Below, piece by piece: positions 1 through 64,000 of a stretch of 64,000 nt of DNA. Made by a program: the position numbers and the translations under genes. The DNA comes from Mobula hypostoma (Eukaryota). The stretch's first letter is position 1; the number at the start of each line of letters is the position of its first letter. The stretch lies in assembly GCF_963921235.1 (NCBI RefSeq), contig NC_086110.1, positions 12,834,001-12,898,000 on the forward strand. The letters are read 5' to 3'. Under the pieces are notes generated by a model that was not told where the DNA came from, ran no database searches, and was given only the letters and a program-made list of their open reading frames with translations.

Positions 1-1787
1 TTTGGAGGTGCCAGGTATATTCTCCTACTGATCAATAGAAAGAAATGATGGGAAGGATAGTCAAGGGTAAAACAAAGTGCAGATGTCGTATCGGTTTACA
101 GGACATGTTACAAACATTGGCCAGAATGTATTTAAACCACCAGATTTTTGTTAAATGAAACTTGTTGTCAGCTTAAAAAAAAGGCATTCAAACTGTTGAA
201 AGTACTGATAACTGTGGGCTGGAGTGGTGAAGGTGTTGCAAGCGGAGCGAAAATAACCTTTTAATTAACGGCTTCTCCCTGCATTAAAACAACTTTATCT
301 CGCCAATAGCGGCGAATCTCTGGATGCTGTTTTTTTTCAGCGTCTAAGGAATGTTGAAATAAAATCATTGGGGTGTATTAACTGGAAAGTACAGTAGTTC
401 CTTTTTCTTGGAATAATTGGAGAGTGTGCGATGGATCAGAAGAGGACCAGATTATGAATGAGCATATCAGACATTATCACGGTGAATGGCCGGCCGGGCA
501 GTAGAGAGAGAGACGGAATGGCTGACTCTGGCTTACAGTATTCCCGATCCTTTCCTTCAGTTTCTTACCTTTATTTTTTTTCAGTGACAATTGGCTCGAA
601 TGCATCAAAAAATATCGAAGAGAAGACGAAAATGACCTCTTACCTTCCCAACTCATATATATATGATACCGATTGTCATTCTTTGTCTGGATGCAAGGAA
701 TGAAACGAAGCAATGCCTTGGGTCTGCGGTCATTGGTGGTCTACAGCTCTGAACTACAACTGGATTCTCAGCTTCACAGCTTCCTTGATGTGTTTACTGT
801 ATATCTGCGCTCAGTGTATGTTTGCTTTGAAGTTTGGATGGTGATGTGTTCATGGAATTGTGAAGCTGGCGAGCTGCGCAAGTCAGTCTGTCAGCACCAT
901 TTTTTTAGTCTATGAAAGTAATTGAAAATCCAGCATCCAGTGACTCATTGAATCAAACGATTGTAACATAAACTAGTGATGTATTCATCAGTTATCAATT
1001 TTCGATTGCTACCGCTTTTCACAAGGTTTATGTCAACGTCCTTCAAGATTTCCCTTTTTGATTCATATAGAATTTGAACGGCAAGAGCCTATCTTGTCCC
1101 ACAGAAGAATTAACGTTTCTTTCCTTACTTAAAATGAAATTTAGCAAAATTTAATCAGGAGAGTAGAGAAATTATTGAAGTAGACTAAATGTTTGGCTAA
1201 CTCACAATACAAGCGCATTTTTCTGTTATTTCTGTCTGATTTCCGCAACCTGATTCATCTATTGATCTCACCGGTGGTTACTTCGCTTCGTAAGAGCTCA
1301 TTACGCAATAGTTTTGTAAGCTGATATTTATGAGGGGAGAGAGGGAACGTCGACTCAGACCATGAGAGGCCTGCGTCGGGCATTTACATGTCTTACAAGG
1401 CGCAGATTTGAAGTCTGTGTGGGGCGTCACTCTTCGCACAGACACTAAGCAAGTGCTTTGCTCAAGGACACAAACACGCTGCCACAGCTGAGGCTCGAAC
1501 TAGCAACCTTTAGATCAATAGACGAACACCTTAACCACTCGGCCACGAAAAGATCAAAGATAAAATTTTTGACTCTTTTTAAATTGGCACCGCTGCCCTT
1601 GCTTTTGCAAATGAAAATATGTTTATCGATAGGGTCAGAAAGAAATTCCACCCGTCTATCACAATGTCCACTATTCTTATACTTAAATTTCAGTATTATT
1701 TCAGCCGTCGCTACTTAGTCTACCCTGCAGCACATAAGGGGAAACAATCCGTTGGCCATGTATTCCTTCAGATTTTCAGCTTCTCCT

Positions 1788-1893
1788 TTATTGTGAAAGC
1801 TTGACATCTGCCTACACTGAATCCTTGTTGCTGTGCTTAATGCCGATGGTGCAGAGCGGACACTGTCAACATTTCACCTCCGCCACGTCGAGT
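1788..1893 (-). pseudogene. Possible relic two-tyrosine terminal exon (SV*ADV is one substitution from SVYADV)
   Basis: Acceptor ttacttccacag|ACT, phase 0 like gene A exon 7. Contains stops and a frameshift. Confidence 0.3.
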
Positions 1894-2129
1894 CTGTGGA
1901 AGTAATTCAATATCAGTTCTTCGTCAATTGTTCAGCAAAAAAAGCGAAGCGATAGATTTTAAGATACAATTGTACTGTATTTAATAATTTTCATTATCAG
2001 ATTACAGCCATTTTATACAGTTTGTACTGAAAGAGAGAAACGGGAAACCGCTGTTTCTTTGTTCTTCACCGAAGTTTCGTTGCCATGTTTTACATTATTA
2101 GATAATGTATAATTTTACATGGAAACTAA

Positions 2130-2560
2130 ACTGCTTTCGGATGACGGGGAGGAGGTCTGGCCCCTGCACATGTAGCACGCAGGCACCTTGGTGTGTGGAC
2201 AATCCCTGGCGCTCGTAAACCAGATCCCCAGCTAGGGGTAAATACCTCCACTGCCTTGGGGGCTGCCTCGGGAGAGACGAAATTCACGGGAGTAAACGCA
2301 GACAGCAAATCTGGAGCAGAGCTCCCAAGGCGACTGAACGTTATTGAACATCCCTCTGGCAGCTCCTGCAGCCCAGCTGTTGCCAAACGCATTGTCTCAT
2401 AAGCTTTCCTTTGGAGTACACCAGTGAGGCCGAGAGGGCGATTTTGACGAATGGAGATCCCAGGATCTCCATACCTTTCGCCCTGGCTTGTGATGATCAT
2501 CCTCAGCCATTGTCCTTCGAGACAAACAGATGACCACCACCAACCACCATAAGGTCAAAA
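2130..2560 (-). mobile_element. Non-LTR element 5-prime fragment (RTE-like, tentative)
   Basis: GC-richer block resembling ray RTE-type 5-prime regions. Recognised from memory only; no diagnostic protein motif. Confidence 0.35.
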
Positions 2561-2596
2561 TTAGACCCATGCGTTTTTACAGCTTAAGACATCAAT

Positions 2597-2643
2597 TTTA
2601 ATTGTTTTTTTATACAATGCTTGTTTTATATCTCCCCGTCCCT
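2597..2643 (-). other. Ancestral end of gene A displaced by a CR1: last codons (RDGEI*) and ATTAAA poly(A) signal
   Basis: Joining the flanks at the TCCCT duplication gives GTA AAA CCA AGG GAC GGG GAG ATA TAA. ATTAAA lies at 2597-2602 on the minus strand. Confidence 0.6.
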
Positions 2644-4997
2644 AAGTGTGTGCAGGATGGATTCCTGTCACAGTATGTTGACAGGCCGACTAGGGGGAAT
2701 GCCATACTAGATCTAGTATTAGGTAAAGAACCGGGTCAGGTCACAGATTTCTCAGTGGGTGAGCATCTGGGGGACAATGACCACCGCTCCCTGGCCTTTA
2801 GCATTATCATGGAAAAGGATAGAATCAGAGAGGACAGGAAAATTATTAATTGGGGAAGGGCAAATTATGAGGCAATTAGGCTAGAACTTGCGGGTGTGAA
2901 ATGGGATGATGTTTTTTCTCGGAAATATACTATGGACATGTGGTCGATATTTAGAGATCTCTTGCAGGATGTTAGGGATAAATTTGTCCCGGTGAGGAAG
3001 ATAAAGAATGGTAGGGTGAAGGAACCATGGGTGACAAGTGAGGTGGAAAATCTAGTCAGGTGGAAGAAGGCAGCATATATGAGGTTTAGGAAGCAAGGAT
3101 CACATGGGTCTATTGAGGAAAGGAGGTTAAGAAGGGGCTGAGAAGAGCAAGAAGGGGGCATGAGAAGGCCTTGGCGAGTAGGGTAAAGGAAAACCCCAAG
3201 GCATTCTTCCATTATGTGAAGAACAAAAGGATGACAGGAGTGAAGGTAGGACCGATTAGAGATAAAGGTGGGAAGATGTGTCTGGAGGCTGTGGAAGTGA
3301 GCGAGGTCTTCAATGAATACTTCTCTTCGGTATTCATCAATGAGAGGGAACTTGATGACGGTGAGGACAATATGAGTGAGGTTGATGTTCTGGAGTATGT
3401 TGATATTAAGGGACAGAGGGTGTTGGAGATATTAAAATACATTAGGACGGATAGGTCCCCGGGGTCTGACAGAATATTCCCCAGGATGCTCCATGAGGCA
3501 AGGGAAGAGATTGCTGAGCCTCTGGCTAGGATCTTTATGTCCTCGTTGTCTACGGGAATGGTACCAGAGGATTGGAGGGAGGCGAATGTTGTCCCCTTGT
3601 TCAAAAAAAGGTAGTAGGGATAGTCCGGGTAATTATAGACCAGTGAGCCTTACGTCTGTGGTGGGAAAGCTGTTGGAAAAGATTCTTAGAGATAGGATCT
3701 CTGGGCATTTAGAGAATTATGGTCTGATCGGGGCAGACAGCATGGTTTTCTGAAGGGCAGATCGTGTCTAACAAGTTTGATGGAGTTCTTTCAGGAGGTG
3801 ACCAGGCATATAGATGAGGGTAGTGCAGTGGATGTGATCTGTATGGATTTTAGTAAGGCATTTAACAAGATTCCACATGGTAGGGTTATTCAGAAAGTCA
3901 GAAGGCATGGGCTGGAGGGAAGTTTGGCCAGGTGGATTCAGAAATGGCTTGCCTGGAGAAGGCAGAGGGTCATGGTGGAGGGAGTACATTCGGATTGGAG
4001 ATTTGTGACTAGTCGTGTCCCACGAGGATCAGTTCTGGGACCTCTACCTTTCGTGATTTTTATTAATCACCTGGATGTTGGGGTAGAAGGGTGGGTTGGC
4101 AAGTTTGCAGGCGACACAAAGGTTGGTGGTGTTGTAGATAGTGTAGAGGATTGTCGAAGGTTGCAGAGAGACATTGATAGATTGCAGAAGTGGGCTGAGA
4201 AGTGGCGGATGGACTTCAACCCAGAGAAGTGTGAGGTGGTACACTTTGGAAGGACAAACTCCAAGGCAGAGTACAAAGTAAATGGCAGGATACTTGCAAG
4301 TGTGGAGGAGCAGAGGGATCTGGGGGTACATGTCCACAGATCCCCGAAAGTTGCCTCACAGGTAGATAGGGTAGTTAAGAAAGCTTATGGGGTGTTAGCT
4401 TTCATAAGTCGAGGCATAGAGTTTAAGAGTCGTGAGGTAATGATGCAGCCTATAAAACTCTGATTAGGCCACACTTGGAGTACGGTGTCCAATTCTGGTC
4501 ACCTCAATATAAGAAGGATGTGGAAGCATTGGAAAGGGTACAGAGGAGATTTACCAGGATGCTGCCTGGTTCAGAGAGTGTGGATTATGATCAGAGATTA
4601 AGGGAGCTAGGGCTTTACTCTTTGGAGAGAAGGGGGATGAGAGGAGACATGATAGAGGTGTACAAGCTATTAAGAGGAATAGACAGAGTGGATAGCAAAC
4701 GCCTCTTCCCCAGGGCACGACTGCTCAATACAGGGGGATATGGCTTTAAGGTAAGGGGTGGGAAGTTCAAGGGGGATATTAGAGGAAGGCTTTTAACTCA
4801 GAGAGTGGTTGGTGCGTGGAATGCACTGCCTGAGTCAGTGGTGGAGGCAGATACACTAGTGAAGTTTAAGAGACTACCAGACAGGTATATGGAGGAATTT
4901 AAGGTGGGGGGTTATATGGGAGGCAGGGTTTGAGGGCCGGCACAATAATGTCGGCCGAAGGGCCTGTACTGTGCTGTACTATTCTATGTTCTCTGTT
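2644..4997 (+). mobile_element. CR1 LINE, 5-prime truncated ORF2 (end of endonuclease plus RT), frameshifted
   Basis: PTRGNAILDLVL, YRPVSLTS, DFSKAF, GSVLGP and FAGDTK motifs, microsatellite-like tail, and a TCCCT flank duplication at 2639-2643 and 5002-5006. Confidence 0.95.
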
Positions 4998-5006
4998 CGA
5001 ATCCCT

Positions 5007-5063
5007 TGGTTTTACCTTTGCATAGACAACATGTTCGTCCTGGCGCCTGACCTGGTCAATAAC
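5007..5063 (-). pseudogene. Formerly coding tail of gene A beyond the TAA (VIDQVRRQDEHVVYAKVKP) with canonical ITIM VVYAKV at 5013-5030
   Basis: In frame with exon 7 after one TAA. Continues across the CR1 insert to RDGEI* at 2626-2643. Confidence 0.7.
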
Positions 5064-5126
5064 TTAGTTTTCTCTCGTGTTTGGTGTAGCATAGGCAAGG
5101 TTATGTTCAACTGGCGCTAGTCCAGC
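5064..5126 (-). CDS. Gene A exon 7: terminal cytoplasmic exon AGLAPVEHNLAYATPNTREN*
   Basis: Acceptor atatctttttaacag|GCT, phase 0. Contains the degenerate ITIM-like LAYATP; TAA at 5064-5066. Confidence 0.75.
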   Translation of the reverse strand, partial: AGLAPVEHNLAYATPNTREN

Positions 5127-5465
5127 CTGTTAAAAAGATATAGTTAACTCTATTCGTGGCGAGTCAAATGCAATTCAAATTCCATAATGAGAAAATGAGT
5201 ATTAAAACATAAGCGTAAATGAGTAAAATGCGGCATAATAACATTCTAACATCAGTAAATGATATTGCCATGTACAAACGTTTTATGTTATTTCAGAAAC
5301 GGTAGGAAATGTGTTTTCCCTAGCGCTGAAAGTCTTTATGATCTTTTAAGACCGAAATTGATTTTCAAGCACCATTTATTCTACGAGTAGGGTGAGTTTC
5401 TCATCTGCTGTCATCTTTTTTCTTTCGCAGTTATTTCCTTCTCCCTCCATTCCCCAACAGCTTAC

Positions 5466-5500
5466 GCAGGGACAACTGTCACCTTTCTTTTCCTCGGACA
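5466..5500 (-). CDS. Gene A exon 6: cytoplasmic (VSEEKKGDSCPC)
   Basis: Acceptor ccatag|TG, donor TGC|gtaagc, 35 nt, phase 1-0. Supplies exactly the phase change needed to enter the tyrosine-motif frame of exon 7. Confidence 0.6.
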
Positions 5501-5635
5501 CTATGGACTATTGAAGCAGCGTTGTGCAGGTCAGTTCGTCATCGGTTCTCATACACTCACAGACATATCCTTTCTGCGGTCGTAATTGATCATAATATTC
5601 CTCTATCAATTCCTCTCAGAAGCAAAAAGTAAAAC

Positions 5636-5692
5636 CTGTATCACCAACCGGTTCTCCGCTCTGACGTGCTTCCTCGGAGGTTGTTTTAATAC
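5636..5692 (-). CDS. Gene A exon 5: cytoplasmic (GIKTTSEEARQSGEPVGDT)
   Basis: Acceptor ttttttaatccattag|GT, donor CAG|gtttta, 57 nt, phase 1-1, open in frame with the TM exon. Confidence 0.65.
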
Positions 5693-5874
5693 CTAATGGA
5701 TTAAAAAATACAACACCTTAAATAATAGTGGTAACGTTGGAAAAGTTGAAGTTGCGCAGTGGATTGCAATCAAATTTCTTGCCTAAAGGTGTAACTCCTG
5801 ACAGCTGTCCAAAATATTATCGGCGCACACTGTGGCCATGAAATGTGTTGTGCATGACCCTTCATGAATGTAGT

Positions 5875-6058
5875 GGATCTAGATTTTGATTGAAAGAGTA
5901 GATGGGCAGTAGCTTGTGGCTACGGGGGTCAGGGGGTATGGAGGGAAGGCTGGGGCGGGGTTCTGAGTTGGATGATCAGCCATGATCATAATAAATGGCG
6001 GTGCAGGCTCGAAGGGCCGAATGGCCTACTCCTGCACCTATTTTCTATGTTTCTATGT
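5875..6058 (+). mobile_element. CR1 3-prime end fragment in the gene A TM-cytoplasmic intron
   Basis: 3-prime hairpin plus (ttctatgt) tail. 5958-6058 is identical to 41500-41600. Confidence 0.8.
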
Positions 6059-6342
6059 TATATCTCAAAAGAACGAAAATATGACAGTAAAAGTATTATT
6101 ACTTGTGTAAAATCGCCGCAGGAAGTCACAGCCTGAAAACCCCAGGTGTCTGAAAATCGTAGGTACAAGGGATGATTGGAGAACTTGAGCGAGAATGTAA
6201 AATTATCCTGTTATTTATAATTAGTATTGTCGAATGTGAATCCGATAATGCCTTGGAAATCTTGATTCTCTCATTATCATTTCCTCTTTCAATCTGCAGA
6301 GGTAATAAATGGAAATACTTGTCAAATCATTCATGTTCTTAC

Positions 6343-6450
6343 CACGTTTTGCCTTAACTCCGATTCTTATCAAAATTATAATCAGCGTTACAATTGCCAG
6401 TCCGCCCAATGCACTTCGAAAAATCAAGATTTTATTGCTGTCTTCCGGAT
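6343..6450 (-). CDS. Gene A exon 4: transmembrane exon DPEDSNKILIFRSALGGLAIVTLIIILIRIGVKAKR, with Arg near the extracellular side
   Basis: Acceptor ttttttttaacag|AT, donor CGTG|gtaag, 108 nt, phase 1-1. About 21 hydrophobic residues followed by a basic stop-transfer segment. Confidence 0.9.
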
Positions 6451-6910
6451 CTGTTAAAAAAAAACCAACCGTGAAACATATATAAATGTATAGAGACCGT
6501 GAGACAAGAAAGTAGAGCTTTTTAATAGGTAATTCAAGCCTGAACAAATAAAGATTGCAAGAGACGCAGTATGACACGGGTTTTAAGGTGATGATGGGAC
6601 TTATGGAGCGAACAGATAATCTTACATAGTGGTTCTTTACAGACAGTACTTTTTATTTGCATTAAGAGAATTTTTCTTTTTACGATGCCTTTGCAAATAG
6701 TTTAATCGCAACTTCGAAATGACATCGTTTCTGTTTCTGAACTTTCACTCGAAAACTCTCAACAGATTCCATTAGCAAACAAGAGAAAATGACTTTTTAC
6801 CATGTGGAATTTCTCACTGTAAGACAACACAAGAAGCATTAATAGAATATCAAATGTCGACTTTTCAGGCCGAGATCCAACATCATGACTTCATCGAGAC
6901 ACCATCTTAC

Positions 6911-7204
6911 CTTGCTCCTGGATGTAGCTGAAATTGGCAGGCACCGTGAGGGAGACATGCGACACCAGACAGGTGTAAGTATCTTTTCCCAAAGTAGACT
7001 GCGTGATTTCCAATAAACTAAATGCTTCGTACAAGCCGTCCACGTTCCGGTTTGTCACACTTTCTATTCCAGTGCGAATTTGCTTGTTATTTCTTTGCCA
7101 AACGATTTCTAATTTCTCCGGGTAGAAACAAGCCGTTTTACAAAGGAGCTTTCGAGGAGACGAAAACCCTCCAACAGGAACAATTTCCACTGGAGTTGGA
7201 GGAG
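6911..7204 (-). CDS. Gene A exon 3: C1-set Ig constant domain
   Basis: Acceptor ctcaag|CT, donor CAAG|gtaag, 294 nt, phase 1-1. C1 hallmarks LLCKTACFYPE, IVW, NVDGLY, YTCLVSH. Confidence 0.95.
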
Positions 7205-8334
7205 CTTGAGTAAAAACATAGTTATATTGAGTATTTTCAATCCATATCAGTACAGGTAGATTCCTTTATCTCCCCGCCAACTAGCATGACGTTCAACTAT
7301 CAAATTAGTTACCCGCTAGTATTAACCAGTATTTAATAAATTCTTTCAACTTCACGTTCTGTTTATTGTTGCTCATCCATACACACACACTCCGAAGCGA
7401 ACCTTTGTTCTTCTGGGGCCAAGTTGCAAAATAGAGTATATATAGTCACACACATATAGTCACCATCCAGCACTGACAGTCACAAAATAAGCAAAATAAA
7501 ATATAGTCAGTTTGGGAGAAGGATGAAAGGAGAAGTTCAGCGAATGCACCTCGATGGCGAAGCTAAGAGATCCGAAGTGAGGAAGACGTTCTCTTTTGAA
7601 TGGCGTTTGAGCTTCATTGCACAGTTGGGCTTGCGGCGGGCGTTAGCTTTGGAAACCAGACTACCTTTGGATTTTTCATTTCGTATCAAAACTGAGCTAC
7701 AAATCCCAAACTATCACAGATTTCTATAGTATGAATGCACATGAAGTTTAATATTCTGGCAGCTCAACTGCTTCGGGAGTGTTTCAAGTCCTGGGGTTGA
7801 GCTTTCTAGTCATAAACATTCAGTAATAGAGCTTTTCCCGGAATGTGAACCATTCCTGGAACTGTTACCCCGTATTGATTGTGACAAATCATCTCTTCCG
7901 TGAAACAACCAGGAATACAAATGCAAATTGATATTAAGTTCTTTGATTCTATAGTTGTTTTCTTTCTAAAGTCTGAAGACATGCAGCAAACTGGTCGACA
8001 GTGACTTGGCACTGCTATAGGATCGTTTATGAAAACGATGCCTTGTAGAGGGTCAATCAGGAATTGAACAACTTCAATTTCACCATGCACCGTGTTTACT
8101 AAAACGTGAGACCAATTTTAAGATTTTGTAAACGTGGACCACTTCCGCGACAGCTATGGTCGGTGTCTGACAGGGGAGATTCAATAGTTAGATTGTTTTA
8201 TCTGTTTATCACAGCAGTTAGGGTTTCGCTGTGCCTACAATAGTCATCCTGAGCGTTGCCTGACTCCACTTCCCACGCCTATACCGACGTCAACGTTCTT
8301 GGCCTTCTCAAATTCTAGGTGAAGGACAATTCTA

Positions 8335-8700
8335 AGGTGAAAAAAAATGAAGGGATTCTACAGATACATTAAGCATAAAGGGATAGCGACAGACAAAGTT
8401 GATCCATTTGAAGATCAGCGGGTTCAACAATACCTGGAACCGAAAGAACATGAACCTTATATATTTCCATTCGTATTTATTCGGGAGACGTACACAGAGA
8501 CTAAGGCAAAACAGAAGCAATGTCATGGCCCATATACCGATTACAGTCTTGAGGCAGATTAGGGTGTAGCAGTCCCCAGGACATGGCAAAGATTCCCATC
8601 GGACCTTTTCGGAAGCTAGTGCAGAAAGTGAAAGGGCCCCGATAGAGGTATTCAAAACGTTCTTACCCGTGGGTGAAGTGCCGGAGGACTAGATTATAAC
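8335..8700 (+). mobile_element. CR1 ORF2 fragment
   Basis: KGFYRYIKHK-type motif in ORF 8347-8562. Confidence 0.7.
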
Positions 8701-8711
8701 TAATGTTTTAA

Positions 8712-10265
8712 TACCATATAACTATAGGATATAGGAGCCTAAGCCCACCAAGTTTGCTCTGCAATTTCATCATAGATAATATTTTCTGCTCAGCCCCAAT
8801 CTCCTGCCTTCTCCCCATAGCTCGTCATGCTCTATCCGATCAAGAATCTATCAACCTCTGCTTGAAATATCCATAAAGGCTTGGTCTCCATACCTGCCTG
8901 TGGCAAAAAAAAAAATTCCACAGGTTCTGCACTCTCTGGCCATAGGCTGTCCTCTTCATCTCCTCTGGACTCTTCCACCATAGGAAGCATCCTCTCCACA
9001 TCCACGCGATCAAGTACTTTCACCTTTCTTTAGGGTTCAATGCCGTCGCCCCTGTTTTGTTTCTGAATTCCAGTGAAGTCAGGCCCAGAGCCATAAAACG
9101 TTCTTCATATGACTAGCTATTGAATTCTGGAATCATTGTCATGAACCTCCTTTGAATCTTCTCCAGTTTCAGCATATTCTTTCCAAGATAGGGGGCCTAA
9201 AACTGCTCACAATACGCTGTGACGCCTCACCAGTGCTTTATAAAGTCTGAATATTACATCCTTGCTTTTATATTCTAGTCCTCTTGAAATGAATGCGATC
9301 ATTGGATTTGCCTTCCTGACCACAGACCCAACCTGTATGGAATACAGCACACGGACTCGCAAGTCCCTTACCACCTCAATGTTTTTTTGTGTTTTCTCTC
9401 CAGTTGGAAAATATTCAAAACTTTCACACCCTCCACCAAACTGCATGACCACACACTTCTCGATACTGTATTCTATCTGCCATTTCTTTGCCTGTCCTCC
9501 TAATCTGTCTCAGTCTTTCTGTAGCCTCTCTATTTCCTAAAACTACCTACCCGTCCACCTCTCTTCATATCGTCAGCAAACTTTGCAACAAAGCCATCAA
9601 TTCCACCATCCTTATCATTGACATATAACCTTAAACGAATCGGTCACTGCACAGACCTCTGTGGAACACCGTTAGTCACGGGCAGCCAACCAGAAAATGC
9701 TCCCTTTATTCCCATTCTTTGTCTCTTACAAACCAGCCACTGCTTTATCCACCCTAGAATCTTTCCTGTTATACTTTCGGCTCGTAGCTTGTTTAACAGC
9801 CTTGTGTGTGGTACCTTGTCAAAGTCCTTCTGAAAATCCAAGTACACAGCAATCGATTCTGCCTATCTTTATCTATCCTGCTTTTATTCCGTCAAATAAT
9901 TCAATCAGATTTGTCTGGCGAGAGTTTCCTTTGAAGAAATCATGCTGACAATGGCGTGTTTTATTATGTGTCTCCAAGTAACCTAACACCTGATCCTTAA
10001 TGATGGACTCCAACATCTTGACAACCAGTGAGGTCAGACTGACTGGCCTATAGTTTCCACTTTCTGCCTCTCTACCTTCTTGAAGACTGGAGTGACATTT
10101 GCAATTTTCCAGTCTTCCAGAACCATTCCAGAATCTAGTAATTCTCGGAAGACCTTTACTGATGCCTCCAGAATCTCTCAGCAACTTCTATCAGAATCAT
10201 GATATGTACATAATCTGGTCTCGGTGAATTACCTTCTTTCAGACCTTTCAGTTTCCCAGGAACTT
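8712..10265 (-). mobile_element. CR1 ORF2 3-prime half, degenerate
   Basis: NYRPVSLTS, YLDFQKDFDKVPH and KANPMIAFISRGLEYKSK in the minus-strand ORFs. Confidence 0.9.
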
Positions 10266-10299
10266 GCTCTCCAATTATGTCCCTAGTTTTGCTGTTGTT

Positions 10300-11420
10300 C
10301 TAGATAGACTCTCGGAAGAAACCAGCTAGTCTATAATATAGTTGGTATTACAGTGAAGTGGGTAAATTATTGGAAGATAATTCCAAAGATTGGGATACAT
10401 AAATATTTAGATAGACTGGGCTTGTTTGGGAATAAGCAACATTATTTTGTGCAATGTAGGATCTGTCTAACCAATCTTAATGAGCTTTTCGAGCTGGTTA
10501 CCATGGATCTTGATGAAGGATAACAGTGGATATGGTCAACATGGATTTTAGCAAGAACTTTGGAAAAGTTCTGCAGCGGGGTGGTGGGCTGATCAAGTAC
10601 GTTCGCTTGGCATTCAGGATGAAGGAGTAAGTTGTGTCTAACGTTGGGTTCGCGGGAGAAGCCAGAGTATGGTAGTAGATGGTTGGTTTTTGATCGTAGG
10701 CCTTTGACTGGTGGTGTGCCGCATGGCGACCAAAGCTTGCAGCGGGTTAAGGACCAGGTGTAAAAATGCGCTGAAAATGGCAGATAGGATTTAATGAAGG
10801 TAATTGTAAGCTGTTGTTCTTTGAGAAGACAAACCATTCTTTGATATACACAGTGAACGAGACTGGCATTGACGAGTGCGGTAAAAATAAATCTTGGAAT
10901 TATAGATCGATAATTCAATGAAAATGGAGTCAAAGGCGGATGGTATCGTAAAGATAACCTTTGTCATATCGGCCTTCATATATCAGCGTATTGAGTGTAG
11001 AAGTTGGGATGCCATGCTGAAGATGTATTAGACGTCAGTGAGAACAAATTTGGAGTATTGTTCGCAGTTCTCGTTACTTATCTGCAGGAAAGTTATCAAT
11101 ATGTTTGAATGAGTAGAAAGAAAACTTACAACATGTGGCAGGAATTTGAGGACATGAATTATGAGGAAAGTTTAACAGGTAAAGATTTTTTTCCATGATT
11201 CTTAACAGAACGAGCGAACATTTGATAGAGGTATACAAAATTATGAGGGATGTAGATATGATGCATCTAAGCCTGCATTATCCACTGAGGTTGGGTGAGA
11301 ATGTAATTGGAATTCATAGCTTCAGAGTGAAATGAGAAGTATTAAAGGCGAACCTGAGGGGAAATGTCTTCACTCTGACGGTGATGCTATTGTGGAGTGA
11401 GCTGACAGCGGAGGTGTTTG
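10300..11420 (+). mobile_element. Old degenerate CR1 RT region
   Basis: Decayed gtcaacatggattttagcaag and ttggagtattgt-type RT and 3-prime landmarks, with many stops. Confidence 0.7.
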
Positions 11421-12203
11421 CGCTCGACTCCCTGCGCTTTACTATTCAACCGTATCAAAATTCATCTCAATCTTGAGAGGTCGATATTTCTGCCCGTTTT
11501 GTATGGTGAAAGAAGTATAGATTTTGCTAATCCTGCATGATAAAAGTTGGAATGACATTTTGCAGTGCATGCGATAAATTGTTACTTGATGTTAGAATTA
11601 ACTCATTTGGAGCTGGGTATTATTCCTGTCTACTTGTTGATGGGGAAATGGAGCATTGTGCTGCTACAGGCAGATTCTTTGATAGAGATTACTCTATTTA
11701 AGTATTAATATTCTGCGTCCTCTGTGATGCGGAATCGAGTTATCCAACTCCAGCCATTCACATTAATATTAATATTATTTCAGCCTCTTGCTTGCAACAC
11801 AATCCTAACCTTACTTGAAAAGTAATTCGTTATATTCAAAGTACCTTCGCGATAATGAGGGTAACGTCCTAAGCTATCACTACCCTTGGACATTCGGTTT
11901 AATTGGGAGATAGCTGATGAGCAGGGCTGGACGAACAGCAGTGGGGAAGGAGCCGGGGAAGTACGATACGATTAACGGAATCAACTCCACTATGCGCCTA
12001 ATAGTTGCTACATGAAATGTGATTAATTTTTCTGCTCTTTATAATTCTGAATTTAAAATCACTGGACTGGGGTATATTTTAACACGGAAATCAAATGTAT
12101 TCTCACCGTTTGTTTTATCAAGTAGAAATATTTCGTTTTATCCCCATCACTAAGTTTGATGTAAAATGCACAGAGCCGAAAATCTCGAAACGGCCACACT
12201 CAC

Positions 12204-12509
12204 CGAACACAGTGAACTTGGTGCCACCTCCAGTCCCTAAGTATTGTTCCTGAAACTTTACTGCACAGTAATACAGCCCAGAGTCGCTGAATTTGACATT
12301 CCAGAGTACAAGTGTTCCTCTTCCCCTTTCTACAGTAAATTGTCTTCTGCTGTCCCTTTCTAAAAACCCCTTCTCGCCTTTCCTCCACCAACGAACGTCA
12401 ACGGTATCGTTTGTCAGTAGTAATTTGCAGAACATCGTAACATTCGCACCAACCGGGACGTTCAGGTCCCGAGGGAATTGAGATACTTCGTTCGCCGTTA
12501 ATTTGACGA
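12204..12509 (-). CDS. Gene A exon 2: single-exon V(J)-type Ig domain (non-rearranging)
   Basis: Acceptor ggcag|TC, donor TTCG|gtgagt, 306 nt, phase 1-1. Shows B-strand Cys (TMFC), C-strand WW, DSGLYYC and a J-like GGGTKFTV inside the same exon. Confidence 0.95.
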
Positions 12510-12548
12510 CTGCCGGATAAATAAGCAAGAGTATTAATAACAGTTAAA

Positions 12549-12569
12549 CACAGTGAATTAACAAAAACT
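12549..12569 (+). other. RSS-like motif CACAGTG-aatta-ACAAAAACT with a non-canonical 5-nt spacer in the leader-V intron
   Basis: Perfect heptamer and 8/9 nonamer, with the heptamer facing the V exon 39 nt away. Confidence 0.3.
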
Positions 12570-12712
12570 GATGACGTAAGTCACTGGATATCTAAGAGTG
12601 AAAGACGGCCGAATAGATGAAAAACTGTAACCGAATATGCCGCAGGCACCCAGAGTTAAATATTATTAAATAGAATATTCAATTCGGAAACGGCGTTTAT
12701 AAATCAGCATAC

Positions 12713-12767
12713 TTAGCCAAGTAATAGCCAGAAGTGCTATGTACGAAACCGTAAACTTCTCCGCCAT
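12713..12767 (-). CDS. Gene A exon 1: signal peptide MAEKFTVSYIALLAITWL (phase 1)
   Basis: ATG at 12767, 18 hydrophobic codons plus 1 nt, donor A|gtatgc. A paralogous 55-nt exon lies at 32963-33017 at a similar distance from its V exon. Confidence 0.8.
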
Positions 12768-12844
12768 CTTACAGAAACCAAATCGACCAATTCTTGCAAT
12801 GCAAGTGGTATTTTAAACAATTTTCTGGAGGAAAAGGACTTCGT

Positions 12845-12911
12845 GAGGAAATGTATTAATCATGCAAACATGACGTAGGATGACGCCACCGCACGGCAGT
12901 ATAATGTGGTT
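12845..12911. promoter_or_regulatory. Candidate proximal promoter of gene A (ETS, octamer-like, two CRE-like and RUNX motifs)
   Basis: GAGGAA 12845, ATGCAAAC 12862, TGACGTAG 12871, TGACGCCA 12881 and TGTGGTT 12905, all about 80-145 nt upstream of the ATG. Motif match only. Confidence 0.35.
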
Positions 12912-15900
12912 CAGATTTAAACCCTGTCTCGGCTGGGAGGAAAATAAGAACTCTTACAATTCTAATTTTTACATGGCCTACCTAATGCTTCCGTGATTAT
13001 GTTGGAAATCTTGCCCTCTTGTTGATTACAAGAATTATCCACATCTTTATTGAGATATAAATTCAAATCTGTACTCTGCGCATTTTGATGGAAATCCGCT
13101 TAGGAGTTGAAAAATGTCTAATAAGATAGGCGGATAAAAATAATAACAATATTTCTTCATTCCAATTTACCTTTGCAGCTTTGCTCCATTTCAATCATAT
13201 ACCTTCAGTCAAATGGAACCCTGCGGGTTTCTCTAGTAAAGCAGTTGCGCTCATGCGGCCAAAAGTCTTTAAGCTGCGACGGGTGCGGACGGTGTTACAT
13301 AAATGAAAAATTTGCTTCTCTTGATAATTTCATTTAGGGTTTGGTTATAACGGTTCGACTAATGAACTACTGCTTAATGTCTGGCAAAACAAAAAGGAAA
13401 TGATGAACGAGCCTCGTTTGAACAGCAGTACATTCCTCCGGAAGGCTTCATGCACATGTCTCCTGCACAATGTATGATTTTGGATTTTGAGCATTGATGA
13501 CAAAGAGAAATGACATATAGCCGCGTATTCTGTCTATTACTCCAGCAATTTTCATGTAATTTAAATGTTTAAGTTTCATGAAACAAAAGCATATAATGTG
13601 AAACCTTTATAAATTAATTCCAGTGACAAATTTCAATCTGTTTTCTCAAAGTAGGCCGCATATTATTCAGTTCCTTACTCGCTGCTGTGATCAGTTCGCA
13701 CGTAGAACTCAGTGGACAGCAGCAGCAAATGTTGTCTGTGATAGAAATAGATTCGGCGTATAGGATGTTGATCACATAAGGAGTGAGCGTAGAGTTCAAA
13801 CAGCAAGTTATTCAGTTTAATGATGACAGAGATTGAAGAGGTACTGCGATAGAATCTATAAAGGGCGCATCGAGGAAGCCTCAAATGATTGATTGCAGCT
13901 CCGAGGCTCCATTTTAAACCCAATAAACACGAGCAGTTCTATTGGGAGAAATGCTGCTCTTTCAAATATCTCCTACAGTTCCACAAGGTAAACGGGAGAC
14001 AACAGGATAGTCAATCGAGCAAAAATTTTAACCGGATACAGAAAAAAAAAGGTCCACTCGCACCCAGGTGTCTAACGAACGGAGATAAGATTCTGATTAC
14101 CATGTCAAACACCTTGCCATTTTGAACAGTTATGTTTCCGATTTTCCACGAAGCGGTGGGGATGTTATGCCTTTTTCATAGAAGCTTTGTCACCATTATT
14201 AAATTGTATCTCCTGTCTTCTTAGATCTGAAATTATGTAGCTGCTTGGGGCGTAAAGTTGTTCATAGGTAACACAAATTTTGTCAATTGGATCCCACGGG
14301 ATGTAATTGAGGTATGTTTGTTGAGGAGTTTATTCGGGAGAGGATATGGACGTTGTGAACCTTATCCTGCTGTGGATCTGATGAATCGTAAGAGACAATT
14401 CTAATGAGGGAGAGCTTAGTTTTACGTTACAGGTAACTTGTGATGCCGAATACAAAAATGTGTCTGCGGCAGAAAACACTATTTCCAGAAGGTAAGTTTT
14501 CTGTCGGAATTTCTGCCTTGATCTTCAGATATTCCTTTTTCTCGACAGATAAATACCAAAGATGAGAGTACTCTGTTTAGTTCCCCATGAACCACTCTCT
14601 GTTCTCCATTAGTCCATTCTTCATGTGGTGTAAGAATAGAGCAGTAACTTGGACCAATTACTAAGCACTTCAAAACAAGTTTGCTGATAAAAATTGGCCT
14701 CGAGTGAGCACGGTTGGGATTATCATGGTAGCTCTTAGGTGACAAATTGAATAACGACGCTGATCATTTTCAGTTTTAAATGCTTTAGAGATAAATCCTA
14801 CATCTCTATGTTTTCACTAGCATAAATTTGTTCAGCATTAACTGGGCCGGAAAAGCACAGGTAAGTAGAAGACATTTTGTTCTCTTCAATTTATTGGTTT
14901 TTTTGATTTCAAATGCTTGAATACATGACAATCTCAGAAAAATCGAGATCGTTTTAAATGTTAAGCACAGCTCTGGTTAGGCCAAAGGATTGACTGTAAA
15001 TCTGGATTTCTAATTTGTGAGACAATTTTGTCCACCCGACGAGATATCCTTTATAATATTGCGCCTTTAAATGTCTCTGCCTTCATTACAAACATATTCC
15101 GAAATGTTTTCAACAATGTTCTTCTAGGATAAATGTTGCAACTGAGTGTTGATTATTCTTTAATAGATAATAGGGAGCTTAATTGAAGTTAGTTGACTGC
15201 AAAATTAAAGCTACTGTTTGATACTACTGTGTGGAAGTCACAGGAAACAATCAGGAAGCCAGGTAGTGTCTGCTGAGAGAAATAGAGTGAACACTTCAAG
15301 TTGATAATTTTTCACTAGCTCATGAAGAGAAATGATTTGTATTTTCCCCTTTTCATAGAAGGTTCCCGATGTTTTCTGCTTAATTTCGGATTGCAAACAT
15401 CTGCAACCTGTTTTCCATTAATTACCCTGCTTTCCAATAAATGATCAAACTTGATGTGAGCCGAATACAAAAGCGACATGACCTTACTTCCCCTTCCACT
15501 CAAAAGTATCGTGGAAAACCTTAGATTAAGAAGCAACTCTCGCATTGGCTGCGCCAGAGACTTTTTGTTGCTGGTGCTACAGTGGAGCTGAATTATTCTG
15601 TGATGGTGCTGAGGGATGTACAATATGGTAATATGTATTCGCAAGGCCAGACACGTGGCGTTCAAAAGTCAGTTTCAAGCATTATGTGCCTACTATAAAT
15701 GCCTCTGTTGATTCACAAGCAAAAGCAATTGATAGATCTAATATAGAAATGAACTGTGACAGGATCGACAGCATCGGAGACACCCCGGGCTACACAGAGC
15801 ATAAACAAACAAACCAACAGAGCATCCGACCCACAGCGCACAACGTGAATCACGCACCAATCCCGCAATCAGCGTCAAATGCATGCTTTTCAACTGAAAA

Positions 15901-16187
15901 ACACAACACTAACCCACAATGTCCAATGCTATTCGCATTTCATAGACAGACAATGCCAAAAGATACACTGTTACTAAAGTCAAATAAGGCAAACAACAGA
16001 TGCAAGGCCTTACCAGGAGTTGGACAAATCATACTCTGACCATGCAATACCTCAATTAATTCGGCTATTGAATTTGAAACAAAAATCAACAGAATCACCG
16101 CTCGGAAGTCGAAGTAGGCATAATAGCAGTAAATGTAATATTTTAGGATTTGCGGGAAACATAAGGACTATGGGGTATCCACCACAA

Positions 16188-16226
16188 AATAATAATAATA
16201 ATAGTAATAATAATAATAATAATAAT
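16188..16226 (+). repeat. (AAT)n microsatellite
   Basis: Directly visible. Confidence 0.95.
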
Positions 16227-16249
16227 CAGCATTAGTCTTAGCCGAAATT

Positions 16250-17735
16250 TTAAAAAAAGTCAACTGCACTTACCATTGATGTTTTCAGAGAAGCACAATC
16301 CGTCTGTTGTTGTGATTGGCGGTGAAATCGTCAATGATTTTCTGGATGTCAAGTGCTTTGGTCCACCGGCTGTTTATGGCCAACAGGGCCATGTTGCTGT
16401 TCTGAACATCGCCGCTGCTATTCCTTAGGTAGTTTTTGAGGCGTCGGAGGCAAGAGAAACTCCGTTCGCATGAGGCAGATGTCGCAGGTAGAGACAGTGA
16501 TATGCAGATTAGTTTGTATAAGTCTATAAATGCATCGCGGTAGGGTCTCATTAGAGCTAGAAATTCCACTGTCCTTGCTAGAGACTCAACCACTGCTCTC
16601 ATATACTCACGATTTTCTTGGACAATCTTTGCATGTCCTTTGTCAAGCATATTTCCTAATCTTGAACCATCTTGTTTTCTCAAACTGAATTCGGCCCGTG
16701 CCTCCATAACAAACTTATGAGCTGCACTTGAATGGTGGGTTTTGAAAGCTATTATAGCTTTCCGCGAGTTGTGGTAATCGGTGACAGTGAAGGTAGACTC
16801 AGAATGGAACCCATGTTCTCCACACAGGAAATGCCTGCATGCGAAGCAGAATGTAATATCTTTCGTGATCGAATATTCCAGTCAGTCAAACCAGCCACGA
16901 ATAAAACTCCTTTGCTGATTGTCAAACTGTTGCGAGTAGCGAAGGTTCCTTTCTCAATGCTGACCGACGGGGTCCTTCCTCAGGCTGCTGGCTAACATCG
17001 CTAACATTATTCCCGCTCGCACTAAGAGCAGTTTCATCCACGTTCTCTTCGGAATCCCGCTCCATTTCTTGTTCCTCTACTTCGCCCTCACACTCCTTCG
17101 ATGAACTGCTGTCGCCCTCATCCCCACTTACTTCTTTCTGCATGTCACTTTCAATTCAGACAGGCTCAGGCTGAGACACCACTGATCCCTCTGGATGAGG
17201 TCGTTTTCTCCCTAAAAATCGATCCATTTTTCACTCCGGCCAAAATAATGCACGTGCCAGGCCCACAATAGCTTGTAAAAGCACAATGTGTGTGTGTGTG
17301 TGTGTGTGTGGGGGGGGGTGCACCCGTTAGTCTCGCGAGACCATGGATCTGCGCCTGGATGTATACTGTCAATCTCTCGCGTGAGTGAGAGAGAGTGACA
17401 TCACCACCTTAAGTGATCTTAGATCAGTTTAACTGATCTGAGGACAGTAACGACAAGACATTGACAACGAACGAATAAGCAGAAGTGTAGGGTGGATCTT
17501 ACAGAGCTTATAACTTTATTGCTGCGTGGGTGCTATGGTAGTTGGGGGCACTGTTTCACTATATCAACTGGAGAAACAAGCTGTATTCAAAACTATACAG
17601 AGAAAGCAAAGCAGCTGCAATTTGTATGTGAAATTTCAGTTAATTTCTTGGTGGTGCTACGGTGGTGCTATTGTAATTTCTGTTGGGGCTAGAGCACCAG
17701 CTAGCACCACCTTAGCGCCGCCCCTGAAACCTCGA
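16250..17735 (-). mobile_element. hAT DNA transposon relic (C-terminal dimerisation domain)
   Basis: LSLPATSASCERSFSCLRRLKNYLR in ORF 16285-16707, and a TIR-like TAGCGCCGCCCCTG near 17723-17736. Confidence 0.8.
17287..17310 (+). repeat. (TG)n microsatellite
   Basis: Directly visible. Confidence 0.95.
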
Positions 17736-19329
17736 CATTACCACTTCATGTAATGTTGTCTACCTGTTCCTTGTTCCCTTAACACTGCTTTTAACATAAC
17801 AACGGACCAGTACAGCACAGGAGTAGTACCTTCAGCTAAGCTGTCCGTCGCGAACACGATGCCAAATTAAACTAAATATCTACTAGTTGCAGTCCCTCAT
17901 TTAATTAATCAGAAAGGAGAATGTTTTCCTCATGAAATCCGTTTACAATGTCTTTAATCTTCAAAGTAGTTGGTTCTCCATTCAATGCTCTCAGAGAATG
18001 GCTCACACATATATATCAAGTATTTAGTTGTTTTTAAGAATTCTTTCGCGTATTTATTTCCAGAATGAACATAGCACAGAAACAGAAAATAGAGACGTTG
18101 CAGCACAGCTTGAGAAACATTTAGCTGACAGGAGCAAAATATCAAATGTTGCTTAAATTAAACTTATTGACCTACTCTTAAACGTCAAGTGTGATAACAC
18201 GAGCTGTCCGCTACATAGAGGTTTCAGAGAGGAGTAATCTTTGACCACAAATTTTCCATGATGTTACCAGCAGACTCACGAGTGCAATTATATTCTCAGG
18301 AAGCGTATTAGGTCCCATAGACACAAAGTTCAAATGCATTCTTGGTAAACTGACAGATGAATTAAAATTCTATTCCGAGCATCTTTTTCACAGAAAACTT
18401 GCAGAAGCTCGCATGCAAATATTCGCATTTGTGAATAATAAGCAGGATGTGAAAATATATCTATTTTAAGAGGATATGAAACTTCGTCGGAATTGAACAA
18501 AAGCAGCTGGCCTTTTAAACGGGCAGATAAAATAGGAAAGGAAACACAGGAATGTACTCACTTCTTTCGAAGTTAATTGAAATACTTGGATTCATAATTC
18601 ACGAATGTAGAGTTAGCAGTCCAGAAACACAATTCTGTGAAAAGAAGGTAAATTGAAGAGTGAATTCTATTGATCTGCCTGCACATTCTAACCTGATCTG
18701 CTGAATATTCCGTGCATTCCATATTCAAGAGTCCAACGAGTTGGACCATTCGTCTTTTTTGTTATCTATTCTATTAGGCCACTTAGTATTCCCTGAATAT
18801 GGAATTTTATTCAGTTTCTTATGCTACCATAGTCCGTAAAAGTCCTGATTCCCGCATGTGTAACTGATCCGCGATATGAGTATGCCATTTGGAACAATTT
18901 CCAACTGCTGAGGCAGCTGGCATGAAAGGAGGGTTAGGGAGGTATAGATTCTGGAAGGTGATGAGCAGAAAGGCAAAGGCTACCAGTTCTGGAATCTAAC
19001 AAATAAAGGAGAGAGATAATGGGGACCATTAGAGGAGAGGTGAAGGGCAGATGGAGCCAAGACAAGATGGGGGAAGGGAAAGGCTTTGTGTGAAATGTGT
19101 GCGTTGTGGATGGATGCAACCACTGGGTAGCAAAGTTTTTTGGAAAGTGTTGCTTCTTCACATGTGGATGAGATAGACTGCCTGAAGCTGAATAGAATGA
19201 CAATTTCACATTACTTGTATCAGGAAGAAAATTGGAGAAACAAGGCATAAACTTTTATTGATTATAAAGCGTTTAAGAGTATAATGGTAATGATGCCTGA
19301 CAATAATTCAAATAAGCTAAAATATTCTG

Positions 19330-20806
19330 TGAGGATTTCCGTTTGTATTCAATGCCGAAGGCTTCTTGCGTAAGTGTCCAACAATAATCCTCCAACATTA
19401 ATGGACACCAGCTGCCTTGATACTATTTTTTTCATGACCGCAATCTCCTTGTGAATCCTTTCACCATGCTCGTTACGAACAGCACCGAGATCTGTATGGA
19501 AGAAGTCTAAATGGGAATGCAGAAAATGAATTTTTACTGACATGCTGCACTTCATGGATTTGTATGCTTGAATTATGTTGTCAAGTAGCTGCACGTAGTT
19601 TGATGCTCTGTGGTTGCTAATAAAATTTTCAACGACATCCTTGAATGCCTTCCACGGGATTTTCTCTGGTCCCTTTAGACATTCTTCGAATGGCCTGCCA
19701 TTGATGACCTGTTTGATATGCGGACCAACAGAAAAAGCCTTCCTTAATTTTGGTATCAGTTATTCTGGGAAATATCTCACTCAAATATCGAAATCATCCA
19801 CAGAAATTCTTGTACCTGGAGACAGCAGATTTCCTCCTTGTAGTTTTGAACCCAGTCATTCTGCTTTTGCCTTTGACAAACCCAAGTCTCTGACAAAGTC
19901 ATTTAACTCAGACTGTGTTTCACAAAAGGCTCACTCGACATAAAGAGTTCAAAATCTGCATCGGTATCAGTGTCGTTTTTCTATTCCTGCCTCTTACACA
20001 TTGTCATCTTCCTCTGCCTCCTCTAGACTCCATGTCTCTGGTGGCTTCAGTACTGCAAGACTATCATCATGCGACACAGGTGTCGATGCTGAAAGGAGAT
20101 CGCAGTGTTCAATCGATTTCTTGTTTATAACAGAGAAACCAGACACACTGGTCAGATAGAACTAGCTCTCGCCATATCATCGGTACCACGAATGCTTGTC
20201 TTCCGAACATCTCTGAGCCACACTCCCAGATCAATAACTCCCGTTGAGCAACAGATGTGAAGAGCCCAGGCATTGTTTTGGTCGCCAATCATAAACTCAA
20301 AGTAGAACTCATAGGCTTTCTTAAAAAGAAGAGTTATGCTCCGTGCTTGAAATTTAAGCTTATACTCGCCACAAGTATAACGGAAAATATCGCGGTTGAT
20401 GCAACATTGGCGAGACATCTTGTTTTCGCAAATACCACTGAAAATAATATTACTTGACGAGAATGAATACACACAATATGCTATGCCCGCCGAACATGCG
20501 CCTGAACATGATCACTAAACGCAACGCAAAGAAGAGAGTGTGCATGATGCTTTTATAGTCTTTCTAAAACCTGACCTGCCAAGCAGCATCCGCCCTGCCT
20601 AATGCTCGGACAAGATGAACACTTTTCAACTTACATAATGGGCAACCATTAAATTGACTTGAATTATGAATTGAAATAACAAATATAGGCGATTTCAAAA
20701 TGCTATGCGATAGGGAAACTTCATGGTGACTTTCATGATCAGCAGCACAAAATCTCTAAGACAAACCGAAAGGTATCAAGGATGTAAACTCTTTGTTGTC
20801 CTGTGA
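19330..20806 (-). mobile_element. Chapaev3-like (CMC) DNA transposon relic
   Basis: KIHFLHSHLDFF and EHGERIH at 19349-19594, an N-terminal YTCGEY...IGDQNNAWALHICC segment at 20152-20472, and terminus CACAGGACAACAAAG near 20806. Confidence 0.75.
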
Positions 20807-21633
20807 ACTCGGAGGGGTGGTGGTGAACACATGTGCCTTGGAGCTGAGGGGTGCAAGAAGATGGGGCAGAGCGAGACACAGTATACTAGGGTTCATCTAC
20901 AACTGCCGAGCGTGGTATCTAAGATCCTGGGTTATGGAATATGAAAGTGGAATACTCAGAGACAGGCCACAGAATGTTAACCTTTGATGCAAGCTCTTGA
21001 GGAATATTGTATCATTTCTTAATGCATGCATTACTAAATGACAATAAAAGAGGACTGCGGGTCCTCATAATCTAAGGGACAAGAAAGCTGTACTGCACCA
21101 AGGCAAAATGACTCGGTTTAGCCGCAATTGCGAACCATTTTGATCTTTTTAAATGGTATGTTTTTCTTAGAGGAAGTACAATGACGTTTCTCTAAATTGG
21201 GTCAAGCGGCATCTATGGAGAGAAGTGAACGGTCGAAGTTTCGTGTCCAGACTCTTCATCAGGACTGGAAGAACGGAAAGGGGGAGGACAGTTAGCCAGT
21301 ATTAAAAGGTCAGGAAAAGGTTGGAGCAAGAGTTGGAGAGTAATAACTGGATCCAGGTGAGGAAGTGATTAACATCACTCTCCTAAATCACTTGATCCTC
21401 CCTTGCATTCCTCACAAACTACCTCGATGTTTAATCAGACTAAATTCCTCGCTCACGATCATGGCTGATCCAATTAGAAACTTTGATTCGGCTTTCCTTT
21501 TCGTCTTCAACACACATCGGAATCAGTCAGCTTTACTTTGTTGCTATTCGGTTGCTTTTTAAAATTCTCCGGCAAACTACTGATATGATTTACGCCATGT
21601 AATCTAAAAGGCTGGAACAATGAAGAAAATCAT

Positions 21634-21674
21634 ATTTCAATTCTCGTTCTGGCAGCGTGCGAGTTTGCGTTCAG
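21634..21674 (-). pseudogene. Decayed cytoplasmic exon downstream of the 22.9-kb TM (ERKLARCQNEN*N)
   Basis: Acceptor cattag|CT. Resembles the 28.6-kb exon; contains a stop, and the donor position reads AT instead of GT. Confidence 0.4.
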
Positions 21675-21734
21675 CTAATGAATTAACGAATCGTATGAAT
21701 AATGGTGCCCACGACTGAGGTACAGCACCGATCT

Positions 21735-22745
21735 CTCTAATATTCCCTCTCATTGGATTCCCAATTGTTGATGTCGATGTTACATTTCTTCATGTTGGCT
21801 TTAAAGTCGTCTTTGAATTTCTTATGTTGTCCGCCTTTTATGTTTGCCTTCTTTAAGCTGGGAGTAGAAGATTTCTGTCGGCAGACGTTCGTCTTTCATC
21901 CGAACAACATGACCACTCCATCTTGGTTGGTTCTTGATGACGTGGGCTTCAAAGTTTGTTGTTTTTGCTTCATTTAGCACACTGACGTTTGTCCTTCTAC
22001 CTACCCAGCTGACAGTTAAGATGTTTCGAAGACAACATTGATAGAATTTTTCAAGTGTCTTCAGATGTCGTCGGTATGTTGTCCAGGTTTCTGATGCATA
22101 CAGTAGCGTTGGAATTACCACTGCTATGTACACTAACATTTTGGTGTCTGTTCGGATGTCACGATCACGAAAGATTCTTGTTCGGAGACGTCCAAAAGCT
22201 GTTCCAGCGCATGTTGGATCTCGTCATTAAGGTCGACATTGGAGGAGAGGTGACTTTCAAGATACGGAAAGTGGTCCACATTTTCCAGGGTTGTTTCGCC
22301 AAGTCTCCTGGCAGCATCCACGCTCCAAACACTGACACCTCTCGACTACATCATCGTACGATCTCGGGACAAACAAGATGTACTGATAACAAGAGCGGTT
22401 ACTGGTGCTGACGAGGGCTGGACAGACCATCGACTCATCTTGTCCACCATGAGAATGAAGATTCGGCCCAAAAGGAAACACCAAAATCAGAACACTATTA
22501 AGAAATTTAATGTTGACATCCTTCAAGACAATCAGCCATGTACAGAGGTTCCAACAAACTCTTCAAGAACAACTGGCTGAACAAATCCCAGCAGCTGTAG
22601 AAGAACACTGGAATCCATTGATGAACGCTGCCAACACCTCCTGCGAAGAAACAATTGGGTTCAAGACGAAAAAAAGATCAGGATTGGTTCGATGATAACG
22701 ACAAACTACTCCAACAATTTATCGACGGAAAGAGAAAAGCTTTCA
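21735..22745. mobile_element. RTE/BovB-clade LINE pieces in opposite orientations (RT C-terminus on minus, endonuclease C-terminus on plus)
   Basis: Minus strand: LLYASETWT and RWSGHVVRM. Plus strand from about 22306: WQHPRSKH, DYIIVR and WTDHRL. Confidence 0.85.
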
Positions 22746-22882
22746 AGAATTGTATTTCAAGTAATCAATTTATACTGACATTTTAACTGTCAAACACGAC
22801 AGTTGTAAATCTTCCATTGTATCATTTATCATTTCTATCATTAGAACTAAAAAAAATAAACGAGAAAATGTAAGATTCTTAC

Positions 22883-22984
22883 CATGTTATGCGTTTACGA
22901 TCAATCTTGAGACAATTATAACCAGACCTAAAATTACCAGTCTGCCCAACGCCCACACTATAATCAGTCTTTTCTGCGTTCTGT
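22883..22984 (-). CDS. Orphan TM exon with central Arg and an immediate stop (DRTQKRLIIVWALGRLVILGLVIIVSRLIVNA*)
   Basis: Acceptor cacctag|AC, donor CATG|gtaag. Aligns with gene A TM: GGC GGA CTG becomes GGC AGA CTG, and AAA becomes TAA at 22887-22889. Confidence 0.8.
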
Positions 22985-23079
22985 CTAGGTGAGATGCAAA
23001 ATAAGGAACCGTGAAACAAATACACTTATACAGGGGTTGCGAATGTCTAAGGTCGAGCACTTTAAATGTGTCGCAACTG

Positions 23080-23830
23080 GAGGAGCTCAGCAAGTTAGGC
23101 AACATTTATGGAGGGGAATGAACAGTGCACGTTTCGGACGGAGATGCTTCAAAAGTACTGTAAAGGAAGGGCCCGGAAACCTGCATGTCTGTTGGGGTCA
23201 TCTATTGTATACGGTGCTCCTAGCGCGACATCGCTGAGACCCCACCGCAGATTAAGGTACCTCTTTGACGAGCGCACTCGCTCTGTCCACCGCAAAGGTC
23301 AGGTTCCCCCGGTGCCTACCCATTCAAATTCGACTTCCCATTCCCATTTGAACATGCCTGTCGATGGCCTCCTTTACTGCTGAGGCCAAACTCAGGCTGG
23401 AGGAGTAAAACTATTTATTTTGTTTGGTTCGCTTTTAAACTGATGGCAAGAATATCGATTTCTGTAACTTCCCGTTATTTGTCTCCCCTCTTTCTTTTTT
23501 CCATGAATTCCAAGTCCACTGTCCTCTGCTATTAGATTCTTTCTTCTTCTTCTTCTTCTTCTTCTTCAGCCTTTTACCACTATCTCCTCCCAGTTTTGTA
23601 CCTCGTTCCCATTCCAACACCCACCCACTTTCCCCCTCATCTGGTCTCATCAATTTTCTGTCAGTGTGTACTCCTTCACTCTCCTACGTATTCTGTATTC
23701 TGCCCCCTTCCTTTAGAGTCCTGATGAAGGATCTGGGCCCGAAATATCGACCGTTTGTTCACCTCCATAGATGTAGCCTGACTTGATGAGTTCCTTCAGC
23801 ATTCTGTGTGCATCAAGATTTACACCATCG
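23080..23830 (+). mobile_element. Penelope-like fragment (GIY-YIG remnant plus terminal repeat)
   Basis: gtcatctattgtatacggtgctcc GIY-YIG-type sequence and a hammerhead-like motif at 23717-23752. Confidence 0.7.
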
Positions 23831-24089
23831 GCAGAATCCGTTCTGTTTATATTTTAAATGAGTCTTTCAATCTTCTGTGTACAGCAATTGGAATAATAAA
23901 ATATACAAGTCCAATAGCAAGTTAATGATGGAATTTATAGGGCAAACGGATTACAATACCCAGACACAAGAAACTGCAGATGCTGCAATCTGGAGCAACA
24001 ATCCATCTGCTCGAAAAACCCGACGGTTCAAGCAGCATTTGTTGGAGGAACGCAATTATAAGGTTTCGGGTCAAAACCCTGCATCGTGA

Positions 24090-24693
24090 CAATATTGACC
24101 ATATTGCCTCTCATTCTCAATCCTTTGACATTCTGCATACCAACCACGATGCCTGGTCAAGCTAGTCCCACTTGCCTTATTTTGGTCCATTAACTTCTGA
24201 ACCCTTACTAGCTACAGACCCGTGGAAATGTTTTGTAAACGTTGCTATTGCATCGACTTCAACAATATCCTCTGGCAGGTCATTCCATATCACCCTCCAC
24301 GAAAAAAAGTTGCACTCAAGTTCCTGCTGAATCTTTCCACTTGCACCCTTAATCTATGTCGTCAAGTTCTTGATTCGTTAACTTTGGGAAAAAAAGGCTT
24401 GAGTGCATTTATTTTATCCATGCCACTCATGATTTCATACACTTCTAAACTGTGAGGAAAGAAACCCTAGCCGGGTCAACCAGTCCCAACAATCAGACCT
24501 TCAAGGCCTGTCAACATCACTGTAAATCGTTTCAGCATTCTTTTCAGTTTTATAATATCTTCCCTCCAGGAGGTTGCCCAAAACTGAACACGATACTCTA
24601 AACGTGGTCTCACCAGTGTCTTGTTTTAACCACAACATAATCTCCTCCTCACTCTACTGAATGCCCTGATTGATAAAAGCCAGCATGTCAAAA
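24090..24693 (-). mobile_element. CR1 3-prime fragment, interrupted by a solo LTR
   Basis: Typical reverse-strand CR1 3-prime sequence that appears to resume briefly after 27790. Confidence 0.65.
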
Positions 24694-25328
24694 TGTCATG
24701 GTCCGGTCCGTCAAGTCCTTATTCCAGTTCACGGTCCGGTCCATCGACCCTTGCTCCAGGTTTTCCTGTCTACCCTGTGACTGTTCTTGAGCTCCAATTG
24801 AGGCACCTGATGCCAGTTGGGGCTGGCTGCATAAATACCCTCAGAGACCAGGGCGTGGCTGCTGGATTGTTCTTGTCCTATTCCTTGTATCCCTTCCTCT
24901 GCCTTCTGTTTCCTCGCCGGTAGCCCTGCCTTGTCTTGCCGGTAACTCTCGCCTTGCCTTGCTTTGCCAGAAGCCTTGCTTTGTCTTGCCGGTAACTCTC
25001 GCCTCACCTGAATTTCTCGTCTCCCCTTGCATTGCCTGAAGCCTTGCCTTGTCTTGCTGGTAACTCTCGCTTCGTCTCGCCTGCAGTCTTGTACTGGAGC
25101 CACTCTTTACCTAGCTCCCTTCCTGTCCCTTGCTTCCGCCCAGGTAAGCCAGGCCATCTTACCATTGCCTGCGGTTGGTTCTGTCCCTTCCTGTACCTTG
25201 CCTCCGTCGGGTAAGTCAGGCCGTCTTGCCATTACCTGCGGTTGGTTCTGTCCCTTCCTGTCCCTTGCCTCTGTCGGGTGGTAATCCACGCCCTGCCCAG
25301 GAGAACTGCGCCCTGACCAGGAGGAGGC

Positions 25329-26270
25329 TGCCTGGCCTCAAGCCTGAAGACCCCATCCTCCTGCCTGGCCTCAAGCCTGAAGACCCCAGCCTCTTGCCTG
25401 GCCTCAAGCCTGAAGACCCCATCCTCCTGCCTGGCCTCAAGCCTGAAGACCCCAGCCTCCTGCCTGGCCTCAAGCCTGAAGACCCCAGCCTCCTGCCTGG
25501 CCTCAAGCCTGAAGACCACAGCCTCCTGCCTGGCCTCAAGCCTGAAGACCCCAGCCTCCTGCCTGGCCTCAAGCCTGAAGAGTCCCGCCTCCTGCCTGGC
25601 CTCAAGCCTGAAGAGTCCCGCCTCCTGCCTGGCCTCAAACCTGAAGAGTCCCGCCTCCTGCCTGGCCTCAAGCCTGAAGAGTCCCGCCTCCTGCCTGGCC
25701 TCAAGCCTGAAGAGTCCCGCCTCCTGCCTGGCCTCAAGCCTGAAGAGTCCCGCCTGCTGCCTGGCCTCAAGCCTGAAGACCCCAGCATCCTGCCTGGCCT
25801 CAAGCCTGAAGAGTCCCGCCTCCTGCCTGGCCTCAAGCCTGAGGAGTCCCGCCTCCTGCCTGGCCTCAAGCCTGAGGAGTCCCGCCTCCTGCCTGGCCTC
25901 AAGCCTGAGGAGTCCCGCCTCCTGCCTGGCCTCAAGCCTGAAGACCCCAGCCTCCTGCCTGGCCTCAAGCCTGAAGAGTCCCGCCTCCTGCCTGGCCTCA
26001 AGCCTGAAGAGTCCCGCCTCCTGCCTGGCCTCAAGCCTGAAGAGTCCCGCCTCCTGCCTGGCCTCAAGCCTGAAGAGTCCCGCCTCCTGCCTGGCCTCAA
26101 GCCTGAAGAGTCCCGCCTCCTGCCTGGCCTCAAGTCTGAAGAGTCCCGCCTCCTGCCTGGCCTCAAGCATGAAGAGTCCAACCTCCTGCCTGGCCTCAAG
26201 CCTGAAGAGTAAAGCCTCCTGCCTGGCCTCAAGCCTGAAGAGTCCCGCCTCCTGCCTGGCCTCAAGCCTG
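25329..26270 (+). repeat. 33-bp minisatellite (ctcctgcctggcctcaagcctgaagagtcccgc), about 28 copies
   Basis: Directly visible. Generates the 345, 349 and 312-aa repetitive ORFs. Confidence 0.95.
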
Positions 26271-27560
26271 TAGCCTCTAGCCTCCTGCCAAGCCTCGGCT
26301 CAAGTCCGTAGCCTCTAGCCTCCTGCCAAGCCTCGGCTCAAGTCTCTAGCGTCAAGCCTCAAGCTTCAAGACTACAGCCTCCTGCCTCCTGCCCAGCCTC
26401 AGTTCAAGTCTCTAGCCTCAAGCCTGAAGACTCCAGCCTCCTGCATCCTGCCAAGCCTCGCCTCTAGCCTCAAGCCTCTAGCCTGAAGACTCCAGCCTCC
26501 TGCCTCCTGCCAAGCCTCGCCTCTAGCCTCAATCCTCAAGCCTGAAGACTCCAGCCTCCTGTCTCCTGCCAAGCTTCGCCTCTAGCCTCTAGCCTCAAGT
26601 TTCAAGCCTGAAGACTCCAACCTCCTGCCTCCTGTCAAGCCTCGCCTCTAGCCTCAAGCCTCAAGCCTGAAGACTCCAGCCTCCTGCCTCCTGCCACATC
26701 TCTCCTCTAGCCTCAAGCCTGAAGACTCCATCCTCCTGCCTCCTGCCAAGCCTCGCCTCTAGCCTCGAGCCTCAAGCCTGAAGACTCCAGCCTCCTGCCT
26801 CCTGCCAAGCCTCGCCTCTAGCCTCAAGCCCCAAGCCTGAAGACTCCAGCCTCCTTCCTCCTGCCAAGCCTCTCCTCTAGCCTCAAGCATGGACTCCAGC
26901 CTCCTGCCTCCTGCCAAGCCTCGCCTCTAGCCTCAAGCCTCAAGCCTGAAGATTCCAGCCTCCTGCCTCCTGCCAAGCCTCGGCTCAAGTCTCTAGCGTC
27001 AAGCCTCAAGCTTCAAGACTACAGCCTCCTGCCTCCTACCAAACCTCGGCTCAAGTCTCTAGCCTCAAGCCTCAAGCCTGAAGACTCCAGCCTGCTGCCT
27101 CCTGCCAACCCTCGCCTCTAGCCTCAAGCCTCAAGCCTCAAGCCTGAAGACTCCAGCCTCCTGCCTCCTGCCAAACCTCGCCTCTAGCCTCTGGCCTCAA
27201 GCCTGGACTCCAGCCTCCTGCCTCCTGCTAAGCCTCGCCTCTAGCCTCAAGCCTGGACTCCAGCCTCCTGCCTCCTGCCAAGCCTCGCCTCCAGCCTCAA
27301 GCCTCAAGCCTGAAGACCCCAGCCTCCTGCCTCCTGCCAAGCATCGCCTCTAGCCTCAAGCCTCGAGGCTGAAGACTCCAGCCTCCTGCCAAGCCTCACT
27401 TCTAGCCTCTAGCCTGACGACTCCAGCCTCCTGCCTCCTGCCAAGCCTCGTCTCTAGCCTCAAGCCTGACGACTCCAGCCTCCTGCCTCTTGCCTAGGCT
27501 CGCCTCAAGCCTGAAGCCTGAAGACTCTAGCCTCGTCCTGCCTGCCTGCCAAGCCTCGTC
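26270..27560 (+). repeat. Degenerate higher-order repeat of 5-7-bp modules (cctcaag, cctgaag, actccag, cctcctg, cctctag)
   Basis: Directly visible modular repeat related to the 33-mer. Confidence 0.9.
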
Positions 27561-28189
27561 CTGTCTAGTTCTGGGGTTCGAGCCAGAGGCAAGACCCAGA
27601 TACTGGGTCCTTGTCCAGTCTCTGGCTCGGAGTCCAAGCCGGAGCTCCTAGCTCTCTTGTCCAGCGCTGTTCCAAGTTCCCGGATTCCATGTCCATGTCC
27701 TTGCCCTCAGCCTGTATCCTAGTCCTGTCCCTAGTACTTAAGTGTATGTATCTTGCACTTGGGTCCGTTCCCAGCCACCGCCGTATGACACAAAATTCTT
27801 TTTCACCAACTTTTCGAACACCATTCTTAACTTTTCCAACTCCATTCGTACTCCATTTTCAGCGAACCCTGAATCACATCCATGATTGACATCCATTGTG
27901 AAAACTCTTCTAAATTGTTTATGTACTGTAGATCTCCGAGGCACATAAATAGTCACAGTCGTGGCTTGACCATTCACGGGTCGAGGCGGCGGAAGTGGAA
28001 GGCGCTGCTTGGGCCGACTGCCTGCCCCTCTTCCAAGGGAACGCTCGTGTCCGCCTGTTCTTGGAGAGGGAGCATGCGGTCGCAAAAGACACTTCGGGGG
28101 ACTTCCGGGAGCGGCGCCCCCCCCCGCCCACCGGAATATTGATTGTCTATTAGGCAGCAGTAACCATATTTTAATTTCTGTGTACTCAC

Positions 28190-28216
28190 GGTCTTGTAAA
28201 TATTGAATGTCTGTAC
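28190..28216 (-). CDS. Possible small cytoplasmic exon (VQTFNIYKT)
   Basis: Strong donor ACC|gtgagt, phase 0-0 and in frame. The acceptor is weak. Confidence 0.4.
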
Positions 28217-28589
28217 CTTGTGTATTTGCAATGTAAATACACTTTTATAGTTAAAAAAATCCAGCTTCCATCATCACGCCCTGCTTCTTATAATCAAACC
28301 ACCTCTTTATGGATTGCACGCGAGCTATCCCTCCGGGCAGATTATCGCATGGAATCTTCTTTGAAAAAGTCATGTCTTTAAATCTTCATTATACCCTCAG
28401 TATCTCTTCAAGTGTTCTGATATCTCCTTGTTTTCAAAATGCATGTTAATGCTTTTGCGATTTTGCATTGGAACGTTTAATAAGAGCACATACATTCAAG
28501 TTTTCTGTTTGTAGACTTTAAAATGGCAATGATGTATCAGAGCTGAACAGATTGCACATTGAGTTTAAGCTATCAATAATTGCATTCAC

Positions 28590-28642
28590 ATTTCTCTCCA
28601 TTGCGTTTGGACAGCCGACTAGCTCCTCATCCGAGTTAGAAC
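28590..28642 (-). CDS. Orphan cytoplasmic exon (GSNSDEELVGCPNAMERN)
   Basis: Acceptor ttttttttttgaatag|GT, donor AAT|gtgaat, 53 nt, phase 1-0, open in frame with the 29-kb TM exon. Confidence 0.6.
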
Positions 28643-28944
28643 CTATTCAAAAAAAAAATTCCAGCCTTGGCGGATTTAGGTTTTCAAACACGAGAAAGTC
28701 TGCAGATGCTGGATATCTAAAGCAATACACACAAAATGTTGCGGAACTCCGCAGACCAGGCAGCATCTATGGAATAGAGTCGATGTTTCGGGCAGAAACC
28801 TTTCATCAGGATTTCGTTTTAAAATGGTACTGTCGACTGTCAATCGGAAAATGCTGTCGAAGTCTTATTTCACTACTGAATGCAATATAGCTATCAACTG
28901 CAGAGCAAACTCGGAGCACTTCACAAATCTTTTAATATTCTTAC

Positions 28945-29046
28945 CATGTTTTGCCTTTAATCCGATTGTTGTCGCACTTATTATCGGAGCTACAATTATC
29001 ATTCCGGCCACTGCATATCCGAGAATAAGTCTTTCATCAGTGCTTT
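28945..29046 (-). CDS. Orphan TM exon, uncharged (ESTDERLILGYAVAGMIIVAPIISATTIGLKAKH)
   Basis: Aligns with the gene A TM exon; donor CATG|gtaag. The homologous acceptor reads TG (29053-29054), but an in-frame AG lies 6 nt downstream. Confidence 0.75.
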
Positions 29047-30781
29047 CTAGATCAGGTGAAAAATAAGAAACAAACTCAAGGAATGAGACTCAGGAAGACA
29101 GAGGAGTTATAATGTATCATTCAATCCGTAGTCTGCAATAAATGCAAAAAAAAAACCCAAATAAATCAAGTTTCATAATGGTTATTTGCACAAAAGATAT
29201 TTAAAGCAAGAAATATTTTATTTTCTTTTTTGTTACAGTATACCGGGCAGTTTGACATCAGCTTGAAAATTTCAAAATCTCTAGTATGTTCTGGAAATAT
29301 TGACACGCATCTAAACAGTTTCTAGACGAGAACAAGAGGAACTGGCTTTTATAAGATTGTGCATTTAGCATAGTAGAACTATCAAAGGAACTGCATTGAA
29401 GCTTAAGTTAAATCCATGATTAAGTACAAGTGACTAGATACTGGACGAAGACAAGTAGAGAGAAAGTAGCATTTTGGGATTAAGACAAAAGTGGTTGCAG
29501 AGAAAATTCCAGATTTAAGGGAACAGACCGCTGAGATATAATTTGCAGCAAATAGAGGAACACAACTAAAAGTAACTACGGAATCAATAGATCTAAATAG
29601 CAGGTATGAAAACAAGAAAACATGACTATGATTTGGCTTTGTATCCTTGAATCATGTTTTCAGCATTGTAGTTGATGCTATGTTGTAAATCCACTTTCGT
29701 GTCTGATGTTTAGATCCTTAAATTTCCACGTGTTTAAAGTCCTACCAATTTTAGCCTCTAATATACACAGTGACTTTAAATCCACAATACTCTGAGGTAG
29801 ACTACAAACCGCACGGTGCAAAATTTATACTCATTTACAACTTGAAAAGCAGGCTGGTATCGCGGCTCTGATCTTATATGTGGCTGGTGGAGCTGCGTAT
29901 TTAGTATATTGCCAGGTGGCTCTCTCACTGAAACATAGCTATTTCAGCAAGGTACTTTATTCATTTATTTCAGCGATATTAGATTCATCCATTTCAATAT
30001 CTACCAACAAGAGATCCCACTTATTGTGGGTGTTAGCTTTTGAAACTCTGCTTTTTAACTTTCAGGCAAAGCACATTTTTTGCATATGCATGGAAAGAAA
30101 ACTGTACATTCAGAGTTATCTCAACAGCCTCCCAAGCAATTCTCCCTCTTGCCGCTTTATAGCTCCCCGACAGCATATTTCCACGTCTTATATGCCTTCC
30201 TAATAACACACTGTAGTTACACATCAGCCTTCGTGTTTCCTTCAGAATGCTGTCTGACCCCTTTACTGGTCACAGAGTTTTGTTTCCCAATCATTGGAAC
30301 AAATAAGTACAGATTTTCTCACATTATACTCCTCTTCCATCCTGGCTACGATCAGGGTTTGTTACTTTAATAAATTTGCGAATTTTGCCCTTTCATCACT
30401 TCGTCTTGTATGAACATCCTTATTTCATGCCCTTGGCATTTATGAATCTATTTATTCCAATGCGTTTCCCCGCGTTCTATCGTCATAATCTAGATGATAC
30501 ACGAAACTTTACACACAAAGCTCACATCTTTTCCTCTTGGGAAACAAATGTTCCTGAAATCCAACTCATTGGTCCATCATCTGGTTATCTACCCTGATAT
30601 CTTCTTGTGTACTTTCGAGATCTATGCTTACATTTTAATGCTTTTGTGTAATGTCCAGGTATGTGTCCAAGCAGCAGATGCATTTAAGGATTTTGTTTTA
30701 ACATAAATTAAACTGCAATAAATTAAACTGGCTTGTTAGCAGTTTAAACATAACTTCTCAATATGAATAAATACAGTTCAC

Positions 30782-30825
30782 ATTTCTCGCTTGTGTTTGG
30801 ACAGCGGCTCAGCCACATTTCTCAG
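30782..30825 (-). pseudogene. Decayed cytoplasmic exon, paralogue of 28590-28642
   Basis: Shares CTGTCCAAAC and GAGAAAT|gtgaa with the 28.6-kb exon, but is frameshifted and contains a stop. Confidence 0.55.
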
Positions 30826-30867
30826 CTGGGTTGCTTCTTTTTTTTAGAAAAATCAAGCCTTACCTTC

Positions 30868-31760
30868 GCAAAGATGAGGAAATCTGCAGATGCTGGAATT
30901 TCAAGCAACGCACATCAAAGTTGCTGGTGAACGCAGCAGGCCAGGTAGCATCTATAGGAAGAGGTACAGTCGACGTTTCGGGCCAAGACCCTTCGTCAGG
31001 ACTAATTGAAAGAAGAGCTAGTAAGAGATTTGAAAGTGGAAGGGGCGGGAGAGATCCAAAATGATAGGAGAAGACAGGAGGGGGAGGGATAGAGCCAAGA
31101 GCTGGACAGCTGATTGGCAAAAGGTATATGAGAGGATCATGGGACAGGATGCCTTGGGAGAAAGAAATGCGGGAGGGGAGAAGCCCAGAGGATGGGCAAG
31201 GGGTATAGTGAGAGGGACAGAGGGAGAAAAAGGAGAGAGAAAAATAGAATGTGTGTATATAAATAAATAAATAAACAAACAAACAAATAAATAAATAACG
31301 GATGGGGTACAAGGGGTAAGTGGGGCATTAGAGGAAGTTTGAGAAGTCAATGTTCATGCCATCAGGTCGGAGGCTACCCAGACGCAATATAATGTGTTGT
31401 TCCTCTAAGCTGAGTGTGGCTTCATCTTTACAGTAGAGGAGGCCGTGGATGGACATATCAGAATGGGAATGGGACGTGGAATTAAAATGTGTGGCCACTG
31501 GGAGATCCTGCTTTCTCTGGCAGACAGAGCGCAGGTGTTCGTCGAAACTATCTCCCAGTTTGCGTCGGGTTTCACCAATATATAGAAGGCCGCATCGGGA
31601 GCAGCGAACGCAGTATATCACCCCAGCCGACTCACAAGTGAAGTGTCGCCTCACCTGGAAGGACTGTCTGGGGCCCTGAATGGTAGTGAGGGAGGAAGTG
31701 TAAGGGCATGTGTAGCACTTGATCCGCTTACAAGGATAAGTGCCAGGAGGGAGATCGGTA
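30868..31760 (-). mobile_element. Penelope-like element 3-prime part: GIY-YIG endonuclease plus terminal repeat
   Basis: ORF 31328-31654 reads FTCESAGVIYCVRCSRCGLLYIGET. Confidence 0.9.
30968..31003 (-). ncRNA. Minimal type I hammerhead ribozyme motif (Penelope-type)
   Basis: AGUC-CUGACGA-A-GGG-UCUUGG-CCC-GAAAC-GUC-GACU: intact core, helix I, helix II and an ACGU palindrome in place of helix III. Confidence 0.8.
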
Positions 31761-32462
31761 AAGCGTGGAGGTTTCTGGTGTGTTATTGTTAGTAACGGAA
31801 AATAGACTGCAGTGAAAATGATAGAACAATACCGACGTCAATGAGAATTCTATTCTGGCTAAACACAAAACGAGAACTCGATCAAGGTCTGTTTCTGAGT
31901 TTGCTCAAAAGTCGAATAATGCATATTAACGACCGTGGTTCTGTTTTGCGCTGGAGACACATTTAGTACTCCTTGTAAGAAGAATCGATTGTTCTTTTTA
32001 TCAATTTTTCTTAACGTTTCGATCGTGGCAATGATTCCCAGTCGCGCAAAAGCCACTGTCTACCAACGCCTTTGAATTGTTCAATGATAACTTAGAAATT
32101 ACTAGTTTATGTTTAATTTAACTTATTTAATTAGTTTAAGAATTTGAAGTGATGGAGGCAAAAATCACTTTGTTTGCCAGTTAATAGGGACGACAGCGAA
32201 TTTCCATGGTTGTGAATGGACAAATTCTTCCGAAGAAGAACGAAATGAACTGTAGAAACTCCATTTCTGGTTGCACCAGCCTGTTTGTTACTTTTAGAAC
32301 TTGCTGTCTTACATTTCCGCCTCTGAAGTTGTTTTTAAGGTATACTGAGGTTTGGTGAGCGCAGTTTCTAGTCCAGTATAAACACTTTATATAATTGCAA
32401 TCAAAATTTACAAAATTGAAAAGAGCTTAAAATTCCCTGCTTCCAGGAAGAAAGATACTTAC

Positions 32463-32768
32463 TTAACACAATAAGCTGGGAGCCACTTCCGTTTTCGAAA
32501 ATTTATTGCTGACCTTTCACTTGACAGTGATAAACTCCGAAGTGAGCGGCACTCGCATTCAGGAGGGTAAATGTCCCCCTGCCCCTCTTTAAGTAGAATT
32601 GTTTTCTGCTGTCTGGTACTAGAAATGCCTTTTCGCCCTTCCTCCACCACGAAACTTCAGCCGGATCTTGTAATATTGGAAACCTGCAGGACATGGAAGT
32701 GGTTCCGCCTCTGGAGACCTTTAAAATTGGAGGGAATTGTTGCACTTTGCTCGAAGTTGCTTTTACAG
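32463..32768 (-). pseudogene. Gene B exon 2: V(J) Ig domain paralogue with an in-frame TAA in the CDR3-equivalent loop
   Basis: Acceptor ttttgacag|CT, donor TTAA|gtaagt, 306 nt. Ungapped alignment to gene A V (about 44/101 identical by hand). TAA at 32503-32505; J-like GSGSQLIV follows the stop; DSG has decayed to HFG. Confidence 0.9.
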
Positions 32769-32962
32769 CTGTCAAAACATAAGCAAGAACGATACAAACG
32801 GTTGCATACACGGTTAAAGAAGAAAAAAGAAACAACAGACTAAAAAAAATAACAATTATGAAACACCGGGAATCGAATTGGAGAAGATAGAATTTCAGCT
32901 GATACCCGACGTAGAAAATTGTAAATTAGGGTTACTATTCAAAAACAGCACATAAACTGCAC

Positions 32963-33017
32963 CGTGCCAAACTACTGGCAGATGAACCATGTACCAAAGA
33001 GCCGCGTTCACCGACAT
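32963..33017 (-). pseudogene. Gene B exon 1: leader MSVNAALWYMVHLPVVWH
   Basis: ATG at 33017, 55 nt, phase 1, donor G|gtgcag. Same length as the gene A leader and a similar intron (194 vs 203 nt). Confidence 0.7.
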
Positions 33018-35104
33018 ATTGCAACTGAGAGTATTTTACGTAAAAGTAGTATTTCATAGAATGCCTGAAACATGTGACCCCGATGAGATATATCACATGA
33101 CAAAGGCAACTTGATATATTTTCAGTACAGCTCTGGTTGGAAAGTTACAATATAGAAATCTGATTTCTCAATTAGACGTTTCGCTATCTCCCAGCCATTC
33201 TCGGGGCACTGCTTTTAAATAAAATACATAGACCTACGTTATTGAAGTTCAACCCTGCGCGAGGTTCTGAAAATGACAAACCAGGCCAGAGTTGCCGTGT
33301 TTCAATCAACATTCAATCGAAGAGATTATATTCTGCAGCAGCACAATCTGAGGGTTATCAAATATTCTATTCCGGATACTCGGTTCTTAATGCATTTCTC
33401 GTTTTTCTCAGCTGGCGTGCAGAAAAACACGACATCACATAAGTTGCAGTTTCAGTTTGTACTTTATTTCTTTCTATCTTAGAGCTCTGGGCCCAAGCTG
33501 GAGTATTGAAGTGAGACGCAACCAAAGCCTGCCTGACACTACTGAAGAATTGTACTTGTCAACTGATTGACGTTTGCAGGTTGTTCCACGAAAGGATTTT
33601 TATTCATAATTGGGGGTCACCTAATTTCAAAGACAAGCAATTAAAAACTGAAAACTACATTCGACTGAATATTGACAATGACCAGTATCAAAGAGATTGA
33701 ACTCTCTTTCCGCTCACAATATATTGCGCATTCTTCTGTTTATTTTCTTCCATATGTTGTTATCAGTAAACAATTCACAACCTCCTTCCATTGTTGCTTA
33801 GGAATTAACCCGATTTTAGCCCCTAAATATCAATCTGTTCCCTCCCTTCACGGATGTTTCCAAGAGCTACTTCTTCACAAAAGCTCACGAAGGCCAGACC
33901 TGCTATAAAGAACTTACGAGTCAGCATGAGATCGATAACTTACAGAAAGCATAAAAGATTACCCGAATCGATTAAGGTAAGTGTCCAGTATTTCGGAAAT
34001 GAAATCACATATCAAATTATAGATCAACAACATAAAGAGACGTGAGGGGCTAAAAGGAGACAAAATTATTAACAGTAGGACCGATAACCGCAGTTTGCTG
34101 TATCCTGGGAGACCTGACCATTTGGATCTGCTCATGTGATGCTTAATCTGAAACGAATAGCGGCAAGAATAGGACGTATTATTCTTGACCCTTCATCCTA
34201 TGCAATGATATCTGAGACCTAACTCTGTAAACGGAATAATTGATCATGCAACATTCACCTTTCATTGTAAACGTTCTTCCTTTTTGATAATGATTTTTCA
34301 TAATAGCATTACACCCAGAACAAAACTTTTGTCAAAAGTAATTACGATGTGTTGCATACTAGAACATGATTAAACACCGTGACTTGGGTGAAGGACTCAA
34401 GGTCGTCTTTACAATTTACTACATGCTGGGTGGCACGTGCAACAAATGGGCAGGAAATCGAAATTTCGAGGTGTACCTTCAATAAAATTTAGAAAGAATA
34501 TATGTGGTTTCGTGATGTTCATAAAATATCGCTTGTCAAGCAACGTTAAATGCAGCTCAATCAACAAATAGTTGATCCATATAAATATCTTATAATTTCT
34601 TTCATATGATTGCATAATCATTTTCAATAATTTTGGCAGTATGTAGAAATAAGACCACAACTATTTCTATTTATTTCTCAGAGCTGCAGGAAATTCTGTC
34701 TGGCGTCTCAACAGGGCCCCACACCACAGTGGTAATAATGGGACGGTACACATCACAATTTGATGTGATTCTTCCCTCCCTTCAATTCGATAGTTTTTTC
34801 TTCTCTTTTCGTTCAACCACTAATTTGTATGCCGCCATAACTTTCAGCATCCTTTCCTCAGCGCATGTTTTCTTCTGTCCTTCCCTTCTTAGCTTATTTT
34901 TCTTTCGTCGTTTTCAAGGAGAATTCCGGACGCCTGGTTGATTGTTAGTCCTGATTTCTTTTACGCAAGTATTTAGCAACGCCGACGTATTTGTACGAAG
35001 CGGAATAACTAAGAACAACTGTATAAAACGATTAACTTGTAGGACTTTAAACGTACAGTACAATCGCATTATAGCGTTTCCGGACTGTGTATTAAGCAGC
35101 TAGC

Positions 35105-35480
35105 GTCTAGGGCACCAATCCTCCATCTCCGGTGGTGTTTAGGGCTTCCTTCATGATGTCAGTGGCTTCCTCTCGGTTTTCACTACTGTCAGTCATGCAA
35201 GTCACGGGTGGAGTCTCGGGAATATCGTGGCACTCAGATGTAGAAGGATTTTCCATTGCTTCTTCCGTAACGATTTTATTTTTCCAGTCAGGGTTGTTAG
35301 ACCTGAGATGAACTCTCGAAATTGGAGGACCGGTTAAACACTCTTTGTCTGGCCTCTACCCTTTGACTTACTCGGCATGGGTGACCCTTCCAAGAGTCAA
35401 AACATAACACCCTGACTCCAGTCAACACAACCCACTGGGTCATTAAAGCACCCACGCCTTCAAACCACGACAAGGTCGTG
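35105..35480 (-). mobile_element. RTE-like LINE 5-prime region fragment
   Basis: ccttgtcgtggtttg...gggtcacccatgcc...ctaacaaccctgactgg pattern, recognised from memory. Confidence 0.5.
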
Positions 35481-36244
35481 GTTCCCTTGCAGGAGCGCAT
35501 CAACTGCTTTTCATTAAAAGAAATGATCACCATTCTTGGAAGACGTATCAGTGATTCCTGCTGGTGTTCAGAAAAAGAGTCATGCAGCTGAGAAGCAGAG
35601 CCACCTAGTCACATTGCACAGAAACGAGCCATTCGACCGGCTATCGAAAATCAATTTGTAGCAATCCTATTTATAATCACTTAATCTACCGTCTTCAACG
35701 TCATAGGAAATCGAATGCTCGTGTTAAATTTTATGAGGGTTTCTGCCTTCCCGGAATCCCCAGATTGCCATCGCCCTGAGGCGATAAAACCTAAAGCTTC
35801 TCCAGATCCCTTCTAACCTCCTCCCCCTTCATGATAGCCATAGAGCCTATAAATTTAGATAACGTGTTATTTACAACCTACGGTGTGCCCACCTGAATTT
35901 CGCATACTTCAATGATAACCCCGCCGACTCATTTCCAAGGAAAACAACCCCAGCTTTACCTGCGTTTCCTCATAACTGAACATCCCGTTGCAGGCAATGT
36001 TCTGGCGAATCTCCTCTGCACCGTCTACACAATCGTATCCTATAAACATAGAAACATTGAAAACCTAGAGCAGAATACAGGCCCTTTGGCCCACAATGCC
36101 GTGCCGAACATGTATCCTTCATTAAGTGTGATGATGAGAATGCGCACAATACTCCAGCTATAACCCAACTAACGTTTTACAAAGTTTAGCATAGTCTCAC
36201 TGCTTTTACATCGTATACTCCGTCGAATGAAGTTAATTATTCCG

Positions 36245-36650
36245 TCAACACGAGGAAATCTGCAGATGCTGGAATTTCAAGCAACACACATAAAAATTGC
36301 TGGTGAACGCAGCAGGCAAGGCAGCATCTATAGGAAGAGGTACAGTTGACGTTTCGGGCCGAGACCTGGGCTTCCCCCCTCCCTCTTTCTTTCTCCCTTG
36401 GCCTCCCGTGCCACGTTCCTCTCGTATCCCTTTTACCAATCAACTTTCCAGCTCTTAGCTCCATCCCTTCCCCCCTCCTGTCTTTTTCTATCATTTCGGA
36501 TCTCCCCCTCCCTCTCCTACTTTCAAACCTCTTACTATCTCTTCTTTCAGTTAGTCCTGACGATGGAGACCCTAAACGTCGACTCTGCCTCTTCCTATAG
36601 ATGCTGCCTGAGCTGCTGCGTTCACCAGTAATTTTTAAGTGTGTTGCTTA
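36245..36650. mobile_element. Penelope-derived short elements, two copies in opposite orientation
   Basis: ctgcagatgctgg...gacgtttcgggccgagacc and the reverse arrangement at 36553-36640. Confidence 0.75.
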
Positions 36651-37799
36651 ATTATTCCGTCTGCCGTTTTCTATACCTTTTCAATCTGTATCGCCGCCTT
36701 CGGTGAATTGTACAATGAGCTTCACTGTTTGTTTAAGCGTGTCGCACACCAGAAAGAACGAGAGTAACGCCTACTATAATTCTGCACGCGATTGCTTAAA
36801 ATTTGGAATTAACTAGCGATTGAATTAATCGCTGTTGGACGGCAGATTAGAAACCGTCGTGATCGAGGCTGGTTTCGAAGGATTTAAATATTCTGTAGAC
36901 TGCCGTTTTCCTACCGGTCTACTGACTATGTGATGGTCCATGCTTTTAGATTTTTAACGCACGGAAATACACGCAAAGAAATCGCACATGGTGGAGCTGC
37001 GTGCTTATCAGCACAGAGATAGTTTAATTGTTTCTCATGCACATAGTAGCAGTACGTGCTTATCTGCTCAGCAATAATTTAAATTATTATGTCTCTCATT
37101 TGGAGACTGTAAACACTTCCTACAATGAAAGAGTGATCAGCTGCAACTCTGCATGCCCATTTCTTTATGAATGGATATGTAAATAGAATCATAGAGTCAT
37201 AGAAAACTACAATAGAGAAACATGCCTTCGACCCCATTCCGTTTGTGCCGAATCATTTAAACTAGTCCCATCGACCTACACCTGCCCATACCCCTGAAAT
37301 CCATGCACCTTTCGAAACGTCTCTTAAAAGTTGAAATCGAAATCCAATCCACCATTTCTACTGGCAGCTCGTTCCACATTCTCACTCACGCTCGTAGTGA
37401 AGATGTTTCCCCACATGTTCCCCTTAAGCATTGCCCTTTCATCCTTAACCCATGATGGGCCTCTATCAGGAGTGCTACGTACGCAGACCCCTCAGTATTA
37501 TCAAGGATCCAATCCATTCATCCAGCATCCTCTTTGACATTCTACTATCAGGGAGGAACATCTGTTGCATAAAGACAAGAACGGTGGGTGAGAAACAGCT
37601 TCTATTCGGCTTCTGAACTCCCCGCTGCGTTGCATTCGTAGTGTCACCGTACTCCACAATTTTAATTTATACACTTTACTTTGTCTGTCAAGAATTTGTA
37701 GATCTAATTCTTACTTTCTTAAATTATTGTATGTTACATGTGCCTAATGTGTACTATTGTATCCGGAGAAAAGTTGCCTCGTTTGGTGGTATAGTTATA

Positions 37800-40250
37800 T
37801 GACAATAAACTTCAATTGACTGGAATTCACTTGTATCCCCAGATCCCATTGTTCCACCGCACTCCTCAGTATCCTCCCGCTAACTGTGTAAAACCTACCC
37901 TGGCTGGTCCTCTCAAGGTGCAACACCTCACACTCGTCTGCGTTAAATTCCATCCGCCAGTCTCTAACTCATTTTTTTCCAGCTGGTACAGCTCCCACTG
38001 TATGCTTCGATAATCATCTTCGCTATCCTCTACACCCCCAAACTTGGTGTCATCCGTAAATTTGCTAATCCCATTAACGATATTATCACCCAGATCGTTA
38101 AATAGATGGCAAATAACAATCGGCCCAGCACCGATCCCTGTGGCACACCACTAGTCACGGGGTTTCAATCAGAAAGGCAACAATCTGCTTCCATCTGTCT
38201 TCTCCCATAAAGCCAATGCGCAATCCAATTTACTACGTCATCTTGAATGCCGAGAGACCGAACCTTCTTGATCGACCTTCCATGCAGGATCTTGTGAAAT
38301 GCCTTGCTAAAATTCAAATGGGCAATATCCACTACCTAATCAGCCCATATCTGTCCAAATACTCATATATTCGGTCCCTTAGAATATCTTCCAATAACGT
38401 TCCCACTACCGATGCCCTGCTCACCAGCCTATAATTTTCTGGTTTATATTTAAAGCCTTTTTTTTTCAACAGCGGAATATCACTAGCTATCCTCCAATCC
38501 TCCGGTACCTCACCTGCCGAAAAGGATGATTTAAATATCTCTGCTAGTGCCGCTGGAAACTCTGCACTTGCACTTTGTCAGGCCCTGGGGATTCTTCCAT
38601 CATAATTTGCCTCAAGACAGCAAGCACTTGCTCCTCCGTAACCTCTAGAGGACCCATGACCCCGTTGTTGCTTTGCCTCACTTCTGTAGATTCTGCGCCT
38701 GCCTTCCAAGTAACCACAGATGCAAAACAGTCCGCTTAAGATCCCCTCTCTTTTAGGCTCCACGTATAGATTACCAATCTGATCTTCTAGAGTTCCAAGT
38801 TTGTCCCTTGCAACCCTTTTGCTCTGAACATTCCTGTAGAATCCCCTAGGACTCTCTGTCAACTTGTCTGCAAGAGCCTCCTCATGTCTTCTTTAATCCC
38901 TCCTGATTTCTGTCTTAAGTGCTCTCTTGCATTTACTACACTCATCAAGGACCCTATTAGTTCCTATCTGCCTATACATGCTATGCACCTCCTCTTCTCT
39001 TAGCCAGGGCCTCAATATTTCTCGAAATCCAAGGTTACCTTGACCTGCTATCCTTGCCCTTTATTCTCACAGGCACACACAGGCCTGGTACTCTCTAAAA
39101 TTTGCTTTGAAGGCCTTTCACTTACCAAGTACACTTTTAGCCAGAAAGCGACATGTACGAACCCACATTAGCTAGATACTTTCTGATACCATAACATTAG
39201 CCTTTCCCCAATTTAGAATCTCAACTCGAGGACCAGCCCTATCTCTTTCCATAATTTCCTTGAAACTAATGGCATTATCATCACTGGATGCAAAGTCTTC
39301 CCCTACACAAACTTCTGTCACCTGTCAGTCAGTAACAGGAGATGAAGTATTGCTCAATCTCTCGATGTGAGTGTATGTATTCTATGTATTGATTAACACA
39401 AATTTCCTGAACATATCTGACGAACTCCATCCTATCTCGTCTATTTACAGTATGGGAATCCCAGTCGGTATGTGGAAAGTTAAAATCACATACTATCGCA
39501 GCCTTATGTTTACTGCAACAGTCTGTAGTCTCTCCTCTAAATCCCACGGACGATTGGATGGTCTATAATATAGCTCCGTTAAATTAGTCATACTTTTCTT
39601 ATTCCTCAGTTCCATCCATAAAACCTCACTAGACGAGTTCACCAGTCTGGCCAGACTGAGCACTGCCGTGACATTATTTAACTAGTAATGTCACTCTTCT
39701 CCCTTTAATCTCTTCCGTTCTGTCATGTCTAAAACAACCGGACCCCGGAATATTGAGCTGCCAATTCTGTCGCTCCTGCAACCACGTCTCACTAATATTT
39801 AGAATATCAGAATTCCATGCGTTGATCCATGCCCTCAGCTCACCCGCATTTCCTAAAACACTCCTCGCAAATCAGAGCATTAATGCCTCCATGTTCAATC
39901 ACGTGATTTCTGACTTTGTCTGGGGCCTTAACAACATCTGTCTCCACAACCCCTCCTCTATCTGTTCTGGAACCCTGGTTCCCATTCTCTTGCAACTTCA
40001 TTTCGAACTCCTTCCCTCCAGTGTATAGTCCTAGCAAACCTTCCCGCTAGGATACTAGTACCCTCCAGGTTAGGTTCAAACAGTCTCTTCTGTTCAGGTC
40101 CCACCTTCCCTGGAAGAGAGCCCAATGATCCAAAAATCTGAAGCCCTCCTCCCTACACTAGCTCCATAGCCATGTGTTAAACTGTATGACCTTCACATTT
40201 CTGGCCTCACTAGCAGGTGAGATCACAACTTTGCTGGCTTTGAGAAAATC
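37800..40250 (-). mobile_element. Degenerate CR1 (ORF2 and part of ORF1)
   Basis: RGFYRNVQSKRVARDK and IVCDFNFP motifs in the minus ORFs. Confidence 0.8.
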
Positions 40251-40349
40251 CTTTCCTGGTCCCTCTCTAGTATTTCCAGGTGCCTATTGTGGGTAGTCCA
40301 TGTCTCAGACGGGTACACACGACGACAGCCACTACTGCCTAGTAAGCAA

Positions 40350-41205
40350 CAGATATGCTCTGTTGGGCAGAGTGGGCAAAATTTGGCAGATGGCGTTTAA
40401 TGTGAATAAGTGTGAGGTTATTCACTTTGGGAGCAAGAACAGGAAGGGAGATTATTATCTGAACCGTGTGGAGTTAGGTAAAGGAGAAATACAAAGAGAT
40501 CTAGGAGTACTTGTTCATCAGTCTCTGAAGGTGAATTAGCAAGTGCAGCAGGCAGTGAAGAAGGCCAATGGAATGTTGGCCTTTATTACAAAGGGAATTG
40601 AGTACAAGAGCAAGGAAATCCTTTTGCATTTGTACAGGGCCCCGGTGAGACCACACCTGGAGTATTGTGTGCAGTTTTGGTCTCCAGGGTTAAGGAAGGA
40701 CATCCTGGCTGTGGAAGAGGTGCGGCGTAGGTTCACTAGGTTAATTCCTGGGATGTCCGGACTATCTTATGTAGAGAGGTTAGGGAGACTGGGCTTGTAC
40801 ACGCTGGAATTAAGGAAATGAAGGGGGGATCTGATTGAGACATATAAGATTATTAAGGGATTGGGCAAGATAGAGGCAGGAAATATGTTCCAGATGCTGG
40901 GAGAGTCCAATACCAGAGGGTATGGTTTAAGAATAAGGGGTAGGTCATTTAGGACAGAGTTGAGGAGGAAATTCTTCTCCCAGAGAGTTGTGGAGGTGTG
41001 GAACGCGCTGCCTCAGAAGGCAGTGGAGGCCAATTCTCTGGATGCTTTCAGGAAGGAGCTGGATAGGTATCTTATGGATAGGGGAATCAAGGGTTATGTG
41101 GACCGGGTATTGATAGTAGATGATCAGCCATGATCTCAGAATGGCGGTGCAGGCTCGAAGGACCGAATGGTCTACTTCTGCACCTATTGTCTATTGTCTA
41201 TTGTC
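40350..41205 (+). mobile_element. CR1 3-prime part with (ctattgt) tail
   Basis: WQMAFNVNKCEV and RPHLEYCVQFWSP motifs. Confidence 0.9.
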
Positions 41206-41313
41206 TATTGCTCTGGGCTGAGACACTGATCTTTCTTCTTTTATTGACTGCAAGGCAGAGCAGCTGATACAGATGGTCTATGCGGAATTTCAGTGTTTTC
41301 CCTATTACATCGG

Positions 41314-41349
41314 AGTCCTGACGAAGGGTCTCGGCCTGAAACGTCGACT
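41314..41349 (+). ncRNA. Minimal type I hammerhead ribozyme motif (Penelope-type)
   Basis: agtcctgacgaagggtctcggcctgaaacgtcgact, with an intact core. Confidence 0.75.
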
Positions 41350-42324
41350 GCGCCTCTTCCTATAGATGCTGCCTGGCCTGCTGCGTTCACCATCAACTTT
41401 GATGTATGTTACTTCTCCTGGTTTCCGTTTTCCTCACAGGACTTGCGGATACACGAGAAAGCACAAGGGATTGCATCTGCTGGAATCTGGTGCAGAGCTG
41501 GGTTCTGAGTTGGATGATCAGCCATGATCATAATAAATGGCGGTGCAGGCTCGAAGGGCCGAATGGCCTACTCCTGCACCTATTTTCTATGTTTCTATGT
41601 TTCTATGTATCCACTTTTTCGATGCAAAAGATACAAAAAATCGCTCTCAAGCAATAGGAATTACGAACTACAAACATAAAGTGTCCGTCCATCTAAATGG
41701 AATGAAAAAGGACACAGAGGACATTTGAAATGGACGGAGCAAATAAAAGCATAAAAGCTTGGGTGTACTACATTGATATGACATGAATATTAATTGTAAA
41801 TGTCACTCTGCTCTTTTAAGAACGGAGGGAGGCAGCCGAAAGGAAGTTATAGACTAGTTACCATAACCTCAGTGGATGGAGAGATGTTGGAGTCAATTGT
41901 TAGGACTAAAGATATAGAGTACTTGGTGACATAGGACAAAGTTTTGCCTGACTTTCCTTACAGAAAATCCTGCTTGACGAACCTGTTGGAATTCTTTGAG
42001 GAGACTACAACGGGGATGCGATATATGTTGCATGCTTAGATTTTCAGAACGCCATATATTCCACCAAGGAGCCACACGTGAGGCTGCTTACCAAGTTAAG
42101 AGCCCATGGTATTACAGGAAAGTTACTAACATGATTAGCACTTTGGCTGATTGGTAGGAGGCAGTGAGTGGGATTAAAAGGATCCTTTTCTGGTACTTTG
42201 GTGGAAGAAGTACATGTGCAGACTATTTTTTAATCGGGGAGAAGATCCAGAAATCTGAGATGCAGAGGTAATTGGGAGTCCTTGAGCAGGCCATCCTGCA
42301 AGTTAACTTGCAGGTAGAGTCGAG

Positions 42325-45300
42325 GTTAGAAACCATAGAAAAACTACGGCACAGAAACAGGCCTTTTGGACCTTCTTGGCTGTGCCGAACCATTTTCTGC
42401 CTAGTCCCACTGACCTGCACACGGGCCATATCCCTACATACACCTCCCATCCATGTATCTGTCCAATTTATTCTTAAATGTTAAAAAAGAATCCGCATTT
42501 ACTACCTCGTCTGGCAGCTCATTCCATACTCCCACCACTCTCTGTGTGAAGAAGCCCCCCCTAATGTTCCCTTTAAACTTTTCCCCCCTCACCCTTCGCC
42601 CATGTCCTCTGGTTTTTTTCTCCCCTTGCCTCAGTGGAAAAAGCCTGCTTGCATTCACTCCATCTATACCCATCATAATTTTATATACCTCGATCAAATC
42701 TCCTCTCATTCTTCTACTACCACTCTTTGGCTTCTTCGATTGAGCCAATGTCTAATCCAATTTACCACCTCTCCATGTATACCGAGCGACTGAATTTTCC
42801 TAACTAACCTCCCATGTGGGACCTTGTCAAAGGCCTTACTGAAGTCCATGTAGACAATATCCACTGCCTTCCCTTCATCCACTTTCCTGGTAACCTCCTT
42901 GAAATACTCCAATAGATTGGTCAAACATGACCTACCACGCACAAAGCCAGGTTGACTCTCCCTAATAGGTCACTGTCTATCCAAATGCTTGTAGATTCTG
43001 TCTCTTAGTACTCCCTCCAATAACTTACCTACTACCGACGTTAAACTTACTGGCCTATAATTTCCCGGATTACTTTTCGATCCTTTTTTAAACAATGGAA
43101 CAACATGAGCCACTCTCTAATCCTCCGGCACCTCACCTGTAGACCTGTAGATTTTAAGTATTTCTGCCAGGGCCCCTGCAATTTCAACACTAGTCTCCTT
43201 CAAGGTCCGAGGGTACACCCTGTCAGGTCCCGGGGATTTATCCACTTTAATTTTCCTGAAGACAGGAAACACCTCCGCCTTTTCAATCTGTACAGTTTCC
43301 ATGATCTCACTACTTGTTTCCCTTAATTCCACAGACCATGCCAGTTTCCTTAGTAAATACAGACGCAAAAAATCTATTTAAGATCTCCCCCATTTCCTTT
43401 GGTTCCGCACATAGCCAACCACTCTGATCTTCAAGAGGACCAATTTTGTCCCTTACAATCCTTTTGCTCTTAATATACCAGTAAAAGCTTTTTGGATTAT
43501 CCTTCACTTTGACTGCCAAAGCAACCTCATGTCTTCTTTTAGCCCTCCTGATTTCTTTCTTAAGTATTTTCTTGCACTTCTTGTACTCCTCAAGCACCTT
43601 ATTTACACCCTGTTTCCTATACATGTCATACAGCTCCCTCTTTTTCTTTATTAGAGTTGCAATATACTTTGAGAACCAAGGTTCCTTATTCCTAATCACT
43701 TTGCCTTTAATCCTGACAGGAACATACAAACTCTGCACTCTCAAAATTTCTCCTTTGAAGGCTTCCCACCTACCAATCACATTTTTGCCAGAGAACAACC
43801 TGTCCCAATCCACACGTTTTAGATCCTTTCTCATTTCTTCAAATTTGGCCTTCTTCCATTTCAGAACCTCAACCCTAGCACCAGATCTATCCTTGTCCAT
43901 GATCAAGTTGAAACTAATGGTGTTATGATCACTGGAACCAAAGTGCTCCCCTACACAGACTTCCGTCACTTGTCCTAACTCGTTTCCTAACAGGAGATCC
44001 AATATTGCATCCCCTCTAGTTGGTCCCTCTATATATTGATTTAGAAAATTTTCCTGAACACATTTTACAAACTCTAAACTATCTAGAGCCCTAACAGTAT
44101 GCGAGTCCCAATCAATATATGGAAAATTAAAATCCCCTACCACCACAACTTTATGTTTCCTGCAGTTGTCTGCTATCTCTCTGCAGATTTGCTCTTCCAA
44201 TTCTCGTTGACTATTGGGTGGTCTGTAATACAATCCCACTAATGTGGCCATACCTTTCCTGTTTCTCAGCTCCACCCATAAGGACTCAGTAGACAAGCCC
44301 TCTAATCAGTCCTGCCTGAGCACTGCTGTAATATTTTCCCTAACAAGCAATGCTACTCCGCCACCTTTCATTCCTCTGCCTTGATCACATCTGAAACATC
44401 GGAACCCTGCAATATTAAGCTGCCAGTCCTGCCCCTCCTGTAGCCAAGTTTCACTAATTGTTATAACGTATTAATTCCACGTGTCAATCCACGCCCTCAA
44501 CTCATCCGCCTTCCCCGCAATACTCCTAGCATTGAAATATATACACCTCAGAAGATTTTTACCACCACTTGCAACCTTTCTATTAGCGGATTTGCTTGAA
44601 CTTTTAACATCATTTATTTTCACCCCAGCCATACTGTCAGCTTTGGCACTCTGGCTCCCATCCCCCTGCAAATCTAGTTTAAAGCCTCCCCAATAGCACT
44701 AACAAACCTTCCTGAAAGAATATTGGTCCCCCTGTAGTTCAAATATAACCTGTCTCTCTTGTACAGGTCCCACCTGCCCCAGAAGAGGTCCCAATGATCC
44801 TGAAATCTGAACCCTGCCCCCTACATCAGTTCCTCAGCCACTTGTTCATCCTCCAGAGCATCCTATTCCTACCCTCACTGGCATGTAGCACAGGTAGCAA
44901 TCCTGAGATTACCACTCTTGAGGTCATGCGTTTCAACTTCCTACCAAGCTCTCTATACTCACTCTCCTGGACCTCCTCACTCTTCCTTTCTATGTCATTG
45001 GTACCGATGTGCACCACGACATCTGGCTGATCACCCTACCACTTCAGAATGTCATGCAATCGATCAGAGACATCCTTGACCCTGGCACCCGGGAGGCAAC
45101 AAACCATCCTGGATTCTCTGTCACGACCACAGAACCTCCTCTCTGCAGCTCTAACTATCGAGTCCCCTATCACTACTGCTCTTTTTCCACCCACCCTTCT
45201 GCACTGCAGAGCCAGACTCAGTGCCAGAGATCCGGCTACTGCAGCTTGTCCCAGGTAAGTCATCCCCCCACAACAATATCCAATGCGGTATACTTGTTGT

Positions 45301-45420
45301 TGAGGGGAATGGCCACAGGGGAACCCTGCTCTGCCTGCCCTTTCCTCTTCTCTCGCCTTACAGTGACCCAATTTCCTGTCCTCTGCTCCTTTGGCGTAAC
45401 TACCTCCCTGTAGCTACTAT
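42325..45420 (-). mobile_element. CR1 with ORF1 esterase and endonuclease, carrying a large internal RT deletion near 42720
   Basis: VVIGDSIVR and VHIGTNDI (ORF1), the 328-aa endonuclease ORF 43310-44296, MDFSKAFDKVPH, then an abrupt jump to RRMRGDLIEVYK. Confidence 0.9.
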
Positions 45421-46050
45421 AGGAAGGTAAATGCAATGTTGTTATTTATTTCAAGAAGTCTAGAATATAAGAGCAAGGACATGATGCCGAGGCTTTATAA
45501 GGCACTGGTGCTTTGAGTACTGTAAACGTTTGGGGCCCCGTATCTCGGAAAAGATGTGCTGACATTGGAGAGGGTTCACAAGGTTGATTCCGGGAATGGA
45601 AAAGTTATCATATGAGGAAAGCCTGATGGCTCTGGGGCCTGTACTCGCCAGAAGGATGGGCGGAGTCTCATTGAAACCTTTTGAATGTTGAAAGGCCTAG
45701 GCAGAGCAGATATGGAAAGGATGTTACCCTGGTTGGGGAGTCTAGGAGAAGAGGGCACATCCCCAGGATAGAGGGCGTCCATTTAAAATAGAGAGGCGGA
45801 GAAATTTATTTAGCCAGAGGGTGGTGATTTTGTGGTATTTGTTACCACAGGCAGCTGTGGAGGCCAGGTCGTTGGGTGTATTTAAGGCGGAGAATAATAG
45901 GCTCTTGATTGGCCACGGCATCAAAGTTTACGGGGAGAAGGCCGGGGAGTGGGGCTGAGGAGGGGAAAAACGCTCAGCTATGATTGGATGGCGGATCGAA
46001 CACCATGGGCCAAATGGCCCAATTCTGCTCCTGTGTTTTATGGTCTCATG
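45420..46050 (+). mobile_element. CR1 3-prime fragment
   Basis: Degenerate 3-prime ORF2 and tail, back-to-back with the preceding element. Confidence 0.8.
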
Positions 46051-46129
46051 GACATGATTGAGCAATTTCCACGAGCACTGGAATAAGTTTCAGTGTGGCA
46101 TAAATTTCAATATTTTTAAAAATTTTAAA

Positions 46130-47130
46130 TCGTCTTTGTACATCAACGATTTGGATTATGGAATAGATGGCTTTGTGGCTAAGTTTGCTGACGATACGAA
46201 GATAGGTGGAGGGGCCGGTAGTGCTGAGGAAACGGAGAGTCTGCAGAGAGACTTGGATAGATTGGAAGAATGGGCAGAGAAGTGGCAAATGAAATACAAT
46301 GTTGGAATGTGTATGGTTGTGCACTTTGGCAGAAAAAATAAACGGGCAGAATATTATTTAAATGGGGAAAGAATTCAAAGTTCGGAGATGCAACGGGACT
46401 TGGGAGTCCTCGTACAGGATACCCTTAAGGTTAACCTCCAGGCTGAGTCGGTAGTGAAGAAGGCGAATACCATGTTGGCATTCATTTCTTGAGGAGTAGA
46501 GTATAGGAGCAGGGATGTGATGTTGAGGCTCTATAAGGCACTGGTGAGACCTCACTTGGAGTACTGTGGGCAGTTTTGGTCTCCCTATTTAAGAAAGGAT
46601 GTGCTGACATTGGAGAGGGTACAGAGAAGATTCACTGGAATGATTCCGGGAATGAGAGGGTTAACATATGAGGAGCTTTTGTCCGCTCTTGGACTGTATT
46701 CCTTGGAGTTTAGAAGAATGAGGGGAGACCTCATAGAAACATTTCGAATGTTGAAAGGCATGTACCGTGTGGATGTGGCAAAGTTGTTTCCCATGATGGG
46801 GGAGTCTAGTACGAGAAGGCATGACTTAAGGATTGAAGGGCGCCCATTCAAAACAGAAATGCGAAGAAATTTTTTTAGTCGGAGGGTGGTGAATCTATGG
46901 AATTTGTTGCCACGGGCAACAGTGGAGGCCAAGTCATTGGGTGTATTTAAGGCAGAGATTGATAGGTATCTGAGTAGCCAGGGCATCAAAGGTTATGGTG
47001 AGAAGGCGGTGGAGTGGGACTAAATGGGAGAATGGATCAGCTCATGATAAAATGGCTGAGCAGACTCGATGGGCCGAATGGCCGACTTCTGCTCCTTTGT
47101 CGTATGGTCTTATGGTCTTATGGTCTCTAT
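46130..47130 (+). mobile_element. CR1 3-prime part
   Basis: FADDTKIGG, LVRPHLEYC and a (tatggtct) tail. Confidence 0.9.
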
Positions 47131-47499
47131 GGCGCTTTGAAAACATAATTTCAAGAACACTTTGACACCGAGGTAAGATCAGGTCATCTTGAAAACAATC
47201 GATCAAAATGGCTTGCATTTTAGGCACACTACATAGGTCCAAAGAGTTGAAAATCAAAGATGACAAAAATGCAGTCTTTCGATCACGGAGAATTGTAAGT
47301 GTGAAAAAGGAGTCGGGTGGAGGGTATTGAGTTGCGGCGCAGTGGGTCAGGAGCGTGGACATGCAAGAATTTTAAAAGAACGTTTGTCGGCGATGAAGTT
47401 AGAAACTTCATGGACTTGATGAGAAATTAATTCAGCCGGGCTCAGAGAGGTATATGAATGGGATGGCTAGGGCACATGCAAATATCATGCGCACGAACG

Positions 47500-47900
47500 T
47501 AAACATGTGCAGGGTAGGATAACTCCCTTATATGAGCATTTCTTCCCGCACGTACATTGTCAAGAATGCAGTACTTCTCATTCCTACTCCTCCTGGACAG
47601 AGCAAGAAGAGATCCCCAGGTATTAGCATTCATCCTACATCCTACAGTATCTTAATCCATCAGATTATTCTTCGCATTTTCCGACAACTTCAACAATATT
47701 TCAGCAGCAGAAAAATAATTCCTTTCCCCTTTTCAGCATTTCGGAAGGATCATTTGATTTCATTATTCTTCTATTCCCAACCTGTCAGTACCTGTCTCTA
47801 CCCGTCCCACTTTCACATGCACCCATTTCCCGCTCAGCCTTTCATTTCTCACATTAAGATGAAGCAGCGATTTTCTCCATTTTTCCCCATCTATATACAA
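47500..47900 (+). mobile_element. Penelope-like RT C-terminal fragment
   Basis: HQIILRIFRQLQ and PFSAFRKD motifs. Confidence 0.6.
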
Positions 47901-49850
47901 TGTTCACAAAGTGGTCTGTCAGTGAAGATTGCATGATGACCACTGGAGCTCCAGTCTACGGGAGTGACCACGAGCCTTTGGTTGCCTATCAGGTTACTCC
48001 AATCCGAACTCTTGCGCTGTGGCTTTTCTTTGCCCAGATCCTGTGAGAGTGAGAGCTCAAGGAGCAGCACCTTATCTTCCGGGCTTTTTCCAGCATTCTG
48101 GTCTCATTATGCAGTTCTTCACCTTCAGATGACTGGCTCTTTACACTGGCATTCGGTTTTCTTTTCCTCGCTGTCTCAGTAGGGCTTAATCACATTGGCA
48201 AAATATTACACAGACCTTGCAGTTTCGTAGGTACATGGTTTTATTAAAGGAATTCGCCGCCCTCCACCCGTTTTCCCCCTGCAGCTTCTCTAATAGTTCG
48301 GTTAGATTATTTTTTCTTTTGTCAATTCTGCAGTTTAACCAGTACTTTTTTTTAATCTGCTGTGTTTACATTCTTTCTGCTAACCTTATTTTATCCCATT
48401 TAATAATCTGACCGTCTGGGCAGATGTTTAATGCGATTAACACTGCATTAAACAGGCGGAGACGCCTAATATACTGTTAGGCACTCCTATTCAGTCCTGC
48501 GACTCACCATCTCAGAAATAATGCTTTTGTTTTTCATGCATCTGCCCTGCTATCCTATCCCCGCCCCACGCACAGTAAAATATTATTATTTATTATTATG
48601 TATCATCTCGTATCACGGTCTATCCAAGACCATGATGTTTTCTTGGCTAATGTTTCTACAGAAATAAATCTTCTGGGCAGTGTCTGTACAAAACGGGTGA
48701 CCCCAACTGTAATCAGTATTCTTCAGAGAATGTCTGCTTAGTGTCAGTGGTCGCATAACCAGGGCTTGTGATATGCACCAGCTGCTCATACGACCACCCA
48801 CTACCTGCTCCCATGACTTCACATAACAACACTCACAACACACTGGAGGAACTCAGCAGGTTGGGCAGCATCCGTGGAAATGATCAGTCAACGTTTCGGG
48901 ACGGAACCCTTGGTCAGGACTGAAGAGGGAAGGGGCAGAGGCCCTATAAAGAAGGTGGGGGGAGGGTGGGACGGAGAAGGCCTCTCCACACTGCCACCCA
49001 ACAGCAAAATAATCCTTTTTAAAACCTTTTCCTGTGAATATGAACCCACCAGAAGCCGCAGAGGGTGCATCCAGTCCAGAGTTTAGATGATGCATTCTAT
49101 CCGCCCACATCGCGATAGATGTCAATGGAATATCTTTTTCACTGTAGCTCACCATTGAGATGAGCTGCTTTGTCCAGGCAGGGGATAGCAGTTGCTGAAA
49201 TCTGGAGCAAATATAAACGAGCTGCTGTAGGAATTTAGCAGGCCCATCTGTGGCCGGCCGGTAGTGTGTGCCGAGTGGTCCCAGCTTCGAATGCAGCCGG
49301 CTGCTTGCACGCTTTCCATCCATGCTGCGCTAAGCGTCGAGGTAGCAACTCAGCCTTGTCAGAAACAGACAAGATGCCAAAGAAAAAGCAAGGTTGCCGC
49401 CCCATGTGCCACAAGGCGCGGAGAGGAATAACAACAATCTAGTATCTGTGGAGGGAAATGGCTTGAGCAATTTCGGGTCAGGACACTGCGTTTGGAGTGA
49501 GTGAATAGAGGCAATATGGCCATTATAAAGAGGGTTGGGGTGAAGAGAGATCTGGCAAGCGATAGCTGGATCCAGGTGAAGGGGGAATTGGTAGGTAGAT
49601 TGGGTCGGGTGGGAGAGAGCAAGGTGGAGGTAGCAACTAAGGCTGGGATAGATAGATTAATTCGAGGAGGCAAAAGGTTGCAGTTGATGTGATATGAAAG
49701 GAAGTTGAAACATGCTTGTATGCTCGTTTAATACCATCCCTAATTTTACTGAATCCCAAGGAATTCAAGAATAATCTGTTCAGTCTCTCTTGATAGGCCA
49801 GTCCTTTCTTCCTAGGAATTAGCCTGGTAAATTTCCTTTGGAATTGATCA

Positions 49851-52800
49851 CATAGTCATAGTCATAATCATAGTCATAGTCATACTTCATTAATCACGGG
49901 GGAAATTGGTTTTCATTACAGTTGCTCCATAAATAATAAATAGTAATAGAACCATAAATAGTTAAATAGTAATATGTAAATTATGCCAGTAAATTATGAA
50001 ATAAGTCCAGGACCAGCCTATCGGCACAGGATGTCTGACCCTCCAAGGGAGGAGTTGTAAAGTTTGATGGCCACAGGCAGGAATGACTTCCTATGACGCT
50101 CTGTGCTGCATCTCGGTGGAATGAGTCTCTGGCTGAATGTACTCCTGTGCCCACCCAGTACATTACGTAGTGGATGGGAGACATTGACCAAGATGGCATG
50201 CAACTTAGACATCATCCTCTTTTCAGACACCACCGTGAGAGAGTCCAGTTCCACCCCACAACATCACTGGCCTTACGAATGAGTTTGTTGATTCTGTTTG
50301 TGTCTGCCATCCTCAGCCTGCTGCCCCAGCACACAACATCAAACATGATAGCACTGGCCACCACAGACTCGTAGAACATCTTCAGCATCGGCCGGCAGAT
50401 GTTAAAGGACCTCAGTCTCCTCAGGAAATAAAGACGACTCTGACCCTTCTTGTAGACAGCCTCAGTGTTCTTTGACCAGTCCAGTTTATTGTCGATTCAT
50501 ATCCCCAGGTATTTGTAATCCTCCACCATGTCCACACTGAACCCCTGGGGAAACAGGGGTCACTGGTACCTTCGCTCTCCTCAGGTCTACCACCAGCTCC
50601 TTAGTCTTTTTCACATTAAGCTGCAGATAATTCTGCTCACACCATGTGACAAGGTTTCCTACCATAGCCGTGTACTCAGCCTCATCTCCCTTGCTAATGC
50701 ATCCAACTATGGCAGAGTCATCCAAAAACTTCTAAAGATGACAAGACTGTGCGCAGTAGTTGAAGTCAGATGTGTAAATGGTGAAGAGAAAGGGAGACAA
50801 GACAGTCCCCTGTGGAGCCCCAGTGCTGCCGATCACTCTGTTGGACACACAGTGTTGCAAGCACACGTACTGTGGTCTGCCAGTCAGATAATCAAGAATC
50901 CATGATACCAGAGAAGCATCCACCTGAATCGCTGTCAGCTTCTCCCCCAGCAAAGCAGGGCGGATGGTGTTGAATGCACTGGAGAAGTCAAAAAACCATG
51001 ACCCTCACAGTGCTCGCTGGTTTGTCCAGGTGGGCGTAGACACGGTTCAGCAGGAAGACAATGGCATCCTCAACTCCTAGTCGGGGCTGGTAGGCGAACT
51101 GGAGGGGATCTAAGTGTGGCCTGACCATAGGCCGGAGCAGCTCCAGAACAAGTCTCTCCAGGGTCTTCATGATATGGGAGGTCAATGCCACCGGTCTGTA
51201 GTCATTGAGGCCGCTGGGGCGCGGCATCTTCGGCACAGGGACGAGGCAGGACGTCTTCCACAACACAGGAACCTCCGGAGCCTCAGGCTCAGGTTGAATA
51301 CATGGCAAAGTACTCCACATAGCTGAGGGGCACAGGCTTTGAGCACCCTGGTACTGACAACATCCGGTCCTGCAGCCTTGCTTGGGTTGAGACGTTTCAG
51401 CTGTCTTCTCAACTGTTCAGCTGTGAAGACCACCGTGGTGGTTTCGTGTGGGGAAGGGGTATAGTCATGAGAGCAGGCTGAGGGACTGTGAGGAGGGGTA
51501 GGAGGGGAGAGTGGAATATGTGTTGGTTGGGGGCCGACAACAGATGGCTCATTTGTGGGATGGGCAGGGGCCACTCTGTCAAATCTGTTAAAGAACAGGT
51601 TAAGTTCATTGGCCCTGTCCACACTGCCTTCCGCTCCTCTGTTGCTAGTTTGCCGGAACCCAGTGATGGTCGTCATCCCCCTCCAGACCTCTCTCATGTT
51701 GTTCTGCTGGAGTTTCTACTCAAGCTTCCTTCTGTACCTGTCTTTAGCCTCCCTGATCCTGGCTTTCAGGTCACTCTGTATTGTCCTCAGCTCCTCCCTA
51801 TTTCCATCTCTAAACGCCGTCTTTTTAGCGTTCAGGATGTCCTTAATGTCCTTTGTCACCCATGGCTTGTTATTTGAATAACCAAGGACAGTTCTTGTCG
51901 GAACATTGCAGTCCACACAGAAGTTGATGTAATCAGTGATGCACTCTGTGAGCCCATCAATATCCTCTCCATGTGGCTCACAGAGTGCCTGCCAGTCTGT
52001 CACCTCAAAACAACCCTGGAGCGCCTCATAAGCCTCCTCCGACCATTTTCTCACTGTCCTCGAGGTTGCAGGTTTACTCTTCACGAGAGGCACGTAGCAT
52101 GGTTTTAGATGCACCAGGTTGTGATCTGACCTTCCCAGTGGGGGGAGGGGAGAGGAGCTGTATGCATCCTTAACGTTAGCGTACATCAAATCCAGAGTCC
52201 TCTCCCCTCTGGTTGTACAGCTCACATGCTGCGTGAAGTTCGGCAGCGTTCTAGCCATGGTAACCTGGTTGAAGTCACCCGTGATGGTAATGAGGGCACT
52301 CGGGTGCTGGGTTTGGAGTCTGGTTAAGACGGCGTAAATGATGTTATACGCCGACGTCGGGTTGGCAGAGGGAGGGCTGTACACAACAACGACAATTGCA
52401 TGCGAGATTTCCCTTGGCAAATAATATGACCGGAGTCCAACAGCAAAAAGTTCAATATCCGGGCTACAGACCCGTTCCTTGATCATAATATGCCCAGGAT
52501 TGTACCATCTGTTATTTACCAGAACCGCCAGCTCCCCTCCATTAAGCTTACCGCTCTCAGTACAATTCCGGTCAGCTCGAACGGTCTGGAAGCCCTCTAT
52601 GGAAACGCTTTGATCGGGTATATCCTCGTGCACCCACGTCTCAATGAAGCACATGACACTGCTCTCCCGAAATGTTCTCTGTCTCCTGGCAAGCGCCGTC
52701 AGTCCGTCTATTTTATTCCCCAGCGATCTCACATTTCCCATGATGAGAGAGGGGAGACACGGCTTATTACTTATCTTCTCCAAAAGCCGCTGTTGTCTCG

Positions 52801-53164
52801 ACCCGGTCCTCTTCCCTAGCCTTTTTGATCCCCTTCTGCATCCTCTGTGTGTTTTCCTCCAGATTTCAGCCGGTATGTCCGCTGCTCTGTTCGCTAAACC
52901 GGCCGGCATGAGCGCCATCAATTGTTCCCTGGAATAAACAATGCGGCCATCCTGCTGCCACGCTAACAAGACGTGTCCGAATGTAACTAATTCCAGCGCT
53001 AAAAAAACAAGTAAAACTCTCTCCACCAGCATGTTAGAGAGGATGCAGCTTCAACGTGTTACCGTGAGAAAAAAATACAACAAATAACTAAGTTAAAAAG
53101 TTTAAAAGTAAGAAACTGCGGAGCAACTGTAACAGGCTGCATGCACGACCGGCGCATGCGCACC
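49851..53164 (-). mobile_element. Apparently full-length Rex1/Babar-clade LINE, frameshifted
   Basis: 438-aa endonuclease ORF (GNVRSLGNK, ETW, GDFN, SDH), RT motifs (YRPVALTS, GAPQGTVLSP, DDSA), an (ATGACT)n tail and a TTGATCA TSD at 49844-49850 and 53165-53171. Confidence 0.9.
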
Positions 53165-56100
53165 TTGATCATACTGCTCTTTATGAACTTGATATGACAA
53201 AAGGCCTCACACCTTCCAATGTTAAGCTGAATTTGCTGGTGTATCGGCCAATGCCTTAATCTATCTACACCACGTTACGGAATTAAAGCATCCTCAGCTA
53301 TTTTCTTCACTTCTGGAAGTCAGCCCTTTGGACAATGCTTGGATCAGAGCTGTGATGTGCTCGGTAGTATAATAGTTCCTGCGAAACTCATACTGGGCAT
53401 CCTCGTGTTGGTTTATGGTGAATCAATGCTGGTTAATTGGAGTTTCAGTGACAGCTTCTAACGCCTTATTGATGATTGAGTGATCGGATGGAAATATGTT
53501 GATTGGATTTGTTCTCTCCTAAATGAGGGAACTCATCGTGTTCCCCCCCTTTATTCATAGCATCCACCTCCCTTACGATTCATTCAACCTTCATCTCACC
53601 CTTTGCTTTCCAAGTCCACAATGCTACAGTTTGGAAGCACCCTAAATTGGTGTAGGGCATCTTAACTTGGTTGCCATTTAGTTACCTTCCAAAACACTTC
53701 AGCAAATTACAATAATTCGGTCATATACTGATAACTCGTGGGCTGTTTTATTTTCCAAATAATGTAAAAACTCAAAATCAATGAAGCAAGAGGAAAATTA
53801 TAGAACTATCAGGATGTGTGATCACAGGCAAAAAAAAACTACCCATCTTTGTCAGCTATCATTTAAGTGCATCCTTCAGACGAAGTGTGGTAAGGGGGTG
53901 GATGAGTAGGCGAATGGTTATAGAAAGGTGAGAATTCAAAGCTATGATTACAACTGGATCATTTGCGAATTTAATGAGCGGGAAATGAGACTTGAAAAAC
54001 CTTTCATTCACATAATCTTTCAATTTTTCATCGTTTTCTCTGGAGTGCTAAGTTTGTTTCAAGGAATTAGTGTGGTCGTGAGTTGTCAGACATCGAATTT
54101 CTTTCTTTCCCGACATCTCCCCAAAGTCGTGCTGCACCTAATCCTGCACCATCTACTTCCAGTAGTCCAATCCATTTTATAACGACAGGAAAATGTATAA
54201 CTAATTGATATCCATGCTGCTCTAATAATCAGACTCAACATTCTGCACCAGTGTTAATACTTTTAACTTCATGAGCACAGACTATTCAATATTGGGAAGT
54301 TACTAAAAAGAAAGACTACTTTGGTTCCTAAAGGCGAATTTTCTAAGCAATGATAGATGAGTAAGCGTGACTCTACTATATGGTTCTACTTTCAAATCAC
54401 GTGTACATATGACTCTTTTTTTGTTACTGTGGTTAAATTAGCCCAAATATATCGCTGTAATGGGACCAAAAACTGCCTTTTCTATTTACCCTGCTCTGCT
54501 TCAACCTAGGTTGTGACACATCGATGAAAATGCGCATTTCGTTCAGCTTCTGGATGCCAGGAATTTCCCTTTGTTTTAATATAGATACAGTATATTTTAC
54601 AGCAAAGGGATCGAAATCAAGTTCAGGAATGATTTGAACGATATGCTTTTATTTAAAATAAAAATAATTAATTGATATATTGAATCTGTAGTTACAGCAA
54701 TATCCTTTATGTACGGGTCATCACGAGAGGCAGTGAGAAATTTGTTTACATCATCTTTATTGATTTAATTTAAAGCTGACGGAAGTGAACTAGACTAGTT
54801 TTGTTATTGAATTGGGGACTTGTGTTTGTTTTCCAAGATGAAAGTCACATTTAAAAGCGAGAAGAACAGAACTTCCTTCTTGCAGGCAGTATTGCTTTTC
54901 CGGTTCTCCTGGAGGATTGTGAATGTTGATTGACTGGGGTTACCAAAGGAGAAAGTCGATAAATCGTATGTGGAGGGAATTGATGACTATGAAGTCTTAG
55001 TACAGAACATGAGATTAGACGGTGCAAATCAGCATTTATTATATTGAATAGCGCAGCAAATTCGGCACAGCCTTTGTATTCTGAAATTCGTAGTACAAAG
55101 ATCAAAGTTCAAAGCTCTGCTTCTTTGAGTCTGTTGAAGTACCGGTAATTCAAAATCAGCGAGTCATCCATCCTCCAGTGAATACGCAAAATAATCATTT
55201 AAAAATAATATTTACTAGCCCACAATTTAAAACTGATGCCAGTTGAAACTGATTTAGTATTTTTTCCATACTTTTCCTTTTCTGCTTCAAATTGAATGTT
55301 AATGCCAGGGGCGTTTTTTTGCCGGATAAAACAACAAAAGTTTATCTCCTTTTAAACGCAGTCGGATTAAGAGTGGAAGTTACTGCTTATAGTAGCATTG
55401 ACAGTGCTAATTATTTGCAATACGTTTATAGCAAAGCTTCGCTTTGAGCTACTTGTGTAGGATCGCTGATGACAAAGTTGACCTGCCAAGAATATGGGGT
55501 TTGTTCCAAAGTTGAAGTTGCCTACACGCCTATGACTTTTAATTGGCCGATGGAATACTGTACTGCACTTCGGCGGAGCACAGATAATACCGCACATGAT
55601 AACTATGTAAAAGTATCTTTTATTCTATATGATAAAAATGAAGTACTTCGTTCTATGATGCAGGAGCTGCTTCCCTTTGTCACGAGTTCAGAAATCCGTG
55701 AATACTCTGGTCTCAGGGAGCGTTAACTAATACTATGTTTTCATGGGTCCTGTATTGATTGCAGGAGAGCACACCGGAACAAAGATAGGGGAAAACATCG
55801 GCAGTGTAGTAACATTCCGGAGACTACAAATCGATTTATCAAATCGACCACAATGTCGATTTATTTCCATTAATAAAGAACCATTACGACGGTACAAAGT
55901 CAAAATTGCGCTCATGTTTCTACATAGTTTCTAAGAGTACATTTCATTACAACAGTGCTTTTTTTATTATTATTTACACCAGTTCTTCGGCTCTGCTTGT
56001 GAATTGACGGCGTGTTTTTCCTCAAAGGCGTCGGCCTTTTGTAAAAACTTTGTGGTCTCTGAAGTTACCGTGTCATAGGCAAAGGTATGTTCAAATGGTG

Positions 56101-56519
56101 ATTGAGCAAATTATCTTTTCAATTTTGATTTTAATTTAAAAGAAACTTAAGGCAGTGTGTGACGTGGCTCATACAGTTTCAAAACGAAGAGCCAAGCCTG
56201 AAATTCCAACAAGCAACATGATGGAAAAAGGTACTCTCACGGTCTTATAGGTTTTTCCACCACAGAATGTCTGGGCTTGCACGAAGTTGCTTTGCTTAAA
56301 ATCTTGAGAAGCGTTTCGTTAAAAAATTCAGACATAGATAATTCCAGGGACGCTGCACTGACGTAATCTTCTTCTGTTTCATTTATCCAACCCTTCGCCT
56401 GTTATTATATTAATCATTAACGTCAGAGCCACGAGAATCGTGGAGACATTTTAAAATAGGAGCTCAATAAAGGATAGTTCACGGCACGAGTTAAGCATAA
56501 AATAAATAACCATTTTTCA

Positions 56520-58965
56520 GCTGTGTTTTCCATGGAGAAAGGCATGGAACCTTAAACAAAGGGAAATGAATAGTGACCTATTAGATCTTTTACACATAGC
56601 AAGGGAAGAGGTGCTAGCGGGGTTGAGGGACATCAAAGTGGTTAAATCGCCGAGGTGTGATCATAGGATTTGTGGGAAGCTATGAAAGAAATCGTTGGGG
56701 CGTTAGCGGAGGTACTTACATAATTTTTAGCCAGGTGTGTGAGACAGGGGGAGGGGACGATGGCCGATACTATGCATTTCTTAAAGAAGGGCTACCAAGA
56801 CAGACCAAATAATTGCAGGCCAGTGAATCTATTTGGTGGGAGAGTTACTGGAGGGGATTCTGATAGACAGCATGTAGTGGAATTTCAGAAGGTAAGGACT
56901 GAAAAGCAATTGTTAACATGCCTTAGTGTGAGAAAAATAACATCATACTAATTTGAATTTTTTTTTGACAAATGGCGAAAATGATTCACGAGACCAGCGC
57001 AGTAGGCGTTGTCGTGATGGGCTTTCGCAAGGCTTTTGATAAGGTCCCATGTAGTCTGTATGACAGGTTACTTGGAATCCTGGATGGGATAGCCCACTGG
57101 ATGCAAAGTTTAATTAATGGAAGAAGGTACACGGTGGGAGTGGAGGAATTTTATTTCGATTGGAGGCCTGTGACTAGCTGTATGTGACAGGGATCGGTGT
57201 TGTAATTAGCATTAATGATTTGAATGACGGTGTGATTAATGACGTTAGCAAGTTTGCAGATGACACCTAAGTTGTAGGCAGAGGTGGACGATGAAGAACT
57301 CAAGACGTGGGCCAAGCTATGTCAATGGCAATTTAACTCTAACAAATGTGAAAAAAGGCCTACATGTGGAGACAATGATTCCTATACTGGGGAAGTCCCG
57401 GTCCAGGACAAACGCAGGATAGCAGGACGTTCCTTTAGAACAGAGATGACGAGGAATTCCTTGAGCTAGAGGGTGGAGAATCTATGAAATTCATTGCCCC
57501 AGATGGCTATGGAGTCCAAGGCATTGGAGAGAGGGAGAAGAAAGGGAATCAGCCGCTATTTTGCCTGCCCTTAGAGGCTGGGAAAATATTAGAGTCTATT
57601 GTTAAGGATGTGGCTTCCCACTTTGGGGGATAGGCCCTTCTTCCCGGACGGGCAATAGACCTAAGCTCTGTCCTCGGCAGTTACATGAGAAAATAGGCCG
57701 CAGTCAGCATGGTTTCATTTAGGGAATATCTTATCTGACAAATCTGTTGGAATTCTTTGAAGAAAAAACAAGCAGTATAGACAAAGGAGAATCGGTGTAT
57801 ATTGTGTACTTAGATTTTTCACAAGGCCTTTGATAAGGTGCCAGACGTAAAACAGTTTAATAAATTAAGAGCCTTTGGTATTATAGGAAAAATACTAGGA
57901 TGGTTGTTTGGCCGAAGATAAAGTGTAGATAAAGATAAAAGCGCCTTTCCTGGTTGGCTGCCGGTGACTAGTGGTGTTCCAACATGATCTGTGTTGGGCC
58001 CACTTCCTTTTACGTTACATGTCAATGGTTTGGATGACAGAATTGATGGATTTATGGACAATTTTCCAAAGCGTACAAAGATAAAGTAGTAAAGTAGTTT
58101 TAAGGAAGTGGAGAGACTACAGAAGGACAGCTTAGGAGAATGGGCAAAGGAATGGCCGATAGAAAACAATGTGGTGGGGTATATGGTCATGCGTTTTGGT
58201 AGCAGAAATAAAAGTGTAATCTATTTACTAAATGGAGGGAAATTTCAAACATCCGAGGGGCAAAGGGACTTCGGAGTCCTCGTGCAGGATTCCATAAAGG
58301 TTAATTTGCAGGTTGAGTCGGTGGTAAGGAAGGCAAAGATTGGCGGTGTAGTAAACAGTGAGGCAGGTTCTCAGAGCCTGCAGAGGGACTTGGACCAGCT
58401 GGAAAAATGGGCTGAAAAATGGCAGATGGAATTTAATACAGACAAGTGTGAGGTATTGCACGTTGGAAGGACAAACCAAGGTAGAACATACAGGGTTACT
58501 GGTTCGGCACAGCCAAGAAGGGCCAAAAGGTCTGTTTCTGTGCTGTAGTTTCTATATTGGAACTCAGAAGAATGAGGGGTGGCCTCACTGAGACGTTTCG
58601 AATGTTGAAAGTCCTTGATTGATTGGATCCAGAGAGGATGTTTTTACGGCGGGGAGTCTAAGACCAAGGAAACAACTTCAGAATAGAGAGGCATCCTTTT
58701 AGAATGGAGATAAGGAATTTCTTGAGCTAGAGGTAGGTGAATCCGTGGAATTCGTTCTCACAGGCGGCTTTGGAGGCCAAGTCGGTGGGTATATTTAAGA
58801 CAGAGGTTGACAGATTCTTGATTAGTCAGGGCATGGAAGGATACGAGGGAAATGCAGGAGATTGGGGCTGAGAGGGAATCTGGAATAACAACGATGAAAT
58901 GGCGGAGCAGACTGGATGGGCCAAATTGCCTAATTCTGCTCCTGTATCTTATCGTCTTATGGTGT
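56520..58965 (+). mobile_element. Several degenerate and nested CR1 fragments
   Basis: RKAFDKVP, QKDSLGEWAKEW and WQMEFNTDKCEV motifs, plus a 3-prime tail near 58950. Confidence 0.8.
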
Positions 58966-59596
58966 TATTATGTCGTCAATTGATATAAAATATCAACTAG
59001 AAACCGATTTTTCGAGACTCAATCTGATCAGCCAAGCTTGAATATTTTACGACGTATTAGAACAAATTCTTGTGGTCTGTATCTTTCACCACAGTAGCCC
59101 CAATCGTTGTGAATAGCGAATTATGTTCACATGAAAGGAATGGAAACGAATGGATTTCAGAGACACCAGCGAGACATTGGTGGCCTGGGTTTGGGAAGCA
59201 GTACAGGCTGGGCGATGCTTATGTTAACGTTGCAGAGGGTACTACTGGAAGCTCGGGATGTAGAAGTTGTCGAGTTAGGAACAGCTGGAGCGACAATATA
59301 CCCGCACCAAAAAGCTCTGCTCTGTCTACTAGGAATTAGCCGAGTTACGCTCACACTTTTTTTCCAACAGAAAACCAGTTCGATATTCTTGGGTTAAGAT
59401 TAGTTTCTAGGTTCGCTCCCTTCGCTGAATTTAATTAAGTATTATAAATTAAAGAATGTGAAGTCAGCGCAATGAATATCAACGAAACAAGGCAGCAGGA
59501 TGGCGTTGCACTGGAATTTGTTACATCTGTTACTCACAGCGATCCAGGGATCAGCGTTCTCCCGTGGTAATTTGTGGTAACGTGTGTGTGTGTGTA

Positions 59597-59600
<4 letters not shown>

Positions 59601-59642
<42 letters not shown>
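59601..59642 (+). repeat. (AG)n microsatellite
   Basis: Directly visible. Confidence 0.95.
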
Positions 59643-59644
<2 letters not shown>

Positions 59645-61114
59645 GGCACTGTGGGAAGAGGAGGAATTTGATCGTATATGGGAAACATAAAATGTAGTGA
59701 ACAAATGGATTTGATTATCGACGTGGACGTTGGTCGAGCTGACACTTTCCGCGCTCTCCTTTGATTCTTAGCTTTGCTGAGATTTGGGCTGTACATATGC
59801 TCACTGTGTCCGACCGCAACCCCACCTGAACAGGTCACGCGTCACCAAGTGCAGGTGACATGGATCTCTGCGCGGATTTCCAACGACTTTGCAAATATAA
59901 ATTACCTGGCACCATGGTTAAAAACAGAAACAAGGTACTTTCTGACGAAACGATTAGTTTGAATGTCTGAAATTCAAATACACTACTCCAGATTTGGTGA
60001 TGAGCAAGTAAATACATCGAGATCGGGGAGGTTCAGAGACAGAAAGGCGTTCGCCTGAATTTATGCGGAAAATCAGACAGTCCATGCAGACGTTTGCAAC
60101 CCTATTTAACAAGGAGTTTCAACTGGAATATCAACCTTACATCCTCTTGAGTTTTTTGTCTTAACACAAGCGAGATTTTCCCTAATGCTGTCTACCAATG
60201 CAATAAAGAAATTATTCAGCTGAGCGGATGCAGTAAAGTTTATTTCCTCTTGCATCCGAAATCGTACTGAAGACACCACAGTTCGTTGCAGTTAGGTCTC
60301 TGACCAATTAGCTCCGGAATAGCACCATTCTGGATCTTGATGACAAACTGGAGTTTATTTTTACAAGCATCATAAATATTCTTACTACCCACTAGGTGGC
60401 TCATTTGTCCACTGTCACGCGTCACCAAAATGACAGAAGATAACCGGAGTTCCATTTAGTGATAATAATTCACCAGAGATCTTCGCGCTAATGCTTGGTT
60501 TGGGTTTTACCGATGGTATTTTGCTTAAGTTTGCATTTGAATGTCAGATCAAACCGGGTTGAAAGTCCTGACGAAGGGTCTCGCCCGAAACATTAACTGT
60601 TCGTTTCCACGGATGCTGCCCGACCTGCTGAGTTCCTCTAGCGTGTTGCGCGTGTTGCTTTGACCCCAGCATCCGCAGAGTATTTTGTGTTTAGGGGTTG
60701 AAAGTGTTAACTCCATACCTGAAGAGCGAGAGACCTTTATTGGATCAAGGAAACATTTTGAAAAAACATGCGCATTGAAACTATTGGAAAACAAAGGATA
60801 AATTCGCAGAATGGGAACTTCCAAAATACAGTGGAAGATAGGAGACACACGTGACTACAGTCATTAGAATCTGAATTAAATAAAACCCAACGGGCCAAGC
60901 AGCATCTGTGGAGGCAAGGGATTGTTGACATTTCGGGTCGCGAGTTTGCGTCAAGATTAAGGAGGGAGGTCTTGGATGCCGACACGTGGGTTGAGAACTT
61001 GTCTCCGGCTCCTCAATACAATGATTTAGGTGTAGCCGGACGTAGCACCACATCGACAACATTACCTTTCAGATAAAACGACAAAAGACCACCTGCACCG
61101 ATGATTACTCGGCG

Positions 61115-63135
61115 AATTAGAAACATAGATAGATAGAACACCTACAGCATAATACAGACCCTTCGGCCCAAAACATGTGCCGGACATGACCCTACCTTAG
61201 AACCACCTCGACTTTACTCATAGCCTCTATTTTTCTAAGGTCCATGTAGCCATCCAGGACACTCTTTAAAGACCCTGTCGTTTCCGCCTCCACCATCGCC
61301 GCCAGCAGACCTTTCCACGCACTCACCACTCTCTGCGTTAAAAACCTTACTCCTGACATCTATCTGTACCTACTTCCAAGTACCTTAAAACTCTTCCCTC
61401 TCGTGATAGCCAATTCAGCCCTGGGGAAAAGCCTCTGACTATCCACACGATCAATGCCTCTCATTATCTTGTATACCTCTATCAGGGCACCTCTCATCCT
61501 CCGTTGCTCCAAGGAGAAAAAGACAGAGTTCACTCAACTATTCTCATAAGGCATGATCCCCAATCCAGGCAACTTCCTTGTAAATCTCCTCTGCATCCTT
61601 TCTATGGTTTCCACGTCCTTCCCGTAGCGAGGCGACCAGAATTGAGCACAATACTCCGAGTCGGGTCTGACCAGTGTCCTATACAGTTGCAGCATTACCT
61701 CTCGGCTCCTAAACTCAATCCCACGATTGATGAAGGCCATTGCACCGTCTGCCTTCTTAACCGCAGAGTTAACCTGTCCTTACGAAGGGGCTCGGCCTGA
61801 AACGTCGACTGCGCTTCTTCCTATGGATGCTGCCTGGCCTGCTGCGTTCACCAGCAACTTTGATGTATGTTGCTTGAATTTCCAGCATCTGCAGAATTCC
61901 TGTTGTTTGAGTTAACCTGTATAGCAGCTTTGAGTGTCCTTTGGATTTGCACCCCAAGATCCCGCTGATCCTCCACACTGCCAAGAGTCTTACCATTAAT
62001 CCTATATTCTGCCATCATATTTGACCTACCAAAATGAACCACCTCACACTTATCCGGGTAGAACTCCATTTACCACTTCTCAGCCTAGTTTTGCATCCTA
62101 TCAATGTCCGGTTAAAACTCTGACAGGCCGCCATACTATCCACAAGACCCCCAGCCTTTGTGTCATCAGCAAATTTACGAACCCGTCCCTTTACTTTCTC
62201 ATCCAGGTGATTTTGTTACGACTTCATTACGTAACAGCAGCAAGAGTTGACAAATTGATTCGGGTTTTAATATAAAAACCACTATATTTATTTACATCTA
62301 CTCAATAATATAGAAAATTAAAGAAGCTGCTTTCTTCAACAGAAGTTAACAGTGTTATGCGCCTATAGCACCCTTACAGTCAAACTTAGAACCAGTTCTT
62401 AACAAATCTTACTCAAGCACCGTCTTAACGTGGCAGTTCAGAGAGTGTCAGTAATTCACGAAATAGGTGAGAGGAGAGACTTGTGGATTCACAATGCAGC
62501 GACAAGGCGATCAGGACGAATTCCAAAGATTCCACAGCTAGCGAACAAAGAAACGGATACCGAAGATCCCAGCCGAGGAATACTGTCCCGAGTTCACGAG
62601 GAGCGATTTCATAAAGTGAATGTCACGAAATCCACACCCATGGATCATACGAAGGACAGACACGTCTCTACAATGCACAGTGTGCCGCTGATTAACCCAG
62701 TCCCCTGGGTATGGGTAAGCATTAGACTTTACCCTTCTCGATCTTGAGCTGTTCCCGGTTAGTTTGAACTCTGCAATCTTCACTCTCTGTCTTTCCTTCG
62801 ACTCCTTCGACTCCTCTTCAGCACTATGCCCACTCTTCTTTAATACCGTCGGCATACGTCATAAAGTAATGCTCACAGAAACGAAACTGTGGACCCCCAA
62901 TGAAACGAAACTGTGGACCCCCAATGAAACGAAACTGGGGACAGGTGACGCCCACAGTAAACGAAACTATGGACTCCCCGGAAAACGGAACTGTGGACAC
63001 GTAACAGTTTATAAAAATCACAAAGAGTAGGGATCTCAGAACAGATCCCTGAGGCACATCACTGGTCACCGGCCTCCATGCAGAACTACTCACCCGTCTA
63101 CAACCACTCTTGCTGCGTTCACAAGCATTTTGTTT
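61115..63135 (-). mobile_element. CR1 3-prime half with a nested Penelope-derived element (about 61777-61915) and a solo LTR
   Basis: AFINRGIEFRSREV and MEFYPDKCEV motifs; the CR1 sequence resumes after each insert. Confidence 0.85.
62214..63006. mobile_element. 793-bp solo-LTR-like insert
   Basis: TGTTACG...CGTAACA inverted termini, a near-TSD ATTT/GTTT and an internal 24-bp tandem repeat at 62878-62937. Confidence 0.8.
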
Positions 63136-63289
63136 CTGAGCGTGTTGCACTCTTTGCCTTCTATTTTGGTAAATTCCAAACTACTGCAAGCAAAAGGAAG
63201 CATTTCCAGCGAGAAAAAACGTGCTCACCTCATCCTGTTAATAAACTGCATTAACATTACGGGATTCCTAAAGGTGCACTTCCTTGGTA

Positions 63290-63755
63290 TTAACATTTCC
63301 CGGGCAATTAACTATGCCTTTGGTAATGCCCCACCTCCCCCTCGTACCCCATCTGTTACTTATTTTTATACACACATTCTTTCTCTCACTCTCCTTTTTC
63401 TCTCCCTGTCCCTCTGAATATACCTCTTGCCCATCCTCTGGGTCCCCCCCGCCCCTCGTCTTTCTTCCCGGACCTCCTGTCCCATGATCCTCTCGTATCC
63501 CTTTTGCCTATCACCTGTCCAGCTCTTGGCTCCATCCCTCCACCTCCTGTCTTCTTCTATCATTTTGGATCTCCCCCTCCCCTTCCAACTTTCAAATCCC
63601 TTACTCACTCTTCCTTCAGTTAGTCATGACGAAGGGTCTCGGCCTGAAACGTCGACTGCACCTCTTCCTAGAGATGCTGCCTGGCCTGCTGCGTTCACCA
63701 GCAACTTTTATGTGTGTTGCTTGAATTTCCAGCATCTGCAGAATTCCTGTTGTAT
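63290..63755 (+). mobile_element. Penelope-derived element terminal repeat
   Basis: Close similarity to the reverse complement of 30868-31320. Confidence 0.8.
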
Positions 63756-64000
63756 CGCTTTAAGAACTGTTTTCGCATTTAACGCTTTAAGAACCAGAGC
63801 CGAGTGGAGTTGATGAACTGCTGCGTACCTATTTAACCTCCGGTCAAAGTTTTCCTTTTTTTTTCCCTTATCGTTTATACGTGTTTAATAAATGCTGGGT
63901 TGTTTTTATAAAACCTGTCTCGATTAATATTCATTGTTGCTGGTTGCATAACAATGTTCTTATTGTCGTCCCAAGGCCCCCTCTTGTGCCACCATGAGGC

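Follow-up and report, generated by a model that had tools for sequence, protein, structure and literature searches.

The question raised by this locus of the lesser devil ray, Mobula hypostoma, is whether gene A is an inhibitory receptor that has become an activating one, or simply a gene that is falling out of use. A sequence-only reading of the window (the whole stretch of 64,000 nucleotides analysed here, which is repeat-rich vertebrate DNA) had proposed the former, with pseudogenisation as the alternative. The elements on which it relied are indeed all present on the minus strand: an arginine codon (CGA, 6418-6416) within the putative membrane sequence ILIFRSALGG, the altered tyrosine motif LAYATP at 5099-5082 with its proline codon CCA at 5084-5082, a TAA at 5066-5064 and, in the same frame beyond this stop, the ITIM VVYAKV at 5030-5013. 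In our opinion, gene A may best be explained as the short-tailed, arginine-bearing, adaptor-coupled activating partner of a paired receptor in an elasmobranch V(J)-C1 family. We would put the probability of this reading at about 0.4.

Gene A and the family to which it belongs

Gene A is a model already annotated in RefSeq, since the leader, V, C1 and membrane exons of the window are identical to those of XP_062923614 (P0169) of M. hypostoma. All its exons lie on the minus strand. The leader exon (12713-12767, ATG at 12767-12765) encodes MAEKFTVSYIALLAITWL, identical to the N-terminus of P0169, and ends in phase 1. The germline-joined V(J) exon at 12204-12509 (Pfam V-set, E 2.1e-12) holds its domain in one piece, including the closing J-like motif G-x-G-T-x-(L/F)-x-V, which here reads LGTGGGTKFTVF. 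It is followed by a C1-set exon at 6911-7204 (Pfam C1-set, E 3e-12), in which 94 of 98 residues are identical to the M. birostris orthologue P0165, and by an exon for stalk and membrane span at 6343-6450, which encodes ...DSNKILIFRSALGGLAIVTLIIILIRIGVKAKR and whose start the RefSeq acceptor places at 6441. According to Pfam and hydropathy, the product has a single C1-set domain, then a stalk and one membrane span. The first cytoplasmic exon, GIKTTSEEARQSGEPVGDT, lies at 5636-5692; the M. birostris model P0165 includes it as a spliced exon, but continues past its donor.

Searching first with the V exon and then with its best full-length match brought up a multigene family in rays, sharks and a chimaera with the architecture V(J)-C1-membrane span-tail. 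The RefSeq names given to its members vary (SHPS-1/SIRP-alpha-like, NCR3 ligand 1-like or NCR3LG1-like, Ig lambda-like). Long-tailed members, of 344-350 residues, carry four tyrosine motifs over two exons, a TAYASL-type and an IIYSQT-type motif in one and LTYAAL and xLYADV in the other. The nearest relatives of gene A by sequence are members of this family, and it falls inside a ray clade with support of 100; judged by these relatives, gene A belongs to the elasmobranch V(J)-C1 'SIRP-like' receptors. A query with the membrane and first cytoplasmic part of P0165 matched only P0165 itself and P0169. Our literature searches found no paper on this family, nor on paired receptors in it.

The name 'SIRP-like' needs some qualification. 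In mammals, SIRP-alpha is inhibitory, SIRP-beta is activating via a membrane lysine and DAP12, and SIRP-gamma is tail-less. The family of gene A resembles this group in its domain order, a C1-set domain coming after a V domain that carries a J-like motif. The two also agree in that the long forms have tails with tyrosine motifs and are paired with short-tailed members, and many models of the ray and shark family bear 'SHPS-1-like' names in RefSeq. SIRP-alpha and SIRP-gamma are indeed among the solved relatives (E 1e-13 to 1e-11), with Ig and UrIg2 constant domains scoring equally well or better. Unlike mammalian SIRP with its two C1 domains, however, gene A has one C1 exon between the V and membrane exons; since membership requires V plus two C1, we do not count gene A among the mammalian SIRP.

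The germline-joined VJ exon and the split leader liken gene A to chicken PRARP, which is a non-rearranging VJ-C1 gene. The UrIg and UrIg2 genes of elasmobranchs are also non-rearranging VJ-C1 genes (PMC12227049), and gene A shares with them the germline-joined VJ exon, the split leader and the C1-type domain that follows. UrIg2, however, has 9-11 C domains and has not been described in paired inhibitory/activating forms; on the domain number (one C1 in gene A) we reject gene A as a member of UrIg/UrIg2. In organisation, the family also resembles teleost NITR, LITR and NILT and Xenopus CEACAM, which are non-mammalian multigene families with both ITIM-tailed and charged-span short-tailed members (PMC5112662). 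Those families differ from that of gene A in domain types and lineages.

Remnants of an inhibitory tail

Downstream, the three ancestral cytoplasmic exons are all present in order, two of them as dead relics. The second one survives at 5009-5116 (minus strand). It was found by tblastn with P0014 and P0102, in which AAVEHTTEYAPLNMRQSKVFRKGLQKEERIIYSQTK of P0014 aligned with APVEHNLAYATPNTREN*VIDQVRRQDEHVVYAKVK of gene A, and again by a profile of this exon, built from seven intact relatives and searched against the six frames of the window with the stop read as X. The profile match, at 5116-5009, covers 34 positions ungapped, with the X at the stop (E 1.9e-6). The TAA takes the place of a conserved lysine and the proline of LAYATP that of a conserved leucine, just as had been supposed when LAYATP was described as a changed ITIM and the TAA as cutting the tail.

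VVYAKV past the TAA is more than a chance string. ITIM-like strings occur in the six frames of the window at 1.74 per 1000 residues, which gives 0.037 expected in the 21 codons past the TAA, and the match to the profile of seven relatives is the stronger argument. Because the upstream exons of gene A all end in phase 1, the frame of LAYATP and VVYAKV can be entered only via the second AG (5118-5117), ten bases beyond the first (5128-5127). The frame entered through the first AG gives GWTSAS and a stop, and does not align with the relatives.

The last cytoplasmic exon, at 774-909 (minus strand), had escaped the sequence-only reading; it is matched by its own profile with E 5e-13, the last seven profile positions being in another frame. 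Its second codon is a TAA (907-905). Two tyrosines are lost, for it has LTCAAR where relatives have LTYAAL and LSADI where they have LYADV (Tyr-to-Cys, Leu-to-Arg and Tyr-to-Ser changes). Further, five extra bases (ATACA) before GTA AAC ACA TCA AGG AAG CTG TGA amount to a frameshift, which moves the old C-terminus (VNTSRKL-stop) to the other frame. A LINE and a SINE at 2600-5008 separate the two relic exons; the reverse-transcriptase ORFs of the LINE are on the plus strand, and read depth at 4700-5063 is that of a repeat.

With both tail exons recognised by profiles, it is almost certain that gene A lost its tail from an ITIM-type ancestor, and the inhibitory ancestry suggested by the sequence-only reading is upheld. 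We disagree with that reading on how the tail was lost. It held that a single TAA cuts off the tail and that the conversion is caught here. The donor of the first cytoplasmic exon (CAG|GTTTTA) is degenerate, with only its GT agreeing with the consensus. Read-through of this donor leads to GFTFCF and then a stop at 5618-5616, which is how the M. birostris model P0165 ends. The M. hypostoma model P0169 ends by reading through the membrane-exon donor. Both Mobula models in RefSeq terminate upstream of the TAA at 5066-5064, and this codon may never have been translated. Given the second stop, the two lost tyrosines, the frameshift, the degenerate donor and the RefSeq models that end before the TAA, the comparison with intact relatives indicates a tail that has long been dead and was lost in several ways, rather than a conversion caught in the act. 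With any of its four possible 3' ends, gene A has 34-50 residues past the membrane and no usable tyrosine motif (ITIM/ITSM).

As regards the reads, two contigs of the second species span the TAA at 5066-5064, which is absent among the differences listed, and the contigs of M. hypostoma (organism A) begin at 5090, short of it.

Two more stretches of the minus strand may be mentioned here. A further relic of a second cytoplasmic exon lies at 55982-56101 (FEHTFAYDTV...EEKHAVNSQA; profile E 0.08-1.1), its first tyrosine kept and its second changed to Asn. Past the membrane-exon donor, at 6224-6342, 39 codons are open to the same stop in Mobula and in Hypanus sabinus P0033, with 30 of 39 identical between the two, and the RefSeq model of Hypanus P0033 also reads through the membrane-exon donor. 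The openness may reflect neutral drift at a slow pace, or else the stretch is a genuine alternative terminal exon.

A derived arginine in a mosaic gene

The membrane exons closest to that of gene A belong to P0036 (M. hypostoma) and P0033 (Hypanus), a third being an orphan exon at 29053-28943. In place of the FRS of gene A, these have LGG or LGY, with glycine at the arginine position in all of them. Since the closest exons carry glycine, the arginine is, on this comparison, derived, as one of three adjacent derived residues (LGG of P0036 to FRS), and the supposed gain of a charge at this place is thereby borne out. FRS is common to gene A and its M. birostris orthologue P0165; at about 1.4% DNA divergence, this sharing indicates only that the change predates the split of the Mobula species.

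The same register, four residues before a conserved glycine pair, holds Arg-Ser in P0149, P0189, P0145 and P0136, and arginine without serine in P0051 and P0179. P0149 is a Mobula protein whose Hemitrygon orthologue P0188 has glycine at this place, hence a second Gly-to-Arg change. Finding the same arginine in ITIM-intact paralogues had been thought to speak against a conversion, and this objection holds in part: the distant relative P0145 has arginine in the gene A register together with a LAYASL tail, and the close paralogue P0153 combines Glu-Arg at that place with an intact tail. Within the family, the outer part of the span is hypervariable and accepts E, ER, K or D, even in tail-bearing genes. 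An association of arginine with a motif-less tail was not significant in a phylogenetically paired test (3 concordant against 0-1 discordant independent pairs, p 0.25), and 14 of the 27 family models that lack the arginine are also without tyrosine motifs.

Hydropathy places the arginine at position 5 of the best 21-residue span but outside the best 19-residue window; since the latter leaves it out, the arginine may be located at the interface rather than in the membrane. In NKp46, NKp30, Fc-alpha-RI and LILRA, which are coupled to FcR-gamma or CD3-zeta, the arginine sits close to the outer end of the span. On the outer flank of type I membrane spans, basic residues are infrequent.

The minus strand of the window holds two orphan membrane exons of the same type as that of gene A. 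The one at 28943-29053 has glycine at the arginine position, and its acceptor AG has become TG. The other, at 22881-22979, has an arginine in mid-span (ALGRLVIL) and a TAA two codons before the donor.

Gene A has an ITIM-bearing partner in M. hypostoma. This is P0194, which is identical to gene A at 97 of 102 residues in V (95%) and 88 of 98 in C1, and has the full tail (TPYASL, IIYSQT, LTYAVL, ALYADV). The ectodomain tree unites gene A with P0165 and the ITIM-bearing P0160 in a clade with support of 97, nested in an ITIM-type ray clade with support of 100. The membrane exon has 27 of 33 residues identical to P0036, which is of another clade, as against 14 of 33 to the partner type. Judged by these affinities, gene A is a mosaic, with the ectodomain of one lineage and the membrane exon of another, and the idea of a conversion made purely in place is not supported.

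The V exon has a history of its own. Its identity is higher within species (97/102 and 95/102) than between orthologues (91-92/102), and five species-specific residues are common to both genes of each species. Since this is so, the V exon has evidently been homogenised with the inhibitory partner within species by gene conversion. C1 identity, unlike that of V, follows orthology, which argues that C1 has not been converted since the species split; concerted evolution is, on these identities, confined to the V exon. At the same time, V changes faster than neutral DNA between the Mobula species, with 11 replacements against 3.2 expected neutrally (P 0.0005). Homogenisation of V together with faster-than-neutral change is, as we read these comparisons, the pattern of paired receptors.

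In macaques, activating KIR consist of a KIR3D ectodomain joined to the arginine-bearing membrane and tail region of KIR2DL4, and they use FcR-gamma (PMC8102735). Like macaque KIR3DS, and activating KIR and Ly49 in general, gene A has an ectodomain nearly identical to that of its inhibitory partner; like KIR3DS, it appears to have obtained its membrane/tail region from a different lineage by recombination (PMC8102735). It also agrees with activating KIR and Ly49 in the arginine of its putative span and in the loss of ITIMs, adaptor use and expression being only predicted in its case. Unlike KIR, which have C2-type Ig domains, gene A combines V(J) with C1, and does so in a cartilaginous fish.

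Activating partner, decoy or dead gene

Gene A descends from a gene with the four-tyrosine inhibitory-type tail of the family. If it is an activating partner, the tail-less receptor would bind the same ligand as the inhibitory partner and would signal via an ITAM adaptor whose acidic membrane residue pairs with the arginine; candidate adaptors are of the CD3-zeta, FcR-gamma or DAP12 type. That gene A couples to an adaptor through its arginine we put forward tentatively, at somewhat less than even odds. A survey of 2014, by now old and based on thin data, found no FcR-gamma in sharks (PMC4016189), which counts against such coupling.

The same survey is in favour of a different view, namely that gene A is expressed as a tail-less, non-signalling competitor or adhesion molecule in the manner of SIRP-gamma, its arginine being an interface residue that recruits no adaptor. 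Conserved short-tailed members with an uncharged span do exist: P0163 and P0164 of Hemitrygon and P0166 of Hypanus all end in ...RCQNEETTK and have the span LILSCVVGG. Because these are conserved, tail-less forms are, to judge from the models, a standing class in the V(J)-C1 family. The tolerance of the outer span for E, ER, K and D in tail-bearing genes, and the 19-residue window that leaves the arginine outside, point in the same direction. However, three adjacent replacements gave gene A the Arg-Ser that at least four other family lineages have in that register, and one of these recurrences is the second Gly-to-Arg change within Mobula. The rarity of basic residues on the outer flank of such spans also argues against an arginine of no special role. 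We consider such a decoy unlikely.

It is also possible that gene A is a pseudogene, the whole gene being in disuse with the tail as its first sign, and V remaining intact because gene conversion from the functional partner overwrites it. The V exon is, after all, demonstrably converted within species, and the divergence of C1 and the membrane exon between the two Mobula species is roughly that of neutral DNA. Further, the two RefSeq models have different ends, both of them the result of read-through at a donor, and the cluster is littered with dead pieces (a stop-bearing V exon and the orphan membrane exons of the window). Gene A of M. hypostoma alone has an extra cysteine in C1 (TACFYP, codon 7130-7128, minus strand), four residues past the canonical one, where relatives have Ala or Ser. 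RNA-like reads, from runs of which none is recorded as RNA, point the same way: gene A-specific RNA was seen in neither of two small runs (tissue unstated), although the paralogue P0014 is present there. In the M. hypostoma run, all depth over the C1 exon carries six letters diagnostic of P0014, which translate to A26, S54, V61, P71, W72 and I76, that is, the sequence of P0014/P0151. Neither run shows any depth over the membrane exon or the first cytoplasmic exon, and one M. birostris run gives thin, unspliced cover at 5005-5190 and 5334-5600.

Against disuse of the whole gene stands the uneven distribution of decay. There are no disabling lesions in the leader, V, C1 or membrane exons or their splice sites; the reading frame is open, the ATG is present and GT/AG are intact. 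The 244 nt of the relics contain 3 stops and frameshifts, and the 450 nt of the C1, membrane and first cytoplasmic exons contain 0. If the latter had decayed equally, 5.5 lesions would be predicted, and the probability of none is 0.004 (0.15 for the membrane and first cytoplasmic exons alone). Since decay at the level of the relics is improbable there, the upstream exons have, on these counts, been preserved over most of the period since the loss of the tail. C1 is unconverted since the species split, and the derived Arg-Ser fits a motif that recurs in the family. On balance, we find it somewhat unlikely that gene A is a pseudogene, and more probable than not that it remains a coding gene in use.

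Mammals, birds, frogs and bony fish all have well-studied paired inhibitory and activating receptors. If gene A is expressed and its arginine recruits an adaptor, the design principle of paired receptors would reach back to cartilaginous fish; if it is not expressed or not adaptor-coupled, gene A is an instructive example of a half-dead gene in a cluster that turns over fast. In either case its relics are a clear fossil record of inhibitory origin. One may speculate further that rays possess true paired inhibitory/activating receptors built on an antigen-receptor-like V(J)-C1 scaffold, in which gene conversion would hold V alone close to that of the inhibitory partner as it changes faster than neutral DNA, and in which the activating form would be made repeatedly by the same Gly-to-Arg change. 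Taken as a whole, this larger proposal is unlikely to hold. If it were true, the coupling of arginine to an adaptor and the arms race of paired receptors would be at least as old as jawed vertebrates, and paired receptors would be based on the type of gene that gave rise to antigen receptors.

Two other features of the window deserve a brief description. A second V(J) exon at 32464-32766 (minus strand) is 58-65% identical to P0033 and P0036 and has one in-frame stop (GQQ*IFENGSGSQL); it probably belonged, as a V exon now dead, to the neighbouring gene lineage. Finally, GC-rich tandem arrays occupy 25196-26419 and 26245-27568, with a 33-bp unit repeated at least 29 times and, after it, an irregular array of about 59 bp.

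Follow-up and report, generated by a model that had tools for sequence, protein, structure and literature searches.

What does a gene encode when its V domain is already joined to a J-like strand in the germline and is followed by a C1-set domain and a membrane anchor, and does its product signal through a tail of its own? The question is raised by a minus-strand locus of the ray Mobula hypostoma, situated in a window of 64,000 nucleotides of contig NC_086110.1, the window being the whole stretch of DNA that was analysed. A preliminary description, made from the letters alone, had read the locus as seven exons encoding a TCR-chain-like innate receptor with a tyrosine-motif tail. The locus corresponds to RefSeq XP_062923614.1 (P0162), which bears the machine name "NCR3LG1-like". 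The gene is real and, as a RefSeq prediction already exists, not unannotated.

Exon chain and ectodomain

The P0162 coding sequence spans 6547 bp and matches 12767..6221, with leader, V and C1 identical to the locus and the transmembrane (TM) part identical save for the choice of acceptor. Spliced in silico, the seven exons of the preliminary description do give a stop-free 305-aa reading frame with GT-AG sites throughout. The first four (leader, V, C1 and TM) are intact, in phase 1 and flanked by GT-AG, and they are borne out by RefSeq and Pfam, whereas the last three, which make the tail, are not confirmed by comparison with a paralogue. Exon 1 (12713..12767) carries the start codon and most of the signal peptide of a split leader, and ends at a GTATGC donor before a leader intron of 203 bp; it is identical to the P0162 N-terminus and shares 98% nucleotide identity with Mobula birostris. 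Exon 2 (12204..12509, phase 1-1) comprises the end of the leader, a compact V domain and a germline-joined J-like G strand (LGTGGGTKFTVF). Exon 3 (6911..7204, phase 1-1) encodes the C1-set domain, and exon 4 (6343..6450) the connecting peptide and an Arg-bearing TM helix (KILIFRSALGGLAIVTLIIILIRIGVKAKR), the acceptor of the RefSeq model standing at 6441, 9 nt downstream of the 6450 start.

The V domain is matched by the Pfam V-set profile at 12205-12507 (E 1.9e-12, 47.8 bits, covering 1-108 of the 109 profile positions). V and the J-like strand GGGTKFTV do share one uninterrupted exon (12509-12204), as first described. Direct reading of this exon for a recombination signal sequence returns a single heptamer-like CACTGTG (12214), which lies inside the F-T-V codons, with no nonamer at 12 or 23 bp. 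The domain is short, with 53 residues between its cysteines (Cys46 to Cys100). Its AF2 model shows strands A, A', B, C, D, E, F and G, lacks C'' and leaves C' unassigned, so that the full V topology, with C' and C'' strands and ~65-75 residues between cysteines, is not found. Over strands A-F, the family V profile has its best scores against I-set domains, namely those of titin, contactin and Robo.

The second domain is a true C1-set domain, both by Pfam score and by motif. The profile match at 6912-7202 reaches 47.1 bits (cut-off 21, E 3.2e-12), and 45.1 bits in P0162. C1-set domains are recognised by 13 residues from the B-strand Cys to the C-strand Trp, by (F/Y)(F/Y/H)P where the BC loop begins and by xVxH past the F-strand Cys (PMC2785349). 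Here the interval C-KTACFYPEKLEIV-W holds 13 residues and is accompanied by FYP and YTCLVSH, and these features are invariant or near-invariant across the family C1 alignment. In PDB profile searches, the best single-domain match of C1 is an Ig lambda constant domain, and the other top chains include Ig heavy-chain constant regions and UrIg2. The C1 exon is 89-92% identical to those of the inhibitory paralogues P0014 and P0153. In M. hypostoma, it has an extra Cys (CKTACFYPE), probably unpaired, at a position that is Ala in all relatives. Neither a second C1 exon nor a TM exon of the inhibitory type was found in the window by tblastn and a stop-to-stop ORF scan. Also present in the window are a paralogous V exon, interrupted by an in-frame TAA, and a TM cassette that contains a stop.

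Between the two Mobula species, the V exon is only 93.8% identical at the nucleotide level, against a background of ~98%. Positive selection on V is not supported, since the raised divergence extends into the adjacent intron; it rather points to gene conversion or old alleles. The V, C1 and TM exons are open in both species, with pN/pS values, drawn from few sites, of 0.79, 0.49 and 0.34, respectively.

The membrane anchor and the remains of a longer tail

The TM helix, residues 220-251 in the AF2 model, carries its Arg in the outer part. The TM exon is 79% identical to that of the subfamily-B protein P0036 versus 38-43% to TMs of the A-type inhibitory members (~40% for P0153), while for V and C1 the identity is 90 and 92% to P0153 versus ~50% to P0036. 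Judged by these identities, the gene is of mosaic origin, with a TM exon of another subfamily's type than its V and C1 exons. The Arg aligns with that of the short-tailed shark models P0137, P0150 and P0051 and also with that of P0144. The P0036-type TM, to which the locus TM exon is most closely related, has no such outer Arg. P0144 combines the TM Arg with a 71-aa tail bearing LAYASL, and the Arg is therefore not tied to short tails everywhere in the family.

Three models compete for the 3' end, and every version gives a short tail of ~24-40 aa. Reading through the donor of the TM exon (6221..6342, minus strand) keeps an open frame, GKNMNDLT...IRQY, up to a stop at 6223-6221, which is where the RefSeq coding sequence of M. 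hypostoma ends; conservation of this stretch is uninformative because it is 100% identical in M. birostris. Alternatively, splicing may lead to a cytoplasmic exon 5 on the same strand at 5649..5692 (GIKTTSEEARQSGEP), whose donor CCG/GTTGGT (5649/5648) stands at the position used by a paralogue. Exon 5 of this paralogue, P0014 (locus L001), is 44 nt long, ends CCG/GTAGGT and is followed by an exon in phase 0. The longer exon 5 of the preliminary description extends to 5636, and both candidate donors are weak. For the M. birostris orthologue, RefSeq reads through exon 5 (P0158 alignment), which at the locus would lead to a TGA stop at 5618-5616. Donor 5649/5648 joins in frame to 5126, which makes superfluous the 35-nt exon 6 that had been proposed at 5466..5500. 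This segment, the sole frame-keeping AG...GT stretch of 35 nt, has no counterpart in any family protein and is probably not an exon.

Beyond exon 5 lie the remains of an inhibitory tail, located by tblastn with P0014 and P0106 and then by nucleotide comparison with L001. The ancestral exon 6 (5016..5126, minus strand) reads AGLAPVEHNLAYATPNTREN up to a TAA at 5066-5064 and continues as a relic, ...RRQDEHVVYAK, to a donor at 5015. The TAA replaces AAA, a Lys codon in P0014, and is common to M. hypostoma and M. birostris. The last exon survives as a minus-strand relic at 800..909 (NGADRLTCAARQL...HTLSADI) with a 1-nt deletion at its start, in which the tyrosines of LTYAALQL and TLYADV are both gone (TAC to TGC and TAC to AGC). 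In M. birostris, this A-run of the relic shows another indel (a 1-nt alignment gap), so that the frame differs, and the second Tyr codon reads AAC. Both relics behind the stop, VVYAKV and the last exon (909-800), are without their tyrosines and reading frame. By these comparisons, the TAA cuts an ancestral inhibitory tail, and the copy appears to descend from an inhibitory gene. The idea that the gene has a signalling tail of its own is not supported: the tyrosine that remains (NLAYATP) is followed by Pro at +3, LAYATP is neither an ITIM, an ITSM nor an ITAM, and the tail is a stump cut by the TAA.

A cartilaginous-fish family and its comparisons

The locus is one copy of a large multigene V(J)-C1-TM family of rays, sharks and chimaera. 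All identified close matches from an exhaustive HMMER search and two word-indexed searches are chondrichthyan, as are the 34 proteins returned by profile searches. Among the hits looked up, an exhaustive V-exon search gave no bony-vertebrate orthologue but only chondrichthyan single-domain relatives, besides reptile multi-Ig proteins. Against AFDB clusters, one match stands well above background (E 7.7e-21, 30% identity), to an accession whose series we take to be Chiloscyllium, and the rest score E 1e-14 or weaker. At least seven family proteins are encoded on the same 80.6-Mb chromosome of M. hypostoma, spread over at least 12 Mb. Three Callorhinchus (elephant shark) loci, taken with 10-kb flanks, hold only family genes over more than 400 kb.

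Many members carry long tails with ITIM/ITSM-type tyrosines (xTYAxLxL, xEYAxL, TLYADV), and others are short-tailed. In the V+C1 tree, P0162 and P0158 group tightly with the ITIM-bearing P0153 in a single clade, P0153 being the closest M. birostris ectodomain relative, at 90-92% identity. The chondrichthyan relatives P0168, P0173 and P0174 show two C1-like stretches. Close paralogues bear seven different automatic names, among them SIRP-alpha-like, TCR-beta-like, Ig-lambda-like, PD-L1-like, MHC II-like and tapasin-related-like. As these contradict each other, naming the family after RefSeq was abandoned. Searches of the literature on germline VJ-C1 and cartilaginous-fish receptors did not return a description of the family. 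What stands of the original claim is a non-rearranging V(J)-C1-TM membrane protein belonging to a multigene innate-type receptor family that has no curated family name.

None of the known bony-vertebrate families stands out as the nearest; identities to the candidates all lie at 14-22%. When fold and sequence are compared (Foldseek), the protein lies at much the same distance from SIRP, TAPBPR, B7-H3/B7-H6, butyrophilins, Ig lambda and TCR beta. Foldseek and the PDB profile both have SIRP-alpha among their top matches, and SIRP-alpha clusters come first by ESM-Atlas features (0.97, 0.96); the SIRP likeness rests on architecture and on such language-model features, the Foldseek identity being just 15-16%. 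SIRP-alpha is inhibitory, whereas SIRP-beta activates through DAP12, and the SIRP locus has NSFL1C, PDYN and STK35 as neighbours. The family is laid out much as SIRPs are, an N-terminal V domain that carries a J-like G strand leading to a true C1, a TM and a tail whose ITIM-type tyrosines come in pairs. It further resembles them in the apparent coexistence of inhibitory members and short-tailed members with a charged TM and near-identical ectodomains, and in the two C1-like stretches of some proteins. The locus gene itself has a short tail without ITIM and an Arg in the TM, and its paralogues have ITIM/ITSM tails; an ITIM-ITSM spacing of this generic kind is also seen in Siglecs, CEACAM1 and PD-1. 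Unlike the V-C1-C1 of SIRP, the locus gene and most ray members possess one C1, and the locus V is much shorter, with its 53 residues between cysteines as against ~65 in SIRP.

Other germline-joined receptors share part of this design. Chicken PRARP, according to a 2019 study in J Immunol (cited in PMC10751288), is said to combine a non-rearranging VJ exon, a C1 in non-avian orthologues, a TM and an ITIM-type tail, with orthologues reportedly ranging from bony fish to birds and not described from cartilaginous fish. By description alone, its architecture matches the inhibitory members of the locus family, and the AFDB-cluster matches beyond the presumed chondrichthyan one stay at the level of generic V-C proteins. 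Teleost NITRs and NKp30 are likewise innate receptors with a germline-joined VJ, NITRs having both inhibitory and activating forms. However, the second domain of NITRs is of the I type, whereas that of the locus gene is C1-set in every feature, and NKp30 has no second domain. B7-H6, other B7 proteins and butyrophilins share V, C1-like and TM parts, the RefSeq automatic name and a Foldseek E similar to that of SIRP. They differ from the family, at 17-19% identity, in its J-type G strand (GxGTxLTV), ITIM/ITSM tails and paired short forms. The elasmobranch UrIg and UrIg2 likewise have a germline VJ in one exon, a split leader and a true C1 (PMC12227049, PMC10751288). Both are described as single genes in each species, in linkage with the MHC or the IgH/TCR-alpha-delta complex, and as expressed in liver and gill, and UrIg2 has 9-11 C domains (PMC12227049). 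The locus family, by contrast, shows a single C1, tails that are short or bear ITIMs, and a large number of genes.

Proposed role and its meaning

The gene looks like a short-tailed and probably activating partner in a SIRP-like receptor pair, because its TM Arg sits in an exon of the other subfamily's type and its closest ectodomain relative bears an ITIM. With fair confidence, we regard the locus as a short-tailed copy of a SIRP-type paired-receptor family, descended from an inhibitory gene and predicted either to signal through an ITAM adaptor or to act as a signalling-dead decoy. The family as a whole would work like SIRP-type paired receptors, the ITIM/ITSM tails of the paralogues recruiting SH2 phosphatases. 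The locus would keep the V and C1 exons of its inhibitory ancestor beside a foreign-type TM exon with Arg, its tail being cut by the stop and the exons beyond it decaying. The protein would be displayed on leukocytes, where the compact V may bind the same ligand as the inhibitory partner or a similar one. A positive signal would then pass through an Asp-bearing ITAM adaptor, of the FcR-gamma/CD3-zeta or DAP12 type, docked on the TM Arg; alternatively, the protein may be a decoy that does not signal at all.

It is rather unlikely that tail loss has instead set the whole locus drifting towards a pseudogene without any functional protein. The tail exons are clearly decayed, the donors after exon 5 are weak, pN/pS in V is 0.79, C1 has its species-specific extra Cys, and the window contains a stop-bearing V exon and TM cassette. 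Yet the stop is older than the split of the two Mobula species, and in both of them leader, V, C1 and TM are still open and their splice sites intact; pN is below pS in C1 and TM, and RefSeq models a complete coding sequence in each of the two. An improbable alternative makes the protein a B7-H6 (NCR3LG1)-type ligand, presented on target cells to an NKp30-like receptor, rather than a receptor. RefSeq calls the locus and many paralogues "NCR3LG1-like", but these automatic names carry no weight because close paralogues of the same clade are named after other families. The top Foldseek matches include B7-H6, B7-H3 and butyrophilins (E ~1e-13), and FYP-type motifs also occur in the C domains of the B7 family. 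However, B7-H6 itself (E 9e-14) reaches just 18% identity and scores no better than six other families, and language-model features favour SIRP; multi-ITIM/ITSM tails together with short-tailed Arg-bearing partners are a hallmark of paired receptors.

The preliminary description's own view, a TCR-chain-like innate receptor signalling through its tyrosine-motif tail, is very improbable. Its stop-free seven-exon chain with GT-AG sites and the V(J), C1 and TM order shared with TCR chains speak for it. But the 35-nt exon is superfluous and without homologue, LAYATP is not a signalling motif of the three types considered, and the tail is a truncated inhibitory one. The likeness to a TCR chain also gives way in the ectodomain: V and J are fused in one exon unlike those of TCR and Ig chains, V is compact and I-set-like by profile, FR2 reads WWRKGEK without the Gln of the TCR-type W-Y/F-x-Q, and the connecting peptide SYIQEQDPEDSNKILIF has no membrane-proximal Cys of the interchain type.

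As one of many copies, and already predicted by RefSeq, the single locus is of moderate interest. Its value as a short-tailed copy lies in documenting a route from inhibitory to short-tailed receptor, with a foreign-type Arg-bearing TM exon, a stop that two species have in common, and ITIM exons that survive as decaying relics. The family comprises inhibitory members and short-tailed partners, for which databases carry only contradictory machine names. Tentatively, it may be an undescribed lineage of germline VJ-C1 paired receptors confined to cartilaginous fish, with a uniquely compact V of I-set length, sister to or older than SIRP/PRARP. If this is true, the locus would show a switch from inhibitory to activating by TM exon exchange followed by tail loss. 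The combination of a C1-set domain with a germline VJ is rare outside Ig, TCR and SIRP and is central to the question of what the RAG transposon invaded (PMC2785349, PMC10751288, PMC12227049). A large VJ-C1 family at the base of jawed vertebrates is a data point beside UrIg, NKp30, PRARP and SIRP, and, if its proposed standing is true, the family would be a living example of the stage of a VJ-C1 receptor on a myeloid-type signalling tail that has been proposed for the pre-RAG antigen receptor.

Gene model and ectodomain

The receptor gene is located on the minus strand from position 12767 downwards, and the preliminary description assigned it seven exons, at 12767-12713 (55 nt), 12509-12204 (306 nt, V), 7204-6911 (294 nt, C1), 6450-6343 (108 nt, TM), 5692-5636 (57 nt), 5500-5466 (35 nt) and 5126-5064 (63 nt). 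When this chain was rebuilt, all exons were flanked by AG and GT, and the product was a protein of 305 residues without stops. The three domain exons are of phase 1-1, which is usual for IgSF domain exons. The second exon encodes a V-set domain (Pfam: 47.8 bits, E 1.9e-12, profile positions 1-108 of 109), and V and the J-like strand (LGTGGGTKFTVF) indeed form a single uninterrupted exon. The third exon is a C1-set domain, as had been claimed (Pfam: 47.1 bits, E 3.2e-12). The sequence features by which Hatherley et al. define C1-set domains (PMC2785349) are found in it: 13 residues separate the B-strand Cys from the C-strand Trp (C-KTACFYPEKLEIV-W), the BC loop has FYP, and the F-strand Cys is followed by xVxH (YTCLVSH). 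A 203-bp intron interrupts the leader, and this layout has been described as canonical in antigen-receptor genes and in UrIg2 (PMC12227049).

AlphaFold2, given a family alignment of 35 sequences, predicts a pair of beta-sandwich domains and a TM helix (220-251), with a confident mean pLDDT of 84. The V domain is unusually compact, with 53 residues between cysteines and no C'' strand in the model, its FR2 reads WWRKGEK and lacks the interface Gln, and no membrane-proximal Cys is present in the protein. Because of these three features (compact V, missing FR2 Gln, missing membrane-proximal Cys), the term "TCR-chain-like" used beforehand stands for the architecture and for nothing beyond it. Cys146 of the model (C1 exon, region 7125-7127) is part of CKTACFYPE in M. 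hypostoma; every other family member, the M. birostris orthologue included, carries Ala at this position, and this extra cysteine beside the FYP motif is probably unpaired.

Divergence between M. hypostoma and M. birostris is about 2% in the background and 4-9% over the V exon and adjacent intron (11100-12900), which points to conversion by a paralogue or to alleles of old origin. The pN/pS values of the two species, on few sites, are 0.79 for V, 0.49 for C1 and 0.34 for TM, and together with the divergence they are compatible with a working ectodomain. A second stretch of raised divergence from M. birostris is located at 600-1500. The ectodomain and TM segment first described are real, and the tail is wrong in detail.

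The truncated cytoplasmic tail

Many paralogues (P0014, P0151, P0152, P0181, P0125, P0175 and others) carry long tails with several ITIM/ITSM-type tyrosines, in motifs such as TEYAPL, LTYAALQL and TLYADV. The exons of L001, the locus of the inhibitory M. hypostoma paralogue P0014, were placed as a reference for the tail. In this locus, the 44-nt exon 5 ends with CCG/GTAGGT, its junction with exon 6 (AEQAAVEHTTEYAPLNMRQSKVFRKGLQKEERIIYSQ) is in phase 0 on both sides, and the last exon codes for TKRNGADKLTYAALQL...TLYADV. The window gene has an exon-5 donor at the equivalent position (CCG/GTTGGT, 5649/5648) and the same exon-6 acceptor as L001, at 5126. Splicing from 5649 to 5126 is in frame and leads to a protein of 289 residues. 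As this join keeps the frame, the 35-nt exon at 5500-5466 is superfluous; it also has no counterpart in any family protein. Both candidate donors of exon 5 have T at +3 and are poor.

At 5066-5064, a TAA occupies the place of what is an AAA (Lys) codon in P0014. Past it, the old exon 6 continues with ...RRQDEHVVYAK as far as a GT at 5015, and a relic of the last tail exon at 909-800 carries a 1-nt deletion at its start and two altered tyrosine codons (TAC to TGC and TAC to AGC). In L005, the orthologous M. birostris locus, the same TAA is present and the exon-5 region is identical; in the relic of the last exon another indel in the same A-run sets a different reading frame, and AAC takes the place of the second Tyr codon. 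Since the TAA is common to both Mobula species, the truncation is older than their split; the region downstream of it, as these substitutions and indels show, is drifting.

The tyrosine motif initially attributed to the tail is not supported, the sole remaining tyrosine lying in NLAYATP, with Pro at +3, which is neither an ITIM nor an ITSM. The RefSeq CDS ends by read-through of the TM-exon donor in M. hypostoma, as far as 6221, and of exon 5 in M. birostris, which would correspond to an end at 5616 here, and all versions of the 3' end give a short tail without inhibitory motif. The window gene is a short-tailed derivative of an inhibitory gene.

Origin of the TM exon and its arginine

Identity of the window gene to P0153, an ITIM-bearing M. 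birostris paralogue, is 90% for V, 92% for C1 and 43% for the TM exon. For P0014 and P0151, inhibitory paralogues of M. hypostoma, the values are 65% and 79% (V), 89% and 88% (C1) and 38% each (TM), and for P0036 and P0034, of subfamily B, 48% and 50% (V), 53% each (C1) and 79% and 65% (TM). The cytoplasmic exons are of the inhibitory type. With V, C1 and cytoplasmic exons of this type and a foreign TM exon, the window gene is thus an inhibitory-type gene that has taken on a different subfamily's TM exon. A subfamily-B V(J) exon (32766-32464, minus strand, leader about 33015-32961) is located 20 kb upstream, and two orphan TM-exon-like cassettes related to the TM exon of P0034/P0036 are found on the same strand between this exon and the window gene, one open at 29053-28943 (DLESTDERLILGYAVAGMIIVAPIISATTIGLKAKHG), the other at 22991-22881, interrupted by a stop ahead of its donor and with a helix that contains an Arg (ALGRLVIL). 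Sequences that could serve exon exchange or unequal crossing-over are thus close by.

The V exon at 32766-32464 is 44% identical to the V of the window gene and 58-65% to those of P0034/P0036. It includes an in-frame TAA in the CDR3-like loop, between GQQ and IFENGSGSQLIVL, and no C1 exon turned up further downstream.

The V+C1 tree unites the window protein with two M. birostris proteins, its orthologue P0158 and the ITIM-bearing P0153, in a single tight clade, and such opposite tails on near-identical ectodomains are the pattern of paired receptors. The TM helix of the window protein carries an Arg (LIFRSALGG), aligned with an Arg in the short-tailed shark models P0137 (LIYRS), P0150 (ICRS) and P0051. 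Receptors coupled to FcR-gamma or DAP12 include NKp46, LILRA, OSCAR and SIRP-beta, and by analogy the window receptor may couple to an adaptor of this type via its TM Arg. However, the aligned Arg is also present in the shark protein P0144 (VIYRS), which unites it with an ITIM-like tail (71 residues, LAYASL). The shark proteins P0137, P0186, P0187 and P0188 form a conserved clade with the TM sequence HLIYRS...IIFDHV, Arg and Asp in or near the helix and short tails, apparently an ancient activating-type branch of the family.

No gene outside the receptor family was seen across the 64 kb window. A GC-rich minisatellite block (25116-27558, GC up to 0.59) repeats a 33-bp unit 29 times (94% match) and then a unit of 52-59 bp about 21 times, and yields long spurious ORFs on both strands. 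Transposon debris at 2602-4930 (plus strand), 43313-44305 (minus), 46058-47020 (plus) and 16288-16881 (minus) includes LINE reverse-transcriptase and endonuclease fragments (Pfam RVT_1, Exo_endo_phos_2) and an ORF with a hAT dimerisation domain.

A chondrichthyan receptor family compared with others

Single-domain relatives of 37-80% identity came from an exhaustive HMMER search for which the V exon served as query, and one of them then seeded a word-indexed search that gave names. P0162 (XP_062923614.1, Mobula hypostoma) is identical to the window model across leader, V, C1 and TM, and its CDS span of 6547 bp corresponds to 12767..6221; the gene is therefore already predicted in RefSeq, as "natural cytotoxicity triggering receptor 3 ligand 1-like". 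P0158, 92% identical, is named "programmed cell death 1 ligand 1-like". Related proteins were identified in rays (Mobula, Hypanus, Hemitrygon, Pristis, Narcine), sharks (Heterodontus, Chiloscyllium, Scyliorhinus, Heptranchias, Mustelus) and the chimaera Callorhinchus. Their automatic names (SIRP-alpha-like, NCR3LG1-like, TCR-beta-like, Ig-lambda-like, MHC II DP-alpha-like, PD-L1-like, tapasin-related-like) are so wildly contradictory that they hold no information. At least seven family proteins are encoded on one 80.6-Mb M. hypostoma chromosome, that of the window gene, and the cluster of Mobula is on OY992605.1. In Callorhinchus the family takes up over 400 kb of a single scaffold, MU249845.1, at about 15.2-15.7 Mb.

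Two profile searches of 5.8 billion proteins, with a reach limited by word sharing, gave chondrichthyan matches only. Among AFDB clusters, one match stood well above background (E 7.7e-21, 30% identity), the rest starting at E 3e-14; we take its accession series to be that of Chiloscyllium, so that it is apparently chondrichthyan as well. No bony-vertebrate orthologue was identified in the HMMER, profile and AFDB-cluster searches, and no published description of the family was found within a limited literature collection. The window gene, predicted but misnamed in RefSeq, belongs to a large family of germline V(J)-C1 receptors in chondrichthyans. Five reptile proteins with several tandem Ig domains (P0062, P0095, P0024, P0089 and P0097, from turtles, snake and gecko), machine-named pIgR-like, titin-like or FCRL5-like, match the ray V exon over its full length, J-like strand included.

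Foldseek against Swiss-Prot models gave near-equal scores (E 2e-14 to 5e-13, 14-22% identity) for TAPBPR, SIRP-alpha, CD276, B7-H6, Ig lambda, butyrophilins, TCR beta, PD-L1 and Skint, and against the PDB the best 50 listed matches were all Fab or antibody-complex entries, mostly labelled light chains. With the whole-protein family profile, top chains among PDB sequences include an Ig lambda V-C stretch, UrIg2 V-C1 and SIRP-alpha d1-d2. The Ig lambda constant domain is the best single-domain match of the C1 profile, with Ig heavy-chain constant regions and UrIg2 among the top chains. The V profile matches I-set domains of titin, contactin and Robo over strands A-F, and a TCR-alpha/beta scFv (42F3), pIgR and amphioxus VJ-C2 over its full length with the G strand.

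PRARP is reported to have the same plan as the family, VJ-C1-TM-ITIM. UrIg and UrIg2 differ from the family by their several to many C domains and are described as one gene each. NITR and NKp30 are not known to have a C1 domain. Some relatives include two C1-like stretches, and the language-model features of the inhibitory paralogue place SIRP-alpha clusters at the top (0.97 and 0.96). The family probably works most like SIRP-type paired receptors, and as a whole it merits a thorough phylogenetic and expression study.

Follow-up and report, generated by a model that had tools for sequence, protein, structure and literature searches.

Probable pseudogene debris of SIRP-like receptors between two gene copies of the ray Mobula hypostoma

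Between two copies of a SIRP-like receptor gene of Mobula hypostoma lie transmembrane (TM) and cytoplasmic exons that have no ectodomain exon of their own. The question raised by this locus is whether they are remnants of genes whose ectodomains were deleted or alternative 3' modules by which one ectodomain could be spliced to an inhibitory or an activating tail, the two possibilities that the first-pass annotation had offered. The window is a stretch of 64,000 nucleotides, to which all positions refer; its genes are all on the minus strand, and five genuine exons of the family, mostly broken, are found between gene copies A and B. The stretch is probably pseudogene debris from SIRP-like receptors of cartilaginous fish (V(J)-C1-TM-ITIM/ITSM), arranged as a tandem array under birth-and-death evolution.

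Full-length relatives display the exon order V, C1, TM, cyt1 (17 aa), cyt2 and cyt3, with the tyrosine motifs of the family in cyt2 and cyt3, and Pfam V-set and C1-set domains form the ectodomain of the ray family. The naming of chondrichthyan SIRP-like V(J)-C1 receptors in RefSeq varies (NCR3LG1-like, tyrosine-protein phosphatase non-receptor type substrate 1-like, tapasin-related-like). M. hypostoma has, for example, P0015, P0037 and P0155, and Mobula birostris has P0151, P0183 and P0185, the last being the orthologue of gene A; further members occur in Hypanus, Narcine, Heterodontus, Scyliorhinus and Callorhinchus. The features of the stretch are the following.

32963..33017 (-): leader exon of gene B, boundaries approximate, MSVNAALWYMVHLPVVWH, with ATG at 33017 and a GT donor, resembling the family leaders MSV(D/R)A..W
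32463..32768 (-): V(J) exon of gene B (V-B), 306 nt with phase 1 at both ends and both splice sites (acceptor, donor) intact, assigned by family identity
30869..31832 (-): Penelope-like retroelement with a weak GIY-YIG ORF (31328-31654), an insertion separating V-B from c0
30312..31001 (-): segmental duplicate of 0.67 kb, upstream copy, comprising a retroelement tail, a spacer, c0 and ~450 nt of intron, score 174 vs 58.9 +/- 8.6 in shuffles
30782..30825 (-): c0, decayed cyt1 copy of 44 nt vs 53 (9 nt lost) with a TGA at 30809-30811, recognized by alignment to c1
29310..29350 (-): weak intron block homologous to the C1-to-TM intron of gene A (6757-6797), block z 3.4, chain z 5.5
28945..29046 (-): TM1, a transmembrane exon that is intact, 102 nt long with phase 1 at both ends, ending KAKHG then gt, detected with the family TM-exon HMM
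28590..28642 (-): c1, intact and open 53-nt cyt1 exon, SNSDEELVGCPNAMERN, with AG and GT and the length and phase of family cyt1
28141..28811 (-): downstream copy of the duplicate, containing c1 and 28190-28216, recognized by alignment to the upstream copy
28190..28216 (-): chance open AG..GT segment in the duplicated intron, not supported as an exon
24912..27558 (strandless): GC-rich minisatellites, a 33-bp unit x29 and a 59-bp unit x21, occupying the expected site of the tail exons of the TM1 cassette
22883..22984 (-): TM2, transmembrane exon, 102 nt, phase 1 in and out, with Arg in the span (ALGRLVIL), detected with the family TM-exon HMM
21634..21674 (-): c2, decayed cyt1 exon (ERKLARCQNEN*N) of 41 nt vs 53 (12 nt lost), recognized by motif match and DNA alignment

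Family exons and their lesions

Exon identities, lesions, absences and the duplication are reported here as observed. Six exons had been claimed in the first-pass annotation for the region downstream of V-B, and profiles and alignments confirm five of them (TM1, TM2, c1, c0 and c2) as exons of the family, the sixth (28190-28216) being at the level of chance. Disabling lesions are present in four of the six family exons of the stretch, namely V-B, c0, TM2 and c2. The gaps between exons are filled with transposons (a Penelope-like element, LINE reverse-transcriptase fragments and a hAT element) and with the 2.6-kb minisatellite.

The closest relatives of V-B are the V domains of P0152, P0153 and P0037 (65-69% identity). 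In a working member of the family the V exon is open, has a J-like end and shows the invariant residues Cys, Trp and DxGxYxC; V-B retains Cys, Trp-Trp and YxC, but it carries an in-frame TAA at 32503-32505, where the family has CAA (Gln), and His replaces the Asp of DxGxYxC, a residue kept in 39 of 39 relatives. None of the family proteins retrieved contains V-B or is more than 69% identical to it, and a database search for protein models of 60-192 aa matching the V-B ORF (longer proteins lie outside this range) gave none. The first-pass annotation had overlooked both this TAA and the one in TM2.

In a search of 1271 six-frame fragments of 12.8-32.46 kb, the TM-exon HMM recovered TM1 (E 6e-5) and TM2 (E 2.5e-4), which are the only matches to family profiles in that interval. 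Family TM exons measure 102 nt, are in phase 1 and end in a basic stop-transfer motif followed by G and gt. TM1 has all of these features, together with a polypyrimidine-AG acceptor and a GTAAGA donor, and its translation (STDERLILGYAVAGMIIVAPIISATTIGLKAKH) contains no charged residue in the membrane span, as first described. TM2 has the same architecture and an internal in-frame TAA (22887-22889) two codons 5' of the donor, where the family has AAA (Lys). The Arg-containing span with a truncated tail reported for it is present, with the truncation inside the TM exon itself. A stop at this place is not disabling by itself, because the annotated members P0152 and P0153 end at or just past the TM exon. 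The Arg arose by a single GGA-to-AGA change (22941-22943). Acceptor, donor and phase 1 are preserved in both exons, and their phases fit the V-B donor.

The TM exons of gene A, TM1 and TM2 align mutually over the exon plus ~45 nt upstream and ~12 nt downstream, and their introns are unalignable past the splice signals. All three are equidistant (pairwise identity 64-69%); the TM1 and TM2 cassettes, 64% identical, are 6 kb apart with transposons and the minisatellite between them. The dN/dS of the TM exons is 1.2-1.5, a value that, over 32 codons, is informative only as lack of a signal of constraint.

Among the cyt1 exons, c1 aligns jointly with TM1 to P0167 and P0191 through the GC(Q/P)N motif, and it has no Tyr. 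The claim that c0 is decayed was borne out: besides its TGA and 9-nt loss, its local alignment with c1 (score 49 vs 15.4 +/- 2.1 in shuffles, z ~16) shows it to be a genuine paralogue of that exon. A TM exon for c0 was searched between 31833 and 32460 and was not found. Matches between the two copies of the duplicate amount to 42/60 in the exon, 46-47/60 in the retroelement tail and 35-40/60 in the intron; the neutral divergence seen in the flanks of the duplicate extends to its exon. A 3' transduction of c0 by the Penelope-like element was considered and rejected, since the homology of the c1 region extends ~450 nt into the intron, as in an ordinary segmental duplicate.

No other site in the window matches the family motif SLDRCQNEE as well as the third exon, c2 (score 32, vs maxima of 25.2 +/- 2.1 in shuffles, ~1/100 of which reached this score); its DNA aligns to the cyt1 region of gene A (z 3.3-4), and it has the correct strand, phase and place for cyt1. 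In addition to its deletion it carries a TGA at 21637-21639 and a donor changed from GT to AT (21632-21633).

More than one open cytoplasmic exon had been proposed after TM1. This holds for c1; the segment 28190-28216, read as a third cytoplasmic exon, is one of 185 open AG..GT phase-0 candidates within 990 nt past c1. With the phase that c1 imposes, its translation is VQTFNIYKT, in a frame other than the one first given, and neither a family homologue nor conservation beyond that of the surrounding duplicated intron was found for it.

Absent ectodomain and tail exons

Profile HMMs and tblastn with 34 family proteins detected no V, C1, cyt2 or cyt3 exon in 12.8-32.46 kb, at a sensitivity at which a C1 or tail exon decayed below ~55-60% identity would escape. 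The lack of V or C1 exons between the cassettes, noted at first reading, was upheld by these searches. In the same interval the best E-value of the C1 profile was 6.1, tblastn with the 34 relatives gave no C1, and the C1 DNA of gene A compared with the regions upstream of TM1 or TM2 gave z ~0 (0.2 for the TM1 region). A C1 exon would be expected upstream of TM1 at ~29.45-29.75 kb and is absent now. Since a remnant of the C1-to-TM intron survives at 29310-29350 and C1 does not align, the sequence points to deletion of this exon rather than decay in place.

Tail exons were sought with cyt2 and cyt3 profiles and nine motif-bearing peptides: no ITIM/ITSM, (I/V/L/S/T)xYxx(L/V/I), was found in 12.8-32.46 kb, and the only matches were relics of gene A itself (5010-5117 and 791-892). 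As no ITIM/ITSM exon was found in this interval, TM1 is without an inhibitory signature, and the opposite signalling signatures ascribed to the two cassettes do not hold.

Three other candidates were discarded. A sub-threshold cyt3 match (16253-16330) is an alternate frame of the hAT element; a sub-threshold V match (21740-21895) has no Cys and adjoins a reverse-transcriptase fragment; and LYKCICFTVPYFASHL, upstream of TM2, aligned to the end of C1 and is the translated polypyrimidine tract and acceptor region common to all three TM exons.

Alternative readings of the cassettes

An unlikely alternative is that gene B worked until recently, or works today in other haplotypes or species, as a receptor lacking C1, composed of leader, V, TM1 and c1 with a short tail devoid of motifs. 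The TAA of V-B would then be a null that is either recent or polymorphic, and debris would be limited to c0 and TM2-c2. As a counterpoint to the debris reading, TM1 and c1 have uninterrupted reading frames and good splice sites, and a leader-V-TM1-c1 messenger would be in frame, with the TAA as the sole coding defect on that path. Moreover, the annotation of M. birostris includes an isoform without C1, of the form V-TM-tail (P0007), and of the 21 conserved family positions V-B deviates at only 3, a number that annotated members also span. However, one of the residues that V-B has lost is the Asp kept by all 39 relatives, c1 has diverged from c0 as fast as the flanking intron, and the database search gave no 60-192 aa model matching V-B. 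No RNA support came from three public runs of uncertain kind, which are uninformative on expression: over 27900-33000 their coverage was confined to the retroelement (28.6-28.9 and 30.8-31.8 kb), with zero or near-zero depth at TM1 and V-B. The extended version, according to which TM1-c1 is a present or recent working 3' end of such a V-only receptor and the charged TM2 a present or past second alternative end, is more doubtful still; if true, devil rays could attach one V domain to the membrane through either of two different segments.

Even less probable is the proposal that TM1-c1 and TM2 serve as alternative 3' modules, through which a single ectodomain would acquire either an inhibitory or an activating end. 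Splice sites and phases compatible with the V-B donor in both TM exons, with one span uncharged and the other bearing Arg, are what such modules would have, but no tyrosine motif occurs in any cassette: TM1 is not followed by an ITIM/ITSM exon, and TM1-c1 has no terminal tail exon, so the two modules are not both complete. V-B, the only upstream ectodomain exon, is broken, TM2 has its stop and c2 a stop, a deletion and a lost donor. The cassettes are also old and mutually distant, with unalignable introns, unlike tandem exon duplicates kept for alternative splicing. An activating receptor combines a basic residue in the span with a short tail and an intact ectodomain, and TM2 has no ectodomain exon of its own; its Arg is a point change in a dead or dying exon and does not count as evidence of an activating receptor.

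That the exons are chance ORFs with hydrophobic runs is true of 28190-28216 only and scarcely credible otherwise, being already refuted for five of the six by the TM profile E-values, the splice flanks conserved across three TM exons, the c0/c1 alignment and the rank, strand, phase and place of c2.

The remaining reading, pseudogene debris, agrees with the first of the two possibilities initially offered, remnants of genes with deleted ectodomains, in view of the lesions in four of six exons, the absence of C1 and ITIM/ITSM exons, the intron block kept upstream of TM1 and the neutral divergence of the c0/c1 duplicate. In this array, gene B would have retained its leader and its V exon with a nonsense codon, C1 would have been deleted and the ITIM/ITSM exons lost. 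The TM1-c1 pair, intact in sequence, would lead nowhere, with no cyt2 or cyt3 after c1, and c0 would be a neutral 0.67-kb duplicate of the c1 region. TM2-c2 would be a second, older cassette left from another paralogue, disabled by the stop in the TM exon and, in c2, by deletion, stop and lost donor. We infer this order of events, and also that the cassettes are not expressed as protein.

Comparison with paired-receptor families

Compared with chondrichthyan SIRP-like receptors, the stretch shares V-B, similar to known V domains, and TM and cyt1 exons homologous to those of the family in their 102/53 nt plan and phase. In contrast, it has neither a C1 exon nor the tyrosine-motif exons cyt2 and cyt3, stops, deletions or a lost donor affect four of its six exons, and no protein model was found. 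The family resembles mammalian SIRP alpha/beta/gamma in its V(J) plus C1-set ectodomain, with SIRP alpha and gamma chains among the PDB sequence matches, and in having long-tail members with ITIMs beside short-tail members with a charged span. This likeness is short of orthology: PDB matches to Ig constant regions and UrIg2 score equal or better. Unlike mammalian SIRP, the ray family has one C1 domain instead of two, and the stretch studied holds relics only.

Birth-and-death clusters such as KIR/LILR, Ly49, chicken CHIR and teleost NITR contain tandem paralogues, exon loss and truncated copies, and point changes in them convert inhibitory into charged-span forms. The ray stretch seems to share these traits; it differs in that what survives are 3' cassettes, each made of TM and the first tail exon and devoid of ectodomain exons, and in that a local duplication has affected one of them.

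Unless transcripts prove use of the cassettes, little is added to present knowledge of such receptor clusters in mammals, birds and teleosts. The locus offers an exon-by-exon record of the dismantling of a copy of a cartilaginous-fish paired-receptor family, through deletion of ectodomain exons, tail loss, local duplication of a tail exon, invasion by transposons and minisatellites, and point changes that mimic an 'activating' form. It also cautions against taking an orphan exon to carry a signalling signature on the ground that its membrane span is uncharged or contains a charged residue.

Exon plan of the family and structure of gene A

A full HMMER search with the V exon of gene A, followed by two word-based searches, gathered relatives in rays, sharks and one chimaera, about 40 in all, with V-set and C1-set Pfam domains and inconsistent RefSeq names (NCR3LG1-like, SIRP-alpha-like, tapasin-related-like, even Ig-lambda-like). 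Aligned, these relatives give the exon plan leader, V with a J-like end, C1, transmembrane (TM), and three cytoplasmic exons, cyt1, cyt2 and cyt3. The TM exon has 102 nt and closes on a split Gly codon after a basic motif, cyt1 has 53 nt and 17 residues, often ..S.(D/E)xC(Q/G)(N/E)E.., and tyrosine motifs are confined to cyt2 (..YA(P/T)LN.. and ..(I/V)(I/V)Y(S/A)(Q/K)T) and cyt3 (LTYAAL ... LYADV). Charged spans with short tails occur instead in some members (P0051, P0131, P0159, P0168), making this a paired-receptor family. In the subgroup of P0167, P0191 and P0184 the span contains an acidic or basic residue (LI(L/I)AYTVDGL, LILSYTLKGA), yet the tail is long and has tyrosine motifs, a combination unusual among inhibitory receptors.

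All receptor exons lie on the minus strand. Gene A (5-12.8 kb) encodes a SIRP-like V-C1 receptor, and splicing of its leader, V, C1 and TM exons yields the Mobula hypostoma RefSeq protein P0155; these exons include:

12202-12492, minus strand, V exon
6912-7205, minus strand, C1 exon (C1-A)
6341-6451, minus strand, TM exon (TM-A)

The gene A cyt1 exon at 5640-5690 is open (IKTTSEEARQSGEPVGD) and is used in the Mobula birostris orthologue, P0185; the P0155 model ignores the TM donor and continues into intron sequence. The ectodomain of gene A is A-like (C1 90% identical to P0015) and its TM and tail are B-like (TM 76% to P0037, cyt1 resembling P0151). The M. birostris proteins P0183 and P0185 have near-identical ectodomains, P0183 with an ITIM/ITSM tail behind an A-like TM, and comparison of gene A with this pair suggests that 3' halves were exchanged between subfamilies.

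Orphan exons between genes A and B

Exon homology places the following relics in the chondrichthyan SIRP-like V(J)-C1 family:

33017, minus strand, ATG of the gene B leader exon
32463-32768, minus strand, gene B V exon (V-B), 306 nt, good splice sites
30782-30825, minus strand, c0, a c1 paralogue 9 nt shorter, TGA at 30809-30811
28945-29046, minus strand, TM1, an orphan TM exon
28590-28642, minus strand, c1, an orphan cyt1 copy of 53 nt, open, phase 1 in and phase 0 out
22883-22984, minus strand, TM2, a second orphan TM exon
21634-21674, minus strand, c2, a cyt1 copy 12 nt short, TGA at 21637-21639, AT at the donor GT position

V-B reads GQQ*IFENGSGSQLIVL where relatives read SQQQIFGNGSGSQLIVL (TAA at 32503-32505), has His in its DxGxYxC motif in place of the Asp retained in 39 of 39 aligned relatives, and is at most 69% identical to the retrieved proteins; this upstream ectodomain exon is broken.

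Family-alignment profiles, searched against 1271 six-frame fragments of 12.8-32.46 kb, gave significant matches only at TM1 (E 6e-5) and TM2 (E 2.5e-4). Both translate in phase 1 between a polypyrimidine-AG acceptor and a GTAAGA donor, in agreement with the two TM exons of the first-pass annotation. The Arg of TM2 corresponds to a GGA to AGA change (22941-22943) and its truncation to AAA to TAA (22887-22889). TM-A, TM1 and TM2 align from about 45 nt into the upstream intron, through the exon, to about 12 nt past the donor, and the introns are unalignable past the splice signals; the exons are mutually equidistant (64-69% identity, dN/dS 1.2-1.5) and represent old, separate paralogue lineages, not a recent exon duplication. 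The roughly 45 nt of upstream intron common to 6341-6451, 22883-22984 and 28945-29046 (TGTTTCACGGTT..TTATTTTT..CTAG), the only alignable intron, could reflect either strong splice-signal constraint or gene conversion restricted to the exon.

Joined to TM1, c1 aligns with P0167 and P0191 through the GC(Q/P)N motif. Of the open cytoplasmic exons previously read after TM1, 28590-28642 stands and 28190-28216 was rejected, as it has no family counterpart, lies in duplicated intron and displays no extra conservation; it reads VQTFNIYKT in the phase left by c1, and the 990 nt after c1 hold 185 comparable open AG..GT segments, 97 of them with Tyr. The decayed exon c0 proved to be a true paralogue of c1 (alignment score 49; shuffles 15.4 +/- 2.1). 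The best SLDRCQNEE match in the whole 64-kb window is c2 (score 32, as high in about 1 in 100 shuffles), whose DNA aligns with the gene A cyt1 region 5572-5730 (z 3.3-4).

The earlier statement that neither a V nor a C1 exon belongs to the cassettes holds: 34 family proteins as tblastn queries, and profile searches, found no V, C1, cyt2 or cyt3 in 12.8-32.46 kb on either strand, and scanning with nine peptides that bear the family tyrosine motifs matched nothing but the decayed tail of gene A itself (5010-5117, 791-892), with exons below about 55-60% identity expected to escape these searches. The two best sub-threshold profile matches were dismissed, both lying within transposons, as was an apparent C1 end upstream of TM2, which is translated acceptor region common to the three TM exons. 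The uncharged TM1 cassette is also devoid of an inhibitory motif, and the proposed opposite signalling signatures thus come down to one Arg.

Duplication, probable deletion and filler sequence

Exons c0 and c1 are housed in a 0.67-kb segmental duplicate (31001-30312 vs 28811-28141; score 174, shuffles 58.9 +/- 8.6) that starts in a Penelope-like element, within its tail (the element has a weak GIY-YIG ORF, 31328-31654), and reaches into the intron for about 450 nt. Of every 60 columns, 46-47 match in the element tail, 42 in the exon and 35-40 in the intron, so that the exon appears to have drifted like its surroundings; no TM exon accompanying c0 was found. The retroelement tail of the c0 copy (30869-31001) is 88-94% like other window copies, and that of the c1 copy (28685-28811) is 75-79% like any copy, the supposed duplicate included, an asymmetry of apparent age without explanation.

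The gene A C1-to-TM intron has a collinear match ahead of TM1, in a block at 29310-29350 and 29367-29386 (block z 3.4, chain z 5.5), and the C1-A exon finds no match in that region (z 0.2). Since an exon should outlast its intron, yet the intron block survives, C1 was most likely deleted and not decayed in place.

GC-rich minisatellites at 24.9-27.6 kb occupy the space expected for the tail exons of the TM1 cassette. These arrays (24912-27558) comprise a 33-bp unit x29 (94% identity) and a 59-bp unit x21, with GC 0.55-0.59 in surroundings of 0.39-0.45, and each strand has open frames of 300-350 codons (LLPGLKPEDPS repeats). The remaining space is taken up by reverse-transcriptase and hAT fragments. 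Between the TM2 cassette and gene A lies a DNA-transposon relic, an ORF at 16285-16707 (minus strand) whose C-terminal dimerisation domain is of the hAT family (Pfam E 1.2e-9). Read coverage, from runs of uncertain kind, is of retroelement only.

Origin of the orphan exons

Birth-and-death decay is the most economical account of the orphan exons and probably the right one, and the gene-remnant reading of the first-pass annotation is favoured in this form, the interval containing no V or C1 and a C1-to-TM intron remnant without its C1. Gene B would be a pseudogene retaining leader, V, TM and cyt1 exons, c0 a neutral duplicate, and TM2-c2 all that is left, upstream of gene A, of another paralogue.

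The chief reservation concerns a leader-V-TM1-c1 messenger, which would stay in frame and be spoiled by the TAA alone. Together with the C1-less isoform annotated in M. birostris (P0007), this makes it conceivable, though unlikely, that gene B functioned as a V-only receptor until recently; a search for short protein models containing V-B found none. The other earlier suggestion, that the cassettes are alternative 3' modules for one ectodomain, is very improbable given the missing tyrosine-motif exons, the lesions of TM2 and c2, the broken V-B, and how old and how far apart the cassettes are.

Compared with a complete member of the family, the relics lack C1 and tail motifs and their V is not open. 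Fragmentary pseudogenes are usual in paired-receptor clusters, and under birth-and-death decay the orphan exons would be a fresh instance of this familiar kind, of modest interest.
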